Source: Patescibacteria group bacterium (GTDB lineage Bacteria; Patescibacteriota; Microgenomatia; UBA1400; PJMF01). From it: a DNA stretch of 64,000 bases. Both the position numbers and the translations under genes were made by a program. Position 1 is the first letter of the stretch. Each line of letters opens with the position of its first letter. The notes beneath the pieces were generated by a model. The model did no database searches. It saw nothing but the letters and a program-made list of their open reading frames with translations, and was not told the DNA's origin. This document shows, in pieces, positions 1-64,000 of the stretch. The stretch lies in the NCBI GenBank assembly GCA_023382875.1, contig JAHDXH010000001.1, positions 95,527 through 159,526 on the forward strand. Reading direction: 5' to 3'.

Positions 1-252
1 GAGTTACCTTTGTCACGTAGGCTCTTGAGTGTGGCAATAAGTTGGTCATTGTCTCTTTGGTGCAAACCGATGGTTGGCTCATCGAGAATGTATAAAACAC
101 CAGTTAAGCCAGTGCCGATTTGTGAGGCTAAGCGAATACGCTGGGCTTCACCACCGGCCAAAGTTCCCGCTTCACGGTCGAGACTTAAATAATTAAGACC
201 GACTGAATTCAAAAAGCTTAAACGCAAAACTATTTCTTTTAAAATACTTTCG
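1..252 (-). CDS. uvrA: UvrA, continuation after a frameshift; the C-terminal side runs off the window start
   Basis: The reverse-strand translation reads ...[83 protein letters not shown]. This is the UvrA ABC signature ([12 protein letters not shown]) followed by Walker B (LDEPT). Its frame is shifted by one base relative to ORF 253..1722. Confidence 0.75.
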
Positions 253-1722
253 CTAATAAACTCTTCTTTTTTTATTAAGTGTGCCGTTGTGTTTGAGATC
301 CGATAACCAAGCGGTAGCTTTATTGATCGGCAAAGTTGTAACATTGGCAATATTTTTGCCGCCTACCAACACGTTCAAAGCCTCTTCTTTCAATCTGGCA
401 CCACGACAAGTGGGACAGGTCTGCTTTTGCATGAAGTTGCCGATTTCTTTTCTGATGAAGTCGGAGTCAGTTTCCAAGTAGCGTCTTTCCAAATTAGCGA
501 TAAAGCCTTCAAATTTTTGGGTCCAAACTCTTTCGTTGCCAAAGCTGTCGACCTTTTCAATTTTATAAGCTTTGGTCGAACCATTGAGTAAAATATCTTG
601 AGTTTTTTCGTCAAACTCTTTCCAGGAAGTTTTTCTATAGTCATAGCCACGATCAGTCACTACTTCTCTGACTAAATCAGACCACCAAGTACCATTGGCT
701 AAAGCGCTCGCAAAAGGAATAATTGCACCTTCACTCAAAGTGAGCTCGCTGGCGATGATTTTATTTTGATCAATTTTAAGTTGAGAACCAATGCCGTTGC
801 AGGTTTCACAAGCACCTTGAGGTGAGTTGAAAGAAAACATGCGAGGCTCTAGCTCATTGAGGGAAATACCACAGTAACTGCAAGCTAATTTTTCACTAAA
901 TAACTTGTCGGAAAATTCTTTAGGGTTCTCTGGGAAAGTAAAACTAGAATCACTAATAAAACTTGCGATGACAAAGCCATCAGCCAATTTTAATGATTCT
1001 TCAATGGTTTGCGACAAGCGGCTCTTCAAAGTTTTAAGTTCAGTTTCATCACGAAGTTGTTTTTTGCTGACACTGAGACGATCGACAACCACACTAATGT
1101 CATGTTTGTTATTTTTGAGTAAATCAATTTCCAAGGGTAGATCGTAAACTTGACCATCAATTCTGACTCTGGAATAACCCTTTTTTTGGACACCAGCTAG
1201 CAAACCTTCAAACTCGCCTTTTCTATTTCTGACAATTGGACTAAGAATCATGACTCTGGTAATTTCACCATTAGCTCGAGCTTCGAGTTCATTGACAATT
1301 TGGCCAATGATTTGGTCAACACTTTGAGTAGAAACTTCGCGGCCACAATTTGGACAATGAGGATGACCAATTCGAGCAAAAAGTAATCTCAAGTAATCAT
1401 AGATTTCAGTGATAGTGCCAACAGTAGAGCGAGGATTGTTGGAGGTGGTTTTTTGATCGATAGAAATAGCTGGACTAAGGCCATCAATTTGATCAACGTC
1501 AGGTTTGGTCATCAAACCCAGAAACTGTCTAGCGTAACTAGATAGTGATTCGACGTAACGACGCTGACCCTCGGCATATAAAGTATCAAAGGCCAATGAA
1601 GATTTACCACTTCCAGAAAGACCTGTGAAAACTACGAGTTTATTTTTAGGAATTTCAAGATCGATATTTTTGAGGTTGTGTTCGCGGGCGCCCTTAATTG
1701 TAATCGTTGACTGAGTGCTCAT
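253..1722 (-). CDS. uvrA: Excinuclease ABC subunit A, N-terminal 489 aa, ending at a stop created by a frameshift
   Basis: Walker [10 protein letters not shown] and zinc-finger cysteines CPNCG...CETCNG are present, typical UvrA. The stop TAG lies immediately after a T7 run at 267-273 on the plus strand (A7 in the coding sense). Removing one base reads ...[19 protein letters not shown]... and continues in frame into feature 1..252. Confidence 0.85.
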
Positions 1723-1756
1723 TTTTTCTTGATGTAAGCTTATTTAACGAAGGTTC

Positions 1757-1785
1757 ATTATAGCCTGCTTGACCAAATTTCTCAA
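1757..1785 (-). promoter_or_regulatory. Sigma70-like promoter for uvrA: -35 TTGAGA, 17-bp spacer, -10 TATAAT on the minus strand
   Basis: Minus-strand read: TTGAGAaatttggtcaagcaggcTATAAT, about 30 nt upstream of the uvrA ATG. It overlaps the palindrome CTTGA-N9-TCAAG at 1769-1787. Confidence 0.4.
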
Positions 1786-1802
1786 GCGTTGGATGTAGCT
1801 AT

Positions 1803-3911
1803 TTATTCACCTATTTCTCTAATACGATCTCTGATTAAAGCGGCCAATTCAAAGTCTAGATTAGTAGCAGCGATTCTCATTTCTTGACGAAGTTTTTTGA
1901 TGTGTTGTTTGAGATCGTATGGTGTTAGATCACTTGGGTCAACCTCAAGAATTTCTAGCTGAGGATTTGGGTTGGCTTTTGTGCCTTTTTTGTTTCCGTA
2001 TTTGCCTTTGCCAGTCTCATCTTCCTCGGTTTTTTCAATCATTCTTTCTCTGATTGGTTTGTTGATGGTGGTTGGAGTAATGTTGTGAGTTTGGTTGTGC
2101 TTGATTTGAGCTTCACGACGACGTTTGGTTTCGTCCATAGCTGCCTTCATGGAATCAGTAATGCGGTCCGCATATAAAATGACATGGCCTTCTGAGTGTC
2201 TAGCTGCTCTACCCATGGTTTGAATAAGGGAGGTGCGGGAACGCAAGAAACCTTCCTTATCGGCATCAAGGATGGCAACCAATGTGACTTCGGGCAGATC
2301 AAGACCTTCTCTGAGCAAGTTAATACCTACTAAAACATCGTATTCTCCCCTTCTTAAGTCGGCCAAAATGTCTGATCTTTCTAAGGTCTCAATGTCTGAG
2401 TGAAGATAGGCAACTTTTGGTAAGAATGAGTTGAAGTTTGGTCCTTTGAGATGTGGAACTAATTTGGCAATTTTATCTGGATCATTAAGATAATCTGTCA
2501 AAGCCTCTGACATTTTTTTAGTCAAAGTGGTCACCAAGACTCTTTGGCCGAGTTTTTTTCTGTCGATAATTTCTACAATCAGATTTTCTACTTGGTTAGC
2601 GGTAGGTCTAATCTCCACCTCAGGATCAAGTAAACCTGTAGGTCTAATCAATTGTTCAACCACACCACCCTCACTCATCGAGATTTCCCACTCATTTGGT
2701 GTAGCAGAGACATGGATGAATTGTTTATTTAATTTCAAAAACTCATCAAATTTAAGGGGACGGTTATCGAGGGCACTGGGCAATCTAAAGCCGTAATCGA
2801 TCAGTGTCTGTTTTCTTGATTGGTCGCCGTTATACATGCCTCGAACTTGAGGGACACTGATATGGCTTTCATCAACGATAGTCAAAAAATCTTTGCCAAA
2901 AAGTCTAGAGTTTTCATTGAAGTAATCGATAAGAGTATATGGTGGATCACCTGGCTCTCGGCCGTCAAAGTAACGGGTGTAGTTTTCGATACCATTAGTA
3001 AAGCCAAACTCTTTAATCATCTCCAAATCGTAATTCACTTTTTGTTTCAAGCGGTATGCTTCGATGGATTTTCCTTGCGCTTCTAGCTCTGCCAGTCTCT
3101 TTTCAAGATCAAATCTAATATTATCAATAGCATTAATTTTGGTTTGTGGGTTAACCATGAAGTGCTTAGCCGGAAAAATCATGGTCTTATATGGTGAAAA
3201 CTTCTTTTCTTCTGGCAAAATGCTACCACTAACTGGATCAATCCAGTTGATTTTAGTGACTCTATCTTCCAGTGTATCGATAGCTAAGGCTTTGTCTTCA
3301 TAAGCTGGCCAAACTTGAATGATGTCACCTCTGAGTCTGTAGGTACCACGACGCAAATCATTGTCACTGCGATCATATTGGAGATTGGTAAGTTGAGATA
3401 AAAGACTCGAGCGAGCAATCAGCTCCCCTTCCATGACTTCCAAAGTATAGTTGCCGTATTCGGCTGGTGAACCAAGGTTATATATACAAGAAACTGAAGC
3501 AATAATAATGACGTCGTTGCGAGTCAAAAGATTGGTAGTGGCCGCCAAGCGCAGTTTGTCGATTTCATCATTGATTGTGGCTTCTTTTTCAATATAGGTA
3601 TCTGTGCTAACGATATATGCTTCTGGTTGATAATAATCGTAATAAGAAACAAAATAATTGACGGCATTTTCTGGGAAAAATTCTTTAAACTCCTGATAGA
3701 GTTGAGCAGCTAAAGTTTTGTTATGAGCAATAATGAGAGTTGGTTTTTGGGTTTTGGCGATAATATTGGCCATGGTGAAGGTTTTACCAGAGCCAGTAAC
3801 ACCTAGGAGTACCTGGTGTTCTTTGTGATTATTTACCCCTTCGACTAATTGAGAAATCGCTTGAGGTTGGTCGCCAGTTGGTTGAAATTTTGAATGAAGC
3901 TTGAATTCCAT
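1803..3911 (-). CDS. uvrB: Excinuclease ABC subunit B
   Basis: Motifs GVTGSGKT and VSYYDYYQPEAY (helicase motifs and beta-hairpin region) are present. The C-terminal UvrB/UvrC interaction motif reads DFELAALIRDRIREI. Length is 702 aa. Confidence 0.95.
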   Translation of the reverse strand: MEFKLHSKFQPTGDQPQAISQLVEGVNNHKEHQVLLGVTGSGKTFTMANIIAKTQKPTLIIAHNKTLAAQLYQEFKEFFPENAVNYFVSYYDYYQPEAYIVSTDTYIEKEATINDEIDKLRLAATTNLLTRNDVIIIASVSCIYNLGSPAEYGNYTLEVMEGELIARSSLLSQLTNLQYDRSDNDLRRGTYRLRGDIIQVWPAYEDKALAIDTLEDRVTKINWIDPVSGSILPEEKKFSPYKTMIFPAKHFMVNPQTKINAIDNIRFDLEKRLAELEAQGKSIEAYRLKQKVNYDLEMIKEFGFTNGIENYTRYFDGREPGDPPYTLIDYFNENSRLFGKDFLTIVDESHISVPQVRGMYNGDQSRKQTLIDYGFRLPSALDNRPLKFDEFLKLNKQFIHVSATPNEWEISMSEGGVVEQLIRPTGLLDPEVEIRPTANQVENLIVEIIDRKKLGQRVLVTTLTKKMSEALTDYLNDPDKIAKLVPHLKGPNFNSFLPKVAYLHSDIETLERSDILADLRRGEYDVLVGINLLREGLDLPEVTLVAILDADKEGFLRSRTSLIQTMGRAARHSEGHVILYADRITDSMKAAMDETKRRREAQIKHNQTHNITPTTINKPIRERMIEKTEEDETGKGKYGNKKGTKANPNPQLEILEVDPSDLTPYDLKQHIKKLRQEMRIAATNLDFELAALIRDRIREIGE

Positions 3912-3982
3912 GTTCTCCTATTTTACCAGCTCTTTTAAGGTAGGCGCTTAGTTATTTGGTTTTATCTGTATAAAATGGAAAA

Positions 3983-4012
3983 CCGCCATTGGTTGTGGCC
4001 AACGGCGGTTTT
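3983..4012. terminator. Bidirectional hairpin, ccgccattgg/ccaacggcgg, flanked by A4 and T4
   Basis: A 10-bp inverted repeat with one mismatch and a 6-nt loop lies between the small GC-rich ORF and the uvrB start. Confidence 0.35.
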
Positions 4013-4088
4013 GTGTAAGAGGACTAAGGGGCGTCCTCGAAAGAAAGTTTAGCGCCTTTTAACGCAAGGCGTGCGAGGTTCGGTCTGG

Positions 4089-4220
4089 CTAGATGACCAC
4101 TTTCCAGTAGCTGCCAGTCCATTCCCAGACGTGATTTCCATGCTGAATCTTTTGACCTTTGTACTTACCCACACACTGCGGGCAGTCGTCATCGGTTGCT
4201 TGCTGCATGTACGTCTTCAT
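4089..4220 (-). CDS. Small 43-aa ORF with a CxxC motif in a locally GC-rich patch; coding status uncertain
   Basis: The protein is MKTYMQQATDDDCPQCVGKYKGQKIQHGNHVWEWTGSYWKVVI. AAGGA lies 10 nt upstream of the ATG. GC is about 55% against about 38% for the flanks. It is below the ORF-track length cutoff. Confidence 0.3.
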   Translation of the reverse strand: MKTYMQQATDDDCPQCVGKYKGQKIQHGNHVWEWTGSYWKVVI

Positions 4221-4370
4221 CTTTACTTCGTCCTTTAACTAAACAGTCGTCAATAATCTAGTCTTTATGACTAGAACGTTATTATACAACACAAATCAAG
4301 TAGTGTCAAGTATTATAGGCCTCTTCTTTAAATAAAGCAGATTTAAGCAAAATTAAGTTACAATAAAGCT

Positions 4371-4928
4371 ATGATTTCAGTTTCAACCAAAAAAGGCGAT
4401 GCTGGCCAATCATCGGTCATTGGCTCCAAATTAATTTCCAAAGATAGTTTAATCTTTGAAGTTTTGGGCGATGTTGATGAGTTAAATTCTTGGTTGGGCG
4501 TGGTTGTGGCTGGTTTGAAACACAAAACTACTAAGCCTCATCTCCACCTCATCGATCATTTGCTCGAGGTTCAGGAAAAGCTATTTACTTTAAGTGCTGA
4601 GATTGCTGGTTCTAACAAAGTGAAGCTAACAAGTTCTGATTTGAAAAAAATTGAGAGCCGAGCTGACAAAATTCAAAAAAGCTTATCAAAAAATTGGCAC
4701 ACTAAATTTATTTATCCCGGCGGTTCTAATTTGGCTGCATGGACGGATGTGGCCAGAGCAGTCTGTAGGCGCTGTGAAAGAAGGATAGTGGCTTTTAGCA
4801 AGACCACTACCCTTTCCCCCTTGGTGTTTCAATACGTGAATCGTTTATCTGATTATCTTTACTTGATTAGATGCCAGTTAAATGATCTCGACGATATTAA
4901 AGAAACAAAATTTAACGACGTTTCCTGA
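4371..4928 (+). CDS. ATP:cob(I)alamin adenosyltransferase, PduO type (MMAB family)
   Basis: The N-terminus TKKGDAGQSS...GDVDELNSWLG matches the PduO-type ATR signature (TKxGDxGxT ... DELNS). Confidence 0.75.
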   Translation: MISVSTKKGDAGQSSVIGSKLISKDSLIFEVLGDVDELNSWLGVVVAGLKHKTTKPHLHLIDHLLEVQEKLFTLSAEIAGSNKVKLTSSDLKKIESRADKIQKSLSKNWHTKFIYPGGSNLAAWTDVARAVCRRCERRIVAFSKTTTLSPLVFQYVNRLSDYLYLIRCQLNDLDDIKETKFNDVS

Positions 4929-4936
4929 GTAGTAAG

Positions 4937-5557
4937 TTAGTACTGGAAGCGACGAATTAGACCAACGCATCTGCCTTGAATACGAACATTAGTAGCAAAG
5001 ATTGGACTCATGGTGGAGTTGGCTGGTTCTAATCTAATTCTAGTTAATTCTTTGTAATAGCGTTTCAAAGTGGCTAAGCCATTATCGAGCAAAGCTACCA
5101 CAATATCACCGTTGTTAACTTCTTGTGTTTCCTCAATGACCACATAATCGCCATCATCAATGTGATCTTCAATCATAGACAGACCTTTGACTTGCAAAAC
5201 ATATGAGCGTTTTTTGCCAGAAATCATTTCTGGAGAAACCTTGAAGGAAGCATTTTGGTCTGGATGTGGTTCGATTGGACGACCCGCAGCAATATAGCCT
5301 AAGAAAGGTAGGTCAACGCTGTCGGTCATGCGTAAAAAAGTTCTATCAATTAATTCAATGCCGCGCACTGCGCCATCATGTTTTTTGATAATTTTTTTAC
5401 GTTGCAAAGCTTGCAAGTGTTCATGAACGGTGGCTAAGGAAGAAACACCCAAGCTTTCGGCAATTTCCTTTAAAGTTGGTGAATAGCCATTTTTTTGCAC
5501 ATATTGCGCAATGAAGTCGACAATTTGACGTTGACGTTTGTAGAGGGTGATTGGCAT
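4937..5557 (-). CDS. lexA: LexA repressor (S24 peptidase)
   Basis: An N-terminal winged HTH is present (SPTLKEIAESLGVSS). The C-terminal S24 domain has Ser in VKGLSMI and Lys in VALLDNGLATLKRY. The gene sits next to uvrAB. Confidence 0.9.
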   Translation of the reverse strand: MPITLYKRQRQIVDFIAQYVQKNGYSPTLKEIAESLGVSSLATVHEHLQALQRKKIIKKHDGAVRGIELIDRTFLRMTDSVDLPFLGYIAAGRPIEPHPDQNASFKVSPEMISGKKRSYVLQVKGLSMIEDHIDDGDYVVIEETQEVNNGDIVVALLDNGLATLKRYYKELTRIRLEPANSTMSPIFATNVRIQGRCVGLIRRFQY

Positions 5558-5706
5558 GAGCTTCCTTTCTTTGGTTTATATTTGGCGTAACTAACCCGTA
5601 CTTGGACTAGAATAGCCGAATCTTAACCAAACTGACAATCTGATCTTTATTAATCTATAAATATCAAACTAGATCAATTCCGAAGAAAGTCCAAACCACC
5701 CGAAAA

Positions 5707-6360
5707 TTACTCAGCTTTTTTGGCTTTTTCTCGCTTGCTTTTGATGAATTCAAAGATCATTGGCAAGACAGAAATACCGATGATGCCGAACACCACGAAG
5801 GTAAAGTTATGTTGAACAGCGGGAATGTTGCCAAAGAAATAGCCGGCCAGAGTAAAGGCAGTTACCCAGATGACGCCACCAATGATGTTGTATAAAACGA
5901 AAGTGTCATAGTGCATCTTGCCTACACCAGCCACAAATGGAGCGAATGTTCTCACAATTGGGACGAAGCGGGCCAAAATAATAGTTTTACCACCATGCTT
6001 TTTGTAAAACTCTTGAGTTTTATCGATATGTTCTTGATTAATAAACTTAATTTTTTTACTGTCGACAATTTTTTGGCCAAAAACATTGCCGATCCAGTAG
6101 TTGACCGAGTCACCTAGGATGGCCGCAGCATAAAGAAGAATCAAAACTCCAGTCAAATGAATTGAGCCTAAGGCGCTCAAGGCACCGATGGCAAAGAGCA
6201 ATGAATCGCCTGGTAAAAACGGTGTAACCACAAAGCCAGTTTCAGCAAAAATGATCATGAATAAAATGAAATAAGTCAAAGAGCCATAGGCTTGAATAAT
6301 CTCATTGAGGTGAGTGTCGATGTGTAAAATGAAGTCAACGATAAAAGCTAAGATTTGCAT
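5707..6360 (-). CDS. DedA family membrane protein
   Basis: The DedA signature GFVVTPFLPGDSLLFAIGAL is present and the protein has multiple TM segments. Confidence 0.85.
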   Translation of the reverse strand: MQILAFIVDFILHIDTHLNEIIQAYGSLTYFILFMIIFAETGFVVTPFLPGDSLLFAIGALSALGSIHLTGVLILLYAAAILGDSVNYWIGNVFGQKIVDSKKIKFINQEHIDKTQEFYKKHGGKTIILARFVPIVRTFAPFVAGVGKMHYDTFVLYNIIGGVIWVTAFTLAGYFFGNIPAVQHNFTFVVFGIIGISVLPMIFEFIKSKREKAKKAE

Positions 6361-6379
6361 AATCTTGAATACTAATAAT

Positions 6380-8296
6380 TTATACTAGGGCTCTACCTGT
6401 CATTGTATCAGGCTTAGGAATACCCATCACCTTTAACATTGTTGGGGCGACATCAGCTAAGATGCCAGTGGGTAACATGGCGCTTTGACCCATGAATTGT
6501 TTGCCAATAATCATCAATGGAACTGGATAAATAGAGTGCTCAGTGTCGACTTCACCTGTCTCGTTATTGATCAACTCTTCTGCATTGCCGTGGTCGGCAG
6601 TAATGAAAGCGACGCCGCCATGGTTAACAATAGTTTTAACCAAATCACCCACCACTTCATCAACGACTTCACAGGCTTTGATAGTGGCTTCGAGATTGCC
6701 AGTGTGGCCGACCATATCACCATTACAAATGTTAGTAATAATGACATCGCAGAGGTCGCCCTCAACTCTTTTTTTGATCTCAGCGACAATTTCTCTGGCC
6801 GACATTTCTGGCACTTCGTCGTAGGATTTCGCCCCTTTAGATGGAATGATGACTCTTTCCTCTCCTGGGTAAATATCGTTGACTTGGCCATTCATATAAT
6901 AAGAAACAAATCTTTCCTTTTCTGTCTCGGTAGCTCTAAGTTGGCGCAAGCCATGTTGAGCAAAGACCATGCCTAGGGGCATTTTGACGAATTGAGGTGG
7001 GAAAGCAATATCAACAGGCAAGCCATCTTCATATCTGGTCATGGTGACAAAATAGAGATTTTTCAGAATTCTTTGTCGGGTGAAAGTTTGAACTTGAGGT
7101 GTTTCTTCTTGAATGTTAGTTTTTTTATATTTTTCTTGATATGGGTCAAAGGCTTCGCCAGAAAAACCTTGCTCGAAGTCTGGCTGAACAAAGGCACGAG
7201 TCAGCTCACGAGGTCGGTCAATACGATAGTTAAAGAAGATGACTGCGTCATTATCATTAATAATTCGAGCTTGACCGTTTTCTTCGCAAAAAACCATTGG
7301 CTCGATAAATTCATCAGTGACATTTTTACTATACTGATCTTGCATTGCTGCAGCCGGATCAATGTTGCAGGCACCAACGCCTTGAGTAAGGGCGTTGTAG
7401 GCTTTTTCAATTCTGTCCCAGCGTTTGTCTCTGTCCATGGCATAAAAACGACCCATTAGCGATGCAATTTTTCCTACACCCAATTTGTGAGTAAGGTTAA
7501 TGATTTGCTGAACGTAATTAATGCCAGAAGTTGGAGGTGAGTCTCTACCATCGGTAAAGCCGTGAATAAAAACCTTGGTTATTCCTTGTTTTTTGCATAA
7601 ATTGAGTAAAGCATACAGATGTTCAATATTGGAGTGAACACCACCAGCACCGATTAAACCCATTAGATGAAGCGAAGAGTTGTGCTGACGAACATGATTG
7701 AAAGCACTAATGAATGCAGGCATCGAGTCAAAGCTGCCATCGGCAATAGACATGTTAATTCTTGGTAAATCTTGGTAAACAATGTTGCCAGCGCCAATGT
7801 TAAGGTGACCTGTCTCTGTATTGCCATCTTCTCCGTGTGGCAATCCAACAGCCTCGCCACTGGCTGCTAGTTGAGTATGGGGAAAAGTTAACCAGTATTT
7901 ATCAAGATTTGGTGTGTTTGCTCTGGCAATAGCATTGCCAGCATTATTTGGTCCAATCCCCCAGCCATCGAGAACAATGAGGGCAACTGGCTTTGGTCCA
8001 TTGTAATCTTGCTGAGGATGAGTGCCATCAAAGTCTTTTCTGGTAACTATTGGTTCAAGGTTATGCTTTGGAGCGTCAGTGATGGCTTGATTATCTGTAG
8101 TAGTTTGGTTAACGGGGTTTTGCTCAGTAGGATTTTGTTCAGTAACTGTGGTTGGCGCGACAGGCGCTGTTGCTGGCGTTGCCGCTGGCACGGGCGCAGA
8201 TGTTGGAGCTACGTTGGTTGCATTATTGCCCAAATTTGGAAGCGAGATATGGGGCTCTTCTTTTTGAACGTTGTTCGGTTGGTTTGGAGTTGTCAT
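6380..8296 (-). CDS. gpmI: 2,3-bisphosphoglycerate-independent phosphoglycerate mutase with an N-terminal low-complexity extension of about 110 aa
   Basis: iPGM motifs LIVLDGWG and GHLNIGAGNIVYQDL are present. The ATG overlaps the enolase stop (ATGA). The N-terminal extension is Pro/Thr/Ala/Gln-rich and contains a TEQNPTEQNP repeat. Confidence 0.9.
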   Translation of the reverse strand: MTTPNQPNNVQKEEPHISLPNLGNNATNVAPTSAPVPAATPATAPVAPTTVTEQNPTEQNPVNQTTTDNQAITDAPKHNLEPIVTRKDFDGTHPQQDYNGPKPVALIVLDGWGIGPNNAGNAIARANTPNLDKYWLTFPHTQLAASGEAVGLPHGEDGNTETGHLNIGAGNIVYQDLPRINMSIADGSFDSMPAFISAFNHVRQHNSSLHLMGLIGAGGVHSNIEHLYALLNLCKKQGITKVFIHGFTDGRDSPPTSGINYVQQIINLTHKLGVGKIASLMGRFYAMDRDKRWDRIEKAYNALTQGVGACNIDPAAAMQDQYSKNVTDEFIEPMVFCEENGQARIINDNDAVIFFNYRIDRPRELTRAFVQPDFEQGFSGEAFDPYQEKYKKTNIQEETPQVQTFTRQRILKNLYFVTMTRYEDGLPVDIAFPPQFVKMPLGMVFAQHGLRQLRATETEKERFVSYYMNGQVNDIYPGEERVIIPSKGAKSYDEVPEMSAREIVAEIKKRVEGDLCDVIITNICNGDMVGHTGNLEATIKACEVVDEVVGDLVKTIVNHGGVAFITADHGNAEELINNETGEVDTEHSIYPVPLMIIGKQFMGQSAMLPTGILADVAPTMLKVMGIPKPDTMTGRALV

Positions 8297-9954
8297 AGGT
8301 TGATTTCACCATCTTGATTTAATACAACTGGTCCAGTGGTCGATTCCGCTACGGCTGTCACAACTTCACTGGTTTCACTAGTTGGGCTAATTGGCGTGTT
8401 AATTGGCGCAGGTGCGGCGACACTATCAATGGAACTGCTTAATTCAGGCATCGGTTCGATATTGGCTGGTGTAGTTAAGCCCTCCAAAACATTTGGGTCA
8501 CTGATAATTGGTGAAGCAATAGGTTGTTGAGGGGTAAGTTCAGGATGAGCAAGTTCAGTCAATGGTGCATTTGGATCAATTAAAGGTTCTTCTGGTGAGC
8601 TGTTAGATTTGGCAATTGCTTCGTCAGTTGCTATTTCTGTTGTCGGCGTTTCTCCAGAAGTTATGGGTTCTAGCTCTGGTGTTGGTGGTAAAGCACTGGC
8701 GATATGGCCCATTTCATCGTAAATACTAGAAAGTCTGTTGTACTTAGCTACTCGCTCTCCTCTATTGGGTGGACCAAATTTTACATATTGAACGCCCGCA
8801 CCAACAGCCAAGTCGGCGACAAAATCATCGTTGGTTTCACCACTACGATGTGAACAGATAACTTGCCAACCACTGTCTTTGGCTAGCTTGATGACTTGAA
8901 TAGTTTCGCTGACAGTGCCAGTTTGGTTGGGTTTAACAGTAATGCTATTACAAAGTTTTTCACTGATGGCTCTAGTAGTTCTTTCTAAGCTGGTGACCAA
9001 GAGTTTGTCTGCAACAACCATTCCTGTGCTATTAACATCGGCGGTAAACTCTTTCCAAGCTGACTCATCATCTTCTTGGAATGGATCTTCAATATAGAAC
9101 ACATGATAAAGATCTTTGAGTGTTTTATAGTACTTGGCTAATTCCTTGGAAGAAAGTGCTTGCGATTTGTCTTTGAGTGAATACTTGCCTGCTTCATGAA
9201 AAGTGGCTGCAGACATATCAGCACCCAAAAAGACATCTTGAGCAAAAGTGTATGGAGTAGCTTTAATAGATTCAATAATAATTTCAAAGGCGTCTGTGTT
9301 ATTGAAAAGATTGGGGGCAAAACCACCGTTCAATCCAGTTGAGTGAATGGCTCCTTTCATCATCAAAACCTCTTTGATTTTCTGGTAAATTGTCACGGCC
9401 ATGTTGATGGCAGATGGATAATCTACGTGGCTTGCAGGAATGATTTCAAACTCCTGAATATCAAGGTTTTCTGCACCATGCTTGCCACCCTCAATCATAG
9501 AAAAAATACAGGTAGGAATCAGAAGTTTTTGAGTCAATTGATATTTTTGCTGAATATAAATGTAGAGGGGTAAATTTGAAGCCAGAGCTCCAGCTTTGAG
9601 AATGGCTTGAGAGCAAACAAGAATGGCGTTGGCGCCAAGCTTGGATTTATCTTTGGTGCCATCTAAGTTAACCATGAGCTGATCAAGGTCTGTTTGGTTG
9701 GTTGGGTCTTTATCGATTAATTGTGGAGCAAGAATGTTGTTGACATTTTCGACTGCTTTTAAGACTCCTTTCCCCATCATTCGGGCTGCGTCGTTATCAC
9801 GAAGTTCTTTGGCCTCATATTTACCAGTTGAAGTACCAGAAGGAACAGAGGTGGTAACGCTTCGACCATCGTCAAGCCATAGAGTGCACTCAAGTGTGGG
9901 TAAACCTCTAGCGTCTAAAATTTCTTTGGCAACAATATTTTTAATAACGGACAT
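8293..9954 (-). CDS. eno: Enolase with a Pro/Thr/Glu-rich C-terminal extension of about 125 aa
   Basis: Motifs SHRSGETNDDFVADLAVG and KYNRL are present on an enolase core of about 430 aa. A disordered tail of TPELEP.../PTSETSEV... follows. Confidence 0.9.
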   Translation of the reverse strand: MSVIKNIVAKEILDARGLPTLECTLWLDDGRSVTTSVPSGTSTGKYEAKELRDNDAARMMGKGVLKAVENVNNILAPQLIDKDPTNQTDLDQLMVNLDGTKDKSKLGANAILVCSQAILKAGALASNLPLYIYIQQKYQLTQKLLIPTCIFSMIEGGKHGAENLDIQEFEIIPASHVDYPSAINMAVTIYQKIKEVLMMKGAIHSTGLNGGFAPNLFNNTDAFEIIIESIKATPYTFAQDVFLGADMSAATFHEAGKYSLKDKSQALSSKELAKYYKTLKDLYHVFYIEDPFQEDDESAWKEFTADVNSTGMVVADKLLVTSLERTTRAISEKLCNSITVKPNQTGTVSETIQVIKLAKDSGWQVICSHRSGETNDDFVADLAVGAGVQYVKFGPPNRGERVAKYNRLSSIYDEMGHIASALPPTPELEPITSGETPTTEIATDEAIAKSNSSPEEPLIDPNAPLTELAHPELTPQQPIASPIISDPNVLEGLTTPANIEPMPELSSSIDSVAAPAPINTPISPTSETSEVVTAVAESTTGPVVLNQDGEINL

Positions 9955-9969
9955 AAGTTGACTAACTGT

Positions 9970-12114
9970 CTATTTCAAAATCTGATTTTGAGTAGCGACA
10001 ATCTGTTGTTTAACTATAGCGAAAAGAGATGGTTTGACAACTACAGCGCGTAGGCTTAACTTTGTTGCCACGGTGACTAAATCAGAATAGTAGTGGTTGA
10101 GTTTTAAAACTACTGGCAACGTGCGTTCAATTTGACCTGTATAAAGTTTTGATTGCCTAATGACTTGAGCAATATTTTCCAGCATTGAGCCAATCAATTG
10201 ATGATCAAAAGTATAGTATTTTTCTAAATCTGGGTTATCTGGATCCAATCCATAAGCCAAGTCATGAATGGTTTTGGCTTGAACTGTTACACCGGAAATT
10301 GGTAAGTGTAAAAATTCACTTAAGTTAAAAACATTGGCGGGTGTATTGAGCTGTAGCCAAAATTTTAAATATGGATGGTCTGGAGAAGCTTGATCAATTT
10401 TTTTGAATAAAATGGCTAACTCTGTTACCGTTCTTACCCAAGGTAAAACAAAGTTGATGGCTCTTTTTTCTTTGTTGGCCAGATCATTGACCGCCTTTAA
10501 TTCGGCGACAAATAAAGTTTCGTCTTCTAAAATCTTCAAAGCGCCTCTAGTACCTAAGTATGGATTTTGCTCCAGTTTTTCGTAGCTATGAGAATTGCTT
10601 AAAGAGTTTAACTCTTGAGAATTTAGATTACAGGAACGGTAAAAAAAGTTGCTTGGTTTTTTGTTTAAGAAGGTTTTGATAGTGTGGTTTAGATTGTCAA
10701 AAAAATGTTGCTTTTGGGTTCTTAAAATATGATTGGGATGGACACCAATAAAAGCGATAGCATAGTCACTCTTTAGGAAAATTCCCTCTTCTTTGTCTTT
10801 GTACTGCTCGGTTTTATATGGGTTGCCGGCAGACAAGAAAACTTTGGTAATGGTTTGAGGTGTGACTGTTGGTTGAGTTGTGAGAGTTGGTTTGAGGAGA
10901 CGTCCAGCGCCGGCATCGACTACAATTTTTTGGTTGGTGTAGAGCTTGGTAGTAGCAAAGCTAGCGCCAACAATACAAGGAACGTGATGCTCGTTGATAA
11001 GGCTAATCAAAACGGGACTCAGTGTTTTTTCTTCAATGACAATGGCACTGGCTCTGAGAATCAAATTTTGATCTAGATGATCAAGACTTTTCTTGACCAA
11101 AATATTTCCAGTTATGAAATTGCGTGCTTCTTGGGGTGTTTTAACCACTTGGACAAAACTTTCAATGAAGCCGCCAGTGACGCTTTGGCCAAGTAGAATC
11201 AATTCTGAATCTTGATTGGTTTTTTGTGATGGTTCAAAAATTTTACTGATGAAAATACGACCGTTTTTTATTTCAAAATAGAGCTTTCTTCTGCCTAGGG
11301 TTTGGCGATTAAACTTTTGGCAGTAATTGGCCAAGGTTAGGGCTTGAGCGTCGGTGATGGCAGCCGCATTTTGATTTTTGGCTTTAGTGATTTTTAAGTC
11401 ATCTAAAACACGTTTGAGAACAATTTTTCTAGGATTTAAATGCCTAGAAACAATTGTTTCTGAGCTCAAATTAATTTCGAATCGGTCGGGTTTATTGGTT
11501 GGTCCGAGTTTGCTGTCATAAACACCCAACACAGCTTTGACTTGGACAATATTTTTCTTAAGTCTATCGATTTTGACTACGCCAGAAGCATCGGGTTGAT
11601 TTTGGGTTAAGATTAAAATTGGTTGGATTACCTCCTCACCTTTTTTGTAGCTTTGAGCCCAAAGTTCTAAAATTGATTCGAGTAAATTGGCAGAGCCATT
11701 AATGTTATCAAGACTGTTTTTGGCTGTTTGAATTTGGAGAAATTCACTTTTATCTTGAAGCTTTTCAGTTTTTTTGACGATGTCTTCTGCGATATCACTA
11801 GGAATTTTTTGGTTGGCAATTAAAGTACGAATTTTTTTGAAAGCTGCTTTGCTAGTGTGTTCATTTTCCCAGTCTGCAGTTTCTTCGATCAAATCAATTT
11901 TATGGTAAAGATCATTGTGATGAGCAATTTGCTTGAGAGTTTCACTTGGAATAACAAAACCATCACAAGTTTTAATTTTTAACTTAAGGAGGCGAGAAAA
12001 ATCCAAAGCAAGTTTGCCTACTTGTCGTGGGGGCAAAGAATCGACTTGATTGAGTGAAATTATAGTATTAATAATCACACTACTATAGTAGCTTAACTCG
12101 ACAGACCAAAGCAA
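9970..12114 (-). CDS. PEP-utilizing enzyme family protein (PEP synthase/PPDK-like), diverged
   Basis: A C-terminal PEP-utilizers TIM-barrel is suggested by NPYLGTRGALKIL and TIHDLAYGLDPDNPDL. A central swivel-like domain ends ...VPCIVGASFATTKLYTNQKIVVDAGAG. No canonical TSHAAI His motif and no catalytic Cys motif were seen by eye. It is first in an operon with eno and gpmI. Confidence 0.55.
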   Translation of the reverse strand: MLWSVELSYYSSVIINTIISLNQVDSLPPRQVGKLALDFSRLLKLKIKTCDGFVIPSETLKQIAHHNDLYHKIDLIEETADWENEHTSKAAFKKIRTLIANQKIPSDIAEDIVKKTEKLQDKSEFLQIQTAKNSLDNINGSANLLESILELWAQSYKKGEEVIQPILILTQNQPDASGVVKIDRLKKNIVQVKAVLGVYDSKLGPTNKPDRFEINLSSETIVSRHLNPRKIVLKRVLDDLKITKAKNQNAAAITDAQALTLANYCQKFNRQTLGRRKLYFEIKNGRIFISKIFEPSQKTNQDSELILLGQSVTGGFIESFVQVVKTPQEARNFITGNILVKKSLDHLDQNLILRASAIVIEEKTLSPVLISLINEHHVPCIVGASFATTKLYTNQKIVVDAGAGRLLKPTLTTQPTVTPQTITKVFLSAGNPYKTEQYKDKEEGIFLKSDYAIAFIGVHPNHILRTQKQHFFDNLNHTIKTFLNKKPSNFFYRSCNLNSQELNSLSNSHSYEKLEQNPYLGTRGALKILEDETLFVAELKAVNDLANKEKRAINFVLPWVRTVTELAILFKKIDQASPDHPYLKFWLQLNTPANVFNLSEFLHLPISGVTVQAKTIHDLAYGLDPDNPDLEKYYTFDHQLIGSMLENIAQVIRQSKLYTGQIERTLPVVLKLNHYYSDLVTVATKLSLRAVVVKPSLFAIVKQQIVATQNQILK

Positions 12115-12135
12115 CTCAAGTTTGAGTTTTTTGGG

Positions 12136-13380
12136 TTAACTGCGTTGAATAGTTTCTTCGTGCTCAACGTTTTTGCTAATGGTTAAACCAGGGAAAATTT
12201 TAGCTTCAGATCCAATTAAGACTCCGGGCATAGTGTTGAGGCCAATACCTAGTTTGGCGCCATCGCCAGTGATAATGCCTAGTGCAGTGAGACCGGTGTC
12301 AGTCTTGATACCTTTGACCATGGTATTGATACTTTCGCGGTTGAGTCTTTTGTTGGCAGTAATCAAGCCAGCACCAATTTGGTTGTTGGGTCCGATAATT
12401 GAGTCGGCTGCATAGCTGAAGTGAAGGGTGCTATTTTCTAAAATAATTGATCTCACTAATTCAGTGTTAGCGCCAATGACGCTACCCTCTTCCAAAGAAG
12501 ATTGTCTGACAAAGCTGTAGTCACCAACTAGGGTGTTTTTGCCTAAATAGCTAGGGCCAACGATTTTGGCGAAATCACCAACTTTAGCTCCTGCTTCAAT
12601 AACAATTGGTCCTTTTGATTCATCGAGAATGGCAGTCTTAGCGACTTCAGCAGTTGGATCAACTTTTGACACCAGTTGGTTAAAGAGAATGCTTTGGAAT
12701 TTGAAAAGATGCCATGGGTATTTCAATGAAAAAACTGATTCTTCTAGTTCTACTACTCTGACCGATTCAGTCTTAAATAGCTCATCTAAAGCTTGTTCAA
12801 AGTTGTATTCTGCTTCTGGAAGTCTAGATAAAATTTCTAAATACTTTTGATTAAGTAGATAACAGCCGTTAATTTTTAGATCTGACTTTTGAGTACCTTT
12901 GGCTGGTTTTTCTTCGATGGCTTTGGCATGACCATTTTCGACTTCAACAATACCATAAAGCCAGGGTTCGGTGGTTTTGGTGGTGCAAATAGTGGCGTCA
13001 CTGTTTGTTGACAACATTTTATCAGCGATTTCTCCAGCGTTGATTAGATCGGGAAAAATTACGAAGAATTTATCTGTCAAATATTCTCGAGCCGAAAGCA
13101 GAGCATCGCCCATACCTTTGGCTTCTTTTTGGACTACATAGTGAATATTTAAATTGCTTTTACAGGCCTCAATAGCTTTTTTGAGTGAGCCAGATTCTTG
13201 ATCGCGTTCAGACTGGACGATGATGGCATCACTAAAACCGTGTTCAGCTAAACTTCTCAAAGTTCTAGAAATGAATGATTCGCCCAATAAAGTGATGGCA
13301 CCTTTATGAACTTGGGTATTAAGAGGAAAAAAACGTGAATTGGAGCCAGCGGCAGTAATGACGATTTGCGGTTTTGACAT
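12136..13380 (-). CDS. Sugar-phosphate nucleotidyltransferase with a C-terminal left-handed beta-helix (hexapeptide repeat) domain, GlmU/GCD1-like
   Basis: The N-terminal NTP-transferase motif is IVITAAGSNSRF. The C-terminus carries tandem hexapeptide repeats (IGPNNQIGAGLIT..., LGIGLNTMPGVLIGSEAKIF). Confidence 0.65.
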   Translation of the reverse strand: MSKPQIVITAAGSNSRFFPLNTQVHKGAITLLGESFISRTLRSLAEHGFSDAIIVQSERDQESGSLKKAIEACKSNLNIHYVVQKEAKGMGDALLSAREYLTDKFFVIFPDLINAGEIADKMLSTNSDATICTTKTTEPWLYGIVEVENGHAKAIEEKPAKGTQKSDLKINGCYLLNQKYLEILSRLPEAEYNFEQALDELFKTESVRVVELEESVFSLKYPWHLFKFQSILFNQLVSKVDPTAEVAKTAILDESKGPIVIEAGAKVGDFAKIVGPSYLGKNTLVGDYSFVRQSSLEEGSVIGANTELVRSIILENSTLHFSYAADSIIGPNNQIGAGLITANKRLNRESINTMVKGIKTDTGLTALGIITGDGAKLGIGLNTMPGVLIGSEAKIFPGLTISKNVEHEETIQRS

Positions 13381-13395
13381 AAAACCATTCTATCA

Positions 13396-13908
13396 TCATT
13401 CTTCTCTCAAATAGGCTCTGAGCATGTCGAGACAGGTATTGACGGTTGGGAATGCTAGTGTCTGAGGAATTTGATCAAGATTAAACCATTTGAGCTCACT
13501 AATATCATCTTGAGCTTTTATTTCTCCCCCGACAACTTCGACAGCGTAGACAAAAACTAAGGTAGGAACTAGAGTGTCACCATAAATATCAGGGGCTGAG
13601 CCAAGATATTTGTTGATCTTTACGTCGAGACTAGTTTCTTCTTTGGCTTCGCGAATCGCACCTTGTTCGGCAGTTTCGTCTACTTCAATAAAACCACCGG
13701 GCAAATCCCAAGTACCAAGGCTTGGTTCGATCGCTCTTTTGCCCAAAAGCACTTGGTTATTTTGGTGAATGAGAACGACGGTGCAAGGGGCGGGGTTTAA
13801 ATAATAAGTAAAGCTACAATTTGGGCAAGTAGCCGCATTTCCATCATGTGCGAGTTTTGTCCTACATTTAGGACAATAAATAATATTTCGGCTTTGGTAG
13901 GTTTCCAT
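13396..13908 (-). CDS. NUDIX hydrolase with an N-terminal zinc ribbon
   Basis: The zinc ribbon is CPKCRTK...CPNCS. The Nudix box is GGFIEVDETAEQGAIREAKEETS. Confidence 0.8.
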   Translation of the reverse strand: METYQSRNIIYCPKCRTKLAHDGNAATCPNCSFTYYLNPAPCTVVLIHQNNQVLLGKRAIEPSLGTWDLPGGFIEVDETAEQGAIREAKEETSLDVKINKYLGSAPDIYGDTLVPTLVFVYAVEVVGGEIKAQDDISELKWFNLDQIPQTLAFPTVNTCLDMLRAYLREE

Positions 13909-14026
13909 TTTGATTAATTATCAGGTCAAAATAGCTGTTTGTAAGGTTGATCTTTGATAAAGGATTGAATCTGAATCAATCGAACAAAGCAGCTATTTTG
14001 CCTAAATGATTTATAAACTTTGGAAA

Positions 14027-15454
14027 CTAATCCAAAGCGTGAATGTTAACACCTTGTGCCCAATCAATTTCTGGGTGCTTCTTGAGCATTGTTTTCAAGA
14101 AAGTTTTGATTTGATCATATTTTTCTTGAGTCTTAGCTTCAAACTTAATGGTTACATACGGGCCATTTTGAGAGGCACGAATGATAGCCATACTGTCTGG
14201 ATTGTCAGCTCTAATGCCGTCAATATCGACATATTTAGCATCTGGCCACTCGTTCATGAATTCTTGGCGAATGACGGTGTCAATAAATTTGAATTTAATG
14301 TTGTCAGCCAAACCCAGCTTCATTTCTGGACTAGAAATGTATTTGGCCAAGTGAGAAACAGCTTGACTTAAAGTTTCATTTCTTCTTTCGAGGAAAGCTA
14401 AGAGTCTAAGTGAAGCAAAAGCACCGTCATCATGACCATAGAAGTTGTCCATGAAGAAGATATGGCCAGACAATTCACCACCAAATGGTGAGCGAACTTC
14501 TTTGACCTTAGCTTTAATGAAGCTATGGCCAGTCATCCACATCACTGGGGTACCACCGGCTTGTTCAATAGCTTCGGTAACAGATCTAGAACAAAGAGTG
14601 TTGTAGACAATTGGAGCTTTAGGAATGAACTCAAGGACATCTTGGGCAAACAAAGCGACAATGGTGTCCATCCATAAAACTTGACCATTTTCATCTACGA
14701 CAGCCATACGGTCGCCGTCGGTGTCATAAGCAAAGCCAAGATCAGCTCCAGCTTTTTTCACACCTTCAGCTAATCTTTCCAAAACTTCAACTTCAGTTGG
14801 ATCTGGCACGCCCATTGGGAAGTTGCCATCTGGAGTACAGTTTTGTTCAATTACTTCGCAGCCAGCGCCACGCAAAATTTGTGGGTAGAAAATACCAGAG
14901 TTAGTGCAACAAGCATCAACGACGATTTTCCATTTTTTCTTTAAATTAAAGTGTTTGAGGATATCAGCTTTGTAGGCAGGGAAAATATCTTCTTGGCGAT
15001 TGGTGCCTTGACCTTCGACGAAGCGGCCTTCATTAGCGATATCGCGAAGATATAAAATTTCTTCAGTAATCATGGTGTCAGAATAACCAACACCAAGTTT
15101 CAAACCATTAAATTCTTTGGGATTGTGTGAAGCAGTAATCATGGCTCCACCTTTGGTTCTGAAGTAGTAACTGGAGAAGTAGGTAATTTGAGAAAGAGTA
15201 TCACCAATTTCAATGGTATTAACTCCCCCATCATTTAAGCCTTGAATAAAAGCTTTGGTATAAACAACACTGGTTAAACGGTTGTCATGACCAACGGCTG
15301 CTTCGTCAATGCGACGTTCATGTAAAAAGGTAGCGTAAGCGCGACCAAGTGTGTAATAAACATCTTCATTAAGTTGTTTATCAGCTAAGCCACGAAGGTC
15401 GTAGCCTCTAAAAATTGTTGGATCAATGTTTTTGACAATGTTATACATATCCAT
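14027..15454 (-). CDS. Phosphoglucomutase/phosphomannomutase (alpha-D-phosphohexomutase)
   Basis: The active-site loop GGAMITASHNPKEFNGLK (TASHNP) is present. Length is 475 aa. Confidence 0.85.
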   Translation of the reverse strand: MDMYNIVKNIDPTIFRGYDLRGLADKQLNEDVYYTLGRAYATFLHERRIDEAAVGHDNRLTSVVYTKAFIQGLNDGGVNTIEIGDTLSQITYFSSYYFRTKGGAMITASHNPKEFNGLKLGVGYSDTMITEEILYLRDIANEGRFVEGQGTNRQEDIFPAYKADILKHFNLKKKWKIVVDACCTNSGIFYPQILRGAGCEVIEQNCTPDGNFPMGVPDPTEVEVLERLAEGVKKAGADLGFAYDTDGDRMAVVDENGQVLWMDTIVALFAQDVLEFIPKAPIVYNTLCSRSVTEAIEQAGGTPVMWMTGHSFIKAKVKEVRSPFGGELSGHIFFMDNFYGHDDGAFASLRLLAFLERRNETLSQAVSHLAKYISSPEMKLGLADNIKFKFIDTVIRQEFMNEWPDAKYVDIDGIRADNPDSMAIIRASQNGPYVTIKFEAKTQEKYDQIKTFLKTMLKKHPEIDWAQGVNIHALD

Positions 15455-15480
15455 TATTGATAATTAATAACTGCGAAAGC

Positions 15481-16155
15481 CTACATCGCAAAAAGTAATA
15501 GGTCAAGTTCGCTCGCCAAATCCATAGCCATAGTACTGGTTTTTTGGCCTATTTCCAGTTTAAACAGTTGCGAGTGAAGTGCAAGGAGTTGGTCTAAGGT
15601 GAATCTGGTGGCTTGTTTTTTGAGCTTGGCGATCATGAAGGGGGCGCCGGCAACTTGTCCTCCTGATTTAACTTGGATAAGCATTCTAATTTGTCTAACT
15701 AACATGGTGAAAACAAGGAAAGGATCGTTTTGTTCTGATGCCTGGTGAAGTTGGGTTAGAAGCAACCTTTTATCATTGGTGCCAAGGTTGTCGAGTAACT
15801 CCCACATTACATTAGTAACTTTGAACTCAAAAACTTGAGCAGCAACAAACTTTTTGAGCATAGTAGCTGTCAAAGTTTTTTTCTCGTAAAGAATGATTTT
15901 CTCTTCTTGTTTAGACAGTAGTTCGATAAGTTCTTTTTTTCTGGCTGAAGTCGGCAAAGAATGCAGTTCCTCGATGATAAACATCTGGTCGCCACCAAAT
16001 AGATCGCTGCCACCGAGATTTTCGCTTAAATTGGCTAGGGTTAGTTTTTTGGCTTCTAACCTTGTAAGACTAAGGCCATTTTTTTTAGCTTCATCAATTA
16101 ATTCCTGAAGTTTTTTTCTAGACTGACTGGTGTTCTCGCCGTGGATAATAATCAC
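15481..16155 (-). CDS. Possible DNA polymerase III delta subunit (HolA-like), short
   Basis: The N-terminal pattern MIIIHGEN...DLFGG and the C-terminal helical region resemble HolA. The assignment is by eye only. Confidence 0.4.
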   Translation of the reverse strand: MIIIHGENTSQSRKKLQELIDEAKKNGLSLTRLEAKKLTLANLSENLGGSDLFGGDQMFIIEELHSLPTSARKKELIELLSKQEEKIILYEKKTLTATMLKKFVAAQVFEFKVTNVMWELLDNLGTNDKRLLLTQLHQASEQNDPFLVFTMLVRQIRMLIQVKSGGQVAGAPFMIAKLKKQATRFTLDQLLALHSQLFKLEIGQKTSTMAMDLASELDLLLFAM

Positions 16156-16244
16156 AGCTTATTTTTATCTTGATTATGGGGAAAAAACAAGCTCAGCTGT
16201 GGCTTGATCTAGGTGGCTTTTTAGTGTTTAAATAGGCGTAGTTT

Positions 16245-17336
16245 ATGTTGAAGTTTATTCAAGTTAGCAAGCAATATCTGGATGATAAACCAGCCCTTGA
16301 GAATGTTTCTTTTGAAATTGATAAGGGTGAACTGGTTTTGATTACTGGTCCTTCTGGTTCTGGCAAAACTACCCTTTTGAAGCTTTTGACTAAGGAGCTC
16401 GAGCCAAGTGAGGGTGAAATTTTTTTTGGTGATCAAGATCTGGGTAAGCTAAAAAGATCAAAAATTCCTTATCACCGTCGCAAAATTGGTGCTGTTTTTC
16501 AAGACTACAAACTTTTACCAGAGTTAAATGTGTGGGAAAACATTGCTTTAGCTCTTTCTATTTTAGGTCACCCAGACAACGAAATTGAAGAAAAAGTTAC
16601 AGATTTGCTCAAGTTAGTAGGTTTAGCGGACAAAGCCTATCTTTTTCCCCATCAACTTTCTGGTGGTGAAGCTCAAAGAATTAGTATCGCCAGAGCTTTA
16701 TCAACCGCCCCTCAAATCATTTTTGCCGACGAACCCACTGGTAATCTCGATGCTGAAAACTCTCTCATCGTGGCCAAGTTGTTAAGAAAAATCAATGAGT
16801 TGGGCACGACTGTTATCGTTACTACCCACGACCCAGTGGTAATTAAATACCTAAATTTTGCTCATAAGATGACGATTGATAAAGGTACTTTGTTTGATGA
16901 AAGTGCTAAAAAACCCGTCAAAAAAGCTGAAGAAGTGAAAAAGGCTGAATCTAAAGAAGATCGCGACGACGATCGCAAAGACCACGATGATGGCCGAGAT
17001 GATCACGACGATGACAAAGAGGAAAAAACTGAGGCCAAGTCAGACAAATCAGACAAGTCAGGTGCTTCTAAAGAGCCAAAGGTCAAAAAACACTGGGGTT
17101 TCTTTGGAGTTTTCAAACATAAGGAAAAGTCGAGTCAACCAGAAAAACCAGAAAAAAATGACAGTCATGATGGCCATCATCACGACCATCACCATGACGA
17201 TCACCATGATCACATTGAAGTCGAATCTGAAGATTTAGACGAAGATGACAAAAATGACCAACATCAAGATAAAAAAGATACAAAATCCAAGTCAGACAAA
17301 TCAAAAGTAAAAAAACACGAGGAAAAGGAAGACTAA
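16245..17336 (+). CDS. ftsE: Cell-division ABC ATPase FtsE with a C-terminal acidic, His-rich low-complexity tail of about 140 aa
   Basis: Walker A is GPSGSGKTT, the signature is LSGGEAQRISIARAL and Walker B is IFADEPTGNLD. The tail contains KDHDDGRDDHDDDKEE... and DGHHHDHHHDDHHDH. Confidence 0.85.
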   Translation: MLKFIQVSKQYLDDKPALENVSFEIDKGELVLITGPSGSGKTTLLKLLTKELEPSEGEIFFGDQDLGKLKRSKIPYHRRKIGAVFQDYKLLPELNVWENIALALSILGHPDNEIEEKVTDLLKLVGLADKAYLFPHQLSGGEAQRISIARALSTAPQIIFADEPTGNLDAENSLIVAKLLRKINELGTTVIVTTHDPVVIKYLNFAHKMTIDKGTLFDESAKKPVKKAEEVKKAESKEDRDDDRKDHDDGRDDHDDDKEEKTEAKSDKSDKSGASKEPKVKKHWGFFGVFKHKEKSSQPEKPEKNDSHDGHHHDHHHDDHHDHIEVESEDLDEDDKNDQHQDKKDTKSKSDKSKVKKHEEKED

Positions 17337-17337
17337 G

Positions 17338-18207
17338 ATGAATCCACTTGCAACTGCCCTAGTCACGATGAGACGTTCACCCTATCAATCCTTGGTCTCG
17401 ATTGTTATTTTGACTTTTACTTTTTTTGTTGCCTATTGTTTCTCTTTTTTCTTAGCCGGCAGCGAAGCTGTATTACGCTTTTTTGAAACAAGACCTCAAG
17501 TAATTGCTTTCTTTGATATCAATGCTGGTTCTGAACAAATCAATCAAGTTGGTCAAGCCATGAAAGAAAAAAGTTATGTTTCTTCGATTAAAATTGTCAG
17601 CAAAGATGAAGCTTTGAAGATTTATCAAGACGAAAACAAAGATGATCCCCTTCTTTTAGAACTGGTGACGGCTCAAATTTTGCCAGCCTCCATTGAAGTT
17701 TCTGGTTATAACATTGAAGATCTCACCCAAATCAAGTCTGACCTATCTAGTTATGAAAAAATTGAAGAGGTAGTCTTGCAAGATAGCTTGGTTGAGTCTT
17801 TATCAGGTTGGACCAACTCAATTCGTTTAGTCGGTGGAGTCAGTGTTGTTTTACTGAGCTTAGTTTCGTTAATGATTATGGTGACGGTGATTGGTATGAA
17901 AGTAGTGGCTAAGAGACCGGCAATTAAAATTATGCGTTTGATTGGTGCTACGAGCTGGTTTATTCGTTCGCCATTTGTTTTTGAAGGCATTGTTTATGGT
18001 TTAGTTAGCTCCCTTTTGGGTTGGGGTTTGAGCTATGTTGCTCTCCTCTATATCACCCCCTGGTTAACTGAGTTTTTGGCTAATATTCCAATTTTCCCTA
18101 TTCCTCCAGCTTTTTATGCTCTCCAGCTGGGAGTAGGTACAGGGCTAGGTATGATGCTTGGCGCAATTGCTGGGGGTGTAGCTGTTGGTAGAATGATCAA
18201 AAAGTAA
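17338..18207 (+). CDS. ftsX: Cell-division permease FtsX
   Basis: The start overlaps the ftsE stop. The topology is one N-terminal TM, a periplasmic loop and three C-terminal TMs. Length is 289 aa, which is FtsX-sized. Confidence 0.8.
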   Translation: MNPLATALVTMRRSPYQSLVSIVILTFTFFVAYCFSFFLAGSEAVLRFFETRPQVIAFFDINAGSEQINQVGQAMKEKSYVSSIKIVSKDEALKIYQDENKDDPLLLELVTAQILPASIEVSGYNIEDLTQIKSDLSSYEKIEEVVLQDSLVESLSGWTNSIRLVGGVSVVLLSLVSLMIMVTVIGMKVVAKRPAIKIMRLIGATSWFIRSPFVFEGIVYGLVSSLLGWGLSYVALLYITPWLTEFLANIPIFPIPPAFYALQLGVGTGLGMMLGAIAGGVAVGRMIKK

Positions 18208-18220
18208 TAATTATTTACAG

Positions 18221-19450
18221 ATGAACTTTTTTCTTAGAACTACAATCTTTTCTCTTGTGCTCGGATTTTTTGCCTTTCTATTGCCTTTTAGTGTTCAAGC
18301 TCAAAGTTGTGAAAATGTGAAGTGTGATAGCAACAGCGATAATTATCTAACTTGTCTTAACGACAAACAGATTTGTCTTGAGGCAAAAATAGAAGAAACC
18401 AAAAAAGAAGCTAGCACACTTAAGAGTGCTATTAATATTTTTGATGGACAAATTAGTGTTTTACAGCTGCAAATTGATCAAAACGTTTATCAAATCAATA
18501 AACTTGAAAAGGAAATTAACGAGCTGGGCGATCGGATTGATGGACTCAATCTTTCCCTTGATAAATTATCGAGCATCATGGTTGAGAGAGTTGGTGAGCA
18601 TTATAAAAGAAATTACGATAGCCCTGTAGTTTTGTTCTTTGCTCAAGATAAATTTGCCAAATTGGTTAGTGAATATAAATCTCTTTCTTTGGCCAAAAAA
18701 CAAACTTTGGAAGCTATGGAAAAAGCCGAGAGTTTAAGACTTAACTATGATGAACAAAAACAAACCAAGGAAACTAAGCAACTTGAGCTAGAAAAGAAGA
18801 AAAAAGATTTGGATGGGAAAAAAAGAGAGTTAGCACAGCAACGAAGTAGCAAAGAAAACTTACTTCAACAGACAAAAAATAACGAAAAACTTTATCAGAA
18901 TCTTTTAGCCGAAGCTAAAGCTGAAGTGGCAAAATTAAAGAGTTTCACCGCCTCCAAAGCCGGCGGTGTTTTATCAGCCCAGAATAGTCCGGATGGTTGG
19001 TACTTCTCACAAAGAGATGAGCGTTGGGCAAATTATCGAATTGGCAATAGTTCTGAAATTATTTATGACGTTGGTTGTTTAGTTAGTAGCGTGGCAATGA
19101 TTAGAAAGAAATTTGGTGATGATGTAACCCCAATAACGATCGCTTCCAACAATAGTTTGTTTTTCTCTAACACAGCCAACATGATGTTGAGTAATCCGTC
19201 TTGGTCTGCACCATCTGGTTATCATTATGAACACTCTTCATATTCTCAATCAAAACTAGATCAGGAGTTGGAGAAAAATCCGGTGATTGTTAAATTGCTG
19301 GCTGGTTCATATGGCACTCATTTCATTGTTATTAAAGAGAAAAAAGATGGAAAGTATATTATTCATGATCCTTGGGAGGGTTATGATAAAAATTTCTCGG
19401 ATTTTTATTCAACTAGTCAAATTAGTAGAATCAGTTACTTAGTCAAATAA
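18221..19450 (+). CDS. Secreted coiled-coil protein with a C-terminal C39-like cysteine peptidase domain (PcsB/EnvC-like FtsEX partner)
   Basis: A signal peptide is followed by a 4-Cys N-terminal motif and a long coiled coil (LQLQIDQNVYQINKLEKEINEL...). The C-terminus YFSQRDERWANYRIGNSSEIIYDVGCLVSSVAMI ... GTHFIVIKEK...IIHDPWEG matches a Cys/His papain-like (C39_2/CHAP-type) fold. Confidence 0.6.
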   Translation: MNFFLRTTIFSLVLGFFAFLLPFSVQAQSCENVKCDSNSDNYLTCLNDKQICLEAKIEETKKEASTLKSAINIFDGQISVLQLQIDQNVYQINKLEKEINELGDRIDGLNLSLDKLSSIMVERVGEHYKRNYDSPVVLFFAQDKFAKLVSEYKSLSLAKKQTLEAMEKAESLRLNYDEQKQTKETKQLELEKKKKDLDGKKRELAQQRSSKENLLQQTKNNEKLYQNLLAEAKAEVAKLKSFTASKAGGVLSAQNSPDGWYFSQRDERWANYRIGNSSEIIYDVGCLVSSVAMIRKKFGDDVTPITIASNNSLFFSNTANMMLSNPSWSAPSGYHYEHSSYSQSKLDQELEKNPVIVKLLAGSYGTHFIVIKEKKDGKYIIHDPWEGYDKNFSDFYSTSQISRISYLVK

Positions 19451-19476
19451 CCTCAAATCATTTATGATATAGAAGT

Positions 19477-20733
19477 ATGAGGTTTAAATTAATCTTAGTT
19501 AGCCTTTTCTTAAGCGTATTTTTTAACTTTACTTTTGTCAGTGTTGTAGCTGCTGCGGAATGCTCACAAACAGATTGTAGTTCTGTTGCCGAGAGTGAAA
19601 AACAAAACTGTTTGACTAAAAATATTCAGTGTCTAACTCAAAAAATTAGTGAAACCAAAACTCAGGCGGTGACTTTGCGTAATACGATTGCCATTCTTGA
19701 GCACGAAGTTTCAGTGCTTCAGCTCCAAATTGACCAAAGTTTATTTGAAATCACAGCCTTAGAAAAAGAAGTTCAGGCTTTGGGGGTGAGAATTGAACAG
19801 CTAAATCAAGATTTGGATAAGTTGGTGGATTATTTACTGGTTCGAGTGGTTGAACTCTATAAAAAAAGATTTATTACACCCCTCTCAATCCTATTTTCTT
19901 TTGAAAGTTTGTCGGATAAAGCGTCCAATTTACAGTATATAAAAATCACCCAACAGCAAGTGGCCAACAGTATGAGTCAGGCTGAGGATCAAAGGTTGGA
20001 ATTTGATAATCAAAAGAAACTCAAAGAACAAAAACAAAAAGAGTTGGAGGCAAAGAGAATTAAGCTTAATAGCCAGCAAAACGAATTGGAAGCCAAACAA
20101 CAACTTCAAGAAAACTTATTGAAAGAAACCAATCACAATGAGGCAGAATTCCAAAAGCAGCTAGACTCAGAAAAAGAAGAGTTCTTGGCTATTCAAGCCA
20201 TCTGTTCTGGTCAAGCTAATGAAGAAGAAATTAGGCATGTTTCCGCTGGAGAAAAAATTGCCACTTTGATTCAAGGTGCTTCATGTAACTCTGATGGCAC
20301 TCATTTGCATTTCTCTGTTCGGGAAAAGTCATTAAGTCCAATTACCAATAAAGATGAATATTTTTGTAAAAACCCTTTTAACTACCTGAAAAAAGAGGTT
20401 TCATTCTACAACTGCTCCACTAAGCTTGGTTGTAATCATCCAGATGGAGATCCATTTGTCCCCAGTGGGAGTTGGAACTGGCCGATCAATGAAACAATTT
20501 ACTTCTATCAAGGCTTTGGTTCAACATGGGCTGTTAAAAATGTTGATTGGCTACCATACGATTTCCACAACGGTTTAGATATGAGAGGTGATGGTCTTGA
20601 GGTAAAGGCGGTTCAATCAGGTACACTCTATCATGGTTACTACTCTGGCGGGGGTGGTTGTCAGCTTCCTTACGTCATAGTTCGCCATGATGACTCCAAC
20701 GTTGACTCTCTATATCTCCATGTTAATTATTAA
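19477..20733 (+). CDS. Secreted coiled-coil protein with an apparently circularly permuted M23 (LytM) metallopeptidase domain; paralog of 18221..19450 in its N-terminal half
   Basis: A signal peptide, a 4-Cys motif and a coiled coil align to the upstream gene. The M23 third motif VSAGEKIATLIQGASCNSDGTHLHF is at about aa 250-277. The M23 first and second motifs FHNGLDMRGDG...GGGGCQLPYVIVRHDDSNVDSLYLHV are at the extreme C-terminus. Confidence 0.6.
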   Translation: MRFKLILVSLFLSVFFNFTFVSVVAAAECSQTDCSSVAESEKQNCLTKNIQCLTQKISETKTQAVTLRNTIAILEHEVSVLQLQIDQSLFEITALEKEVQALGVRIEQLNQDLDKLVDYLLVRVVELYKKRFITPLSILFSFESLSDKASNLQYIKITQQQVANSMSQAEDQRLEFDNQKKLKEQKQKELEAKRIKLNSQQNELEAKQQLQENLLKETNHNEAEFQKQLDSEKEEFLAIQAICSGQANEEEIRHVSAGEKIATLIQGASCNSDGTHLHFSVREKSLSPITNKDEYFCKNPFNYLKKEVSFYNCSTKLGCNHPDGDPFVPSGSWNWPINETIYFYQGFGSTWAVKNVDWLPYDFHNGLDMRGDGLEVKAVQSGTLYHGYYSGGGGCQLPYVIVRHDDSNVDSLYLHVNY

Positions 20734-20774
20734 TATCCCATAAGTGTTGACACAAATAGGCTTATAATATATAA

Positions 20775-21053
20775 TTGGGTACTATAACTATGAATAAAAA
20801 CAAATTGTTCATCGCCATCTTATTAAGTTTTGCTATTTTTGGTTTTTCTTTTAGTGGTGTAGCCGCTGATACCTACGGTCAAGAAAATTGTACTTCTACC
20901 TATGGTCAAGCTGGTTGTATTACTTCTACCGAAGCTTCCAAGTCTGCCGTTTATTTGGCTGATACTGCCTTAGACACTCCTTCATTGATTGTCGCTGGTG
21001 GAGTCATGCTTAGCGGCATCGTCGCTTTGGTTCTCAAGAAAAAAATTGCTTAA
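20775..21053 (+). CDS. Small exported Cys-containing peptide with a sorting-signal-like C-terminus (candidate sortase substrate)
   Basis: A signal peptide is followed by a mature segment DTYGQENCTSTYGQAGCITS..., then LADTA, a hydrophobic stretch and KKKIA. The gene lies directly upstream of the sortase gene. Confidence 0.4.
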   Translation: MGTITMNKNKLFIAILLSFAIFGFSFSGVAADTYGQENCTSTYGQAGCITSTEASKSAVYLADTALDTPSLIVAGGVMLSGIVALVLKKKIA

Positions 21054-21099
21054 TTTTTACTAGATTTTTGTCTAGTTAGCTAAAAGTAGAATTCTGAAG

Positions 21100-21849
21100 A
21101 TGAGTTTGATTTACACTTCCTCTCCAGTAGTTCGCCGATCACCTAGTTACAAAAAAACTAGGCTGACTTTATTGGGTCAAAAGAAAAAGGTCGGAAATTT
21201 TCACAACAACAAATTAAGTAAAAAGTTGACCTCAGCCTTTTTAAGTCTGGTCATCGTTTTTTCACTGCTTTTTAGTGGTGTCTTCTTGATCCCAAAAATT
21301 GTTTACGCTTTTTACGATCCTAATACTTTAGTTTTGACTAACTCGGTCAACGAAACTGCTTTGGGTGGTGATGTGGAGTCTGGACCTAAACATTCTAGCT
21401 ATTTGCCAGAGATTAATGAAAATTTGCCTGAAGAAAATTGGTTAGAAATCCCCTTTATTGGCGTTAGGTCATTAATTCACGAAACAGTTGACCCAGAAGA
21501 AGCGCTTGATCAAGGTGTGTGGTTAGATCCTGCCTTTGGCGTGCCTGGTGAAGGCAAGACGGTGATTTTAGCCGCTCATCGCTATGGATGGAAATGGTGG
21601 TGGAAAGATGAATACTGGCGCTATAACTCATTTTATAACTTGCCTGAAACAGAGGTTGGCGATGTAGTTGAAATCACTTATGGTCAAAGAAAATTTGTTT
21701 ACGAAATTTACTTGGCCACTGAAGGTGAAGAGATTACGGACTTTAATGCTGACTTAATTTTGTACACCTGTAAGTATTTAGATTCGCCGATTAGATATTT
21801 CCGTTATGCTAGGTTAATCGATCCGACACAAGATAGTCAGAGCCTGTAA
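21100..21849 (+). CDS. Sortase family transpeptidase
   Basis: An N-terminal TM anchor is present. The catalytic triad context is His in ILAAHRYG, Cys in LILYTCKY and Arg in RYFRYARL. Confidence 0.7.
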   Translation: MSLIYTSSPVVRRSPSYKKTRLTLLGQKKKVGNFHNNKLSKKLTSAFLSLVIVFSLLFSGVFLIPKIVYAFYDPNTLVLTNSVNETALGGDVESGPKHSSYLPEINENLPEENWLEIPFIGVRSLIHETVDPEEALDQGVWLDPAFGVPGEGKTVILAAHRYGWKWWWKDEYWRYNSFYNLPETEVGDVVEITYGQRKFVYEIYLATEGEEITDFNADLILYTCKYLDSPIRYFRYARLIDPTQDSQSL

Positions 21850-21885
21850 TGTTGATTATTAAGACATAATTTGATATAATAAACT

Positions 21886-22158
21886 ATGAATTTAGATAAT
21901 ATGAATACAAACAAAACATTCACTTTAGCCCACGCTTTGCTCGTTTTGAGTTTATCCGTTTTATTGACCGGAGCTTTAATCGCAGCTAGTCAGGTGGCTA
22001 AGGCTGCTTGGGAATTGGAAGCTAGTAAGGCTCAAACCAAAACTCAAGCGGTTAAAAATTGTTTTGAAATTGCCAGAGGTACTAGAACCACTAGTGGTTC
22101 TAGCGCTAATGAAAATTGGCAATTGAGTCAAGTTGACCTAAACTACGAAGTTATTTAG
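21886..22158 (+). CDS. Small membrane-anchored hypothetical protein
   Basis: The 90-aa ORF has an N-terminal hydrophobic helix (FTLAHALLVLSLSVLLTGALIAA). No domain was recognized. Confidence 0.3.
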   Translation: MNLDNMNTNKTFTLAHALLVLSLSVLLTGALIAASQVAKAAWELEASKAQTKTQAVKNCFEIARGTRTTSGSSANENWQLSQVDLNYEVI

Positions 22159-22400
22159 AAGTGTTTAGGTGAAGTTGACGCCCAATAAATTGGTCTCAAG
22201 CACCGGATGAATCTTCTGGTTCATCTCATGCTGTAGATCAACAAGATCTCAGCGCTCTTTAAAAACATATTCAAAACTACGACTGGTTCACCAAGTGTCA
22301 TTTGTGGCCTTTGGTAAACCAGTTGTAGTGTGAGGAAATACCCGATCCCAACTGGTCGAAGTATCGAAGTCAAGTCAACCTATTCTCAAGGAGAACTGCT

Positions 22401-23141
22401 GTGAAGACGAAACTGTATTCCGTTCTGTTGGTGCTGGCTCTGCTGAGCCTGCTGGTGGTGCCTGCCGCTCAGGCACAGGACAATTCCGATGAGGTTTCTG
22501 GCGAAGGCTGGAGCATCACTGGCGATGTCCCCGAAGAAGTCGTCCCCAATAAGTGGGAACTGGAAGAGTCTGATGACGAATCCAGCATCTTGCCACAAGG
22601 CGGATGGATGTTCAATGCCGCCGGCGTTTTGAGTGCCGCCCGCTACGAAGACGCTGAAGCCAACGAATCGGCTGTCTGGTCTGGCGCTGGTGACGTTCAG
22701 GAACTGCTGGAAAACCGCACAGCCGAACTCATCCTGCCCGAAAGTGGCTACATGATGGTGGTCGGCGCGGGCTTCGATGTGACCTGTGGCGGCTATTCTG
22801 TCTCGTTGGAGCCGCAAGAAGACCACGCGTGGTTTCTCGTTTTGCGCGGACGCGCCGATGGTCGTGGTGACCGCAACGTGGTCTGCGAATTCAGCAATTA
22901 CACGGCGGGCGCCGTGTTAGTGACCATGTACGCTGTGCCGGTTCACGCCAGCGCGTTTTTCTCTGAAGGCTACCTCGCCGACAATATGGAAAACGCACGG
23001 GTGCGCAAGAACTGCGGCGCAACCGGTTGCTCGTACACCAGCGTGCTGGCCCTCGATGTGAACGATGGCGCTTACGGTGCATGGACGTATGGCGATGAGG
23101 AGTTTGAACTCGAAGTCACCAATGCGGTCATGCCTGAGTAA
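22401..23141 (+). CDS. Acidic secreted hypothetical protein encoded in a high-GC island (GTG start)
   Basis: The signal peptide is MKTKLYSVLLVLALLSLLVVPAAQA. AAGGAGA lies upstream. GC is about 60% with CTG/GCC-rich codon usage, unlike all neighbours. Shadow ORFs on the opposite strand are typical of high-GC DNA. Confidence 0.5.
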   Translation: MKTKLYSVLLVLALLSLLVVPAAQAQDNSDEVSGEGWSITGDVPEEVVPNKWELEESDDESSILPQGGWMFNAAGVLSAARYEDAEANESAVWSGAGDVQELLENRTAELILPESGYMMVVGAGFDVTCGGYSVSLEPQEDHAWFLVLRGRADGRGDRNVVCEFSNYTAGAVLVTMYAVPVHASAFFSEGYLADNMENARVRKNCGATGCSYTSVLALDVNDGAYGAWTYGDEEFELEVTNAVMPE

Positions 23142-23186
23142 TCAGCCCCCGGACGGTCTGCCCCCACAATTGAATATGTTCAACTT

Positions 23187-23213
23187 TCTCCTCGGGCCCC
23201 AAACCCGAGGAGA
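23187..23213 (+). terminator. GC-rich hairpin tctcctcggg/cccgaggaga downstream of the island gene
   Basis: A perfect 10-bp inverted repeat with a 7-nt loop is present. No clean U-tract follows. Confidence 0.35.
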
Positions 23214-23255
23214 ATACTTGTGTTCATCTCTTTAAACAGTTAATCTTAAGTAGAG

Positions 23256-26200
23256 GTGAATAGAAGTATTCTCACCGAAGTATTCATGAAGAAAGCTCTG
23301 CCCCACTTTACTAAATTCGGTGATTGGTTTTTTCAAAAGCTTAAGATTCACTATCCCCTATTAATTGTCCTAAGCATCGCTTTAATTATTGCTGCCAAAA
23401 ACATTGGTTTTAATCAGTGGTATTCTGGCTGGGATAATTTGCACGGCGAGTTTGATTTAAGTCGTTACACGAGCCAAGTTTTGGGTGGAGCATGGTTGGA
23501 GCATCAAGGTTTAGGTGCACCGATGAATTTGGCGCACTTGGCCGAGGTGTCACGTTTGCCGATTCTGTGGCTGTTAGCGACTGTTTTGCCTGATCATTTA
23601 ATTAGAATTACTTTTATTTTTTTGATGTACACCATAGGTGGCATCAGCATGTACTTTTTTCTTTCCCAGGTTTGGGTTGATCATCGCTTGGGCGCAGCTA
23701 AGAACTGGGTGGCAGCTCTTGGTGGAGTTTTATATCTTCTTCACATTTTGACTTTGCAGCAGTTTTATATTGCTTTTGAAATGTTCACGGTTCAATTTGC
23801 TTTTTTGCCTTTATTGTTTTTGATAGTTCACCGTTTCAGAAAGAAAGTTTTGGCGCCAACTGTTGTTTTATTTGCTGGATTGCAAATGCTTTTAGCACCC
23901 AGTGGTCATACGCCAACCAATTTTTATTTGGCGGTTTTGAGTTCACAGGTTTATGGTTTTTTCTTACTTTTACCAAAAGGACTGATGAAGGCATTAAAAA
24001 CGGCTTTTGTGATTGGCCTTTTGACTTTTGTTATTAATAGTTATTGGATTGTCCCCAATCTTTATTACACTTTCCATAACGCTCATTACGTTCAAGAAAG
24101 CCATGATAATCAACTATTTGCTCCTGAATCGGTTTCCAGTATTAGAGAGGCTGGAACTTGGCAAAATTTTCTTAAAGGCACGCAGTATTTGTTGGAATGG
24201 AAAGATTACGATTTTGAAACCAAGCAACTGGAGCTGATTTTTAACGATTGGCAAGAGCATTTGAATTTGCCGTATGTTCAGGTAATGTTGGTGGGAATTA
24301 GTTTGTTTACTATTTTTGGTTTGTTGACAGTTATTTTTAATCGGCGCAAAGGGACAAAGAGATGGGCAATTGCTTTGATTTATGTGGGCTGCGTGAGTTT
24401 TATTTGGATGGGTCTTTTCCCCAGTGGCTGGTTGTTTGAAAAACTTTATCAAGTTGGTTCGTTTACTGAAGCTTTTCGCAATCCTTTTACTAAACTTTCA
24501 ATTATTTATTCAGTAGTGTCGGTGATTTTATTTGTCAGTTTTTGGGAAGTATTGCTTTTGAAGATAAAGAAACACTTTAGGCCAGCGATAGTTTTACTTT
24601 TGATGGTGGCTATTGGCTATACGGTTTGGCCAAGTTTTGAAGGTCACTTTATTAGTGAAAAATTAAAAGTTCAGTATCCTAGTCAATACTTTGAGATGTT
24701 CGCTTTTTTGAGAAAAAAAGATCCACAGCTAAGAATTCTACCTCTACCTCAGCTTAACCACGCGGGTTGGGAATATTTTGATTGGCAGTTTTTGGGCAAA
24801 GGTAATGGTTATCAAGGAATGGGTTTTTACTTTTTTGGTGTGCCGCAGCCAGTTCTCCATCGCGACTCCGACCGTTGGGTGGAAACTTCAGATTTTTTCT
24901 TTCATGAGTTGAAGTACGCGCTCGATAGTCAGGATCTGAATTTATTCAACCAGGTAGTGGAAAAATATAAAATCGACCTGATTTTGATCGACGAAACTAG
25001 AGTTGACCCAAGTCGAGTGGTTGATTTTTCAACTCAGCACCAATTGGCTAAATTAGCTGGCTTTAGCAAAATTTGGCAGTTGGATTTTTTGAGTATTTAC
25101 CAAAAACCCACCCCCAATGCAGAAAGTAAGCTATTAATTCCACCTACGATCAATAAAGTTGACACTAACGCTAATCGAGTAATTTTTGACGCTGCATTTA
25201 AAGAGCAAAAAGATTATTTGTTAGATAAAAAGGACGCCGGTGTTAGTTATCCTCTGGCTGAATTATTGACCAAGCAAGTTGACAACATTGTTTATGCTGA
25301 TGATCACATTAGTTTAACCAAAAAGTTACCAGACAATTTTAGAGGTGAAGTCAATCTTAAAATTCCTGACCTGATGTCTAGTGTTGTGCCGGTGGCAGTT
25401 TCATATCACCAGGGCGAACTGGTGGTGGCTTTTCCAAAAACTGAGTTAAGATTTACAGATCAAATTATTGAACTTCCTCATTTGGAAAACCAAAACTTTG
25501 TCATTCCTAATGCTCCAGCTTCATTATTAGTTTTATTTGACAATCAAGTTGTTACAGTTGGTGAGGGTCAAACAAGCTATCAAGTTTTGAATATTAAAGA
25601 CAATAATTCACTCAAGCTAAGTTTTGCTGTTCAACCTGCTGTTTTGCCCAAAACCCAAGATGGTTTTATTGATGGCTCTAGGTTGGAGATCAATGATTTG
25701 GCTGAGATCGGGGTGAGCCACAAACTTTGGGAAGAAGAAACAAAAAGAGTCGAATTAAATGGTAGTTTGACTGTGGTAACTACTTTCCCATTCAAAAAAT
25801 TAAACATTACTGAGAATCCATCACAAAACTGTTCAAAACCGGAGCGTGGTTCTATTTCTACCAGACAAAGTTTAACTGACAAAAGTGTTTTATATACGGC
25901 AGATTCTTATGGAGTGAACTGTAACGGTTTGTCTCTAATTGATACGAGTAGTTGGGAAGATTATTTGCTCAGAGTGGTTGGTGAAAACCATGAGGGTCGT
26001 GGACTGAAGTTTTTCATTAATCGTAGCAAAACTACCTTGCCCGATGATTATATTTTTTCCACCGCTCAGTATGATTCTGCCATTACTCTTCACGGTCTTT
26101 TTTCATTACCAGAAACTGCTTTGAGTATGAATTGGGAAGCAAGATCGTTGGGCATGAAAACAGTTTCTAGTCTCAATCAAATGTTGCTTTTGCCTGTGCC

Positions 26201-26642
26201 ACTGCAGCAATTGGCTGGTGTTAGCTTGAGTTTGGATGGTGGTGAAACAAAGAAAAATGGAGTTGAGGTTGTTTCTTACTTGTTTGGTTCTGATACCTTC
26301 CACGTTGTAGAGTTGAATTGTCAGCATGCTCCCTGTGCAATTGGCCTTGACCAGTCATATGACTCTGCATGGCTGGGTTTTGTTATGCCTGATAGGTGGT
26401 GGAAGTTTGGCTCCTATAAGCTTTTATCGCACTGGCATTTGAATTCTTGGGCAAACGCGTGGGAAGTTTCTGTAGGTAAACAAAAAATTATGATTTTTTA
26501 TGGTCCGCAAATTTTGACTGGTATCCAACTAATTGGTTTGGGTATGGTAGTAGGCTTGGTTTTGCGCTGGGCAATCAAGTTTTATCAAACAAAGTTTTAC
26601 GCACTCAATAAAAAATTGCGCCGTCGGCTTTTGGGTTTTTAA
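23256..26642 (+). CDS. Large polytopic membrane protein (about 13 N-terminal TMs, a large extracytoplasmic domain and a C-terminal TM), YfhO/AftD-like GT-C-type architecture
   Basis: The hydrophobicity pattern over 1128 aa supports the topology. No motif-level assignment was made. The functional call is architectural only. Confidence 0.35.
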   Translation: MNRSILTEVFMKKALPHFTKFGDWFFQKLKIHYPLLIVLSIALIIAAKNIGFNQWYSGWDNLHGEFDLSRYTSQVLGGAWLEHQGLGAPMNLAHLAEVSRLPILWLLATVLPDHLIRITFIFLMYTIGGISMYFFLSQVWVDHRLGAAKNWVAALGGVLYLLHILTLQQFYIAFEMFTVQFAFLPLLFLIVHRFRKKVLAPTVVLFAGLQMLLAPSGHTPTNFYLAVLSSQVYGFFLLLPKGLMKALKTAFVIGLLTFVINSYWIVPNLYYTFHNAHYVQESHDNQLFAPESVSSIREAGTWQNFLKGTQYLLEWKDYDFETKQLELIFNDWQEHLNLPYVQVMLVGISLFTIFGLLTVIFNRRKGTKRWAIALIYVGCVSFIWMGLFPSGWLFEKLYQVGSFTEAFRNPFTKLSIIYSVVSVILFVSFWEVLLLKIKKHFRPAIVLLLMVAIGYTVWPSFEGHFISEKLKVQYPSQYFEMFAFLRKKDPQLRILPLPQLNHAGWEYFDWQFLGKGNGYQGMGFYFFGVPQPVLHRDSDRWVETSDFFFHELKYALDSQDLNLFNQVVEKYKIDLILIDETRVDPSRVVDFSTQHQLAKLAGFSKIWQLDFLSIYQKPTPNAESKLLIPPTINKVDTNANRVIFDAAFKEQKDYLLDKKDAGVSYPLAELLTKQVDNIVYADDHISLTKKLPDNFRGEVNLKIPDLMSSVVPVAVSYHQGELVVAFPKTELRFTDQIIELPHLENQNFVIPNAPASLLVLFDNQVVTVGEGQTSYQVLNIKDNNSLKLSFAVQPAVLPKTQDGFIDGSRLEINDLAEIGVSHKLWEEETKRVELNGSLTVVTTFPFKKLNITENPSQNCSKPERGSISTRQSLTDKSVLYTADSYGVNCNGLSLIDTSSWEDYLLRVVGENHEGRGLKFFINRSKTTLPDDYIFSTAQYDSAITLHGLFSLPETALSMNWEARSLGMKTVSSLNQMLLLPVPLQQLAGVSLSLDGGETKKNGVEVVSYLFGSDTFHVVELNCQHAPCAIGLDQSYDSAWLGFVMPDRWWKFGSYKLLSHWHLNSWANAWEVSVGKQKIMIFYGPQILTGIQLIGLGMVVGLVLRWAIKFYQTKFYALNKKLRRRLLGF

Positions 26643-26693
26643 CTTGAGATAAATTTCAGATTTGTGTAAGGTTTAGGTTTTATAACAATCTCT

Positions 26694-27902
26694 ATGAGAA
26701 AGTTGGTTGTTATCTTGCTAATTGGTGTTTTTTATTTTGGCTGTGTGGATTTAATCTCAGCTCAAGTAATTATTAATGAGGTTTATCCTCAACCACTTAG
26801 TGGTGAGTTAGAGTGGGTGGAGTTAAAAAATTCTTCTAGTGTTTCTGCTTTTCTAAATGGTTGGGTTTTGGAAGATATGCTCAGTTCTCCCAAAACTATT
26901 TATTCATTTGGCTTACTTGAGATTTTACCTAACCAGTTTTTTGTTGCTACCTTTTCTGGTCAGTTGAATAATAATGCCGATGGGGTGGTTTTGAGAGATT
27001 CATCGGGCAATATTATTTCTCAAATGAGTTATAGCTCAAGCTATTCAGGACTCAGTTGGCAGCTAGACAACCAAGGTACTTTTATTTCTGAGAGCCCGAC
27101 TAAGGGTGCAGAAAATTCTGTGGCGGAATTAGCGCCCACGCCTTCGCCGACTCTGCAACCTTCTGCAAGCCCTTTGCCCACTCCATCGCCATCGCCATCG
27201 CCTACTCCTTCACCAGCAACTAGTTTGGTTTCAATAGACAAGATTCGTCAATTGCAGCTCCTGAAAGTTTCTAGTTGCCCCAAAAGCGGTAATGAATGGC
27301 TGGAGTGGCTAAATACTGGTGAAGAAAAACTTCTTGCGACTTTGATGATTAAAGATTTGCAAGCCAATAATTTATCAGTCAGTATTGAAGTTGAACCAGG
27401 TAAAAAGGTAATTACCAATTTGTCTCGTCACATTTTCAATAACAGTGGAGATGAATTATTTGTTTATTTTAACGATCAATTATTGGTAAATAAAAATCTA
27501 CCAAGTTGTGAAACTGCAGACACAATTTTTTCATTTTCGTCCGATTTTAATTGGCCAATTGAAGAAGTGATTGAAAATGATGACTATGTTGCTCTTAGTA
27601 CTTCTAGTCCAGGCTTAGATATCCAAGCAAAAACCGCTATTACACAACCAGAAGCCAGCAAAAAGCTAACAAAAAAGCCTAATTTTTTATTACCGACTTT
27701 GGAAAGTTTTCCGACTTCTGCTAGTGGAGTGGCAGCAAAATTACCTGAAAGCAGCCGAGTTTTGGGATCAACAATCAATGAAGATTTAGACAGTATTTTT
27801 CAGTTTAGGTGGTTTTTGATCTGCGGTGGGTTTTTATGGACAGGTCTGGGTATAATAGAAATCTATGGAGCAGTTTTCTCTCAAAATAAAGCTGTGGGTT
27901 AA
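26694..27902 (+). CDS. Surface protein with an N-terminal lamin-tail domain (LTD), a Pro/Ser/Thr linker and a C-terminal TM anchor
   Basis: After the signal peptide, the LTD pattern is VIINEVYPQP...EWVELKN...LNGWVLED...NNADGVVLRDSSGNII. The linker is PTPSPSPSPTPSP. A hydrophobic C-terminus follows. Confidence 0.55.
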   Translation: MRKLVVILLIGVFYFGCVDLISAQVIINEVYPQPLSGELEWVELKNSSSVSAFLNGWVLEDMLSSPKTIYSFGLLEILPNQFFVATFSGQLNNNADGVVLRDSSGNIISQMSYSSSYSGLSWQLDNQGTFISESPTKGAENSVAELAPTPSPTLQPSASPLPTPSPSPSPTPSPATSLVSIDKIRQLQLLKVSSCPKSGNEWLEWLNTGEEKLLATLMIKDLQANNLSVSIEVEPGKKVITNLSRHIFNNSGDELFVYFNDQLLVNKNLPSCETADTIFSFSSDFNWPIEEVIENDDYVALSTSSPGLDIQAKTAITQPEASKKLTKKPNFLLPTLESFPTSASGVAAKLPESSRVLGSTINEDLDSIFQFRWFLICGGFLWTGLGIIEIYGAVFSQNKAVG

Positions 27903-28254
27903 AGCTTTTTTACCAGCCATTGTTTGGGCGATGGTGATTTTTACCCTTTCTTCTCAGCCAACTTTGCCTGGTTTTGAATCAGGATTTTTTGATTTTATTC
28001 TCAAAAAATCTGCACACATGTTTGTTTATGCAGTGCTTTATTTATTGATTGCTAGAGGTGTAGAAATGGTTGAACCAACTAGGGCAAAAAAAAGCTGGTT
28101 GGTTTTTTTACCACTTTTGATTGTGCTTTTTTATGCCATCAGTGATGAGTTTCATCAGTCTTTAGTTCCCAATCGATATCCTACATTTAGAGATATTGGT
28201 TATGATATACTAGGTGCTTCGTTAATGTTCTTTAGAAAGTATAAATACATTTAA
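27865..28254 (+). CDS. VanZ-like membrane protein (the start is probably the internal Met near 27931)
   Basis: The VanZ motif ISDEFHQSLVPNRYPTFRDIGYDILG is present with 3-4 TMs. The 5' end overlaps the previous gene. Confidence 0.6.
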   Translation: MEQFSLKIKLWVKAFLPAIVWAMVIFTLSSQPTLPGFESGFFDFILKKSAHMFVYAVLYLLIARGVEMVEPTRAKKSWLVFLPLLIVLFYAISDEFHQSLVPNRYPTFRDIGYDILGASLMFFRKYKYI

Positions 28255-28357
28255 ACATCAAGAAAATATGACTTGCGCCCAATTTTTCTTGTGATATTAT
28301 CTTTATCACCCCTTTTAACTAGAGTTAAAAATTAGTAGTAAGTTATTAGAGTTTCAT

Positions 28358-28633
28358 ATGACTAAATCACAACTCATTAACATCGTGGCTAAGAAAGCCC
28401 ACCTTACCAAGAGAGCCTCTGAAGAAGCAATCGAATCATTGTTCGAAGAAGTTACAAGAGCTTTGAACAAAGGCGAAAAAGTCGTTCTTTCTGGATTTGG
28501 TACTTTCTATGTCAGCAATGTCAAAGATAAGCAAGTCGTTCCATTTGGCGACGAAGCAAAAAGACAAACTATCAAAGGTCACAAAGTGGTCAACTTCAGA
28601 GTTGGTAAACCTCTTAAGAGAAACGTTTGGTAA
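28358..28633 (+). CDS. hup: HU family nucleoid-associated DNA-binding protein
   Basis: The arm motif LSGFGTFYVSNVKDKQV....G...KIKGHKVVNFRVGK is present, typical HU/IHF. Length is 91 aa. Confidence 0.85.
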   Translation: MTKSQLINIVAKKAHLTKRASEEAIESLFEEVTRALNKGEKVVLSGFGTFYVSNVKDKQVVPFGDEAKRQTIKGHKVVNFRVGKPLKRNVW

Positions 28634-28657
28634 TCGTCAAAGTTAACGAATTTTAAA

Positions 28658-28688
28658 AGCTCAGTCTATGACTGGGCTTTTTTGTTTG
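28658..28688. terminator. Bidirectional intrinsic terminator, agctcagtc/gactgggct hairpin plus a T-run
   Basis: A 9-bp stem with one mismatch and a 3-nt loop is followed by TTTTTGTTTG on the plus strand. The stop codon of the minus-strand ORF lies in the loop. Confidence 0.55.
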
Positions 28689-28962
28689 ATCTTTGACGAG
28701 GTGGTCTGTCGATTTTGTAAATTGAATCAAGACCTTTTCTTTTGATATGCTGTGCCATTTTCATGGAATCAGCCATGGTGACGATCACGCCAGTTTTCCA
28801 GATGATGCTAGCAAGTAATCTCAGTTCGTTATGCTCATCCCAACGCCTAATTTCACCCCAGTTGGTTTTTAGGGCAATAATGACAGCGATCGAATCAGGA
28901 ATATCGAAAGAAACCAGTTCTTGAAAAAAATCTTGCTGTTCTCTATTGAGGTGGTCGGCCAT
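28666..28962 (-). CDS. Hypothetical 98-aa protein
   Basis: The ORF converges on the HU terminator. No motif was recognized. Confidence 0.35.
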   Translation of the reverse strand: MADHLNREQQDFFQELVSFDIPDSIAVIIALKTNWGEIRRWDEHNELRLLASIIWKTGVIVTMADSMKMAQHIKRKGLDSIYKIDRPPRQRSNKKAQS

Positions 28963-29007
28963 AAAATGATTTTAACCATTTTTTCTTGGGATAGTAAAGA
29001 AGAAGGG

Positions 29008-29769
29008 CTAAATTAGCTGGAAGATCAAGAGAGCTGAACCTAAAATTACACAATACCAGCCAAAGAAAGCAAAGTTGGCTTTATCGACGACGAATTTAAG
29101 TAATCTCAAGCTAAGTAAGCCAGTAATAGTGGCTGCTAAGCCGCCAATTAAGTACAGTCCGACATTTACACTTCCAAGTCCAGTGCCTTGCATTAAGTCT
29201 AATCCTTGAAGAATTACCGCTCCCAAAATAGCTGGTATTGCCAAGAAAAAGGAAAACTTAAAAGTTGATTGCTTGTCCATTTTTTGTGCTAACCCACTCA
29301 TCATGGTTGAGCCAGATCTGGATAAGCCTGGCATAATAGCACTAGCTTGGAGAGTGCCAATTACTAAAGCTTTTTTCCAGTTAACCTTGCTGAAATTTTC
29401 TGGCGGATGAGTCATGAAGTAATGAGAAATAAAATTGAAAATTCCAGATAAAATTAAAAACAAGCCTACATAAATAGCGGAATGCATTAATGCTTCAAGC
29501 CAATCCTTGACCCAAAGTCCCATGACAACTGCAGGTAACGTGCCAATCCCCACCAAAAACCAATCTTTAATTTTCAAAGTCCACAAGTCTTTCCAAAAAA
29601 AGATGATGACAGCGACTAAAGTTGCTAGGTGTAAAAAAACATCAAAGGACAAAACTTCTGTTAGCCCAAAAAATTGTTGAGCGATTGAAAGATGGCCATC
29701 ACTAGAAATCGGTAAAAACTCAGTCACTCCTTGGATGACTCCAAGAATAATAGCTTGAAAATAATTCAT
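29008..29769 (-). CDS. uppP: Undecaprenyl-diphosphate phosphatase (UppP/BacA)
   Basis: The motif GVIQGVTEFLPISSDGHL is present with 7-8 TMs. Length is 253 aa. Confidence 0.9.
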   Translation of the reverse strand: MNYFQAIILGVIQGVTEFLPISSDGHLSIAQQFFGLTEVLSFDVFLHLATLVAVIIFFWKDLWTLKIKDWFLVGIGTLPAVVMGLWVKDWLEALMHSAIYVGLFLILSGIFNFISHYFMTHPPENFSKVNWKKALVIGTLQASAIMPGLSRSGSTMMSGLAQKMDKQSTFKFSFFLAIPAILGAVILQGLDLMQGTGLGSVNVGLYLIGGLAATITGLLSLRLLKFVVDKANFAFFGWYCVILGSALLIFQLI

Positions 29770-29771
29770 AG

Positions 29772-30455
29772 TTATTTGTTTGAAAGATTATCTTTGTAGT
29801 ATCCCTCAAGGAGTTTCTTGACCAGATCTTTACCACCTAACCCCAGTGATAATCCCAAGCCCAGTGATACTGCCCCAACAAAACCAACGAATAAAATCAA
29901 AATAAACTCACTGGCTATTCCAAGCTCAGAAACGCTGATTAAAAGACCGACGATCATGACTAAGTAACTCGAGATTTTGCCCAAAGCTCTTCCAGTTTTT
30001 GGATCGATACTCTTGATTGAACCTTTGACTAAGCTTTCGACCAAGCCAGCCAATAAAACAGCAAAGAATAAAATAATTACTGAAGAAAGAATATTGGGAA
30101 TGAAACTTAAAATTCTTTCTAGAATTGAAGAGAGTGAAGTCAAACCTAAGATAGCAATGCTAGTTTGAATGATGACTAGCATGATTAGCCAGTACACGAT
30201 TGAGCCACAAACTTGTTCAATTCTTCTACTAACTTCAGTATTTTCTAAGAAATGCTCAATAGGTGTATTGCTTAAGGCTTTGGAAAGTTTGATGGCGTCA
30301 AGAGATTTGACTACTAAGTGACGAATAGTTTTGGCAACAGCAGTGCCTAAAATAAAAACAGCCAATGCGGCGGCAATCTTAGGTAGATAGACTGAAAATT
30401 CAGCTAAGGTTTGTAGAAAAATAATGGACAGTGATTGATAGGCGTTTTCCCACAT
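29772..30455 (-). CDS. Hypothetical polytopic membrane protein
   Basis: It has several TM helices and no clear family motif. Confidence 0.4.
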   Translation of the reverse strand: MWENAYQSLSIIFLQTLAEFSVYLPKIAAALAVFILGTAVAKTIRHLVVKSLDAIKLSKALSNTPIEHFLENTEVSRRIEQVCGSIVYWLIMLVIIQTSIAILGLTSLSSILERILSFIPNILSSVIILFFAVLLAGLVESLVKGSIKSIDPKTGRALGKISSYLVMIVGLLISVSELGIASEFILILFVGFVGAVSLGLGLSLGLGGKDLVKKLLEGYYKDNLSNK

Positions 30456-30461
30456 ATGGCA

Positions 30462-32171
30462 TTAATTATACTGATTTTCAAAGATTTTATAAGTGCGCGT
30501 TTGTTTCACTAATTTAAAAGTCTGAATAAACTCTCTTTCATTAGCCTTCCAGACTGCTCTTTCGTTGTCACCTATTACAAGATAATCTATGTTGTATTTT
30601 TGTAAAAAACCAAGATGCTCTTGGGGGTTTTTATAAAAGTCAGTGACATCTTGTTCAATTTCTTTGTAATCATAGCCATGAGTCCATAGCCAGCCACGGT
30701 AAGTTAAAATTGTTTGTCTACCAGTAAGATTAAAAACAGGATGATTGTGCTTGTCACCAGTCAGCCAAATACTATTTTTTGCAGTATTATTTTTGATCCA
30801 TTCGACTAGTTCTAGTTCTTCTTTTGAGTACATGACATGACTATGTAGGTCGTGTCTGATGATGTAATGAAGGTCCATTGCGCCGCTTAAAATGGTTGTA
30901 AAAAATATGCCACCAATTATTAAAAATTTGAGTGGGTTTAAATAATGAAGATCGGCTCTCTTTTGCCAAATAGCTTGAAAAACATAGATAACTAAATAAG
31001 AAAAGCCCAATGATGACCAAACAAAAAGTTTGGTGTTATCCCACGCAAAGGGCTGGAATAAGAATAAATTGGCAATAATAAAAATGAAAACAAAGGGAGA
31101 AAAAACCAAAATATGTTTGAGGTTTTTTTTGGCGATTAAGAAAAAACCTAGGAATGATAACCACGGGACAAAAAGCCAGTTTCTAAACCAAAAATCCAAC
31201 CAATTCATTTTATAATCTTTGGCTAGCCAGCCAGGGAAAAATTGTGAAAAACCATGGTCGACTTGATTGAAGAAATAGTATGCGATCAGGGGAAAGCTGA
31301 TAATCCCCGTTAAGCCGGCTAAAGTTAACCATGAGGGCAGTCTTTCCCTGATTTTATTTTTATTATTCAGCAAATCTTCCAAAGACCAAAAACTTAAAAT
31401 AATAAAAGCTGCCAAGAATGAGTGGGTATGAATAATGGGCATTAAGCCCAAAATAATGGCTGAAACAAATATTTTCCATTTTTGATGATTATTTTTGGCA
31501 AAAAAATATTGGTAGATAAAAGTAAGGGCTAAAACTGTCAAGGGAAAGCCAAGTAAAAATGCCCGTTGAGGGATCATCATGCTGTCAACAACGCTGATCC
31601 ATTTGATTTGGTATTGATCATATCTAGTGACTTCGTGAAGGGGGTTGATAAGTAGTTCAACGAAAGATTTGCCGCCAAGATTGTCTTTGAAGTAGTAATA
31701 AAAACCCAGTCCGCCATTGAGAAGAAAAACCAGTGAGCTAAGAACAGCCTTTTTCTCAGATTTCCAAAGATTCAAAAAAAAGTAATAAATTGCCCAAACG
31801 AAAAAAACTGATAGTAAGAAGCTTGGCACGAGAAAACTGTAAATTAAGTCACCAGAAAAACGATAAAAAATAGCGCTAAGTTGGTCGGCCATGAATGGAT
31901 AGCTAAATTTCGCACCGATTAAAAATGGACTTTCAGTCAAGAAAAGTCCCCTATTTTCCATGGCTGTTGCCATTGTAAAGTGGGCAGCCCAGTCACCCCA
32001 AATATTTACGTGTCCAGCAAATAAATTGCCGGTTTTGTCAATAAAAATAGCTTTTGACCAAAATAAGAGAAAATATAAAAACCAAAAACCAAAAAATAGT
32101 TTAGTTAAAATTGAGATTTTAGGGTTGAATTTGGGCATATTGGGTACTGACCCAACCTTGTTTACTTCCAA
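30462..32171 (-). CDS. Polytopic membrane protein with a C-terminal soluble domain, possibly a GT-C-type glycosyltransferase
   Basis: It has more than 10 TMs and a soluble domain of about 140 aa at the C-terminus. The assignment is architectural. Confidence 0.4.
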   Translation of the reverse strand: MEVNKVGSVPNMPKFNPKISILTKLFFGFWFLYFLLFWSKAIFIDKTGNLFAGHVNIWGDWAAHFTMATAMENRGLFLTESPFLIGAKFSYPFMADQLSAIFYRFSGDLIYSFLVPSFLLSVFFVWAIYYFFLNLWKSEKKAVLSSLVFLLNGGLGFYYYFKDNLGGKSFVELLINPLHEVTRYDQYQIKWISVVDSMMIPQRAFLLGFPLTVLALTFIYQYFFAKNNHQKWKIFVSAIILGLMPIIHTHSFLAAFIILSFWSLEDLLNNKNKIRERLPSWLTLAGLTGIISFPLIAYYFFNQVDHGFSQFFPGWLAKDYKMNWLDFWFRNWLFVPWLSFLGFFLIAKKNLKHILVFSPFVFIFIIANLFLFQPFAWDNTKLFVWSSLGFSYLVIYVFQAIWQKRADLHYLNPLKFLIIGGIFFTTILSGAMDLHYIIRHDLHSHVMYSKEELELVEWIKNNTAKNSIWLTGDKHNHPVFNLTGRQTILTYRGWLWTHGYDYKEIEQDVTDFYKNPQEHLGFLQKYNIDYLVIGDNERAVWKANEREFIQTFKLVKQTRTYKIFENQYN

Positions 32172-33099
32172 TCTCTAATTTTAACCAACTTGCTGTTTGC
32201 TCTTCAAGGTACGGATACTCTTTTCCTGATTCTGCTAATCCGATAACGGCAGCGCCAGAATTGGCGGCAGCTCTAACTTTGACTACTTCTTTGCCATTTT
32301 CAATATAGCCTGTCGATTTGATCAGAACTTTTTTGCCAGATAAGTCGATGTTTGAGGGAGCTTTTCTGAGTGGTACGGGGCTGCTAGCCATGGCGCCAGA
32401 AGTTGTGGCTACACCCTGGACACTACCTGATGGGCTGGCGTTTTCATTAAGGGTTTTGTGTTCGATAGTGGGCGAAGGACTAGGATTGGGTTGGGTGACT
32501 GGAACTACTTCTTCCTCGATGACGTTGTCTTTGGCTAATTTCACCAAAATATTAAGTCTGAAGCCTTTGTCTAAATTAATTGTGTGCTGCTGAGTAACAT
32601 AAGATGGCAAAGTGGCTTCAAATTCATGATGTCCAGGTTGTTCATTTTCAGAGGTGAAAGGGGCAAATTCTTTGTTGCCATTATCGATACTAATAATGGC
32701 TCCATCAGGAATACTCATGACGGAAATTTCTGTTTTATTGCGATCTGCTAGTTTTTCTAACTCGTAGATTACTCCACCGCTTTCAGCTAAGGTTTTGCCT
32801 GGGGTCCAAGTTACAACACTCAACATGCCTTTTCTTAATTTGATCGAAGTTTCGTATGGAACCAACTGATTGTTTTCGGGCTCAATTTTGATGGTGTAGT
32901 CGCCTGGTTTTAAATCTTTGGTCAGAAAGGGTGTTTTACCTAAAAACTGATCATTAAGAAAAATAGAAACCGGTACATCATTAGTAATGACTTGGAGTCC
33001 AGCTTTGTTTTTTAACTCTAGTGGATTGCAGGCACTAAAAAAGAAAACACTAAACAGCAAAATAGGAAGGAAACGCAGTTTACTGATCAAGGTCTTCAT
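32119..33099 (-). CDS. Lipoprotein with a PEGA domain and a C-terminal SH3b-like domain
   Basis: The lipobox is FFFSAC. The PEGA pattern is VPVSIFLNDQFLGKTPFL..LKPGDYTIKIEP. The C-terminal SH3-like stretch is GKKVLIKSTGYIENGKEVVKVRAAANSGAAVIGL. Confidence 0.55.
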   Translation of the reverse strand: MKTLISKLRFLPILLFSVFFFSACNPLELKNKAGLQVITNDVPVSIFLNDQFLGKTPFLTKDLKPGDYTIKIEPENNQLVPYETSIKLRKGMLSVVTWTPGKTLAESGGVIYELEKLADRNKTEISVMSIPDGAIISIDNGNKEFAPFTSENEQPGHHEFEATLPSYVTQQHTINLDKGFRLNILVKLAKDNVIEEEVVPVTQPNPSPSPTIEHKTLNENASPSGSVQGVATTSGAMASSPVPLRKAPSNIDLSGKKVLIKSTGYIENGKEVVKVRAAANSGAAVIGLAESGKEYPYLEEQTASWLKLEIGSKQGWVSTQYAQIQP

Positions 33100-33108
33100 G
33101 ACCTTAGT

Positions 33109-35592
33109 TTAACACAATGCCACTTTGAGCACTTGATCAACGTGATCAGCTGGAACAAATTTCACATTGTCTTTGACTGACTTTGGAATATCCTCTAAAT
33201 CGCGTAAGTTATCCTTGGGAATAATCACAATTTGACTGCCAGCGCGATGAGCAGCAATCGCCTTTTCTTTAAGTCCGCCAATTCTTAGAACTCGGCCTCT
33301 TAAAGTTACTTCGCCAGTCATGGCAACAGTTTTTCTGACCGGAGTTTTGGTAAAGGCAGACACAATGGCTGTGGTAATAGTGACACCAGCAGATGGACCA
33401 TCTTTTGGTACAGCACCCTCAGGAACGTGAATGTGGATGTTACTTTTATCAATTTTACTGGGCAAAATGCCTAATTTTTTGGCATTGGCTTGAACATAGG
33501 TCAAAGCTGCTTGAGCAGATTCCTTCATCACATCACCAAGTTTGCCGGTTAATTTAATTTGACCTTTTCCAGGTGTTAGAGCGACTTCAACAAATAAGAC
33601 GTCTCCGCCAACGCTGGTCCAAGCTAGGCCAGTTGCTAAGCCGACCTGATTGGTTTTTTCAGTCAGGGTTTCATCATAATCTTCTGGACCTAAGTACTCG
33701 CGAACTTTTTCTGGAGTAATAGTTAAAAGTTTTTTGGTAACTTTTTTGGTCAACAATTCCCTAGCTAATTTTCTGGTGATTTTGCTGAGGTTTCTTTCTA
33801 GATCACGAACACCAGCTTCTCTGGTATATCGAGAAATTACTTTTTCAACAGCATCATCTTGGAAAACAATTGATTTGTCGCTAAGACCATTGGCTTTGAG
33901 AACTTTTTCCAATAAATGGTCTTTGGCAATGAAGAATTTTTCTTCGCTGGTGTAACCAGTATAAGGAATAATTTCCAAGCGGTCTCTCAAAGCGGGTGGG
34001 ATAGTTTCCAGATTATTAGCTGTAGTAATGAATAAAACCTGAGACAAATCAAAAGGAACGTCTAAATAGTGATCTTCAAAGCCAAAGTTTTGTTCTGGGT
34101 CTAAAGCTTCGAGTAAAGCCGATGATGGGTCGCCTTTATAATCAGAAGCCAATTTATCAACCTCATCGAGCATAAAAACCGGGTTCATGGTGCCAGCTTG
34201 TTTGATGCCATTGATAATACGTCCTGGCATGGCGCCAACGTAAGTACGGCGGTGACCTCTAATTTCAGCCTCATCGCGAACACCACCCAAAGAAACTTTG
34301 GTGAATTTGCGACCTAAAGCTTCAGCAACTGATCGACCAATACTAGTTTTACCCACACCCGGTGGTCCCACAAAACAAAGAATGGTAGGAATAGTTTGGT
34401 CAGCTTTGTCTGAGCTTTTTTCTAGATTTTGTTTGTGTTGCAAAACAGCGATAAATTCTAAAATTCTTTCTTTAACCTTTGGTAATCCATAGTGGTTTTT
34501 GGCCAGAATTTTTTCGGCTTTGCCGATGTCGTAGTTACCCTTACTAAGTTTGCCCCATGGTAATTCAAAGAAGGCATCTAGCCAACTTCTTAAGTAGCCA
34601 GTTTCAGGATTATAGGGAGACATTTGTCTCATTTTCTTGATTTCCTTGGCTACCTTTTCTTTGATTTCAGGAGTGCATTTGAGCTTGCGAAGTTTTTTAT
34701 CGTATTCGTCAGCCATTTCTGCTTCATCTTCAACTTCACCGAGTTCTTTTTGAATAGTTCTTAATCTTTCGCGAAGAACATTTTCGCGCATGGCTTGACT
34801 CATTTTGGTTTGAGTTTTGTTGACCACGTCTTTTTCAATTTTCAAAATTTCGATTTCGTGTGACAAGCGAGCAGCAACCAATCTCATTCTTTCTTTAACA
34901 TCTAGGGTCTCCAGGATTTTTTGTTTTTCCTTGGTGGAATTGGTGAGAGTACTGGCGATTTGATCTGTTAATTCGCTTTCGGTGGCTCCACTCATTAATT
35001 TCATGAAGCTTAAAAATTCCACACTTCTGCCCATTTGAATAGAGTTGTGGAATTCTTGTTGTAAGTGTTTAGCCAAAGCTTCTGATTCTGAGTCCTTGTT
35101 CAAAACTTCTTTAAGAACTTTGATTTTTCCATAAAAAGGTGAGGTTTGAGTAAATTCGATAATTCCGACTCTTTCAATACCTCTAGCCAAAACATTGAGC
35201 TGTGTTGTGGTATCTAGCGCTCTCTCTAAAGTGGCAAGGGTTCCAACCATGTACAAATCATCGACAGTTGGCTCTTCAAGGTTGGATCTTTTTTGAGTGA
35301 CCAAAACCACGAGCTTGCTACCCTTTAATGCTTTGCGAACCGATTTTTGAGACAGTTTTCTACCAAAAGTTAAAACTGATTCAGTGCTTGGATATAAAAC
35401 ACCTTCCTTGATAGGAATAATAGGTAAGATAGCTTCTTCAATAGCACCTAAATCAAGCTTAGTTGGCTGGGGTTTGCCAAAGAGATTTTGTGTCATTTTC
35501 TCGAGTTCAGCAATTTCTTGATCAATATCAAGAGTTGAGTCTTTCGCCAATTCGTCTTGAGGTGGTTTTTCAGAGTGATCTTGATTAGTCAT
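33109..35592 (-). CDS. lon: ATP-dependent protease Lon
   Basis: Walker A is GPPGVGKTS. The protease Ser site is PKDGPSAGVTITTAIVS. Length is 827 aa. Confidence 0.95.
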   Translation of the reverse strand: MTNQDHSEKPPQDELAKDSTLDIDQEIAELEKMTQNLFGKPQPTKLDLGAIEEAILPIIPIKEGVLYPSTESVLTFGRKLSQKSVRKALKGSKLVVLVTQKRSNLEEPTVDDLYMVGTLATLERALDTTTQLNVLARGIERVGIIEFTQTSPFYGKIKVLKEVLNKDSESEALAKHLQQEFHNSIQMGRSVEFLSFMKLMSGATESELTDQIASTLTNSTKEKQKILETLDVKERMRLVAARLSHEIEILKIEKDVVNKTQTKMSQAMRENVLRERLRTIQKELGEVEDEAEMADEYDKKLRKLKCTPEIKEKVAKEIKKMRQMSPYNPETGYLRSWLDAFFELPWGKLSKGNYDIGKAEKILAKNHYGLPKVKERILEFIAVLQHKQNLEKSSDKADQTIPTILCFVGPPGVGKTSIGRSVAEALGRKFTKVSLGGVRDEAEIRGHRRTYVGAMPGRIINGIKQAGTMNPVFMLDEVDKLASDYKGDPSSALLEALDPEQNFGFEDHYLDVPFDLSQVLFITTANNLETIPPALRDRLEIIPYTGYTSEEKFFIAKDHLLEKVLKANGLSDKSIVFQDDAVEKVISRYTREAGVRDLERNLSKITRKLARELLTKKVTKKLLTITPEKVREYLGPEDYDETLTEKTNQVGLATGLAWTSVGGDVLFVEVALTPGKGQIKLTGKLGDVMKESAQAALTYVQANAKKLGILPSKIDKSNIHIHVPEGAVPKDGPSAGVTITTAIVSAFTKTPVRKTVAMTGEVTLRGRVLRIGGLKEKAIAAHRAGSQIVIIPKDNLRDLEDIPKSVKDNVKFVPADHVDQVLKVALC

Positions 35593-35695
35593 AGGTTTTT
35601 CTAAGTTAGGTTAGCATTGTAGCTTGATGAGTGCTAAACATCAAGAGGAAAGTTGCTCGAGTAGTTCAAATTAAACTGCAGTAAAATATCTTTCA

Positions 35696-35878
35696 ATGAA
35701 AGATAAAGATTTTATTAGTTTGTTGCAAGATCAAGCCCAAAAGCAATCGATGCTCAATACCAAAAGGATTTTGCCAAAAAAAATGGATGCGATTACTTCT
35801 TTTGTTGGCAATTATTCTTGGCAAGTTATTTTAGTTATCTCATTGGTCGGCGCGATGATTTGGCAGTGGTGGTCGTAG
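35696..35878 (+). CDS. Small 60-aa membrane protein, hypothetical
   Basis: There is a single C-terminal TM. The ORF is isolated on the plus strand between lon and prfB. Confidence 0.25.
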   Translation: MKDKDFISLLQDQAQKQSMLNTKRILPKKMDAITSFVGNYSWQVILVISLVGAMIWQWWS

Positions 35879-35880
35879 GT

Positions 35881-36972
35881 TTAAAGTTTTATTTCTTCAA
35901 AAATAAACTTATCAAGGTCTCCATCTAAGGTACTAGCCGTATCACTAGTTTCTACATCGGTTCTTGTATCCTTAACTAGATGATAGGGATGTAAAACGTA
36001 GTTTCTAATTTGATTGCCCCAGCTAGCGTTAACATGAACACCTTTTTCTTTGGCTAGGTCTGCCTGACGTTTTTCTTCATCTAAGAGCGCTAATTTGGCG
36101 CGCAGAATTTTCATGGCCTTTTCTTTATTTTGAGATTGTTTTCTTTCTTCACGGCACTTAACCACAATCCCAGTAGGAATGTGAGTTAGTTCGACGGCAG
36201 AGTTAACTTTGTTAACGTTTTGACCTCCAGCACCACCAGCACGAGTAAAATTCCATTCAAGATCTGTTTCTTTGATTTCAATCTCTGCCTCGTCTTCAAT
36301 CATGGGTAAAACTTCAACTAAAGCAAAAGAGGTTTGACGAAGATTATCAGCATTAAAAGGACTTTGTCTGACGAGACGATGTGTGCCGGCTTCATTTTTT
36401 AAGTAACCGTAAGCATAGGGGGCCATGACTTCATATGAAGCTTCTTTAATACCCGCGGTTTCTCCAGCAATGTGACTGGTTAATAAATTTTTCCAACCTT
36501 TTCTTTCAAAATAACGCATGTACATGCGTGACAACATAGAAGCCCAGTCCATAGCTTCAGTACCACCTTGTCCAGGATGAATAGAAACAATTGCTCCAAA
36601 TTTGTCATATCTACCATTGAGAAATTGAGAAAGTTCGAGCCTATTAATTAATTTTTTATAACGTTTTAATTCGACGGCCAGCTCGTTTTCTAGGTCGCTA
36701 TTATCTCCACCAACTTCATCGATTAATTCGACGATTCCCATAATATTTTCACCAGCAGTTAAAGTATCTTCGATTTGTTTGACTTCTTCTTTTTTGATAC
36801 CAATATCTTGCATAATGGCTTGGGCCGAGCTTGATTGCCAAAAGTCTGGAACAAAAGTTTGTTTTTCTAAATCACTGAGTTCATTTTTCAAACTGGCTAA
36901 GCTTAGATTTTCTAGCAGCTGTTCGGCTTTGCTGGTTAAGGTTGAGACTTCATCTTTGAGAGCTTGATTCAT
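35881..36972 (-). CDS. prfB: Peptide chain release factor 2, a single ORF with no programmed frameshift
   Basis: The GGQ motif ([12 protein letters not shown]) and the SPF motif (RQSPFN) are present. The reading frame is continuous over 363 aa. Confidence 0.9.
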
Positions 36973-36981
36973 GGTGGTTGA

Positions 36982-38637
36982 TTATAACTGATCGAACTCG
37001 ATAGTTTCATCTTGTTCTAAAACAATATTTTTTATTTCATCTTGAACGGTAATGGTGTGCGGAACTGGAGCAAGACCAGGTTGTTTTCTAATGAAGATTT
37101 TGCAGGCCTGTTCTTGGCAAATAGCAGGATGACTAATTACAACGGTTAATTCTGCACTTTGTCCAGCTGGCAAAGCAAGCATTAAGCCAATTTCTTTAAA
37201 CTCTTCATGACTGCTGGTTTTAACTAGGCCTTCGTCATAACTAGAAATGGATTGGCCATTGTAAGCAATTTCTCTAATGGTGGTCGCGGGATCAAAATAC
37301 AGACGGTGATAATTAATGTAGTCTTCACTACTTTCAGAATCGTCATTATGAAACATAGTGCTGATGGTGGTGCTTTGAGAGTTGGTTTTTATATTAGTAG
37401 TGCGACTAATTTTTTTGTTGGCTTTATTAATTCCAACGTTTGATTCGACTTGACCAATAAATAAATCTGCATCTTTTGGTCTCGAGAGTGATCCGGAAAT
37501 TTTATATTTTTCAAATAAATTTTGTAGATGCTCATCCCAAGCAAAAAATTGAAGTTCTTTTCTAGGGAGTGCTAATTGAGTAGCTTGAGCAATGCTCAAA
37601 ATTTGAGCTTGAGAAAGTGTGGTAATTTTAATTTTCAAATTGGTAAACAAACTGCCTAAAAAGTTTATTTTTTGCTTGCTGCCAGCAAAAAATGAATTAC
37701 GGTCGGCATGTGCAAGATCAGTTAAATTATCGGCACTGGCAGTTAGTCCATAATCTGGTAAATAAATTTCGCCTACGATTTTAAGAATTCTTTCAACTAA
37801 GTCGACATTTAAGGTCACGATGAGATCTACATCTTTTTCGTGTCCAAAGGCAAAATAAGTAGCGATAGTTTTGGCTGATGAAGGAAAGTCTGGATTCCAG
37901 TTAGAATCTGGTAAGCGTAGTCCGTTGCCCCCACTTAGGTATTCTTTGGCCCCAGGTGGAGCGTCGACAAAACCCATGAATTGACCATCTGGTTCATAAA
38001 TATCTTGAATATCTAGGTTAGTAATCTTGCCTTCTTCCATCGTAATTTTTGCATACGAACCCATGAAACCACCCGTTGCTCTGATTTCTTCGGTGTTTTG
38101 GAATAGAACAATAATTTGTTTTTTACCTACACTCAAATATTGATTGGCACTTAAAAAATCTGAACCAATGCTATTGACCTGACTGAGTGGCTGAAGAAGT
38201 TTGGATCTTTTTAAGAAAAGTGATTTTTTCATCAAAACCTCTAGTTGTGTAGTTTTTTCTAGTAATTTTTGCCAGTCCTGTCCTAGTTGAGCTAAATTGG
38301 CTGTGGGTTGAGATGGATCAAGTAAATGTTTGCCAACAAAACTTAGCTGATGTGAAAAATCTTCTAATTCATCGATGGAGTTTAAAGCTAAGCTCCAGCT
38401 TTCTAAGGTTGAACTTTGCTTCAATAAAAGATAGCTAAAAACTGTTGGCGCTATCTTGGCTGATTGAGCAACAGTTTTGGCTCTAGTGAAGTTTTGTTGT
38501 TTGATTAAGTCGATGACTTTATCAGTTTGCCAGAGAGAAAAAAGTAATGAAACGATAATAAAACCAATTAAACTCAAGCCAATAAGCAATAAAGTGGTGG
38601 TTACTTTAGCTGGTAAAGGCAGTCTTGTTCTAAGCAT
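36982..38637 (-). CDS. Membrane-anchored protein with a large extracytoplasmic domain (DUF4012-like?)
   Basis: There is an N-terminal TM and a globular domain of about 500 aa. No catalytic motif was recognized. Confidence 0.35.
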   Translation of the reverse strand: MLRTRLPLPAKVTTTLLLIGLSLIGFIIVSLLFSLWQTDKVIDLIKQQNFTRAKTVAQSAKIAPTVFSYLLLKQSSTLESWSLALNSIDELEDFSHQLSFVGKHLLDPSQPTANLAQLGQDWQKLLEKTTQLEVLMKKSLFLKRSKLLQPLSQVNSIGSDFLSANQYLSVGKKQIIVLFQNTEEIRATGGFMGSYAKITMEEGKITNLDIQDIYEPDGQFMGFVDAPPGAKEYLSGGNGLRLPDSNWNPDFPSSAKTIATYFAFGHEKDVDLIVTLNVDLVERILKIVGEIYLPDYGLTASADNLTDLAHADRNSFFAGSKQKINFLGSLFTNLKIKITTLSQAQILSIAQATQLALPRKELQFFAWDEHLQNLFEKYKISGSLSRPKDADLFIGQVESNVGINKANKKISRTTNIKTNSQSTTISTMFHNDDSESSEDYINYHRLYFDPATTIREIAYNGQSISSYDEGLVKTSSHEEFKEIGLMLALPAGQSAELTVVISHPAICQEQACKIFIRKQPGLAPVPHTITVQDEIKNIVLEQDETIEFDQL

Positions 38638-40187
38638 GTAATGAGTTGATAGTTAGCTGAAGAAAAGTTTTGATACTCACTTTGTTCATTCTGATGAAGT
38701 AGTACCAATTCTACCTTAGAATTTTTGAGGTGAGTGATTGTTTCTAAGCTATCAAGTCTGTTAGAAATAGTGTGCCAAAGATTCTCACTTTCTGGCGGAG
38801 CAAAGCCACTAAAGCCATTGTAAAGTTTTTTCTGATGATAACTCTGATATAAAAGTCGATCGGCTTCATGGAAATATTTGTCGGTTTGGCTCCAAACGTA
38901 AGTTGGAAATTCAGCTAAAACTGGTTCCGGCCTTTGCTTGATCACTTCGTAAATTGGTGGAACGTTGATTTCAATCATAAATATTTTTTGTCTTGGTAGG
39001 CGTAAAAACCAGAGTACAAAGATGATAATAAAAACAATTAGCCAGTTGAGTTTATTTTGCTGATTATTTTTTAACTTATTTAAGTACAGATTATGTTGTA
39101 GGAAATATGGAATCAGCAAGCTCAGACCAAAGCCAAGTAAAACTATAAATCGTGATGAGGCTCGAAATGCTTGAAAGCCGGGTATCAAATAATAGGCAAT
39201 TCCATAAGGCAGTGGAATAGGAAAACCGGCAATCTTAATTGTTTGATCATGAATTTTGAGAGCTGGACCTAGCATGAATGTTAGTCCAACTAGAGAAATT
39301 ATTGAGGAGATAATTAGCCATTTTTTGTCAATTTTTTCCTGGAGTCCAATTCCTAAAACAGCGAACAAAGCTCCAAAAAAAAGCATCTCTGGTTCTAAAA
39401 GCTTTTCTAAACCAAAGGCAAAATGGGCAGCATCGCGAATAGTCCTAGTAAATTGAAATTCATTTTTGACCTGAAAGTACGGTAAGTAAAAAAAGCCAAG
39501 CAAAAGAAAGCTGCCTATTAGTAAAGGAAGAATTGATTTCCAATTGATCAACAATTTGTTTCTAATGTTTTTATTGAAAATAAAAATAATAGCTAAGCTT
39601 ATCGCGACGAAATAACCGGACATAGGAGAGTTAAGAAACTGATATAAGCAAGCTAAACTCAATCCTACTAAATATTTGTTTTTTTCTGTTTTTTCAAAGC
39701 GAAGTAAAAAGAAAATCGCCAAAGGTAGGCCAGCCATTAAAAATACATGCAAATGCGCCATGTAGTCCAAATGAATATGGGAAAAAGAAAATATAACTCC
39801 TGATAAAACGGCAAGTGATTCTTTTTTGAAAATTTCTTTGCCCAATAAATATTGGCAGAAAAAAATTACCACACTCCCTGTGATTAAGTGCAAATTATTG
39901 TTAAAAATAATGTTGGTTGAGCCAATTAGCAAAAGTGGAATATTAAAAAGTGCCGTCGATAAAAAAAGATCGGAGTATGCTATGGTATTTTGGTAAGGAT
40001 AAAAAAACGGAGCATTAAAAAAGTTTTGACCAGAAGTGAAGGCTTTGCTGCCCCAATCTATAAGCCAAGCTACAAGTATCCCGTCTTGTCTTGAGTAAAG
40101 GTGAGTGTTTAGTTTTCCTAAAATTGGCCACAAAAAAACCGCTGTTAGGATAATGCCAAAAAGCAAACCTCGCAGCGGTTTTAACAT
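38601..40187 (-). CDS. Polytopic membrane protein, GT-C-like
   Basis: It has more than 12 TMs over 528 aa and is followed by a periplasmic-type C-terminal region. Confidence 0.4.
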   Translation of the reverse strand: MLKPLRGLLFGIILTAVFLWPILGKLNTHLYSRQDGILVAWLIDWGSKAFTSGQNFFNAPFFYPYQNTIAYSDLFLSTALFNIPLLLIGSTNIIFNNNLHLITGSVVIFFCQYLLGKEIFKKESLAVLSGVIFSFSHIHLDYMAHLHVFLMAGLPLAIFFLLRFEKTEKNKYLVGLSLACLYQFLNSPMSGYFVAISLAIIFIFNKNIRNKLLINWKSILPLLIGSFLLLGFFYLPYFQVKNEFQFTRTIRDAAHFAFGLEKLLEPEMLFFGALFAVLGIGLQEKIDKKWLIISSIISLVGLTFMLGPALKIHDQTIKIAGFPIPLPYGIAYYLIPGFQAFRASSRFIVLLGFGLSLLIPYFLQHNLYLNKLKNNQQNKLNWLIVFIIIFVLWFLRLPRQKIFMIEINVPPIYEVIKQRPEPVLAEFPTYVWSQTDKYFHEADRLLYQSYHQKKLYNGFSGFAPPESENLWHTISNRLDSLETITHLKNSKVELVLLHQNEQSEYQNFSSANYQLITCLEQDCLYQLK

Positions 40188-40194
40188 ATTTTTT

Positions 40195-40884
40195 CTATTT
40201 CAATTTAATGGAGAGAATTTTATCTCCTTGAGCAATGCTCATTAGCACATCCATACCTTCGGTTACTTGGCCAAAGACCGCATGTTTACCGTCAAGCCAT
40301 GGAGTAGCGACGTGGGTGATAAAGAATTGACTACCGCCACTATTTGGACCAGCATTGGCCATCGAAACTATGCCTGGTTTGTCATGGACTAAATTAGGTG
40401 AAAATTCGTCCTTAATCCTGTAACCAGGACCACCTGTTCCCCATCTTGATTTTGCGTTTTCGTCTTTACTGAGTGGATCGCCAACCTGTGCCATGAAATC
40501 TTCAATGACACGGTGGAAAACTACTTGGTCATAAAAGCCAGAACTAGCTAAATCAACAAAGTTAGCTGTGGTTAGTGGTGCTTCGTCTCTGAAAAGATCG
40601 ATGGTAATTTCACCCTTAGTGGTAACAAGCGTAGCCTCTTTGGCTGGATTTGGTTTGAAGTCGGAAAGTTCTTTGAATTCTTCCATAGCGGTAGTTTTTG
40701 GTTGGGCCGATGGTGTGGCTAATTTAGTTAATATTGATTTGGATTCTAACTTGCTTGAGTTGGTTTGAGAAGTCGTGCAAGCGGAAACAAAAAATACCGC
40801 CAACAACAAGATAAAAATTTTGGAAATTAATGCTGAATTATTATTCATAAATAGATAATCTAAGATTTTTACCAGGTTTGGCAA
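40195..40884 (-). CDS. Cyclophilin-type peptidyl-prolyl cis-trans isomerase, exported
   Basis: An N-terminal TM or signal is present. The PPIase motifs [11 protein letters not shown] and [12 protein letters not shown] are present. Confidence 0.9.
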
Positions 40885-40894
40885 GTATTAAATC

Positions 40895-41920
40895 TTGATT
40901 CTCTCTGTAAAGATCTTCATAATAATTTTATTACCTAAAGATATGAGTGTTTTTGCCGTTCTCAAACATTTATTCCATCCGCAGAGATCGAATAATCATC
41001 GACCTCGAATTTTGCATTCCCGCTCTTATCCACATCTTGCGTTAATTGCCCTGGGTTTTTTTGGTTTACTTAATAGTTCTTTGATCAAATTTGATAAGTT
41101 TGGTTACGTTTTGGGCTTTGCTTCTAGCATTACACCTAGCCAAGTAGTTGAGTTGACTAATGCCGAAAGAGCAAAAGTTGGCCTTCCTCCCCTAGAGATG
41201 AATTCTAAGCTTTCCAGTGCTGCTTTGGCCAAGGGTCAAGATATGCTTACTGATCAGTACTGGGCTCATATTTCTCCCGATGGCAAAGAACCATGGAGTT
41301 TTATCAAAGAATCTGGTTATACCTATAAGGTAGCCGGTGAAAACTTAGCTCGAGACTTTTACAGTACGGGTGATATGGTGGCCGCTTGGATGAATTCACC
41401 CACTCACAAGGCAAATATTGTTAACAGCAACTACAAAGAAATTGGAATAGCTGTGATTGATGGTTCCTTGCTTGGTCATGAAACCACCTTGGTGGTGCAA
41501 ATGTTTGGTACACAACCCACTCCAACTCAAGTAGCTCAAGTGTCACCCAAGGCTACTCAGGTAGTGGCAGAAGCTCCAGAAGCTGAAACAATAAGCTTAA
41601 CCAAGCCCGAACCAACGCCAGACTTAGTTCAATTTGTAGAATTAGCTCAGCCAACAACCATTTCTCAACCAGCAGTCTTGGCTAGCGTTTTAGTTCCAAG
41701 CGGGAGTTTGACTCTGCCACCTCTATTTTCTGCTTTACAGTTAACCAAAGCTTTCTTCTTGGCTATGATTATTATGATTGTCTTAACTTTGGTTTACGAT
41801 GCCTTTGTGATTGGTCACTATAAAACCGCACGCTTGGTGGGTAAAAACTTAGCTCATATTTTGTTCTTTACTGCAGTAGGGTTTTTGTTGATTTTCTTTA
41901 AAGGAGGAATTGTGGGATGA
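40895..41920 (+). CDS. CAP/SCP/PR-1 domain protein (YkwD-like) with a C-terminal TM
   Basis: The CAP motifs are NAERAKVGLPPL...HISPDG...GENLA...WMNSPTHKANI. Confidence 0.75.
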   Translation: MILSVKIFIIILLPKDMSVFAVLKHLFHPQRSNNHRPRILHSRSYPHLALIALGFFGLLNSSLIKFDKFGYVLGFASSITPSQVVELTNAERAKVGLPPLEMNSKLSSAALAKGQDMLTDQYWAHISPDGKEPWSFIKESGYTYKVAGENLARDFYSTGDMVAAWMNSPTHKANIVNSNYKEIGIAVIDGSLLGHETTLVVQMFGTQPTPTQVAQVSPKATQVVAEAPEAETISLTKPEPTPDLVQFVELAQPTTISQPAVLASVLVPSGSLTLPPLFSALQLTKAFFLAMIIMIVLTLVYDAFVIGHYKTARLVGKNLAHILFFTAVGFLLIFFKGGIVG

Positions 41921-42174
41921 AAGACGAACTATTTAAACACAAGCTGGCATACGCTGTTTTGTTATTTGGAATTTTAATTTTCATTTTCTTATTTTTGGGA
42001 GCTTGGCCAGATCGTTGGATTCAGCGCATGGTAGTCGTAGGTATGTCCACCTACTATTTTTTGTGGGGAATGTTGACTCACTTCAAAACCAAAACAATTA
42101 CAAGAAGTGTGATGTGGGAGTATGGCATGGTTTCACTCTTGGCATGCGTACTCCTGCTTTTAATAACGGTATGA
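41917..42174 (+). CDS. Small membrane protein, hypothetical
   Basis: The 85-aa ORF has 2-3 TMs. Its start overlaps the upstream stop. Confidence 0.35.
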   Translation: MKDELFKHKLAYAVLLFGILIFIFLFLGAWPDRWIQRMVVVGMSTYYFLWGMLTHFKTKTITRSVMWEYGMVSLLACVLLLLITV

Positions 42175-42201
42175 TTAAGAGTGTGATATAGTAGCCCCAT
42201 T

Positions 42202-42924
42202 ATGAAAGGTATCATTTTAGCCGGTGGTTCAGGTACAAGACTTCGTCCTTTGACCAGAGTTACTAGCAAACAACTTCTCCCTATTTATAACAAGCCAATG
42301 ATTTTTTACCCGCTCGAAACTTTGATGAGGGCTGGGATAAAGGAAATTTTAATCATTGTTGCTCCAGATCATGCTGGCGACTTTTTGAAACTTTTGGGGT
42401 CTGGTAAAGAATTCGGTTGCAAATTTACGTATGAAATTCAAGACAAACCTGAGGGCTTACCCCAAGCTTTTGTGATCGGTGAAAACTTTATTGGCAAAGA
42501 CAACGTCACTTTAATTCTCGGTGATAACTTGTATGAAGATGATTTCACTGAAGCTATTCGCACTTTCAAATCTGGGGGTCGGGTTTTTGCTAAAAAAGTC
42601 AAAGATCCAGAGAGGTTTGGCGTGGTGGAATTTGATTCTAACAATCACGCAATCTCCATCGAAGAAAAACCTGAGCATCCAAAGTCGGAGTTTGCAGTGA
42701 CTGGCTTGTACATTTACGACAATTCAGTGATTCAAAAAACTAAAGCTTTGGTGCCATCAAGTCGCGGTGAGTATGAAATTACTGATCTTAATAATGTTTA
42801 TCTAAAAGAAGGCACCTTAGACGTAGCTTTCGTTTCTGGTAAATGGTTGGACACGGGTACTTTCGAATCACTTCACGAAGCGATTGTTTTCGCTCGTGAC
42901 AGAGAATTGGCTAGTCATAACTAA
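42202..42924 (+). CDS. Glucose-1-phosphate thymidylyltransferase-like nucleotidyltransferase (RmlA family, short)
   Basis: The motif is [18 protein letters not shown]...[15 protein letters not shown]. Confidence 0.75.
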
Positions 42925-42948
42925 AAGTTTTAGTTACAATAAAGACTG

Positions 42949-43749
42949 ATGAAGAAAACAATTGTCTCCATTCTATTTTTTTTGTTGATGATTTCTCCTG
43001 TCTGGGCTCATGCTCAAGTTGATTTGATTTCAGAAAAGAAAAGTATTATTGAAGAAATCGCTGAAGTTGATCGTACCTATAAAGGTCAACTGGCCGAATA
43101 TCGTCAGGCTGCTGATCAGTTCAACATTGCCAAAGGTCAATTTACTAAGCTCAATACTCTGGCTTCTTTGGAAGTGGCAGTTCAAGATGGCAGAAAGGCC
43201 TTACTCCTTAGAGATCGTGTTTTGCTTACTTATTTAAAATTGATTGAATTGAAACTTTTGGAATCTGATGGCATCAATCTGGAAGAAAAAACCATCGCTT
43301 TGGATATGACTAAAGATTTGCAGCAAGATTTTCAGGCACACCTTGATTTGACTAATAATGCTATTGATAGAGTGGCTGTGAATCAAGTTGCTGATGACTT
43401 TGAAATCTTGGCGCCCAAAATTACTAATCTCTCTAATTACGTTTCTACTCTATTGAGAATTGGTAAGCTTCAAACTATTTATGATCATTCACTATCTTTA
43501 GTTGAAAAAACCAATCCTAACGCTGCTGGTGCCGAACCTTCTTTGAAACAAAATGAAATGATCAGGGCTCACACCGAAGTTGTAAATCTGATGGAAAAAA
43601 TTTACACCAACCTTAGATATGGTTGGGACGAAATCAGAGTGGCTAGAGAGAAAGAAAAACCAATTGATATCTCCAAGAGCAACGCTAGTGTTTTTGCTGA
43701 TTTATCACAAACTATGCTCTTTTTGGCAGAAATTGTAAGTAAAAGATAA
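42949..43749 (+). CDS. Secreted alpha-helical hypothetical protein
   Basis: It has a signal peptide and no recognized domain. Confidence 0.4.
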   Translation: MKKTIVSILFFLLMISPVWAHAQVDLISEKKSIIEEIAEVDRTYKGQLAEYRQAADQFNIAKGQFTKLNTLASLEVAVQDGRKALLLRDRVLLTYLKLIELKLLESDGINLEEKTIALDMTKDLQQDFQAHLDLTNNAIDRVAVNQVADDFEILAPKITNLSNYVSTLLRIGKLQTIYDHSLSLVEKTNPNAAGAEPSLKQNEMIRAHTEVVNLMEKIYTNLRYGWDEIRVAREKEKPIDISKSNASVFADLSQTMLFLAEIVSKR

Positions 43750-44141
43750 TGCAAAATTTAGATTCTAATCAAACTCAATTTGCAGAAATTACACCAGTCT
43801 TCGAATCTGGCTCAACTTCTGTGGCACCAAAGAAAGTTCAAAATGATGAACCTGTTAAGAAAAAGTCAAATTTGCCTCTTTTGGTTGGAGCATTAGCTTT
43901 GGTTTTGGCTTTTGTTTTTCTGATTATTTTAATCTCGGTTAAACTTGCCATGAATACCAATTCAGAAAATAAAACTGATGATGGTCGAATAGTTGAACAA
44001 AATGATGGACAAGTTGATCCATTGCTAGAGGAAATTTACGATTTAGATGATCAATTGCAAAGCTCTGATCCTACCATCGATGAGATTCCTTTCCCTCCAG
44101 TTGATATGACCTTGCGCTTAGACGCTCCTAAAAAGAAATAA
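43749..44141 (+). CDS. Single-pass membrane hypothetical protein
   Basis: It is coupled to the upstream ORF by an ATGA overlap. The TM is LPLLVGALALVLAFVFLIILISV. Confidence 0.35.
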   Translation: MQNLDSNQTQFAEITPVFESGSTSVAPKKVQNDEPVKKKSNLPLLVGALALVLAFVFLIILISVKLAMNTNSENKTDDGRIVEQNDGQVDPLLEEIYDLDDQLQSSDPTIDEIPFPPVDMTLRLDAPKKK

Positions 44142-44159
44142 TTTTAGTTTCCTGTAAGG

Positions 44160-45701
44160 TTGAATTGTTATTTTGTGGCTATGACCACAAAAGTTTTTTC
44201 GGCTCTTATGTTTGGATTGTCGGCAATTAAAATCGAAATAGAAGTCGACCTTAATAAAGGTAAGCCAGGTTGCTCTATTATTGGTTTGCCAAGCAGAGCT
44301 GTGGCAGAAGCTAAGGAAAGATTTACGTCGGCGCTCCAAAACTCTGGTATCAGAATTAGAAGCAAGAAAACTGTTATTAATCTGGCTCCTGCCGGTGTTA
44401 AAAAGACAGATAACAACTTTGATCTTGCTATGGCTGTGGCATTGCTTGAGGCTTATGGTGAGATTTCTGTTTCCGATGCCACCACTTTGTGGTTGGGAGA
44501 GTTATCTTTGACTGGTCAGTTGAGGCCGATTAGAGGTTTGTTGGCTCTCGTTTTGGCGGCTAAAAAGTTGGGTTTTGCGAAAGTGGTTTTTCCTTCGTGT
44601 CAGAAGAAAGAGGTCGAGTTTGTCGATAGTATTGCTTTATACCCCGCTGATTCACTCACACAAATAATCAGCTTAGATAAAACTGGTTCGTCTTTAGCCA
44701 AACTGAAACCAACAATTTTTTTAGATAAAGCACTGGGAAGAAATACTTATTCGCAATTAGATTTGTCTTTGATTGCTGGACAAAAAAGAGCCAAGCGAGC
44801 TTTAGAAATCTCGGCCGCGGGAGGACATAGTTTGCTTTTGGTGGGACCACCTGGGTCTGGTAAGAGCGAACTTGCAAAGACTTTGGCAACAATTTTGCCA
44901 CCATTAAGTATTGAAATGGCACTGGAAATTTCCACGCTCCATTCTTTAAATAACGTTTTAAGCGATGGATTAAGCTTATCCCCTCCTTTTCGTTCTCCAC
45001 ATCACTCAATTTCTTATGCTGGTTTGGTGGGTGGCGGCGAATCTCTAAAGCCAGGTGAAATTTCTTTGGCGCATCGCGGCGTGTTATTTTTGGATGAGTT
45101 ATTGGAATTTAATAGAACAACTCTGGAGGCACTTAGGCAGCCACTCGAAGATGGAACAATCACTATCTCAAGATTAGCTGGGCAGGTCAAATACCCTGCT
45201 CAATTTACGCTTCTCGCAACAACTAACCCGTGTCCATGCGGTGTTGCTGGGTCAGCAAATGGAATATGTAGCTGCAACCCTACTAGTTTAGAAAAATATA
45301 AACAAAAGCTTTCTGGTCCAGTACTTGATAGGATTGATTTGCAAATTAGGGTAGAAAAAATTCCCCAAAAAGTTTTAGTGACAGATTATGCTAATTTTGA
45401 AGAAAATTCAAAAACAGTCTTATCTAGAGTGACTAAAGCTAGAGCTTATCAAGCCCAAAGATTTTCCAAGACCAAGTTTAATTTGAATGCTGACTTAAGA
45501 TCTGTTTTCGTTAAAAAGTATTGCCCACTTAATAACAAAGCTGAAGATTTTTTCCTCAAGGCTTCGCAAAAATTCAACCTAACGGCTAGAAGTCATTTCA
45601 AAATATTAACAGTGGCTAGAACCATCGCTGATTTGGCAGAAAGTGAACAAATTGAGGTACCGCATTTGGCTGAAGCTTTGAGTTATCGTTTGGAGTGGTG
45701 A
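44160..45701 (+). CDS. comM: Mg-chelatase-like AAA+ ATPase ComM/YifB
   Basis: Walker A is GPPGSGKS. The MCM-like zinc motif is TTNPCPCG. The sensor is VLFLDELLEF. Confidence 0.9.
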   Translation: MNCYFVAMTTKVFSALMFGLSAIKIEIEVDLNKGKPGCSIIGLPSRAVAEAKERFTSALQNSGIRIRSKKTVINLAPAGVKKTDNNFDLAMAVALLEAYGEISVSDATTLWLGELSLTGQLRPIRGLLALVLAAKKLGFAKVVFPSCQKKEVEFVDSIALYPADSLTQIISLDKTGSSLAKLKPTIFLDKALGRNTYSQLDLSLIAGQKRAKRALEISAAGGHSLLLVGPPGSGKSELAKTLATILPPLSIEMALEISTLHSLNNVLSDGLSLSPPFRSPHHSISYAGLVGGGESLKPGEISLAHRGVLFLDELLEFNRTTLEALRQPLEDGTITISRLAGQVKYPAQFTLLATTNPCPCGVAGSANGICSCNPTSLEKYKQKLSGPVLDRIDLQIRVEKIPQKVLVTDYANFEENSKTVLSRVTKARAYQAQRFSKTKFNLNADLRSVFVKKYCPLNNKAEDFFLKASQKFNLTARSHFKILTVARTIADLAESEQIEVPHLAEALSYRLEW

Positions 45702-45714
45702 AAAATTGGGAAAA

Positions 45715-45791
45715 TGGTGGGTGTGCTTGGAATCGAACCAAGGACCTCAGTCTTATCAGGACTGCGCTCTAACCATCTGAGCTACACACCC
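45715..45791 (-). tRNA. tRNA-Ile (anticodon GAT)
   Basis: The reverse complement GGGTGTGTAGCTCAGATGGTTAGAGCGCAGTCCTGATAAGACTGAGGTCCTTGGTTCGATTCCAAGCACACCCACCA folds as a cloverleaf. The anticodon loop is CTGATAA. Confidence 0.85.
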
Positions 45792-45837
45792 ATGTTTGAG
45801 ATATATATTTTATCACATCTTGGGTAAATTAATAATC

Positions 45838-45867
45838 AAAAAAAACGCCACAGTGTGATGTGTGGCG
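45838..45867 (-). terminator. Intrinsic terminator of the small minus-strand gene (cgccaca/tgtggcg hairpin plus U8 on the minus strand)
   Basis: A plus-strand A8 run is followed by a 7-bp GC-rich stem with a 7-nt loop. Confidence 0.6.
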
Positions 45868-45891
45868 CTCTTGTGTGGTCTTGAAGTTGAC

Positions 45892-46095
45892 CTAATGGCG
45901 CGGATAGCGGTGGCGTAAGCCCATGCCATCGTACAGGTCATCTTCAAATTGGTGTTGCTGATGGATATGGGGTGCGATTGTTTCATCGTGATCTCGCTTG
46001 ACGGCTGGTGATGAAAAAAGTTTTTCCATCAAAACCTTGCCAATGAGCAGAATCACGACAATAACAATAACAACAATCAAAACTTCGTTTCCCAT
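45892..46095 (-). CDS. Small 67-aa membrane protein with a His-rich C-terminus
   Basis: It has a strong RBS (GAGGAG), its own terminator and an N-terminal TM. No family was assigned. Confidence 0.45.
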   Translation of the reverse strand: MGNEVLIVVIVIVVILLIGKVLMEKLFSSPAVKRDHDETIAPHIHQQHQFEDDLYDGMGLRHRYPRH

Positions 46096-46161
46096 GAGAG
46101 TCTCCTCTTCATCTAAACAACGTTCGAAACATTATCTAAAATTTGGAGTAATTGTCAATGA

Positions 46162-47139
46162 TTATTGTGATGGGACCGTCAAAATGGTTTTCTGGTAAGC
46201 TTGGAATTGTTTGGTGGGAAGATTTTCTCGGTCAAGAAAAGAAAAGCCAGCAAAAGGGCCAGGATCGCCATGCAAAATAAAAGGCGTGACTGCTTTGACT
46301 CTGCTATCTGACCAAATGTGAAGCGCCGCATAACGGTAGTAAGATTCTAGCCAGCGATTGGTGAGGCTATTGCTTAGCCAGCCGGTTTCGGTGATATAAA
46401 CAGGTAAGTCTTTACCAGAAATTTTTTTGATATAAGCTAGCTCATATTTGAAGCCACTCAAAGAGTTTTTACCTGTTTGGTATGGTGAAGAAATAAAGCC
46501 AGGATTAGGATAAGAATGCGAGTTCCAATAATCAATAACGCTAAAAATTTCTTGATCTTCTTCATACATTTGATCTAAAAAATTAAAAGCTTCCATAGTA
46601 CTTCTGCTATTTGGAGCTGCTAAATCAAGACCAGCCGGCAAGACTTTGTAGTTTTTGTTTTCAGTATGGGCCCAATCGGCAGCAAATCTTAACACCCGGG
46701 CATATTCTCTTGGGTCAATTGACCCTCCAAACTCTGGAGCATGATTAGGTTCATTGAAAATGATGATCAATCTTTCTTCGATTGGCCACTCAAATTGGGA
46801 CAAAAATTTGAATTGCTCAATGATGTCTTTGCGCGTTGGGCGTTGCCAACTACCATTTTCAAATTTGGTTACTAGGCGGACAATTGGTATAAATTTTTGT
46901 ACCTTGGATTGTTCGAAGAAACTTTTCCATTCTTCAACTTTATTTAAATCAGATAGCGGTAATGGGATGGTTAGGTAATGCCAGTCATCGTTGTTGGTTT
47001 TAAGAAGGCTGACTGCATCTTTAACCTCTCCTGGATGAAGAATATGAATGCCGGCTTTGGAGCCGAGTTGAGCGTGAGCTACTTTGGGACTAAGCAGAAA
47101 TATGGCAAAGATGGTGGCAAGTAGAAGGCGAACTTTCAC
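46162..47139 (-). CDS. Secreted glycoside hydrolase, clan GH-A-like (GH5-type NEP / TETGW catalytic motifs)
   Basis: It has a signal peptide. The motifs IIFNEPNH and VYITETGW match the acid/base and nucleophile positions of a TIM-barrel hydrolase. Confidence 0.45.
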   Translation of the reverse strand: MKVRLLLATIFAIFLLSPKVAHAQLGSKAGIHILHPGEVKDAVSLLKTNNDDWHYLTIPLPLSDLNKVEEWKSFFEQSKVQKFIPIVRLVTKFENGSWQRPTRKDIIEQFKFLSQFEWPIEERLIIIFNEPNHAPEFGGSIDPREYARVLRFAADWAHTENKNYKVLPAGLDLAAPNSRSTMEAFNFLDQMYEEDQEIFSVIDYWNSHSYPNPGFISSPYQTGKNSLSGFKYELAYIKKISGKDLPVYITETGWLSNSLTNRWLESYYRYAALHIWSDSRVKAVTPFILHGDPGPFAGFSFLDRENLPTKQFQAYQKTILTVPSQ

Positions 47140-47171
47140 ACTCTGTTATCTTTTGTTATACTCTTGGGCAC

Positions 47172-47864
47172 ATGCGAGGAATTTTTCAACTTTTTGCTTG
47201 GCTACTTTTAACGACTGGAGTATTTCTGACCAGTTCTGCGGGTTTTATTTTTTATAATCAATGGCAAAGAGCAAAAAGTGAACCCGCCAGTATTTTAACC
47301 GCACCTAGCGCAAAATCACAGGAAGTAAATCAGGCTAGTGGTGCTGTGGCAGGAGTCGAGACTGTTATCGAAACCGATGATGCTCGAGAAATTATTGTTG
47401 CCAATTTCTTAGAAAGGCACAGCTCCCCCATGCAGCCCTACGAGTATTATGGCAAAAAATTGGTGGAAATAGCAGACCTAAATGGTTTAGATTTCAGATT
47501 GATGCCAGCCATTGCCATGCAAGAAAGTAATTTGTGCCGCAATACCAATCCAGGTGCTCCTCATAATTGTTTGGGCTTTGGGATTCACAGTCGCGGCACT
47601 TTGGATTTTGAATCTTATGAAGCAGGATTTGAGCGTGCTGCTCGAGAAATCAAAGAGCGGTATGTTGATATTGGTCTAGAAACTCCAGAGGAAATCATGA
47701 CAAAATATACGCCCAGTAGTCCCAATGGCGCTTGGGCTGAATCGGTCAAACAGTGGATGGCAGAAATGCGCTATGACGACCGAGAATCTGGTCGAACATT
47801 GAAGACTAACGATAATGTGTTGGATTTGGCCAAAACTGCAAGCGAAAGTGCACAGGATAATTAA
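47172..47864 (+). CDS. Membrane-anchored protein with a possible lytic-transglycosylase/lysozyme-like motif
   Basis: There is an N-terminal TM. The motif MPAIAMQESNLC...GFGI resembles the SLT catalytic Glu-Ser region. Confidence 0.35.
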   Translation: MRGIFQLFAWLLLTTGVFLTSSAGFIFYNQWQRAKSEPASILTAPSAKSQEVNQASGAVAGVETVIETDDAREIIVANFLERHSSPMQPYEYYGKKLVEIADLNGLDFRLMPAIAMQESNLCRNTNPGAPHNCLGFGIHSRGTLDFESYEAGFERAAREIKERYVDIGLETPEEIMTKYTPSSPNGAWAESVKQWMAEMRYDDRESGRTLKTNDNVLDLAKTASESAQDN

Positions 47865-47886
47865 GGCCGATATATTTATTTATAGT

Positions 47887-47915
47887 TTGACATATTGATT
47901 ACATACTGCTATAAT
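47887..47915 (+). promoter_or_regulatory. Consensus sigma70 promoter: TTGACA, 17 bp, TGcTATAAT
   Basis: The hexamers are TTGACA at 47887-47892 and TATAAT at 47910-47915, with a TG upstream. Confidence 0.55.
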
Positions 47916-47917
47916 GT

Positions 47918-47997
47918 ACCTATCTAAGAAGGTTTCTTCCTCACCGGGAGCTACGTTCTTAGCCAAAAGAGTCCCACTAATAGGTGGGATTTTTTTT
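47918..47997 (+). ncRNA. Candidate small RNA or terminated leader of about 80 nt upstream of tRNA-Leu
   Basis: It lies between the consensus promoter and the intrinsic terminator gtcccac-taatag-gtgggaTTTTTTTT (47971-47997). It contains the inverted repeat cuaagaa...uucuuag. No ORF is present. Confidence 0.3.
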
Positions 47998-48036
47998 GCC
48001 TTCCTGATATAATGATGATCTGGTGATTCTCATTTG

Positions 48037-48117
48037 CCGAGATGGCGAAATGGTAGACGCGCACGGCTTAGAACCGTGTGGGGCAACCCTTGGAGGTTCG
48101 AGTCCTCTTCTCGGCAC
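48037..48117 (+). tRNA. tRNA-Leu (anticodon TAG)
   Basis: The sequence is GCCGAGATGGCGAAATGGTAGACGCGCACGGCTTAGAACCGTG...GGTTCGAGTCCTCTTCTCGGCA. The acceptor 5' and 3' arms are complementary. The anticodon loop is CTTAGAA and the variable arm is long. It is preceded by an extended -10 TGATATAAT at 48006-48014. Confidence 0.8.
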
Positions 48118-48143
48118 AATTGAAAAATTAGGCTATCATTGAT

Positions 48144-48827
48144 TTGATGGATAATATTCCGCCCCAACTAAATCAATCGACTGGCCAAGTGACTGCTCCC
48201 ACCCCAGAAGAAAAGGAAGCAGCGCTCAAAGCATCAGAAAAAATAATTCCTGTAAACTCTTTAAATGGCTCGTTAGCACCGGCTGCTCCTATTCAGCTGG
48301 CTAATACTCCAGAAACTGATTTAGCTGCCTCAGCACCCAGTGGTCCTACTAAGAAGGATTTGGCAGATTTACTCCTTAAATATGGTCCTAAGATGATTAG
48401 TATTGGTCTGACCATCCAATCTTTGCGTGGTATTTATAAATCTGTCGCCTTTATCTTGGTAGATTACCCCCTTTTAGAACAAAAATTGGTCAATCATCAA
48501 ATTACCGAAGCCGAAGTAACCGAATTAACGATCATGATGGTCATTATGCTGATTTCTACTGTTATTGGTTTGGCTTTTGCGATGAGATTGGCGATTGTGA
48601 AAGACTCTGCAGCCAAAAGGCTTCACTCAATTATTGGTCTAATACTCTTCTTTGGTAACGCCTATATTCATGATTTATTGCAAGCTCTTCATATAAGTGA
48701 GTGGTTGGTCCAGTTTTTCGCTAAGTCCGTTCAGACCATTCACGAAGCACCAAAACAAGTGATTGAAAATACGCCTTTTCTTGAGGAAAATGCTCAGGGT
48801 GGTTTAGACACTGTGTGGTATAAATAG
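48144..48827 (+). CDS. Hypothetical membrane protein
   Basis: It has an N-terminal Pro/Ala/Thr-rich region and two central TMs. Confidence 0.4.
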   Translation: MMDNIPPQLNQSTGQVTAPTPEEKEAALKASEKIIPVNSLNGSLAPAAPIQLANTPETDLAASAPSGPTKKDLADLLLKYGPKMISIGLTIQSLRGIYKSVAFILVDYPLLEQKLVNHQITEAEVTELTIMMVIMLISTVIGLAFAMRLAIVKDSAAKRLHSIIGLILFFGNAYIHDLLQALHISEWLVQFFAKSVQTIHEAPKQVIENTPFLEENAQGGLDTVWYK

Positions 48828-48830
48828 CAT

Positions 48831-49496
48831 GTGTCAGAGATTGTTTTCAAATCAAGTTCTCGTTCCAAATCAATTAGAATTGCCATAGATAGCCGTGGTC
48901 AAGTTGTTGTTAGTTATCCAAAGTGGACGCCTAAGTTTTTGGTCAAAAAATATGTTGATTCGCAATCTGCTTGGATCGAAGAAAACTTGGCCAAAGTAGA
49001 AAGCAAAAAAGAACTCAGTGATAACGACCAATTTGTTTCTGTTTTTGGTAAAAAATATCAAAAGGTTTTGGCCAACACCTTGGATTTACCATATGGTGTC
49101 ACTATTAGTGGTGAAACATTAAGGATTAATTTGATGGGTGGTGAAAAAACTACTCATCAGCAACTTCTGAATCGTTTTTTGAAAAACACTGCAGAAAAGT
49201 ACATTGTGCCTCGCACTCATGCTCTAGGTAAAGTGATGGGTTTGAGCTTTGCTTCCATTTCTTTGCGTCAACAAAAAACACGTTGGGGTAGTTGTTCTAG
49301 TCAAAAGAGGTTGAATTTTAATTGGCGACTAGTTCATTACCTGCCAAAAATTATCGATTACGTAATTATTCACGAGCTATCTCATCTTAAGGAGATGAAT
49401 CACTCGGCTAGTTTTTGGAATTTGGTTGCCATATACGATCCAGAATATCAATTGCATCGAGGTTTTTTGAAACGCTCTGGCATGGCTTTGGGATAA
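48831..49496 (+). CDS. YgjP-like metal-dependent hydrolase (DUF45 / WLM-SprT-like HExxH)
   Basis: The motif is NWRLVHYLPKIIDYVIIHELSHLKEMNHSASFW. Confidence 0.75.
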   Translation: MSEIVFKSSSRSKSIRIAIDSRGQVVVSYPKWTPKFLVKKYVDSQSAWIEENLAKVESKKELSDNDQFVSVFGKKYQKVLANTLDLPYGVTISGETLRINLMGGEKTTHQQLLNRFLKNTAEKYIVPRTHALGKVMGLSFASISLRQQKTRWGSCSSQKRLNFNWRLVHYLPKIIDYVIIHELSHLKEMNHSASFWNLVAIYDPEYQLHRGFLKRSGMALG

Positions 49497-49513
49497 TGTA
49501 GTATGATATCCCC

Positions 49514-50089
49514 ATGTCAGAAATTGATACAAAAGTAGAGTCACTTGATTCAACTCGCAAAGAGCCAAGTCACGATGATATCTTGCGCGATTTAAACCTC
49601 GACAAAACAACAACCACGACAGAAAGAAATTTAAACATGAATGCCACCACTTCATCTAAATTAGTTATCGTTTTTGCCTTAGTGGCTGTTTTAGCTGGTG
49701 TTGGTACCGGCTTTGGTGCCTACAAGCTTCAGGCTCGTGCGCCAGGTAGCAGTGGTCCAGCTGGATCAAATCTTCAACAAGTGGCTGGAGATGCCGTCAA
49801 AGAAGGTGACGTTTTTGGTATTAAAGATGACAAGACTTTCAAGGATAGTGCGGAAGGCTACTTGACCGAAGCTGGTGCCGACGATGAAGGCTCTCACTTG
49901 CTTCTCCGCGCTGGTGGTGATTCTCAAACAGTTCATTTAACTTCTTCAAGCACTGATCTCGAGAAGTTTAAAGGTATGGAAATCAGAGTTAAGGGCGAAA
50001 CCTTCAAAGGTCAAAAAGCCGGTTGGCTAATGGATGTTGGTCAGGTGGAAGTGCTTAAAGTTCAAGGTGAAAAACCCACTGAATTTTAA
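49514..50089 (+). CDS. Hypothetical membrane-anchored exported protein
   Basis: A TM is present at about aa 45-65. No family was assigned. Confidence 0.4.
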   Translation: MSEIDTKVESLDSTRKEPSHDDILRDLNLDKTTTTTERNLNMNATTSSKLVIVFALVAVLAGVGTGFGAYKLQARAPGSSGPAGSNLQQVAGDAVKEGDVFGIKDDKTFKDSAEGYLTEAGADDEGSHLLLRAGGDSQTVHLTSSSTDLEKFKGMEIRVKGETFKGQKAGWLMDVGQVEVLKVQGEKPTEF

Positions 50090-50163
50090 AAAATAACTTA
50101 AGAAGATAAATAAAAACCAGCCTTTCGGCTGGTTTTTTAGTTTTGTTGTGAAAGAAAGGTAAT

Positions 50164-51213
50164 TTACAGGTTGTAAATTTGTTCGACTAAGCGGTTGCAA
50201 TAACCGTATTCGTTATCATACCAACTAATAACTTTGACCAAATTTCCACCAACCACATTAGTCAGTGATAGGTCAACAATGCTAGATTCTCTGGTGCCGA
50301 CGATATCCTTGGATACGATTGGTTCGTTGGTGACAGTTAGGATTCCTTTCCAACGATCACTTTGGCTAGCTTCGGTAAAAGCTTGATTAATTTCTTCGAC
50401 AGTTACTTCTCTTTTGGTGATAAAGACCATATCTGAAAGTGAACCAACAGGAGTGGGAACACGAATAGCCAAACCATCAAAAGTTCCTTGGAGTTCTGGA
50501 ATAATTTCAGTAACAGCAATTGCCGCGCCGGTACTAGTAGGGACGATGTTTTCTGCTGCAGCTCTAGCTCTTCTCATATCCTTTTTATGCGAATTATCAT
50601 GCAAATTTTGATCATCAGTGTAAGCATGAATAGTGGTCATCATGGCTTTTTCAATGCCAAATTTTTGATGCATAATGGCAACGACTGGGGCAACGCAGTT
50701 GGTGGTGCAGGAAGCATTGGAATAAACTTCTCCTTCTGGTGAAAGTTGGTTAACGCCAATAACGCCACTAGCAATGCCATCGCCCTTAGCAGGGGCAGAG
50801 ATTAAAACTTTTTTAGCGCCCGCTTGCATATGAAGAGCTGCGTCTTCTTTTTTGACAAAAGCACCAGTACATTCAAGAACAGTTTCTACTCCCCACTCGC
50901 CCCATTTAAGCTTGGATGGTTCGCGGCCAGCGGTAACTAGAATTTCGTAGCCATCGATAGAAATTGTGCCTAAAACTGGATTTTCTTCTGTGACTTCTTT
51001 TCTTGTTTGCTGAGTTTTGACTTCAACTTTAGATTTAAATCTGCCGTAATTGGAATCGTAGCGTAATAGATGAGCCCAATCTTCAAGGTCCATGCTTCCA
51101 GATGTATTTATAACTTTAAGGTCTAAGTTTTGACGATGATAAAGCCACCAGACTCTAAGAGCGGTGCGACCAATTCTGCCAAAGCCATTAATACCGAAGG
51201 AACGATTTGCCAT
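50164..51213 (-). CDS. gap: Glyceraldehyde-3-phosphate dehydrogenase
   Basis: The motifs are NGFGRIGR and the active site ASCTTNCVAPV. Confidence 0.95.
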   Translation of the reverse strand: MANRSFGINGFGRIGRTALRVWWLYHRQNLDLKVINTSGSMDLEDWAHLLRYDSNYGRFKSKVEVKTQQTRKEVTEENPVLGTISIDGYEILVTAGREPSKLKWGEWGVETVLECTGAFVKKEDAALHMQAGAKKVLISAPAKGDGIASGVIGVNQLSPEGEVYSNASCTTNCVAPVVAIMHQKFGIEKAMMTTIHAYTDDQNLHDNSHKKDMRRARAAAENIVPTSTGAAIAVTEIIPELQGTFDGLAIRVPTPVGSLSDMVFITKREVTVEEINQAFTEASQSDRWKGILTVTNEPIVSKDIVGTRESSIVDLSLTNVVGGNLVKVISWYDNEYGYCNRLVEQIYNL

Positions 51214-51336
51214 AGTAATTGCCTAATTCTTAATACTATAAAAGTAGCACTTTCTGTCTGGACTGGCAATGTTGGATAAACAATTGAGCCCGGGGCTTTC
51301 GCCCCGGGCCCACAAAGTGGTCAATTTCTCGACGCA

Positions 51337-52077
51337 CTAAACTAATTCGGTTTTCACATCATTGCTGATGTATGTCCCAATATCCTCACCGAGTGCGGCT
51401 TTGTAAAGGTTATCACCTTCAAAAAGTTCAAACACCATAATGGGCATACCATTTTCTTTGGACATTGCTAAAGCAGCAGTATCCATAACATTGATGTGTT
51501 CATTTTCGATAGCGTCTTTGATGTTCAAATTTCGATAGCGCTTGGCATCTGGATATTTTACTGGATCTTTTTCGTAGACACCATTAACTTTAGTGGCTTT
51601 GAGCAAAACATCGCAGCGAAGCTCCAAAGCATGGAGAGAAGCGCCAGTATCGGTAGTGACATAAGGAACGCCAGTTCCAGCTGCCAAAATCAAAACGCGA
51701 CCTTTTTCCATGTGACGAATGGCTTTTCTACGAAGGAAGTTTTCTGCCACTGCAGGCATAGTTAGGGCTGATTGCAAGCGAACAGGAACATTAACCTTTT
51801 CCAAGGCATCTTGAAGGGCTAAACCATTCATGACTGTGGCAATCATGCCCATGTAGTCAGCAGTTGCTCTTTCAATACCATTGGAAGCGCCAGCCATGCC
51901 GCGAAAAACGTTGCCGCCGCCGATAACAACAGCGATTTCAACATTTAAAGCATATATTTGTTTGATGTAATTGGCTACATTCAGAGCCGCTTGGGGGTCA
52001 ATTCCGTATTCACGATTACCTAATAAAGATTCGCCGCCTATTTTTAGTAGGACTCTTTTAAAACGTGTCTTGGCCAT
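51337..52077 (-). CDS. pyrH: UMP kinase
   Basis: The motif KRVLLKIGGESL is present with an amino-acid-kinase fold. Length is 246 aa. Confidence 0.95.
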   Translation of the reverse strand: MAKTRFKRVLLKIGGESLLGNREYGIDPQAALNVANYIKQIYALNVEIAVVIGGGNVFRGMAGASNGIERATADYMGMIATVMNGLALQDALEKVNVPVRLQSALTMPAVAENFLRRKAIRHMEKGRVLILAAGTGVPYVTTDTGASLHALELRCDVLLKATKVNGVYEKDPVKYPDAKRYRNLNIKDAIENEHINVMDTAALAMSKENGMPIMVFELFEGDNLYKAALGEDIGTYISNDVKTELV

Positions 52078-52111
52078 ACGAACGCCTTTTTAGTTAAAAA
52101 ATACTTACGTA

Positions 52112-53143
52112 TTATATATTAAGTTTTGCTCTAAGTCTAAGTAATTTCCAGCGTAGGTTTTCTACGAAGCGAAATGGCTTATATAAAGCAAAATCAGTAA
52201 TCAAATCAAAGGTGCCAATAAATTCATTTAGTTCGCCGCCATAACCTTTTTTGAAGCGATGGAAACCAAACCATGGGTCTTTGGGGTCTGGGTTTTCTCC
52301 TAGACTGCCCCACATATCAAATTTGGTACAGCCGATTTTTTTGCCATATCTAATCATCTCCCACATCATGAGATTGGAGGCCATGACATCACGGTGTTCT
52401 CTAGATGATGCGCCGTAAGGGTAGTATAAAACGCCATTGAAAACGAACATAACCCAGCTGGCCAAAATTTGGTTTTCATAGACGGCTTGGAAAATCTTGA
52501 GCATTCCAGAGTTACCGAGGGTTTGCCACATAGTGCGGAAGTATTCTGGTGAGTGAGCATAAAAACCCTGTCTTTTGGTGGTTTCGGCTAAGATTTTTAA
52601 ATAGGTTTCCATGCCATCTTGAGTCGTGTTTTCGTAGATGATAACGCCTTTTTTGACTGCTAGGTTAATGTTGTAGCGAGTTTTATTAGAAAGATTAGCA
52701 AATAGTTCTTCTTCGGTTTTGGTGAGGTCCAAAATAAAAGTATGTTTGGTGAAGAGTGGTCTGCCTGGTACGGCATCATTGTCTTCTAGAAATTTGACAA
52801 TGTGTTGATGCGCAGAAGGAACGCCAACTTTTTGTGAAATATTGGGTTCCATTTTGATAAACAAAGCGTTATTTTTTTTGCCCAGTTGTCTTAAAGCGCC
52901 AATTTGATCCTCGTCAGGCATAAAAGCTTTGGGCAAGTAGCCGGCTGTTTTTCCAATTTTTGGTAGTTTATGGAAAGTAACTTGGAGGCCTTTTTGGAGT
53001 TTGCCTTTGTCAAAAAAACCAATTCTTTCGACAGTCGTGCCAGTAGCTTTTCTAAAGTCACCCCACTCCCATGATTGCAGTGGATGATGAACAACTTGGT
53101 TGTATTCGTCTTTTTCTTCAATTCTTAATGGTCTGATTAACAT
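52112..53143 (-). CDS. FemAB-family peptidyltransferase (peptidoglycan interpeptide bridge)
   Basis: FemAB/FemX-like patterns are present (HPLQSWEWGDFK..., C-terminal FGFHRFKKGYGG). Confidence 0.65.
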   Translation of the reverse strand: MLIRPLRIEEKDEYNQVVHHPLQSWEWGDFRKATGTTVERIGFFDKGKLQKGLQVTFHKLPKIGKTAGYLPKAFMPDEDQIGALRQLGKKNNALFIKMEPNISQKVGVPSAHQHIVKFLEDNDAVPGRPLFTKHTFILDLTKTEEELFANLSNKTRYNINLAVKKGVIIYENTTQDGMETYLKILAETTKRQGFYAHSPEYFRTMWQTLGNSGMLKIFQAVYENQILASWVMFVFNGVLYYPYGASSREHRDVMASNLMMWEMIRYGKKIGCTKFDMWGSLGENPDPKDPWFGFHRFKKGYGGELNEFIGTFDLITDFALYKPFRFVENLRWKLLRLRAKLNI

Positions 53144-53167
53144 AAAGTTATTATAGGCGAGTGTTTT

Positions 53168-55150
53168 TTAAATGTCCAAAATTTTGTCGGCATCAAATTC
53201 GCCGTTCATAAAAGAACTCCATGAATCATCGTCGATGACCAAGCGGCGCTTGGGTTTGTCTGATTGGGATTTGGGCAAAGCAAAGCTTGATTTATCATAG
53301 AAGCTTTTGCTATCGTCCTGCCAATTTTTGTTTCCTTGATAATGATTGTTTTGAGTGTAATCAAAACTTTGCTTGCCTTCTTTTTTAATTATTCCCCCAT
53401 CGATATCTAGCAAGAAGCGACTAATAGTTGCATATGAGCCAGAACCATAAACAAAACGGTGACGAGCATTGCTTAAGATTAATTTTTCTCTGGCTCTGGT
53501 AATGCCAACGTAGCAAAGTCGGCGTTCCTCCTCCATTTGTTCTTTATCCAGAAGAGCTCGGGAGTGTGGTAATAAGCCCTCTTCCATGCCGACCATAAAA
53601 ACCACTGGGAACTCTAAACCCTTGGCTGAGTGCAAACTCATCATGGTGATGGCATTTCTAGGTTCATCTAGGTTTTGATCAGCCATTTCGTTGTCTTGAA
53701 CCAAAGCAATATTTTCCAGCAGTGACTCAACTTTTTCAAACTGAGCTGCTACGTTTAATAACTCTTTGATGTTATTGAGCTTGTCCAAGTCATCTTCATC
53801 TTTTTGGTTGTATTTGTCGCGATAAGTGGTGGCAGTGAGAATTTTTTCAAGTAGTTCGGCTGGATTCAATTCGTCTAATTTCCACTCTTTACTGGCTACT
53901 TCAAAAGCAATAAATCGTCTTTTGCCAATTTTTAAAGCTCGGTCGCGAGAAACAGTGTCGTTGGGATTGATAGCTAGTTTTAGGTAAGACAAAACGTCTT
54001 TAATTTCTTTTCTTTCGTAAAATTTAAAACCTCCTACAAGTTTATAGGGCACGCCTTTTTTGACGCAGGCTTCTTCAAATAAACGCGATTGAGCATTGGT
54101 ACGGTATAGGATGGCAACGTCTGAGTAATTGTAATCAATTAGATTTTTGATCTTTCCGACTACTTCCATAGCTTCACTTTCTCCACTTTCACATTCTAGA
54201 TGGACAATTTTGGCGTCACTGATGTTTTCAGTCCATAAAGACAAAATCGGGTGCGATTTGTTGTGAGAAATAACCTGTGTCGCGGCATCAAGAATACTTT
54301 GAGTGGAACGGTAATTTTGTTCTAATCTATACTCTGTTAGATCTGGAAAGTCATTTTTAAGCAACATCATGTTTTTGTAATCTGCACCTCGCCAAGCATA
54401 AATGCTTTGAGAAAAATCACCGACAACAAAAAGATTATTTTGTGGTTTGGCTAAGTATTTGGTGAGTTGATATTGAACTTTATTGGTGTCCTGATACTCA
54501 TCGACCAAGACAAATTTGATCAAGTCTTGATAGTAGGCTAACGTTGGTTTGTCTTGAGCGAAAAGCTGGTTGGTTAAAAGTAATAAGTCATCAAAGTCGA
54601 CGGCTTGGTTTTCTTTGAGTTTGTGTTGATAAAGTTTGTAGACTCTGGCTACTGTTTCTTGATATTTGCCAGTGGCTAGACGTTCGTATTCTTCAGCGCT
54701 GACCATTTCATTTTTGGCTGAAGAAATTGTGCCATGAACGGCTCGAGGATTGATTTCTTTGACATTCAAATTTAAATCCGCGTAAACTTGCTTAATTAAT
54801 TCTAATTGCTCATCACTATCGTAAATAACAAAATAATTATTAAGGCCAATTTTGTGGCCGTTGATTCTCAAAATTTTGGCACAGAGTGAGTGAAAGGTAC
54901 CAGAAAACGGCAGTTTGGAGCCAGTCAAATCTAGGACTCTTTTATTCATTTCGTGAGCGGCTTTATTAGTGAAAGTAACGAGCAAAATGTTGGAAGGTGA
55001 AATGTTTTTTTCTTCAATTAGGTATGCAACTCTGGTGGTCAAAACTCTAGTTTTGCCAGAACCTGCCCCCGCCAAAACTAAAGCTGGGCCCTCATAATGA
55101 AGGACAGCTTGTTTTTGATCTTTGTTGAGATTGTCTAATAAGGCAGACAT
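53168..55150 (-). CDS. ATP-dependent DNA helicase PcrA/UvrD/Rep family
   Basis: Motif I is GAGSGKTRVL and motif II is VLVDEYQDTN. Length is 660 aa. Confidence 0.9.
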   Translation of the reverse strand: MSALLDNLNKDQKQAVLHYEGPALVLAGAGSGKTRVLTTRVAYLIEEKNISPSNILLVTFTNKAAHEMNKRVLDLTGSKLPFSGTFHSLCAKILRINGHKIGLNNYFVIYDSDEQLELIKQVYADLNLNVKEINPRAVHGTISSAKNEMVSAEEYERLATGKYQETVARVYKLYQHKLKENQAVDFDDLLLLTNQLFAQDKPTLAYYQDLIKFVLVDEYQDTNKVQYQLTKYLAKPQNNLFVVGDFSQSIYAWRGADYKNMMLLKNDFPDLTEYRLEQNYRSTQSILDAATQVISHNKSHPILSLWTENISDAKIVHLECESGESEAMEVVGKIKNLIDYNYSDVAILYRTNAQSRLFEEACVKKGVPYKLVGGFKFYERKEIKDVLSYLKLAINPNDTVSRDRALKIGKRRFIAFEVASKEWKLDELNPAELLEKILTATTYRDKYNQKDEDDLDKLNNIKELLNVAAQFEKVESLLENIALVQDNEMADQNLDEPRNAITMMSLHSAKGLEFPVVFMVGMEEGLLPHSRALLDKEQMEEERRLCYVGITRAREKLILSNARHRFVYGSGSYATISRFLLDIDGGIIKKEGKQSFDYTQNNHYQGNKNWQDDSKSFYDKSSFALPKSQSDKPKRRLVIDDDSWSSFMNGEFDADKILDI

Positions 55151-55197
55151 GTTTCAAATCTTAACATGAAGCTACCAGATTATGATATAACAAGTTT

Positions 55198-55851
55198 ATG
55201 AAATATATTTTTGGTAATTGGAAATCAAATAAGAATCTAAATGGTGCTTTGGAATGGTTAAAGGACTTTGGAAAAGTTAATTCTGATAATGAAATTGTTT
55301 TGCTGCCCGCCTTCAATCTTTTGGGGGCTATTTATGAAAAGGCTCGGGAAGCTGGATTTGTTTTGGGTGTGCAAGATTTAAGCTCAATGGCTGCTGGGAG
55401 TTATACAGGAGCTGTTTCGGCAGTTAACTTGGAAGGTATGGAAGTTAAGTATGCGATCTTAGGTCACTCAGAGCGCCGTCATCACTTTGGTGAAACTGAC
55501 CAAGATGTGGCAAACAAAGTCGAGCGAGCCTTGGAAGCTGGTTTGGTGCCTGTAGTTTGCGTTGATGAGGAATATATTTTTAGTCAGGCAGCTGCTCTTG
55601 AGCAAAGTCAATTGAGTAAATGTATGGTCGCTTATGAGCCTTTGTCTGCCATTGGTACTGGTGAGGAAATGAGTGTCAAAAAAGTCGAAGTAGTTTTTGC
55701 CCAAATCAAAAAGGTTTTTGGTGAAGTTAAAGTAATTTACGGTGGAAGTGTTAATCCGGACAATGTTGATGAATACTTATTGGTTGGAGATGGGGTTTTG
55801 GTTGGAACTGCTAGCTTGGATGCAAAAGAATTTTCTGCTTTAAGTAAATAA
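55198..55851 (+). CDS. tpiA: Triosephosphate isomerase (short form, 217 aa)
   Basis: The motifs are GNWKSN, GHSERR, AYEPLSAIGTGE and IYGGSV. Confidence 0.9.
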   Translation: MKYIFGNWKSNKNLNGALEWLKDFGKVNSDNEIVLLPAFNLLGAIYEKAREAGFVLGVQDLSSMAAGSYTGAVSAVNLEGMEVKYAILGHSERRHHFGETDQDVANKVERALEAGLVPVVCVDEEYIFSQAAALEQSQLSKCMVAYEPLSAIGTGEEMSVKKVEVVFAQIKKVFGEVKVIYGGSVNPDNVDEYLLVGDGVLVGTASLDAKEFSALSK

Positions 55852-55908
55852 GATGCAATTTTGATTGCAAGACAAATTGCTTGAAACCATTTTTTTTGTC
55901 TAGCTTAA

Positions 55909-55937
55909 TTGACCTATAATATTTATTATTGTATAAT
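55909..55937 (+). promoter_or_regulatory. Consensus promoter of small paralog A: TTGACC, 17 bp, TGtTATAAT
   Basis: The element is ttgacc-tataatatttattattg-tataat. The same -35 context TTGACCTATAATA recurs upstream of paralog B. Confidence 0.5.
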
Positions 55938-55997
55938 GATTTGCTATTTAAAATGTTGTTTTAATTACCTATACCAAAGTTCTCCTGGAGTAAGGTC

Positions 55998-56216
55998 ATG
56001 ACGCAGGGTTTATATTTTGTGTACCAATCTAATGGTCAGCACACAGACTTGGTAATTGAAGCTACCGATCTTAAAGAGGCTCAGGTTAAGTTGTTTCAAC
56101 ACTTAACTGATCTGGGTTTTTCTCCCCGGATTGGAACAGCGACTGGACATGTTTTTTTACCTATTCAGGGTGAAAAAAGCATTATCTACTGCTTAAAAAA
56201 AGCCAAGGTTTTGTAA
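55998..56216 (+). CDS. Small 72-aa protein, paralog A of a tandem pair (unknown function)
   Basis: It has its own promoter, an RBS (GGAG) and a terminator. It shares roughly one third identity with 56368..56580 by eye, with the conserved pattern V(I/V)EA.D..EA..KL.QH....GF....G...G.V. Confidence 0.5.
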   Translation: MTQGLYFVYQSNGQHTDLVIEATDLKEAQVKLFQHLTDLGFSPRIGTATGHVFLPIQGEKSIIYCLKKAKVL

Positions 56217-56242
56217 TACGACATTTTTAGCTTACAATTAGT

Positions 56243-56271
56243 CCGGAGCATGCAAACTCCGGATTTTTTTG
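56243..56271 (+). terminator. Intrinsic terminator: tccggag-catgcaaa-ctccgga plus T7
   Basis: A perfect 7-bp stem is followed by TTTTTTT. Confidence 0.7.
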
Positions 56272-56293
56272 TCATTTATTTTGCTTAAAAATA

Positions 56294-56322
56294 TTGACCT
56301 ATAATAATAACTATGTTACAAT
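56294..56322 (+). promoter_or_regulatory. Consensus promoter of small paralog B: TTGACC, 17 bp, TGtTACAAT
   Basis: The element is ttgacc-tataataataactatgt-tacaat. Confidence 0.45.
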
Positions 56323-56367
56323 TAAAATCAGCTATTTAACTTACTTTTTTGTCTGGGAGAGTGAAGC

Positions 56368-56580
56368 ATGCTTTGGACAGTGCACCATCTCAATACGCAG
56401 GGAGCGCCATTTATTGTTGAGGCAGAAGACCAAAACGAGGCTTTGACCAAGTTGGGTCAGCATTTTCAAAAGCAAGGGTTTGAAACCAATCTTGGTTTAC
56501 ATGCCGGATTCGTCTCCATCAAAAACAAAGATGGAATGTTAGTGATGCTGTGTGTTGCATCAGCTACACTGATTAAATAG
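56368..56580 (+). CDS. Small 70-aa protein, paralog B of the tandem pair
   Basis: See paralog A. It has its own RBS (GGGAGAG) and terminator. Confidence 0.5.
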   Translation: MLWTVHHLNTQGAPFIVEAEDQNEALTKLGQHFQKQGFETNLGLHAGFVSIKNKDGMLVMLCVASATLIK

Positions 56581-56590
56581 GAACATCAAT

Positions 56591-56627
56591 AACCCAGATC
56601 CACAAATTCTGGGTTATTTTTTTATAC
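56591..56627 (+). terminator. Intrinsic terminator: aacccaga-tccacaaat-tctgggtt-a-T7
   Basis: An 8-bp stem is followed by a T-run. Confidence 0.65.
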
Positions 56628-56628
56628 C

Positions 56629-56651
56629 AAAAACCCCTCCTTGCGGAGGGG
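56629..56651 (-). terminator. tuf terminator: cccctcc-ttgc-ggagggg hairpin followed by U5 on the minus strand
   Basis: A 7-bp G/C stem lies immediately downstream of the tuf stop on the minus strand. Confidence 0.65.
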
Positions 56652-56680
56652 TTTTCTAGTATTTCTACTGTAGGCCAAAA

Positions 56681-57874
56681 TTATTTTACAATTTTGGTGA
56701 TTGCACCAGCGCCGATGGTGTGACCACCTTCGCGGATAGCAAATCTTAAGCCTTCGTGCAAAGCAACTGGCACAATGAGTTTAACACTCATTTTAGCGTT
56801 GTCGCCTGGCATGACCATTTCGACACCTGCTGGCAAAGTGACTTCACCAGTGACGTCAGTGGTTCTGATGTAGAACTGTGGTCTGTAACCAGTAAAGAAT
56901 GGTTTGTGACGACCGCCTTCTTCTTTGGTCAAAACGTAGACCTCAGCTTCGAATTCAGTGTGAGCTTTAGCAGTGCCGGTTTTGGCCAAAACTTGACCTC
57001 TCTCGACAGCTTCTTTTTCGATACCTCTTAAGAGGATACCGACGTTGTCACCAGCTTGACCTTGGTCAAGAAGTTTTCTGAACATTTCAACACCAGTAAC
57101 GACTGATTTTTGAGTGTCTTTGATACCGACAATTTCGATTTCATCGTTAACTTTGATGATACCGGTTTCGACTCTACCAGTGACGACAGTACCTCTACCT
57201 TTGATAGAGAAAACGTCTTCAATTGGCATTAAGAATGGTTTGTCCAATTCGCGAACTGGATCTGGGATCCATGAGTCACAAGTTTGGATAAGTTTGAAAA
57301 CTCCATCTTGAGCTTCTGCATCACCTTCGAGGGCTTTGAGAGCACTAACACGAACGACAGGAATGTTGTCACCGTCGAAGTCGTATTTGGTTAAGAGTTC
57401 GCGGACTTCCATTTCGACTAAGTCAAGAAGTTCGGCGTCATCAACCATGTCACATTTGTTCAATGCAACCACAATTTGTGGAACGTTCACTTGTTTAGCC
57501 AAGAGAATGTGTTCGCGGGTTTGTGGCATTGGACCGTCAGTAGCAGCGACGACCAAAATAGCACCGTCCATTTGAGCAGCACCTGTGATCATGTTTTTGA
57601 TGTAGTCAGCGTGACCTGGAGCGTCAATGTGAGCATAGTGTCTCTTTTCAGATTCGTACTCAATGTGAGAAAGGTTGATCGTGACTCCACGAGCAATTTC
57701 CTCTGGACTTGATTCGATATCTGCATAAACCATAGCTTTGTTAGTTTCACAAGGAACTTTCTTAGCTAAAGTTTGAGTAATTGCAGCAGTTAAAGTGGTC
57801 TTGCCGTGGTCAACGTGGCCGATAGTGCCGATGTTAACGTGAGGCTTGGCGCGATTAAATTTGTTGTCTGCCAT
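56681..57874 (-). CDS. tuf: Elongation factor Tu
   Basis: The motifs [18 protein letters not shown] and NKCD are present. Length is 397 aa. Confidence 0.97.
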
Positions 57875-57929
57875 AATGTCTCCTTTATTTTTTATTAATT
57901 GGCTTTTACTAATTTATACTAATTCTATG

Positions 57930-60047
57930 TTATTTCTTTCGTTCTTCTTGGATTTTCTCCACAATGCTTTGAGGAACAGGTTCGTAAGTATGTGGGAGCA
58001 TCACACTTGAGGCTCTACCTTGAGTCATACTTCTAAGAATTGTAACATAGCCCTGCATTTCAGCCAACGGCACTAAGGCTGTGATAATAACCACATTACC
58101 TCTGTTGGTTGTGCCTTGAATTTGGCCGCGGCGACTTGATAGGTCACCAATGACATCACCCATAAAGTTTTCTGGGGTGGTCACTTCAACTTTCATCACT
58201 GGCTCAAGTAAGACCATGCCAGCTTTGGCAGTAGATTCTCTCATAGCGAGGGAACCTGCCATTTTGAATGAAAGTTCTGAAGAGTCAACTTCGTGGTAAG
58301 AACCGTCGAATAAAGTAACTTTAATGTCAGTCATTGGGTAACCAGCCAAGAAACCTCTCTCGAGAGATTCTTGAACACCTTTGTCGGTTGGAGTAATGTA
58401 TTCACGAGGAACGACACCACCCTTGATTTCGTTAACAAATTCGTAGCCTGTGCCTCTTTCTTTTGGTTCGATTCTGAGCCAAACGTGACCATATTGACCG
58501 CGACCACCAGTTTGCTTGATGTATTTACCTTCACCTTCAGCGGCTTTGGTAATAGTTTCTCTGTAAGCAACTTGGGGAGCACCGATGTTGGCATCAACTT
58601 TGAACTCTCTCTTCATACGATCAACCAAAATTTCCAAGTGAAGTTCGCCCATACCACCAATGATGGTTTGACCGGTTTCATGGTTGGTTTTGATCGCAAA
58701 GGTAGGATCTTCTTCAGATAATTTAGCCAAAGCTAAGCCCATTTTTTCTTGGTCAGATTTGGTTTTTGGTTCAATAGCCAAAGAGATAACTGGTTCAGCA
58801 AAGTTAATACCTTCCAAAATAATTGGTGCGGTTTCTTCACAAAGAGTGTCACCAGTTCTAGTGTCTTTTAAGCCCACGATTGCGACGATTTCACCAGCTT
58901 TTGCTTCTTGAATATCTTCTCTTTCGTTAGCGTGCATGAGCAGTAAACGACCAACTCTTTCTTTGACGTTTCTGGTGGAGTTATAAATGTAACTACCAGC
59001 TTGAATGGTTCCAGAGTAAATACGAGTGTAGGTAAGTTTACCAACGTGTGGGTCAGTTTGGATTTTGAAAGCCAAAGCTGAGGTTTTTTCTTCAGGAATA
59101 AGGCGACGAGTTTCTTCGGCGTGAGTTTTTGGATTCTCGCCGTTGATATGTTCAACATCACTTGGTGATGGTAAGTACTCAACCACGGCATCAAGCATTG
59201 GTTGAACGCCAGTGTTCTTGAGGGAAGAGCCACAGTAAACAGGAACGAGTTGATAGTTGATGACAGCTCTTCTCAAAGCGGCTTTGAGGTCGTTGAGCTC
59301 GAGTGGTTCATCAGCAAAGAATTTTTCGAGCAATGCTTCATCGGTTTCAGCAATAGCTTCAACTAATTGAGCTCTGAGTTCTTCAACTTGATCTTTATAT
59401 TCTTCAGGAATTTCTTTGACTTCTGGTTCAGTGTCTTGCTCGTTATCTTTCCAGTATAAGGCTTTTCTCTCCAGAAGTTGGATCATGCCTCTGAACTCAT
59501 TTTCTTTACCCATTGGCAAGACCATGATGGCTGGTTTGACACCAAACTTGGTTTTAATGTCTTCGACAGTGGCGAAGAAATCAGCACCTAATTTGTCCAT
59601 TTTGTTAACGAAACAAATTCTTGGAACGTTATATTTGTCAGCCTGGCGCCAGACAGTTTCAGATTGAGATTGAACACCTTCTGAAGCGTCAAGAACAGTG
59701 ATTCCACCATCCAAAACACGGAGTGAGCGTTCAACTTCAGCAGTGAAGTCAACGTGTCCGGGAGTGTCGATGATGTTGAAACGATATTTAGCTTTAGCTA
59801 AGTGAGTATCAAAGTGTGGTTCCCAGAAAGCAGTAGTAGCGGCAGAAACGATGGTAATGCCTCTTTCTTGCTCTTGAGCCATCCAGTCCATGGTAGCAGC
59901 GCCTTCGTGAACTTCACCGATTTTATAGTTACGACCAGTAAAGAACAAAATACGTTCTGTAGTGGTAGTTTTTCCAGCATCAATATGGGCAATAATACCG
60001 ATATTGCGGACTCTTTCTAATGGGACACGAATGTTATAGCTACTCAT
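57930..60047 (-). CDS. fusA: Elongation factor G
   Basis: The motifs [21 protein letters not shown] and NKMD are present. Length is 705 aa. Confidence 0.97.
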
Positions 60048-60099
60048 ATAAGTAAATAAATATTATTAACAACTGTAATACTGGAAAAGCTCAATTGGC

Positions 60100-60576
60100 C
60101 TACCACCTGAAGTGAGAGAAGGCTTTGTTGGCTTCTGCCATTTTGTGGGAAGCGTTCTTCTTAGAGATAGAACCACCCAAGTTTTCCAAAGCATCCAACA
60201 TCTCAGCTGCCAATTTGTCAGCAAATGTGTGATATTGTTTGTTTGGTCTCTTGTTTGATTCTTCAATTAGCCAGCGAACGGCCAAAGAAAAACCTCTTTT
60301 GGTGCGGATTGGCATAGGCACTTGGTAAGCAGCACCACCAACACGACGAGAGCGGACTTCCATTTGTGGAGTAACGTTCTCTAAAACGGCATCTAACAAT
60401 TCTAATGGTTTTTTGCCAATTTTTTCACTGGCAATTTCCAAAGCTTGATAGACTTCTTTTTGAGCAACGCTTTTTTTGCCATCTCTCATGGCACGATTGA
60501 TTAATTTAGCCACTTTAACTGAGCCATATTTGGCATCAGGAAGGACTTCTCGGATTTTAGCTTGTTTGGATCTCAT
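60100..60576 (-). CDS. rpsG: 30S ribosomal protein S7
   Basis: It is a 158-aa protein of typical S7 sequence and sits in str-operon context. Confidence 0.95.
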   Translation of the reverse strand: MRSKQAKIREVLPDAKYGSVKVAKLINRAMRDGKKSVAQKEVYQALEIASEKIGKKPLELLDAVLENVTPQMEVRSRRVGGAAYQVPMPIRTKRGFSLAVRWLIEESNKRPNKQYHTFADKLAAEMLDALENLGGSISKKNASHKMAEANKAFSHFRW

Positions 60577-60577
60577 T

Positions 60578-60988
60578 TTAACCCTTCTTTACACCGTATT
60601 TACTTCTACTAGTCTTACGGTTAGTAACACCAGCACAGTCGAATTTGCCGCGGACGATGTGATATTTCACACCAGGTAAGTCTTTAACTCTTCCGCCTCT
60701 AACCAACACTACGGAGTGTTCTGCCAAGTTGTGACCTTCGCCCATGATATAAGCGGTGACTTCAACTTTATTGGACAGTCTAACTCTAGCCACTTTACGC
60801 AAAGCTGAGTTTGGTTTCTTTGGAGTCATGGTTTTGACCAAAGTACAAACACCACGCTTTTGTGGATTGGTGGTTTTGGTAGGTCGACCAGTGATAGTGT
60901 TAAAACTACGTCTAAAAGCGGTAGCTTTAACTCTGGTTGGTCGAGTTTTTCGTCCGCCTTGGCGGATGAGTTGATTAATTGTAGGCAT
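60578..60988 (-). CDS. rpsL: 30S ribosomal protein S12
   Basis: The motifs are PTINQLIR...[11 protein letters not shown]...[23 protein letters not shown]. Confidence 0.97.
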
Positions 60989-61055
60989 AAATACTTGCTT
61001 GTTTCACTAACAATACATTAATACAAAATAGGTCATGATTATAACACACATTCCC

Positions 61056-64000
61056 CTAGCTTTCGATTTCAATCGAAGCTTTTTCAGCACTGGTGGGGAT
61101 GAGTCTACCAATAATGACGTTTTCTTTAAGTCCCTCAAGGTAATCAACAGCACCTGATGCTGCGGCATCGGTCAACACATTTTTGGTGTGTTGGAATGAG
61201 GCTGCAGATAACCATGAACTGGTAAAGAGAGATGATCTGGTAATACCCAAGATCATAACCTTAGCAGTAGCTGGTTCACCGCCAGCGGCCATGGTTGCAT
61301 CATTTTCCTTAACGAACTTATTTCTTTCGATAACTTCTCCGGTCAAGAAGTCGGTGTCGCCTGGATTCTCGACTTGAACCTTGTCAGCCATTTTTCTCAA
61401 GATAACTTCGAAGTGTTTGTCGTGAATTGGAATACCCTGAGATTCATAAACACCTTGAGCTTGTGCCAAGACGTATTCTTGGGTTGAAAGCAAGCCTTTG
61501 GTATTAAGAATTTCTTTTGGATCGACTGAACCTTTGGTGAGTTGAGCGCCCATGTGGACCATATCGCCTTCTGAGACTAAGAGTTCAGAGTTATTGGCCA
61601 CTTTGTAGGATGCTTCTTCATCGCCATCAGCAGTGATTTTGATCAAAGTGTATTTTTCAGTTGTTTCAATTGAAACTTTACCAGCGACAGCGGTGATTGG
61701 AGCTTGGCTCTTTGGAGTACGAGCTTCGAAAAGCTCTTCGACTCTTGGTAAACCTTGAGTCACGTCCAAGCCGACGATACCACCGGAGTGCTTAACACGC
61801 ATGGTAAGCTGAGTTCCAGGTTCACCGATTGATTGAGCAGCAATGACACCCACTGGAACACCTAGTTCGACTTCGTCTCTGGTTGAGAAGTCCCAACCAT
61901 AACACTTAGCACACATGCCGAGTGGTGACTCACAAGTGAGTGGTGAGCGAACGTCTACAGCTTCGATTCCGAGACTGTCAACTTCTTCAGCCAATTCTTG
62001 AGTAATGATGTCGTTAGCAGCGACTAAAACTTTATTACCTTTTTTAATGTCTTTACTTGCGTAACGACCGGTAATTCGTTTAGCGAACACTTCTGGTCTA
62101 TCTTCTCTTCTGATTTCTAGACCTTTGGTGGTTTCACAGTCAGCTAATCTGATAATCACGTCGTGAGCAACGTCGACCAATCTACGAGTTAAGTAACCAG
62201 CGTCAGCAGTTTTCAAAGCTGAGTCAGTCAAACCTTTTCTTGAACCACGAGCAGAGGTCACGTATTCGAAAATTGACAAACCTTGTCTAAAGTTAGATTT
62301 GGTAGGCATTTCCACAATGTTACCAAGTGGGTCAACGACCAAACCTCTCATGGCAGCAAGCTGTTTGACCTGATCGCGGGAAGCACGGGTACCACCGGAA
62401 TTAATCATGACTTTGACAGCGTTGTCTTCATCATAAGAATCCCAGGTTTGGTTGGCCACTTCGTCAGTGGTTGCAATCCAGAGGTCCACGTTCATGCGCT
62501 TTCTTTCGTCGCCAGTAATCAAACCTTGGAGATAGTTTTCTTGAATCTCTTCAGCTTTTTTGTTGGCTTCAGCGATAATTACGTCTTTAGCTTCAATCAT
62601 CTTACAGTCAGAGACAGCAACGGATAAACCAGATTTGGTAATACTAGCAAAACCGAGGTCTTTGATAGTGTCAATTAAAGTAGCAACGCGTTCGTTATCT
62701 TCGTGCTCAATGGCTTTGGTAACAATCTGTTTAATGACTTTAGCAGTCACAGCAGAATTGATGAAACCATACCAAGCTGGCAAGATATCGTTGAATTTCA
62801 AACGACCAACAGTGGTTTCAATAATCTTAGTTTCGTTGTCAACTTGAGTTCTAACCTTGATGAGTTGTCTTTCAGAAATAAGGCCGATTTGGTTAGCGTG
62901 ATAAGCTTCATCTTTGGAAGCAAAAATGGTGCTAACTTTTTCAGCTTTAGTGTCAACATCAGTCATGTAGAAAACACCAAGAGCCATGTCTTTGTTTGGC
63001 ACAGTGATTGGTTCACCGTTAGCTGGTTTCAAAAGGTTGTTTGATGGCATCATCAAATCTCTTGATTCTTCTTGAGCGGCTTTGGTCAAAGGCACGTGAA
63101 CAGCCATTTGGTCACCGTCGAAGTCAGCGTTATAGCCAGAACAGACACATGGGTGAAGTTGAATGGCATTACCTTCAGTCAATTGTGGGTAGAAAGATTG
63201 CATACCCAATTTGTGAAGGGTTGGAGCACGGTTCAAAATCACAGGGTGATTTTTGGTCACTCTTTCCAAAATGTCGTAGACGATTGGTTCTTTTCTCTCC
63301 AATAAGTGTTTGGCGGTTTTGACGTTTGGTGAAATTCCACCAGAAATCAATTCGCGAAGCACGTATGGTTTGAACATTTCCAGAGCGATGTCTTTTGGTA
63401 AACCACATTCATTAAGTTTGAGATGTGGACCAACAACGATAACGGAACGACCTGAGTAGTCAACACGTTTACCCAACAAGTTTTGACGGAAGCGACCTTG
63501 TTTACCTTTAAGCATCTCAGAAAGTGAGCGCAAAGGCCTTCTGGTAGCGCGTCTGTTTTGTCGAGCTTGAGTGGAGTCAATCAATGAGTCCACAGCTTCT
63601 TGAAGCATTCTTTTTTCGTTGCGCAAGATAATTTCTGGAGCACCGAGGTTGATCAAATGTTTCAAACGGTTGTTGCGGTTGATAACTCTTCTATATAAGT
63701 CATTTAGGTCTGAGGTAGCAAAGCGACCGCCAGATAATTGAACCATTGGACGAAGGTCTGGTGGGATGACAGGTAAGATACTAATAAACATCCAAGCTGG
63801 ATCGATATTAGCTTTTCTTAAACCTTCGGCAACTCTCAAACGTTTGATGGCTTTGATGCGTTTGGCACCTTTGTTTTCATCCATCTCTTTTCTGAGTTTT
63901 TCCACTAAAGTATCAAGATTGATATCTTTGACCAATTCCATGACACTTTCAGCGCCCATACCAACTCTAATGTGATCAACGGCGTTGTATTCATCAAGCT
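61056..64000 (-). CDS. rpoC: DNA-directed RNA polymerase beta' subunit; the 3' (C-terminal) part, with the N-terminal part beyond the window end
   Basis: The catalytic motif is NADFDGDQMAVHVP. The frame stays open to position 64000 (...LDEYNAVDHIRVGMGAESVMELV), so the listed Met at 63959 is internal. Confidence 0.95.
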   Translation of the reverse strand, partial: LDEYNAVDHIRVGMGAESVMELVKDINLDTLVEKLRKEMDENKGAKRIKAIKRLRVAEGLRKANIDPAWMFISILPVIPPDLRPMVQLSGGRFATSDLNDLYRRVINRNNRLKHLINLGAPEIILRNEKRMLQEAVDSLIDSTQARQNRRATRRPLRSLSEMLKGKQGRFRQNLLGKRVDYSGRSVIVVGPHLKLNECGLPKDIALEMFKPYVLRELISGGISPNVKTAKHLLERKEPIVYDILERVTKNHPVILNRAPTLHKLGMQSFYPQLTEGNAIQLHPCVCSGYNADFDGDQMAVHVPLTKAAQEESRDLMMPSNNLLKPANGEPITVPNKDMALGVFYMTDVDTKAEKVSTIFASKDEAYHANQIGLISERQLIKVRTQVDNETKIIETTVGRLKFNDILPAWYGFINSAVTAKVIKQIVTKAIEHEDNERVATLIDTIKDLGFASITKSGLSVAVSDCKMIEAKDVIIAEANKKAEEIQENYLQGLITGDERKRMNVDLWIATTDEVANQTWDSYDEDNAVKVMINSGGTRASRDQVKQLAAMRGLVVDPLGNIVEMPTKSNFRQGLSIFEYVTSARGSRKGLTDSALKTADAGYLTRRLVDVAHDVIIRLADCETTKGLEIRREDRPEVFAKRITGRYASKDIKKGNKVLVAANDIITQELAEEVDSLGIEAVDVRSPLTCESPLGMCAKCYGWDFSTRDEVELGVPVGVIAAQSIGEPGTQLTMRVKHSGGIVGLDVTQGLPRVEELFEARTPKSQAPITAVAGKVSIETTEKYTLIKITADGDEEASYKVANNSELLVSEGDMVHMGAQLTKGSVDPKEILNTKGLLSTQEYVLAQAQGVYESQGIPIHDKHFEVILRKMADKVQVENPGDTDFLTGEVIERNKFVKENDATMAAGGEPATAKVMILGITRSSLFTSSWLSAASFQHTKNVLTDAAASGAVDYLEGLKENVIIGRLIPTSAEKASIEIES

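Follow-up and report, generated by a model that had tools for sequence, protein, structure and literature searches.

Two coiled-coil hydrolases of differing predicted chemistry directly downstream of ftsEX in a Microgenomates-like CPR bacterium

Genes and features of the locus

The window, by which we mean the whole 64,000-nucleotide stretch of DNA analysed, is from an uncultivated, ultrasmall CPR bacterium, Microgenomates/Pacebacteria-like, and carries a four-gene ftsEX-hydrolase block followed by a mini sortase substrate and a sortase (Table 1). All six genes named in a preliminary description of positions 16245-21849 were found at their coordinates, and its domain calls proved essentially right by Pfam and NCBIfam, including two coiled-coil hydrolases of differing chemistry (Peptidase_C39 and Peptidase_M23) directly 3' of ftsEX. 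The genes ftsE, ftsX, hydrolase 1 and hydrolase 2 form a single tight block with intergenic gaps of 1, 13 and 26 nt, and a scan for terminator-like sites found none within these gaps or between hydrolase 2 and the mini-substrate gene. The identical arrangement was recovered from the independent assemblies L091, L010 and L171, which rules out an assembly artefact.

Table 1. Positions of genes, domains and motifs in the window (numbered from its first nucleotide)
Feature	Position	Strand	Description
ftsE	16245..17336	+	ABC ATPase, aa 1-215; ~145-aa charged, His-rich C-terminal tail
ftsX	17338..18207	+	permease-like, with extracellular domain; begins 1 nt past the ftsE stop
hydrolase 1	18221..19450	+	409 aa; predicted secreted; coiled coil + C39-like peptidase; signal peptide ~aa 1-27; Cys30/35/45/52; helical hairpin aa 39-245
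hydrolase 1, C39-like papain-fold peptidase	18968-19447		aa ~250-409
hydrolase 2	19477..20733	+	418 aa; predicted secreted; coiled coil + permuted M23; signal peptide ~aa 1-26; Cys29/34/45/52; helical hairpin aa 39-243
hydrolase 2, M23 domain	20206-20730		aa 244-418
hydrolase 2, HLH motif	20302-20310		
hydrolase 2, HxxxD motif	20566-20580		
hydrolase 2, H415	20719-20721		
sigma-70-type promoter	20747..20775	+	TTGACA-17-TATAAT; consensus match, ahead of the mini-substrate gene
mini sortase substrate	20790..21053	+	87 aa from ATG; alternative start 20775
sortase	21100..21849	+	membrane-anchored; PF04203, 32.9 bits (cut-off 26.6)
promoter-like site	21852-21880		10/12 match, before the 90-aa ORF
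small conserved ORF	21886..22158	+	90 aa; membrane or secreted; after the sortase
LTD-domain protein	26694-27902	+	Pfam LTD, 48.3 bits
VanZ-like protein	27865-28254	+	Pfam VanZ, 38.4 bits

FtsEX is a type VII ABC mechanotransmitter, and the pair in the window has its make-up, an FtsE ABC ATPase with an FtsX of four TM helices and an extracellular domain. Matches to ABC_tran in FtsE (E 8e-37) and to FtsX_ECD (PF18075, 56 bits) and FtsX (PF02687, 45.7 bits) in FtsX all exceeded the Pfam cut-offs. Against the NCBIfam equivalog models TIGR02673, TIGR00439 and NF038347, FtsE matched TIGR02673 best (E 1.5e-74), at 250.3 bits below the curated cut-off of 264.85, and FtsX models were the best matches of FtsX, also under cut-off (155.2 vs 255 and 140.8 vs 225). 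Judged by these profiles, scores that are the best yet fall below cut-off fit a divergent CPR orthologue. The dN/dS ratio was 0.059 for ftsE (against L091), 0.011 for ftsX, 0.011 for hydrolase 1, 0.027 for hydrolase 2 and 0.019 for the sortase.

Two hydrolases with one hairpin

Hydrolases 1 and 2 have homologous N-terminal halves, with 36% identity across 245 aa (E 1e-38), and in both a Cx4C...Cx6C motif comes right after a signal-peptide-like N-terminus. Paralogous N-terminal halves with four cysteines, as previously described, are thus a property of the window's pair; the motif occurs in 65 of 117 C39-type and 19 of 119 M23-type homologues and is therefore optional in both families. AF2 models place helices at residues 67-131 and 145-218. 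L67, Y128 and T218 were invariant in the hairpins of both hydrolase families, with I106, L109, Y154, L197, L204, L214/215, Q226 and L229 near-invariant, and Y128 and Y154 border the low-confidence hairpin tip (aa 131-150). Each protein has the architecture of a coiled-coil partner of the EnvC, PcsB, CwlO and RipC kind, a predicted secreted hairpin with a domain of wall-hydrolase fold.

The catalytic domain of hydrolase 1 matched Peptidase_C39 (PF03412) at 26.4 bits against a cut-off of 22 over aa 286-387, and the C39-like family PF13529 at 21.8, under its cut-off of 24. Q264, C286, H367 and D383 were invariant in 70 homologues, and the protein is a papain-clan peptidase with a Gln-Cys-His-Asp set, predicted to be active. 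With the AF2 model (pLDDT 90.1), Foldseek returned PcsB (4cgk) as the top match and also the C39-like 3erv, ComA (3k8u) and PCAT1 (7n87). Of the two affinities first proposed for this domain, C39 and CHAP, the fold matches to 3erv, ComA and PCAT1 uphold the C39-like one and not CHAP: neither Pfam nor NCBIfam gave a match to a CHAP domain, or to an NlpC/P60 domain, in the block. A bona fide C39 domain, the N-terminal exporter domain that cuts Gly-Gly leaders, was considered and rejected, the domain here being C-terminal on a secreted coiled-coil protein.

Hydrolase 2 matched Pfam Peptidase_M23 at 33.5 bits (cut-off 28.7) and keeps the zinc and catalytic residues H276, H278, H364, D368 and H415, all invariant among homologues. 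The canonical M23 order is HxxxD ... H ... HxH. In hydrolase 2 the order is HxH (aa 276-278), HxxxD (aa 364-368) and H415, and two PDB M23 chains, 9gy1_A and 9m7n_A, aligned to it in swapped order. After de-permutation Pfam matched the sequence in a single stretch covering profile positions 2-91 of 96 (43.7 bits), compared with 36.4 bits split in two pieces for the protein as encoded, and the PDB E-value moved from 7e-3 to 7e-7. HxH lay about 80 residues ahead of HxxxD in 118 of 120 M23-type homologues, and in nearly all of them YLH[VI]NY formed the C-terminus or lay within two residues of it. On this sequence evidence the M23 domain is circularly permuted with all its catalytic residues intact. 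It matched only 96 representatives among 1.84 billion, nearly all of the same architecture, and the literature searched contained no earlier description of a permuted M23/LytM domain.

Since every catalytic residue is retained, hydrolase 2 is predicted to be an enzyme and not an EnvC-like activator. The likeness to EnvC drawn in the preliminary description thus held for the M23 assignment and the architecture but not for catalysis, the domain being complete and permuted instead of degenerate. The AF2 model (pLDDT 92.5) found EnvC in 8tzl and 6tpi best, with RipC (8idc_E) and RipA also matching, in searches that align sequentially and are dominated by the hairpin. Among informative loci, ftsX was the gene immediately before the hydrolase in 74 of 77 of the C39 type (GTDB species) and in all 68 of the M23 type (metagenomes), 142/145 for both families together. 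From this linkage and the resemblance of the models to EnvC in FtsEX-EnvC, PcsB, RipC and RipA, both hydrolases look like FtsEX partners, in agreement with the earlier proposal. We found no description of a C39-like or an active M23 partner of FtsEX in the literature searched.

Related loci and the sortase pair

We surveyed 160 related CPR loci, the best 80 from each of two different collections (GTDB species and metagenomes). In almost all of them a single coiled-coil hydrolase, C39-type or M23-type, came directly after ftsEX. Tandems of both types were present in 1/80 and 3/80 loci, frequencies that are rough; the single and tandem counts refer to ftsEX loci, and a second hydrolase elsewhere in the 'single' genomes is unlikely. 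The order of the tandem was always C39 then M23, and it recurred in four separate lineages. Gene order in relatives thus bore out the linkage of ftsEX to a hydrolase but not the tandem as the typical state, one hydrolase per ftsEX being the norm, with the two types substituting for each other.

Closely related loci differed in the hydrolase that they carried. The L016 and L105 proteins were 95-97% identical over the coiled coil (about 97% over aa 1-240) and unrelated beyond it. Their DNA was 94% identical over 7.7 kb up to codon 240, and identity returned to 94% at the stop codon; the intervening 531 bp without similarity amount to a clean in-frame substitution of the permuted M23 domain for the C39-like one. 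The L105 hairpin was nearest to those of C39-type genes (95, 77 and 74% identity), and its M23 domain was at most 67% identical to any other sampled. Two further pairs, L018/L135 and L060/L130, repeated this pattern. The exchanged unit comprises the warhead and the last short helix past a conserved TKNxE..YQ turn. In the FtsX tree, loci with only a C39-type and loci with only an M23-type gene were interleaved, and in the hairpin tree tandem pairs clustered by genome, with 100% bootstrap for L008 and for L024. By these comparisons the coiled coil follows the lineage, and the catalytic domain behaves like a cassette that can be exchanged.

Downstream of the hydrolases, both the small exported Cys peptide with a sorting-signal-like tail and the sortase of the preliminary description are present. 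The peptide consists of a signal peptide, YGQ..C..YGQ..C, a LADTA-LDTP motif, a hydrophobic segment and KKKIA, with a predicted mature length of ~33-45 residues, and it is conserved in seven clade loci (LA[DN]TALDTP, hydrophobic segment, KKKIA). It scored 14.0 bits with TIGR01167 LPXTG_anchor, under the cut-off of 15.9, and its motif is not LPXTG. Its promoter is the only 12/12 match in 15900-22500 and is kept in L010, L091, L001 and L171. In the sortase, AAHRYG, LYTCKY and RYFRYARL may be the sources of the His, Cys and Arg triad; class D models reached 19-21 bits, far under their cut-offs. Its 417 homologues are spread CPR-wide, and a distant one sits elsewhere (L172). The 90-aa ORF that follows has homologues in L010 and L001 and no family match in Pfam or NCBIfam.

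A sortase was among the first three downstream genes in 5 of ~102 related loci, and four of these (L001, L010, L091 and L093) belong to the window's own clade. Among 300 downstream ORFs of the ~102 loci, 45 were LTD and 39 VanZ, families that in many other Microgenomates come straight after ftsEX-hydrolase; in the window the sortase block separates these two genes from the hydrolases. The sortase and its ~87-aa LAxTA substrate, as predicted from sequence, are a genuine pair and a unit separate from the hydrolases.

Interpretation and comparison with known systems

We consider it rather probable that the window holds a four-gene block with two hairpin-borne, exchangeable warheads acting on FtsEX, and an independent sortase pair. 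Both hydrolases would be secreted as a long helical hairpin, of the EnvC, PcsB, RipC and CwlO kind, with a catalytic warhead. The hairpin tip would dock onto the extracellular domains of the FtsX dimer, and ATP turnover by FtsE would alter the hairpin and free the warhead, which would then cut septal peptidoglycan peptides. Cutting would be direct, in the Gram-positive style, and not by way of an amidase, the E. coli route. Most likely the two proteins share one FtsEX by competition or in alternation, which would provide either redundancy or two bond specificities. The LAxTA substrate and its sortase would be a strongly expressed, independent surface-anchoring pair and a neighbour by chance.

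It may instead be that FtsEX drives just one of the hydrolases and that the other answers to a different regulator, as RipA does to SteAB and RipC to FtsEX in Corynebacteriales. Separate regulators of paralogous coiled-coil hydrolases have precedent (PMC9897464), the hairpin of hydrolase 2 is the more divergent (dN 0.139 vs 0.087), and the hairpin labelled window_M2 branches outside the remaining hairpins of its clade. We think this unlikely, since each type alone adjoins ftsX in essentially all single-hydrolase lineages, the invariant hairpin positions are common to both, and Pfam and NCBIfam gave no SteAB-like pair within the block. The tandem might also be a passing or redundant stage of cassette replacement, with one copy being lost, which would suit its rarity and a sister clade (L001, L092-L094) that carries the M23-type gene only. 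Strong purifying selection on both genes and the recurrence of the C39-then-M23 order argue against it, as does the retention of the tandem in the window, L010, L091 and L171, where identity has fallen to 62% in the C39-type and 42% in the M23-type proteins, and we rate it distinctly improbable.

The compact division and wall-remodelling module first proposed, in which the sortase and its mini substrate would join ftsEX and the two hydrolases, fared poorly and now seems very improbable. Their adjacency is kept in the clade (window, L010, L091, L171, L001 and L092-L094), but synteny across that clade extends to the unrelated PPDK, NTP-transferase, PGM and holA genes, so the position of the sortase is little informative. 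Its scarcity beside other ftsEX loci, the mini-substrate gene's own consensus promoter, the distant homologue placed elsewhere, the lack of a sorting signal in both hydrolase sequences and the way in which the sortase block splits LTD and VanZ off from the hydrolases all speak against integration. Endolysins, polymorphic toxins and other conflict systems typically exchange their catalytic domains in frame, and CPR bacteria are often episymbionts. Such exchange between near-identical genomes would therefore accord with hydrolases that attack the wall of a host bacterium and not their own septum, warhead turnover tracking the host's peptidoglycan type. We give this little credence, given the strict linkage to ftsEX, purifying selection comparable to that on ftsX and a block in which Pfam and NCBIfam found no toxin-delivery or immunity genes. 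More tentative than the four-gene block with exchangeable warheads, and in our view possible rather than likely, is an extension of it. In this the hairpin would be, in Microgenomates, a warhead-agnostic adaptor and the in-frame exchange horizontal (even between ~94% identical genomes) and adaptive, tracking changes in peptidoglycan cross-link chemistry, either the cell's own or a host's; the permuted active M23 would exist only in the hairpin architecture, and the tandem would deploy both warheads via one FtsEX.

Wall hydrolysis under FtsEX control is central to bacterial division and much studied, and to our knowledge the known partners of FtsEX are few (EnvC, PcsB, CwlO and RipC) and are regarded as fixed, lineage-specific solutions. 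With the C39-like cysteine peptidase and the active M23, the CPR loci would bring two new putative chemistries to this list, and they add a circularly permuted M23/LytM domain. In genome-reduced, uncultivated CPR bacteria, septal hydrolysis may fall mainly to one or two such enzymes. The same FtsX and a near-identical hairpin with two unrelated catalytic domains constitute a natural experiment, which bears directly on whether FtsEX simply frees an autoinhibited domain of any kind or activates each enzyme in a way tailored to it.

PcsB of Streptococcus pneumoniae, which acts directly on peptidoglycan under FtsEX control, joins a secreted coiled coil to a papain-clan peptidase, as hydrolase 1 does, and several homologues are annotated with PF24568, the PcsB coiled-coil family. 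Unlike the CHAP domain of PcsB, the domain in the window is C39-like (PF03412/PF13529), and its gene lies directly 3' of ftsX; hydrolase 1 had no significant sequence match to PcsB. EnvC of E. coli, V. cholerae and P. aeruginosa has a helical hairpin and an M23/LytM fold, as hydrolase 2 does. Its LytM domain lacks the zinc ligands and in this degenerate form serves to activate amidases (PMC11627006), whereas the catalytic residues of hydrolase 2 are invariant and its domain circularly permuted. The NCBIfam EnvC model NF008644 did not match the M23-type protein, its only match in the block being to the C39-type coiled coil (15.3 bits vs a cut-off of 270). Coiled-coil endopeptidases that FtsEX activates directly, in bacteria that lack an outer membrane, are CwlO of B. 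subtilis and RipC of M. tuberculosis and Corynebacterium, and several homologues are labelled 'CwlO-like' by JGI. The CwlO and RipC warheads are NlpC/P60, in contrast to the C39-like and M23 warheads here.

In Gram-positive housekeeping and pilus sortase systems the substrate has a signal peptide and a tripartite sorting signal and its gene lies beside the sortase, a layout that the window's candidate substrate resembles; the window's motif differs from that of LPXTG substrates in being LA[DN]TA. Phage endolysins and autolysins exchange catalytic modules on a conserved targeting module. Unlike in endolysin shuffling, the conserved module here belongs to a housekeeping division system and is its predicted FtsEX-docking hairpin. 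Among wall hydrolases, circularly permuted catalytic domains have been described for NlpC/P60 (YaeF, LRAT; PMC6403190). Paralogous coiled-coil hydrolases within one organism are represented by RipA and RipC of Corynebacteriales, where control of RipA is independent of FtsEX, according to PMC9897464. RipA and RipC share NlpC/P60 chemistry, whereas the window's pair differs in chemistry and lies wholly within the ftsEX block.

The ftsEX–hydrolase block and its downstream genes

The preliminary description proposed a run of six genes comprising ftsE, ftsX, two hydrolases, a mini substrate (a small ORF before the sortase) and a sortase, and our ORF listing confirmed all six, in the same orientation, at the positions tabulated below. 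The gaps between ftsE, ftsX, hydrolase 1 and hydrolase 2 are 1, 13 and 26 nt. The ftsE and ftsX scores fell slightly under the NCBIfam thresholds curated for equivalogs, which is expected in a divergent lineage. Both hydrolases open with a signal-peptide-like segment, after which comes Cx4C...Cx6C, and the proposed paralogy of their N-terminal coiled-coil halves (hereafter hairpins) was borne out, these being homologous at 36% identity over 245 aa (E 1e-38). The six-gene arrangement recurs in independent assemblies, namely L091, which is the window's own species (95–98% identical), and the related loci L010 and L171. Taxon-named homologues were all Patescibacteria/CPR, the majority from Microgenomates groups (Pace-, Woese-, Beckwith-, Levy-, Blackburn-, Shapiro-, Collier- and Roizmanbacteria, and WWE3, were the groups named).

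Genes and other features of the block, in window positions; bit scores are followed by the profile cut-off.
Feature	Position	Strand	Description
ftsE	16245–17336	+	363 aa; ABC_tran; best NCBIfam model FtsE
FtsE C-terminal tail	16890–17336		FtsE aa ~216–363
ftsX	17338–18207	+	289 aa; FtsX_ECD and FtsX
Hydrolase 1 (coiled coil, C39-like)	18221–19450	+	409 aa; Peptidase_C39, 26.4 bits (22), aa 286–387
4-Cys pattern, hydrolase 1	18308–18376		Cys30/35/45/52
Hydrolase 2 (coiled coil, M23)	19477–20733	+	418 aa; Peptidase_M23, 33.5 bits (28.7), two stretches
4-Cys pattern, hydrolase 2	19561–19632		Cys29/34/45/52
Mini substrate	20775–21053, ATG at 20790	+	87 aa
Sortase	21100–21849	+	249 aa; PF04203, 32.9 bits (26.6)
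Promoter-like site	21852–21880		ahead of 90-aa ORF
90-aa ORF	21886–22158	+	N-terminal hydrophobic segment; AVKNCFE[IV]A.G motif
Acidic protein	22401–23141	+	246 aa; signal peptide
Mirror ORF	22386–22826	-	antisense to acidic protein
Polytopic membrane protein	23256–26642	+	1128 aa; no Pfam match
LTD and VanZ genes	26694–28254

FtsE ends in a strongly charged tail of ~145 aa, in which a run of His and Asp residues, HDGHHHDHHHDDHHDH, is accompanied by the embedded hydrophobic motif KKHWGFFGVFK. Within the clade (L001, L002, L010, L091, L094), FFG[VL]F is kept; long charged tails of up to 485 aa that do not have it are common in other Microgenomates. The tail might be a putative membrane- or divisome-binding element.

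We surveyed two separate collections with profiles from our own alignments, taking the best 80 matches in each: C39-type loci (sorted by the C-terminal catalytic domain, or warhead) from GTDB species genomes, and M23-type loci from metagenomes. The gene immediately 5' of the hydrolase was ftsX in 74 of the 77 informative C39-type loci and in all 68 informative M23-type loci. A single hydrolase per ftsEX locus is the norm. Tandems, with both hydrolases behind ftsX, were scarce among these best matches (L024 alone among the C39-type loci; L091 and L122/L123 among the M23-type loci), and the two-hydrolase arrangement that had been singled out is not general. Further tandems were found outside the two surveys (L008/L009, L010 and L171), and the order was C39 then M23 in every one.

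The sortase had also been assigned to a division and wall-remodelling module with ftsEX and the hydrolases, an assignment that we discarded. When 300 ORFs lying downstream of about 102 ftsEX–hydrolase loci were scanned with Pfam, five sortases turned up, four of them in the window's clade (L001, L010, L091, L093), and the sortase–ftsEX linkage is local to that clade. The mini substrate has its own promoter, a perfect TTGACA-17-TATAAT. Within the 6.6 kb scanned no other site matched at 12/12, and L010, L091, L001 and L171 keep this promoter. Neither hydrolase has a sorting signal, and a distant sortase homologue sits elsewhere (L172), where the 0.9 kb upstream has no ATG-initiated ORF of at least 40 aa and hence no such mini substrate. 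The whole neighbourhood is syntenic in the clade, unrelated genes included (PPDK, NTP-transferase, PGM, holA).

The mini substrate combines a signal peptide and two copies of a YGQ..C motif with LA[DN]TALDTP, a hydrophobic segment and KKKIA, and is kept in seven loci of the clade (window 20790–21053, L001, L010, L091–L093 and L171). It is a plausible candidate sortase substrate; a search of the whole window for other proteins with sorting signals returned only it and one spurious short ORF. Removal of the signal peptide and cleavage by sortase, both predicted, would leave an anchored product of only ~33–45 residues with two Cys, an unusually small, predicted wall-linked peptide that is probably abundant. 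The 'Pam pilus' of a 2026 CPR preprint has no relation to the window's sortase and peptide.

Instead of a sortase, the recurrent neighbours among the 300 downstream ORFs were LTD (lamin-tail-domain; 45), VanZ (39) and TsaE (31), and an LTD-like gene similar to the window's began <400 nt from the hydrolase in 38 of 114 loci. LTD and VanZ-like membrane proteins were the commonest direct downstream neighbours in Microgenomates, with either warhead (L011–L170); by analogy, they could be candidate cofactors akin to SweCD or SteAB. The window's LTD and VanZ genes lie 6–7 kb further along, and in many other lineages such genes follow the hydrolase directly; therefore, the block at ~20750–26650 separates the hydrolases from them, and its insertion is the simplest reading.

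Besides the mini substrate and the sortase, this block contains a 90-aa ORF, a secreted protein that is G+C-rich, and an 1128-aa membrane protein. The 90-aa ORF, directly after the sortase, has homologues in L010 and L001, and the acidic secreted protein is conserved in L010; neither had a family match in Pfam or NCBIfam. The acidic protein is encoded in a stretch where G+C is 47%, compared with ~38% in its surroundings, and horizontal acquisition is possible; the ORF antisense to it is probably a by-product of composition. Counterparts of the membrane protein, 1075–1118 aa long, occur in L001, L010 and L171, the last with a weak PTPS_related match; a GT2 glycosyltransferase gene precedes the counterpart gene in L001 and L171. 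A possible role for the protein is as an enzyme of wall or glycan polymers.

Catalytic domains of the two hydrolases

Hydrolase 1 was originally described as a C39/CHAP-like Cys-His peptidase. The C39 likeness held, with a Peptidase_C39 match above cut-off, and CHAP was not supported, the domain being neither CHAP nor NlpC/P60 in Pfam and NCBIfam profile searches. Q264, C286, H367 and D383, a papain-clan set, were invariant in an alignment of 70 homologues. The AlphaFold model (pLDDT 90.1) gave a full-length match to PcsB, and its C-terminal domain resembles C39-like peptidases (3erv, ComA 3k8u/5xe8 and PCAT1 7n87); a phmmer search of PDB sequences with the C39-type protein returned coiled-coil noise only.

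On sequence evidence, the M23 domain of hydrolase 2 is circularly permuted. In phmmer searches of PDB sequences, residues 363–416 aligned with the N-terminal half of the M23 chains 9gy1_A and 9m7n_A, and residues 253–283 with their C-terminal half. HxH lies ~80 residues ahead of HxxxD in 118 of 120 homologues, nearly all of which end in YLH[VI]NY or have this motif ≤2 residues from the end. We de-permuted the sequence in silico by joining aa 328–418 ahead of aa 244–300. The Pfam match, in two pieces at 36.4 bits in the native order, became a single contiguous one covering profile positions 2–91 of 96 at 43.7 bits, and the PDB alignments became contiguous, with E falling from 7e-3 to 7e-7. Model confidence was high (pLDDT 92.5 overall and >88 throughout the M23 domain). 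Only 96 relatives emerged when 1.84 billion representatives were scanned in full with HMMER; nearly all measure 385–430 aa and carry the domain at their C terminus, and canonical M23 proteins aligned to one half of the permuted domain only. From this distribution, the permuted domain seems to be found solely in this coiled-coil architecture. NlpC/P60 offers a precedent for circular permutation (PMC6403190).

The M23/LytM likeness claimed for hydrolase 2 stood, with M23 above the Pfam cut-off; its comparison with EnvC did not extend to catalysis. EnvC has a degenerate LytM domain (PMC11627006), whereas H276, H278, H364, D368 and H415 are invariant among M23-type homologues. With this full catalytic set hydrolase 2, unlike EnvC, should be an enzyme.

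Exchange of warheads on a lineage-bound hairpin

The hydrolases of L016 (C39 type) and L105 (M23 type) are 418 aa each, ~97% identical over aa 1–240 and unrelated beyond. Their DNA is 94% identical across 7.7 kb up to codon 240, lacks similarity for the next 531 bp, and returns to 94% identity at the stop codon for 2.8 kb. Both junctions are exact, one at the TKNxE..YQ turn and the other at the stop codon, and the L105-type M23 allele was assembled independently from a second metagenome (L104). The two unrelated cassettes (L016 nt 7679–8209, L105 nt 7700–8234) are of exactly equal length (531 bp). The same pattern was seen at greater divergence in L018/L135 and L060/L130. The break point falls directly after the conserved TKN[ND]E..YQ..L turn, and therefore the short last helix (aa 222–243 in the models) moves with the warhead.

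The nearest hairpins to that of L105 belong to C39-type genes (L016 95%, L014 77%, L019 74%), and its M23 domain has 67% identity to the next sampled sequence, which places the origin of the cassette outside the clade. An origin of L105 by differential loss from a recent tandem is unlikely given the 67% of the M23 domain against the 95% of the hairpin, sister lineages that are all C39-type, and a replacement that is exact at both ends. A division of the hydrolases into two ancient paralogue clades by catalytic type was rejected. Tandem hairpins cluster by genome or lineage (L008 and L024 at 100% bootstrap each, the window's clade at 69%), near-identical hairpins carry different warheads, and C-only and M-only loci are thoroughly mixed on a neighbour-joining FtsX tree (trees were distance-based, on about 200–290 columns). 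Thus, the hairpin tracks FtsX and lineage, not catalytic type, and the warheads are two conserved, interchangeable modules.

The single M23-type gene of L001, in a sister clade, might be read as a chimera in which a deletion joined hairpin 1 to warhead 2, since its hairpin is 51–54% identical to the window's hairpin 1 and 43–44% to hairpin 2. However, this hairpin clusters with that of the second gene of L171 at 100% bootstrap, so we rejected this origin; in the window, it is simply hairpin 2 that evolves fast.

The four cysteines at the N terminus of the mature hydrolases, which likely form two disulfides, were present in 65 of 117 C39-type and 19 of 119 M23-type homologues; in the swapped pairs L016/L105 and L018/L135, each partner has them. 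The pattern goes with lineage, not with warhead.

Proposed mechanism and comparison with known FtsEX systems

We infer from comparative and structural evidence that both hydrolases are FtsEX partners. Invariant or near-invariant hairpin positions are common to both families (L67, I106, L109, Y128, Y154, L197, L204, L214/215, T218, Q226 and L229). In the models, Y128 and Y154 lie on either side of the low-confidence hairpin tip, the part that FtsX contacts in solved complexes (PMC11627006), and a docking site for FtsX is predicted at the tip near these residues. Purifying selection on both hydrolases matches that on ftsX in strength, with dN/dS of 0.011 (hydrolase 1), 0.027 (hydrolase 2) and 0.011 (ftsX) against L091, the reference used, synonymous sites being saturated against L010.

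In the mechanism we propose, both hydrolases would be exported and their hairpin tips would dock onto the extracellular domains of FtsX. Through its ATPase cycle, FtsE would lift autoinhibition, in the relief of which the cassette-specific last helix may be involved, and the warheads would cleave septal peptidoglycan peptide links directly, like PcsB, CwlO and RipC. The two hydrolases are probably equivalent in role, because relatives live with either one; in the window's genome they would compete for, or alternate on, one FtsEX.

FtsEX with a coiled-coil hydrolase is of an already known kind, and some homologues carry the JGI label 'CwlO-like'. The literature searched yielded nothing specific on FtsEX in Patescibacteria/CPR, permuted M23/LytM domains or domain swaps in FtsEX partners. 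Within that literature, what is new relative to known systems is a predicted C39-like FtsEX partner, a predicted M23 partner that is catalytically complete, the circular permutation of M23 at the sequence level, and the in-frame exchange of warheads on a constant hairpin.

What the first reader, a model, noticed from the sequence alone, without database searches (positions are those of the whole stretch)
19477..20733. Apparently circularly permuted M23/LytM domain
The canonical M23 order is HxxxD, then GGYGN-like strand/H, then GQxIGxxGxTGxSTGPHLHF. Here the third motif (VSAGEKIATLIQGASCNSDGTHLHF) occurs first, at about aa 250-277. The first and second motifs (FHNGLDMRGDG...GGGGCQLPYVIVRHDDSNVDSLYLHV) sit at the extreme C-terminus, after a Cys-rich insert of about 85 aa. 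The protein ends right after the YLHV element. That is what a circular permutation predicts.
Basis: seen in the sequence. Interest (0 to 1): 0.68.

Follow-up and report, generated by a model that had tools for sequence, protein, structure and literature searches.

The report
Circularly permuted M23 cell-wall peptidase
This gene encodes a cell-wall-cutting zinc peptidase (M23/LytM type) whose two sequence halves are in swapped order; the swapped form is conserved in over a hundred sequence clusters, the identified ones from tiny uncultured Patescibacteria, sits next to the FtsEX cell-division genes, and was not found described in the literature searched.

Summary
ORF 19477..20733 (+, 418 aa) has a signal peptide, an EnvC/PcsB-like coiled coil (aa ~39-243) and a C-terminal M23 domain in swapped order. 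The HxH half (aa 248-305) comes first. The WP..HxxxD..His half (aa 333-418) comes last, and the protein ends 3 residues after the third catalytic His.

Moving the last segment to the front in silico turns two Pfam M23 stretches into one full-length match with a higher score. All 71 aligned relatives, and 143 of 143 classifiable permuted-family sequences, share the same breakpoints. All five catalytic/zinc residues are conserved. A cysteine pair, one in each half, is present together or absent together (65 both, 6 neither, 0 single).

ftsE-ftsX lie directly upstream in 70-72 of 80 related genomes, all named ones Microgenomates-group Patescibacteria, and in three more distant members.

About 55 of those residues are ordinary M23 core, and the true linker is about 27 aa here and 4-6 aa in minimal members.

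None of 43 solved M23 sequences has this order, none of 75 classifiable viral M23 loci does, and no paper found describes it. NCBI calls the protein "hypothetical". A 3D superposition could not be run. Verdict: real, a new variant of a known kind.

The parts
16245..17336 (+). ftsE (ABC ATPase), with an unusual ~145-aa K/E/D/H-rich C-terminal tail
   Evidence: Pfam ABC_tran E=8e-37. Translation. An ftsE homologue lies upstream of the permuted-M23 gene in 70 of 80 related loci.
17338..18207 (+). ftsX (permease-like, with extracellular domain)
   Evidence: Pfam FtsX_ECD E=6e-15 and FtsX E=8e-12. An ftsX homologue lies upstream in 72 of 80 related loci.
18221..19450 (+). Paralogous coiled-coil protein with a C39-like (papain-fold) cysteine peptidase domain in place of M23
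   Evidence: Pfam Peptidase_C39 E=6.9e-6. Its coiled coil is 36% identical to that of the M23 protein over 245 aa, E=3e-39. It is absent from the 80 related loci. It is present upstream of the P0022 orthologue and in independent assemblies.
19477..20733 (+). Gene for the coiled-coil / circularly permuted M23 peptidase (418 aa plus stop)
19477..19554 (+). Signal peptide (aa 1-26, MRFKLILVSLFLSVFFNFTFVSVVAA)
   Evidence: Read from the sequence. The model has a helix at aa 4-18 followed by coil. Assigning it as a signal peptide is an inference.
19591..20205 (+). EnvC/PcsB-like antiparallel coiled coil plus a final conserved helix (aa 39-243; helices 39-61, 67-129, 145-218, 222-243)
   Evidence: AlphaFold2 full-length model, pLDDT 90.6. 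Foldseek top hits are EnvC in the FtsEX complex 8tzl_E (E=2.4e-5) and 6tpi_A, followed by RipC 8idc_E and PcsB 4cgk_A.
20218..20391 (+). Old C-terminal half of M23, now first (aa 248-305). It holds the GD-box-like hairpin, Cys270, H276-L-H278-F and the NPFNYL tail.
   Evidence: Aligns to 9gy1_A 100-128. H276 is invariant and H278 is conserved in >=90% of 71 sequences.
20329..20367 (+). Lineage-specific 13-aa insertion (aa 285-297, SLSPITNKDEYFC)
   Evidence: Present only in the window protein, P0001 and P0022.
20392..20472 (+). Linker joining the old C-terminus to the old N-terminus (aa 306-332, contains C313 and C319)
   Evidence: The HxH-to-WxWP distance is 53 aa here and 18-24 aa in minimal members, which read NPxxxL-GGxF-RWPL.
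20473..20730 (+). Old N-terminal half of M23, now last (aa 333-418). It holds WNWPI...QGFG, H364-NGL-D368, the GGGGC395 loop and YLH415VNY, followed by the stop codon.
   Evidence: Pfam profile 2-53/96. Aligns to 9gy1_A 41-91. H364, D368 and H415 are invariant in 71 sequences.
20747..20775 (+). Perfect sigma-70-like promoter match (TTGACA-17-TATAAT) just after the stop. It probably starts a separate unit for the sortase and its substrate.
   Evidence: 12 of 12 consensus matches. This is a consensus match only.

Best explanation
The gene encodes a secreted, catalytically competent M23 (LytM-type) zinc peptidoglycan peptidase whose catalytic domain is a true circular permutant. The chain is cut in the loop just after the strand carrying the third catalytic His. 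The segment that normally follows (GD-box-like hairpin, HxH strand, NPxxYL tail) now sits at the start of the domain. [quoted passage not shown] The two halves reassemble into one M23 active site (H364, D368, H278 as zinc ligands; H276 and H415 as catalytic residues), stapled in most members by a disulfide between Cys270 and Cys395. The domain hangs on an EnvC/PcsB-like coiled coil and is encoded immediately after ftsE-ftsX. It therefore most likely works like PcsB, RipC or CwlO. The coiled coil would dock on the FtsX extracellular domains, and FtsE ATP binding and hydrolysis would switch the hydrolase on at the division site of a monoderm-like Patescibacteria cell.

Shown: the permuted order, its conservation, conservation of the catalytic residues, the ftsEX linkage, and the EnvC-like coiled-coil fold of the model.

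Inferred: reassembly into one domain, the disulfide, enzymatic activity, and FtsEX control.
For: Permutation:
- Pfam and PDB sequence matches are non-colinear.
- De-permuted constructs give single full-length matches with higher scores for the window protein and two distant relatives.

Conservation:
- The profile search gave 1546 hits at E<=1e-3 and 71 at E<=1e-30. All 117 classifiable sequences among the first 158 retrieved are permuted.
- All 71 aligned members share the same breakpoints.
- H276, H364, D368 and H415 are invariant, and H278 is conserved in >=90%.

Contact between the halves:
- The Cys before HxH and the Cys in the GGYGN-type loop occur together in 65 of 71 sequences, neither occurs in 6, and one alone in 0.
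- The full-length AlphaFold2 model has pLDDT 90.6, with 88-98 in the C-domain.

FtsEX coupling:
- ftsE and ftsX are directly upstream in 70 and 72 of 80 loci. Seven of the 8 loci without ftsX are cut by the contig end; L035 has 6 kb of upstream DNA and no match.
- The same linkage holds in the distant loci L082, L090 and L092.
- Foldseek top hits of the full model are EnvC in FtsEX complexes, RipC and PcsB.

Origin:
- Among the canonical sequences retrieved, the nearest relative in the de-permuted core tree (P0242, Patescibacteria) has the same TKNxExxYQ coiled-coil motif followed by a normal-order M23.
Against: - No 3D superposition on LytM or lysostaphin was possible.
- Foldseek, which aligns sequentially, found no significant M23 structure with the C-domain model. 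This is what a permutant would give, but an imperfect model would give the same result.
- The first C-domain model was only moderately confident (pLDDT 78.6).
- The Cys co-occurrence is not corrected for phylogeny.
- No biochemical data exist.
- Binding to FtsX is inferred from gene order and fold only.
Confidence: 0.8

Rival explanations
1. Intermolecular complementation: the two halves do not fold back on each other within one chain. The first half of one protomer would pair with the last half of another, giving a domain-swapped dimer on a dimeric coiled coil. On this reading the permutation reflects an obligate dimeric enzyme.
For: Coiled-coil hydrolases can dimerise. PcsB (4cgk_A) is among the fold hits, and it crystallised as a dimer (my own knowledge). 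Sequence data alone cannot separate intra-chain from inter-chain pairing of the conserved residues and the Cys pair.
Against: The AlphaFold2 monomer model is confident for the whole C-domain. Minimal members join the halves with only 4-6 residues. Short secreted proteins carry the permuted domain without any coiled coil, so a stand-alone monomeric domain is the simpler reading.
Confidence: 0.07
2. Non-catalytic activator: like EnvC, the domain does not cut peptidoglycan itself but uses its groove to activate another hydrolase under FtsEX control.
For: The overall architecture and the top structural matches are EnvC. A second hydrolase gene (C39-like here, CHAP in L090) sits in the same operon.
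Against: EnvC-type LytM factors have lost the catalytic residues (PMC7668044). Here H276, H364, D368 and H415 are invariant, and H278 is conserved in >=90% of 71 diverse sequences. Most of the 80 related loci have no second hydrolase gene of the window's type in the operon.
Confidence: 0.08
3. Not a functional permutant: the two M23-like pieces are decayed remnants of a tandem duplication, an assembly or frameshift artefact, or chance matches.
For: The window protein's own Pfam score is modest (33.5 bits), and NCBI annotates it as hypothetical.
Against: The identical protein occurs in 8 cluster members from independent assemblies. More than 140 homologues share the same breakpoints and the same position of the stop codon. 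The catalytic residues are invariant. Distant members score 74-81 bits against Pfam M23.
Confidence: 0.02

Closest known systems
Canonical M23/LytM peptidases (LytM, lysostaphin, ShyA, MepM, Csd3; Pfam PF01551)
   Same: Same sequence motifs (HxxxD, HxH, third His, GD-box-like hairpin, WP..FG N-terminal strand, NPxxYL tail). Each occurs once and all catalytic residues are conserved.
   Different: The order of the two halves is swapped. All 43 solved M23 sequences match the permuted profile non-colinearly or through only one half, and none is colinear with it. All 75 classifiable viral M23 loci have canonical order.
EnvC (E. coli, V. cholerae, P. aeruginosa), the FtsEX-bound coiled-coil LytM factor
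   Same: Signal peptide, long antiparallel coiled coil, C-terminal M23-type domain, and a gene next to ftsEX. EnvC is the best structural match (8tzl_E, 6tpi_A).
   Different: The EnvC LytM domain has canonical order, is catalytically dead and activates amidases. It is blocked by a ~50-residue restraining arm (PMC7668044). Here the domain is permuted, keeps all catalytic residues, and only a ~22-residue helix (aa 222-243) precedes it.
PcsB (CHAP), RipC and CwlO (NlpC/P60): FtsEX-controlled coiled-coil hydrolases of monoderm and mycobacterial cells
   Same: A coiled coil plus a catalytically active hydrolase domain, used directly by FtsEX. There are fold hits to PcsB 4cgk_A and RipC 8idc_E. Distant members hit Pfam CC_PcsB.
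   Different: The catalytic domain is a metallopeptidase of the M23 family, not a cysteine peptidase.
Known circular permutations in related settings: NlpC/P60 (YaeF and LRAT families) and barrel-sandwich-hybrid (HABAS) domains
   Same: Cell-wall hydrolase superfamilies and the fold class that includes M23 are known to tolerate circular permutation (PMC6403190; PMC11515920).
   Different: Those permutations are in other families, or between families of the fold. No paper found reports one inside the M23 family.

Membership tests
Peptidase family M23 (PF01551) | Significant match to the family profile above the curated cut-off | tested here: met
   33.5 bits against a cut-off of 28.7, E=5.1e-8. 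Distant family members reach 74-81 bits.
Peptidase family M23 (PF01551) | HxxxD and HxH zinc-binding motifs plus the third catalytic His | tested here: met
   H364/D368, H276/H278 and H415. Four are invariant and H278 is conserved in >=90% of 71 sequences.
Peptidase family M23 (PF01551) | Canonical linear order: N-terminal strands, HxxxD, third His, GD-box hairpin, HxH | tested here: not met
   The order is hairpin-HxH first and HxxxD-His last. De-permutation restores a single colinear match.
Peptidase family M23 (PF01551) | M23 three-dimensional fold with one zinc site | tested here: inconclusive
Peptidase family M23 (PF01551) | Zinc-dependent peptidoglycan endopeptidase activity | not testable with these tools
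   Needs biochemistry.
FtsEX-associated coiled-coil hydrolase/activator (EnvC, PcsB, RipC, CwlO class) | Secreted protein with a long antiparallel coiled coil N-terminal to the hydrolase-type domain | tested here: met
   Model helices 39-61, 67-129 and 145-218. Foldseek hits to EnvC, RipC, PcsB and RipA.
FtsEX-associated coiled-coil hydrolase/activator (EnvC, PcsB, RipC, CwlO class) | Conserved genetic linkage to ftsE-ftsX | tested here: met
   Seen in the window, in 70-72 of 80 loci, and in L082, L090 and L092.
FtsEX-associated coiled-coil hydrolase/activator (EnvC, PcsB, RipC, CwlO class) | Physical binding of the coiled coil to the FtsX extracellular domain and ATP-dependent activation | not testable with these tools
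   Inferred from gene order and fold only.
EnvC proper (murein hydrolase activator) | Degenerate LytM domain lacking catalytic residues | tested here: not met
   The catalytic residues are intact and conserved. NCBIfam EnvC model PRK11637 does not match the window protein at E<=0.01, and reaches only 55.5 bits in the relative P0011 against a cut-off of 270.

The most novel reading that the evidence does not exclude
The permutation is a mechanistic adaptation rather than a neutral rearrangement. It moves the junction between coiled coil and catalytic domain to the loop next to the third catalytic His, at the edge of the active-site cleft, and it leaves a free C-terminus 1-3 residues after that His in most members. 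This would let FtsEX-driven motion of the coiled coil, acting through a shortened restraining helix (aa 222-243), pull directly on the active-site hairpin. The result would be a direct mechanical gate on an active M23 enzyme, distinct from the groove-plugging arm of EnvC. The permuted domain then spread as a module into short secreted proteins.
Probability: 0.25. Interest if true: 0.75.

Novelty: new variant of a known kind. Interest (0 to 1): 0.6.

Why it matters
M23/LytM domains are among the best-studied cell-wall hydrolase and regulator modules (lysostaphin, LytM, EnvC, NlpD, ShyA). All 43 solved sequences examined here have one chain order.

A large, conserved, apparently active permuted clade has three consequences.
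- It explains why these proteins are annotated as hypothetical or get only faint or partial M23 hits, and it calls for a dedicated profile.
- It identifies the likely FtsEX-controlled division hydrolase of Microgenomates-group Patescibacteria, organisms whose cell division is almost unstudied.
- It offers a natural experiment on how FtsEX mechanotransmission reaches a catalytic domain, because the attachment point of the coiled coil has moved next to the active site.
- It also adds a within-family case to the known tolerance of the barrel-sandwich-hybrid fold for circular permutation.

Tried and rejected
- **Foldseek, C-domain model against PDB:** no significant hit and no M23 entry among the 50 rows shown. 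This is uninformative, because sequential aligners are defeated by permutation and that model was only pLDDT 78.6.
- **Foldseek, full-length model against BFVD viral structures:** only coiled-coil noise.
- **Model coordinates:** not exposed in /data, so no permutation-aware superposition or inspection of the active site and restraining helix was possible.
- **Literature:** searches for permuted M23 or LytM returned only permutations in NlpC/P60 and in HABAS domains.
- **NJ tree of de-permuted cores:** 142 of 143 permuted sequences are adjacent. One (P0128) and four canonical sequences interleave. This is consistent with a single origin, but 126 columns without bootstrap is too weak to prove it.
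- **Restraining-arm length, permuted against canonical:** only one valid canonical comparator (P0242) was available, so the "shortened arm" idea remains an inference.
- **Rejected, frameshift or assembly artefact:** the identical gene appears in independent assemblies, and the stop position is conserved.
- **Rejected, an 85-aa Cys-rich insert as such:** most of it is M23 core.

Full report
**What is there**

The finding's coordinates match one ORF, 19477..20733 on the + strand, 418 aa. It is the fourth gene of a tightly packed + strand run:
- ftsE, 16245..17336 (ABC_tran, E=8e-37)
- ftsX, 17338..18207 (FtsX_ECD and FtsX)
- a 409-aa coiled-coil protein with a C39-like cysteine peptidase domain, 18221..19450
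- this gene

A perfect sigma-70-type promoter match lies just after its stop codon. It precedes a small protein with a sortase-type sorting signal and a sortase gene. NCBI holds the identical protein as MCL4208123.1, "hypothetical protein [Patescibacteria group bacterium]". The same gene arrangement occurs in independent assemblies.

**Checking the observation**

- Pfam M23 matches above its curated cut-off (33.5 against 28.7 bits, E=5.1e-8) in two stretches. Here aa 363-417 matches the first half of the profile, positions 2-53 of 96.
- Against the solved M23 peptidase 9gy1_A, query 363-416 aligns to chain 41-91 and query 253-283 aligns to chain 100-128. The order is reversed, and only 8 chain residues lie between the two pieces.

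**Direct test of permutation**

I moved the last segment in front of the first in silico.
- For the window protein, Pfam then gives a single stretch covering profile 2-91/96, at 44.1 bits against 36.4 native.
- Two distant relatives behave the same way: P0116 goes from 73.9 to 82.7 bits with profile 2-96/96, and P0128 from 80.6 to 88.7 bits.
- Against PDB, the de-permuted window sequence aligns as one stretch to 9gy1_A 41-128, with E=4.8e-7 instead of 0.0073.

The 83 residues between HLHF and FHNGLD are not all insert.
- NPFNYL (aa ~299-304) is the usual M23 C-terminal tail.
- WNWPI...QGFG (aa 333-348) is the usual N-terminal strand region. The equivalent segment of the family profile aligns to the residues before HTGID in solved structure 6muk_A.
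- In minimal family members the old C- and N-termini are joined by only 4-6 residues (NPRNTL-GGIF-RWPL in P0116).
- The HxH-to-WxWP distance runs from 18 aa in those members to 53 aa here.
- The window lineage therefore has a ~27-aa linker (aa 306-332, with C313 and C319) and a private 13-aa insertion (aa 285-297), shared only with P0001 and P0022.

**A family, not a one-off**

- A profile search of 1.84 billion representative proteins gave 1546 hits at E<=1e-3, 202 at E<=1e-10 and 71 at E<=1e-30. The top hits are mostly ~400-aa proteins matched through to their last residue.
- All 71 full-length members I aligned are permuted and end 50-63 aa after HxGxD, mostly within 1-3 residues (at most 5) of the third His.
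- Of the first 158 sequences retrieved, all 117 that could be classified are permuted.
- H276, H364, D368 and H415 are invariant, and H278 is conserved in at least 90%. That is the full M23 catalytic set. It argues for an active enzyme, unlike EnvC.

**Evidence that the two halves touch**

One Cys lies in the loop before HxH (C270 here) and one in the GGYGN-type loop (C395 here).
- Both are present in 65 of 71 sequences.
- Both are absent in 6.
- One alone never occurs (Fisher p=7e-9, not corrected for phylogeny).

A disulfide between the two sequence-distant halves is the simplest reading.

The full-length AlphaFold2 model is confident (pLDDT 90.6, pTM 0.74, C-domain blocks 88-98). It places every M23 element in a strand exactly once. 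From what is known of the M23 fold, the de-permuted strand order matches the canonical one.

**Context and likely function**

- A scan of one genome per species returned 80 loci. All informatively named ones are Microgenomates-group Patescibacteria: Woese-, Levy-, Roizman-, Blackburn-, Beckwith-, Davies- and Gottesmanbacteria.
- ftsE and ftsX lie directly upstream in 70 and 72 of the 80 loci. Seven of the 8 loci without ftsX are truncated by contig ends; L035 has 6 kb of upstream DNA and no match.
- Distant, minimal-linker members show the same linkage: L082, L092, and L090 where the gene precedes ftsEX.
- The best PDB matches of the full-length model are EnvC in the V. cholerae FtsEX-EnvC complex (8tzl_E, E=2.4e-5) and EnvC bound to the FtsX periplasmic domain (6tpi_A). 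RipA, RipC in Mtb FtsEX (8idc_E) and PcsB (4cgk_A) follow.

The protein therefore has the architecture and genomic position of an FtsEX-controlled coiled-coil cell-wall factor. Because its catalytic residues are intact, it should work like PcsB, RipC or CwlO, which are direct hydrolases. EnvC, by contrast, is a dead LytM domain that activates amidases and is held off by a ~50-residue restraining arm (PMC7668044). Here only a 22-residue conserved helix (aa 222-243) precedes the domain. Whether that helix gates the cleft is an inference I could not test.

**Origin and spread**

In a neighbour-joining tree of de-permuted cores, 142 of 143 permuted sequences are adjacent. Among the canonical sequences retrieved, the closest are from Patescibacteria. 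One of them, P0242, has the same TKNxExxYQ coiled-coil motif followed by a normal-order M23. This fits derivation from an EnvC-like ancestor within this group, with one or few events. The tree is too weak to prove a single origin.

The permuted domain also occurs without a coiled coil in short secreted proteins (P0164-P0167, P0178, P0180, P0192). One is from Berkelbacteria and two carry PEP-CTERM-like tails.

None of the 75 classifiable loci among the best 80 viral M23 hits is permuted. None of the 43 solved M23 sequences is colinear with the permuted profile.

**Novelty**

Full-text searches for permuted M23 or LytM found nothing on this. They turned up only the known permuted NlpC/P60 families (PMC6403190) and circular permutation among barrel-sandwich-hybrid (HABAS) domains, the fold class that includes M23 (PMC11515920). 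No NCBIfam model names the family. I rate it a new variant of a known kind.

**Side observation on the operon**

The upstream C39-like paralogue shares the coiled coil (36% identity, E=3e-39). That coiled coil is closer to the single coiled-coil/permuted-M23 protein of the nearest relative, L061 (51%), than the window's own M23 protein is (44%). The tandem pair also exists in the genome carrying P0022, but in none of the 80 genome loci. This looks like a duplication followed by a catalytic-domain swap, giving one FtsEX two different hydrolases. L090 pairs the permuted M23 with a CHAP protein in a similar way.

Noticed in passing
window 18221..19450 (+): A paralogous coiled-coil protein with a C39-like (papain-fold) cysteine peptidase domain sits between ftsX and the permuted-M23 gene. 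Its coiled coil is closer to the single M23 protein of relative L061 than the window's own M23 protein is. It is absent from 80 related loci but present upstream of the P0022 orthologue. This looks like a catalytic-domain swap after duplication, giving one FtsEX two hydrolases. Locus L090 similarly pairs the permuted M23 with a CHAP protein.
   Followed up: partly
window 22200..23400: GC content spikes to 0.49-0.60 against a background of ~0.38. The spike coincides with ORF 22401..23141 (246 aa, signal peptide, no Pfam hit). The same gene is present in independent assemblies L087 and L088. It may be a horizontally acquired gene.
   Followed up: no
window 16245..17336 (+), aa ~220-363: FtsE carries a ~145-aa low-complexity K/E/D/H-rich C-terminal tail, including HDGHHHDHHHDDHHDH. 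The FtsE of relative L061 has a similar charged tail. Typical FtsE proteins are ~220-230 aa.
   Followed up: no
window 20747..21849 (+): A perfect TTGACA-17-TATAAT promoter match lies at 20747-20775. It is followed by a small secreted protein (ORF 20775..21053, likely true start ATG 20790) that ends in LADTALDTPSL, a hydrophobic stretch and KKKIA. This is a sortase-type sorting signal with LADTA in place of LPXTG. A sortase gene follows at 21100..21849. The same pair is conserved in L061, L084 and L085.
   Followed up: partly
loci L081, L082 (proteins P0164-P0167, P0178, P0180, P0192): The permuted M23 domain also occurs in ~170-250-aa secreted proteins without a coiled coil. P0166 is from Berkelbacteria. 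P0164 and P0165 end in PEP-CTERM-like tails. In L082 such a short protein lies about 1.2 kb downstream of an ftsE-ftsX-coiled-coil/permuted-M23 operon.
   Followed up: partly
window 19561..19634 and 18302..18376 (aa 29-52 of each coiled-coil protein): Both coiled-coil proteins start with a four-Cys motif (C-x4-C-x10-C-x6-C here), shared with L061 and about a dozen family members. It probably forms two disulfides at the N-terminal end of the coiled coil.
   Followed up: no
loci L006, L008, L009 and many others (CAY*/CAZ* records): Many public MAG records titled "uncultured Gammaproteobacteria bacterium" carry this Microgenomates-type ftsEX/permuted-M23 operon. Their taxonomic labels are probably wrong.
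   Followed up: no

Follow-up and report, generated by a model that had tools for sequence, protein, structure and literature searches.

Results

Organization of the tpiA-tuf region

The window analysed in this work is a stretch of 64 kb (64,000 nucleotides), in which an earlier note had pointed to two genes of about 70 codons each between tpiA and tuf. Both genes were confirmed, ORF1 coding for 72 aa and ORF2 for 70 aa, and both are convergent with tuf, with terminators on both strands between them. The neighbourhood downstream of the pair reads tuf-fusA-rpsG-rpsL, and the flanks consist of uvrD, tpiA, tuf, fusA and other core genes. The features of the locus are the following.

55198..55851, plus strand: tpiA, 217 aa, the conserved left neighbour (ORF listing; Pfam TIM; NCBI name triose-phosphate isomerase)
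55890..55897, plus strand: T8 run, left junction of the insertion or deletion (comparison with empty sites)
55898..56270, plus strand: cassette unit 1, 373 nt (GTC, promoter, 5' UTR, ORF1, hairpin and T7)
55909..55937, plus strand: predicted promoter 1, TTGACC-17-TATAAT (promoter scan, 11/12)
55943..55951, plus strand: conserved 9-mer GCTATTTAA, copy 1, at or near the transcript start (sequence comparison)
55987..55990, plus strand: Shine-Dalgarno site GGAG, 7 nt upstream of the ORF1 ATG (read from the sequence)
55998..56216, plus strand: ORF1, 72 aa (NCBI MCL4208160.1, KJZ63_00815, hypothetical protein)
56240..56270, plus strand: predicted intrinsic terminator 1, 9-bp stem, 8-nt loop, T7 (-15.7 kcal/mol, z -3.9)
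56271..56623, plus strand: cassette unit 2, 353 nt (tandem copy of unit 1, diverged; DNA alignment)
56294..56322, plus strand: predicted promoter 2, TTGACC-17-TGn TACAAT (promoter scan, 10/12 plus extended -10)
56331..56339, plus strand: conserved 9-mer GCTATTTAA, copy 2 (sequence comparison)
56355..56359, plus strand: Shine-Dalgarno site GGGAG, 8 nt upstream of the ORF2 ATG (read from the sequence)
56368..56580, plus strand: ORF2, 70 aa (NCBI MCL4208161.1, KJZ63_00820, hypothetical protein)
56588..56623, plus strand: predicted intrinsic terminator 2, 11-bp stem, 9-nt loop, T7 (-14.5 kcal/mol, z -5.7)
56630..56655, minus strand: bidirectional terminator hairpin of tuf (fold and conservation; 100% conserved in most relatives)
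56681..57874, minus strand: tuf (EF-Tu), 397 aa, conserved neighbour on the right, convergent with ORF1 and ORF2

The extent of unit 1 was taken from the alignment of the two units at the DNA level, and the boundaries were read off the sequence. According to the ORF listing of the window, the neighbours of each small gene are only its paralogue, tpiA and tuf; neither a partner gene nor an integrase, a repeat or another mobile-element gene was found near the pair. The GC content is 0.388 and 0.432 for the two ORFs and 0.367 for the whole insert as compared with 0.397 for the window, which gives no compositional sign of a foreign origin.

ORF1 and ORF2 are diverged paralogous genes

The two proteins had been regarded as paralogues that are one third identical by eye, and a formal pairwise alignment had been named as the test on which this view depended. 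The paralogy is well supported by this test, since BLASTP aligned the proteins without gaps (E = 3e-10) and the Smith-Waterman score was 88 against 22.9 +/- 4.4 for shuffled sequences (z 14.7; none of 5000 shuffles reached 88). The figure itself had been set too high, with 20 of 68 positions being identical (29%). The proposed motif (V/I)(I/V)EA.D..EA..KL.QH....GF....G...G.V and the conserved Cys near the C-terminus are present in both proteins, and ORF2 is the more diverged paralogue of the pair.

In the gap-free alignment of ORF1 and ORF2, the share of identical nucleotides is 0.49 for first, 0.57 for second and 0.29 for third codon positions, which shows both ORFs to be coding and their duplication to be ancient. 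Read from the alignment, this is the pattern of protein-level constraint with saturated synonymous sites. Both ORFs are real protein-coding genes. The changes observed within the species amount to two non-synonymous and two synonymous ones in ORF1 and one synonymous change in ORF2, too few for a dN/dS estimate.

Expression signals and duplication of the unit

A promoter scan identified a near-consensus predicted sigma70 promoter with TTGACC and a 17-bp spacing in front of each gene (11 of 12 consensus positions in unit 1 and 10 of 12 in unit 2), as had been suggested. The TG-extended -10 attributed to both promoters was recovered in its canonical TGn form in unit 2 only, because the TG of unit 1 abuts TATAAT directly. 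Moreover, both promoters are built on the same element: the 13-mer TTGACCTATAATA occurs exactly at promoters 1 and 2 and nowhere else within the window, and the promoter core ATTGACCTATAATA, the first 14 bases of the promoter counted from the base before the -35 hexamer, is the same in both units (14 of 14 positions). As promoter matches the two sites are not unique in the window, where three 12/12 sites lie elsewhere. The 9-mer GCTATTTAA comes after each -10 hexamer and has no further copy on the plus strand of the window. Each gene is also followed by its own predicted intrinsic terminator, as the earlier note had stated.

Alignment of positions 55880-56275 with positions 56265-56640 revealed homology in the promoter and the first part of the 5' UTR, and then throughout the ORF and its terminator. 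The junctions are equivalent as well, both units opening with GTC right after a T-run and closing with a hairpin and T7. By this DNA comparison, the duplicated piece is a complete promoter-gene-terminator unit and not the ORF alone. Thus, the idea of tandem paralogues organized as independent promoter-to-terminator units was borne out and could be extended to a tandem duplication of the complete transcription unit.

From the base before the -35 hexamer through the end of the -10 hexamer, 24 of 30 positions are identical between the units, as against 29% of the third codon positions. The two terminators are homologous and differ by two compensatory stem changes (T-A to C-G and G-C to A-T), both versions folding strongly. 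That promoters and stems have stayed alike despite random-level third positions points to purifying selection on the expression signals. The conservation of these predicted promoters and terminators would imply, as an indirect sign, that they are in use.

Presence and absence of the pair among close relatives

For comparison we used the 90%-identity TpiA cluster, which comprises ten sequence variants, and examined their contigs. The pair is carried by only two of the ten variants, the window type (L001) and L002/L055; in the other eight, tuf comes almost immediately after tpiA and the small genes are missing. Conservation of the pair beside tuf, which the earlier note had proposed to test in related genomes, is limited to two variants of this cluster. 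Between tpiA and tuf, the window as well as L001 and L002 have 829 nt. The spacer is 101 nt long in L038 (GCA_021462985.1), L039 and L047; L048 and L054 have 152 nt, L043-L045 have 160 nt, and L040/L041 have 166 nt. In the gene-less relatives, tpiA is 86-92% and tuf 91-99.6% identical to the window. The final 47-64 nt before tuf, including the terminator, are identical in all relatives but L047, which has a single substitution, and the tuf terminator hairpin forms the fixed right anchor of a variable tpiA-tuf spacer.

The empty-site junction in L038, L039 and L047 reads ...AAATTGCTTAAAAAATAG-TTTTTT-ATACC... and lies exactly at the left T run. The spacer of L038 reads ...AAATTGCTTAAAAAATAG-TTTTTT-ATACCAAAAACCCC, and the window shows ...AAATTGCTTGAAACCA-TTTTTTTT-GTCTAGC at the left junction and ...GGGTTA-TTTTTTT-ATACCAAAAACCCC at the right one, so that ATACCAAAAACCCC, which comes after the T7 run of unit 2, also borders the empty sites on their right. 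L038 and the window therefore differ by exactly these two units, and the breakpoint lies within the T-runs of the terminators.

A midpoint-rooted neighbour-joining tree of about 3.5 kb of uvrD-tpiA had the form (L040,((L047,L038,(L039,L048)),(L002,window))), in which the gene-bearing clade is sister to a gene-less clade and the outgroup is gene-less as well. Divergence from the gene-less sister clade is no more than 8.5%, and the paralogues are synonymously saturated, which indicates that the duplication long predates the split of the two clades. L039 and L048 are 0.9% apart in the flank and yet have spacers of 101 and 152 nt, respectively, which marks the spacer as a replacement hot spot. The cassette array is accessory and dispensable, and the spacer has been replaced or deleted among close relatives.

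ORF1 and ORF2 belong to a very narrow family

An exhaustive HMMER search of 1.84 billion representative proteins led to a third family member, P0003, a protein of 74 aa (E = 1.3e-7) that is 39% identical to ORF1. Word-indexed searches of 5.8 billion clusters, run with the two ORFs and also with the family profile, returned only ORF1, its 97% variant, ORF2 and P0003. Over both collections, the 1.84 billion representatives and the 5.8 billion clusters, the family thus amounts to three sequence clusters. The contig of P0003, a metagenome contig of 2436 nt (JGI 3300078620), carries a cut gene of 188 aa, a single gene of 74 aa and a convergent EF-Tu gene of 397 aa. P0003 accordingly occupies the same site beside tuf as the pair, in single copy.

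We found no usable family match for ORF1, ORF2 and P0003 in Pfam-A and NCBIfam with hmmscan at E-values up to 10, no usable match in PHROGs at E up to 10, and no match of the PADLOC-DB models to four family members at E up to 10, that is, no resemblance to a catalogued defence system. No relatives were detected by a peptide-pattern search of JGI metagenome contigs, and no homologue of the pair was detected in IMG/VR viral contigs or, by tblastn, in GenBank phages and plasmids. The distant tpiA loci L003-L037 (at most 40% identity) hold no family member, and a literature search found no paper naming the two protein accessions. From these searches the family of ORF1 and ORF2 appears to be very narrow and previously undescribed.

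Several candidates were rejected during the searches. P0004-P0006 proved to be long repeat proteins whose scores were summed from weak repeats. The faint library matches to a tRNA splicing endonuclease (0.04), phrog_35564 (0.07) and Pallilysin (0.14) were regarded as noise. The top matches among PDB sequence profiles, a designer PPR protein and protein A repeats, were artefacts of repeat summation with per-domain E-values of about 70.

Predicted structure of the products

The AF2 model of ORF1 (pLDDT 87, pTM 0.76) contains the elements E4-10, E15-22, H25-38, E51-56 and E60-68, and that of ORF2 (pLDDT 81) has the same overall topology with one extra short strand; the alignments behind both models held only 2-4 sequences. 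The products are thus predicted to be compact soluble beta-beta-alpha-beta-beta domains. Isoelectric points of 7.9 and 6.4 and GRAVY values near 0 were calculated for them, and no signal peptide, membrane segment or N-terminal hydrophobic segment was found in either product. From their sequences, both would be soluble, cytoplasmic proteins.

Foldseek searches of the PDB with both models gave nothing with E < 0.29, with TM scores mostly below 0.45, and searches of BFVD gave weak matches to uncharacterised small phage proteins (E 0.015-0.1, TM 0.5-0.58). The predicted order of secondary structure, beta(2)-alpha-beta(2), and the size class are shared with protein G B1 and the beta-grasp fold, and faint matches to GB1 were seen (profile E 0.19; Foldseek E 0.9-1.7). 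By sequence and fold similarity, membership in the GB1/beta-grasp group was rejected, as hhalign of A3 against GB1 gave a probability of 1% and the TM score was at most 0.43. That group is also characterised by a mixed sheet of order 2-1-4-3 with parallel central strands; our models were compared with it at the level of the DSSP string. Unlike ThiS, MoaD and ubiquitin, ORF1 and ORF2 have no C-terminal Gly-Gly.

The residue pattern places hydrophobic or aromatic side chains on both faces of strands beta1 and beta4. Invariant in the family are E27, K31 and Q34, which form a polar helix face, as well as Q14 and a single Cys in the hydrophobic last strand, the latter with no conserved metal-binding partners. 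The aromatic strands together with the invariant E27/K31/Q34 and Q14 suggest dimerisation or docking and not catalysis. The products are probably non-enzymatic binders that would dimerise or dock via the open side of the sheet, which is hydrophobic and rich in aromatic residues, and via the E27/K31/Q34 helix face, a putative surface drawn from residue patterns and the secondary-structure string.

Discussion

Taken together, the locus is best read as a tandem array of two self-contained expression cassettes whose genes are ancient paralogues of a narrow family, present as an accessory element in the tpiA-tuf spacer, and we put the probability of this reading at about 0.6. Judged from its expression signals, each gene would strongly and constitutively give rise to a separate monocistronic mRNA, without dependence on tpiA or on the convergent tuf operon.

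The anatomy of the units recalls the morons of phage genomes. Morons, a concept of Hendrix and colleagues whose criteria are summarised in PMC2920897, are small single genes that bring along a promoter and a factor-independent terminator, lie between genes that are adjacent in related genomes, are variably present and have differing inserts at the same site. The cassettes resemble morons in having their own predicted promoter and terminator, in being inserted between genes that are adjacent in relatives, and in their variable presence at a site where other genomes carry other inserts. In contrast to morons, they sit in a cellular chromosome between core tpiA and tuf and not in a phage or prophage, they are tandemly duplicated, the searches gave no phage homologue for them and their GC content is not deviant. 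With two of the four hallmarks present and two absent, the array works like a moron, and is not one.

A reading related to this likeness is that the pair is a foreign cassette, acquired recently from a phage or mobile element, which entered at the T-run once the gene-less sister clade had branched off. The moron-like anatomy would agree with such an acquisition, as would the tree, on which a single gain is the most parsimonious history, and the BFVD search, in which small uncharacterised phage proteins gave the best, though weak, fold matches. However, the searches of IMG/VR, the GenBank phages and plasmids and PHROGs gave no homologue, the base composition is inconspicuous, and no integrase, repeat or mobile-element gene lies nearby. 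The sole other family member, P0003, shares the chromosomal position of the pair, as would be expected from vertical descent or from allelic exchange within the lineage. We therefore consider a recent foreign acquisition unlikely.

The history of the accessory cassette array itself can be viewed in two ways. Parsimony on the small tree favours one gain, as far as the flanking sequences tell. The saturated divergence of the paralogues and the position of P0003 favour either an old presence followed by repeated loss or the transfer of an already diverged pair. In the first case the pair would be old at this site and would have been deleted repeatedly through the T-runs; in the second, the diverged pair would have come from elsewhere, the simplest route being an exchange of homologous spacers among related lineages. 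Mechanistically, recombination or slippage between the T-run and hairpin ends might account for gain, loss and duplication of units. Alternatively, homologous recombination might exchange the spacer as a whole, with the invariant tuf terminator as the point of crossing over.

The earlier note had associated the genes with the translation-factor operon and considered a ribosome-associated or stress function. The pair does adjoin tuf-fusA-rpsG-rpsL, its promoter-like sites are strong, and the family is known only from the tuf-side site, all of which might suggest abundant core small proteins that serve this operon. This link was not upheld: the genes converge on tuf with terminators on both strands between, they have no match to a ribosomal or stress family, the family is absent from every other bacterium sampled, and 8 of 10 close relatives do without the pair, with tuf up to 99.6% identical. 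Given these gene-less close relatives, a core role at EF-Tu or the ribosome is very unlikely, and nearness to tuf is uninformative on function at this locus.

Just as improbable is the proposed assignment to a HicB/UPF0150-like antitoxin fold or to another toxin-antitoxin component. The products do share with the HicB/UPF0150 N-terminal domain its size and its mixed alpha/beta character, with a single helix on a small antiparallel sheet, and Foldseek returned a weak match to 5yrz_B of the Streptococcus pneumoniae HicBA complex (probability 0.63, TM 0.37-0.48, 41-43 columns). The E-values of this match, 0.58 and 1.8, do not amount to similarity to a solved HicB structure, and no HicB, HicA or UPF0150 model of Pfam or NCBIfam matched at E up to 10. 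HicB has the strand order beta-beta-beta-alpha-beta, unlike the predicted beta-beta-alpha-beta-beta order of ORF1 and ORF2. Furthermore, no adjacent, co-transcribed HicA gene is present, and the two genes are paralogues with a promoter and a terminator each and not a bicistronic toxin-antitoxin pair.

The idea that the ORFs are spurious and the true products two small RNAs or regulatory transcripts, to which the short promoter-to-terminator units and weak Rfam matches in the cassette region might lend themselves, can practically be dismissed. It is at odds with the codon-position pattern and the gap-free protein alignment, with the presence of Shine-Dalgarno sites, with the confidence of the AF2 models and with P0003 as a homologue at the protein level, and every Rfam match lies far below the gathering score and on the terminators only.

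With regard to function, polymorphic-toxin and bacteriocin systems offer a comparison, as they contain tandem arrays of diverged orphan immunity genes. The cassettes would resemble such arrays in encoding small cytoplasmic alpha/beta proteins, in being tandem and strongly diverged paralogues, in their strain-level presence and absence, and in their constitutive promoters, which are predicted here. They differ in that no toxin, secretion or Rhs/CDI-type gene lies near ORF1 and ORF2 and neither product matches an immunity family in sequence or fold; the likeness is circumstantial. As a speculation, and a tentative one, the products might have a dispensable, niche- or conflict-related role instead of a housekeeping one, for example in neutralising a toxin, much as immunity proteins do, or as a phage-related factor. 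Such a role would best suit small binders that are dispensable, diverge fast and are, as predicted, strongly expressed. A more far-reaching picture, in which ORF1 and ORF2 represent a fast-evolving, highly expressed conflict family of one Patescibacteria lineage, for instance orphan immunity or anti-phage/anti-host factors whose small fold may be new, seems rather improbable to us as a whole. In this picture the family would travel in 'cellular moron' cassettes bounded by terminators, and the T-run and hairpin ends would mediate gain, loss and duplication at a recombination hot spot with the invariant tuf terminator as its anchor.

Patescibacteria have tiny genomes with few recognisable mobile elements. 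If high expression, a conflict role and gain, loss and duplication mediated by T-runs were all true, the locus, as a hot spot at which self-contained units are exchanged beside a highly conserved gene, would show how these bacteria keep a flexible accessory gene pool. If cassettes were indeed shuffled through their T-run and hairpin ends, this would represent a simple mode of accessory-gene exchange for genome-reduced episymbionts, taking place beside the invariant tuf terminator. Independently of these considerations, our results add a well-supported, functionally blank family of small proteins. The locus moreover constitutes a clean natural contrast of presence and absence in near-identical backgrounds, which is usable in metagenomic association studies. 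A DNA scan of metagenomes with the tuf terminator returned only two contigs, both already known. The NCBI record that holds KJZ63_00815 and KJZ63_00820 is labelled 'Patescibacteria group bacterium'.

A second self-contained cassette

Besides the paralogous small genes between tpiA and tuf, the window holds a second small-gene cassette with the same self-contained layout:

4309..3975, minus strand: second self-contained small-gene cassette
4309-4281, minus strand: cassette promoter, TTGACA-17-TATAAT, matching the consensus at 12/12 positions
4220..4089, minus strand: cassette ORF of 43 aa, MKTYMQQATDDDCPQCVGKYKGQKIQHGNHVWEWTGSYWKVVI, with a Shine-Dalgarno site

The ORF is followed by a strong hairpin and a T-run. 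Its exact 43-aa sequence was absent from the protein collection searched, and the cassette had no match in Rfam. At the protein level the ORF is kept in the relative represented by locus L051, which is about 15% diverged; the Cys pair and the WxWTGSYWK motif are retained there. Downstream, a stretch of approximately 100 nt (about 4077-3977) hardly varies at all and is better conserved than the ORF itself, a pattern suggestive of either a structured RNA element in the 3' region or a transcript with a dual function.

The tpiA-tuf spacer in relatives without the small genes

Among the close relatives that lack the small genes, loci L039 and L048 differ by only 0.9% across the approximately 3.5 kb from uvrD to tpiA. 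The left halves of their tpiA-tuf spacers (101 nt and 152 nt, respectively) are nevertheless unrelated, and the tuf-proximal 63-64 nt are identical. The spacer behaves as a hot spot of recombination or replacement. Long hairpins were found in the spacers of three such relatives, and a similar one elsewhere in the window:

L048:3655-3750, L040:3655-3765 and L043:1636-1745: long hairpin in the tpiA-tuf spacer
Window, approximately 13925-13996: similar long hairpin in an intergenic region, with the loop AAAGGATTGAATC

The loop GAAGGATTGA(G/A)TC is conserved in the three spacer hairpins, and their stems covary, with compensatory changes in 13 of the 23 predicted pairs across the three sequences. 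Together with the hairpin in the window, they may be copies of a structured element dispersed over intergenic regions, or members of a family of terminators.

The tpiA gene and its 3' end

The TpiA of the window (55198-55851) is short, with 217 aa, whereas over the same query range its tblastn matches, both elsewhere in the Patescibacteria and in bacteria outside that group, cover 699-732 nt, or about 233-244 codons; the enzyme of this lineage therefore appears to carry deletions. Ahead of the run of eight T residues, tpiA is followed by weak hairpins only (55852-55897; -8.5 kcal/mol, z -1.2), so that part of its transcription may run into ORF1, the first of the paralogous small genes, and end at the ORF1 terminator.

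A putative surface protein and a compositional island

Two further features lie in the region 20747-23200:

20747-20775: perfect 12/12 promoter upstream of a 92-aa ORF (region 20747-21849)
22401..23141: 246-aa ORF with an apparent signal peptide, overlapped by a GC island (22001-23200)

The 92-aa ORF has a signal-like N-terminal segment and a hydrophobic C-terminal tail, and is followed by a 249-aa ORF with the motif '...LILYTCKY...'; the two could encode a candidate surface protein and a sortase-like partner. The island has a GC content of 0.514, compared with about 0.39 elsewhere, and may have been acquired horizontally.
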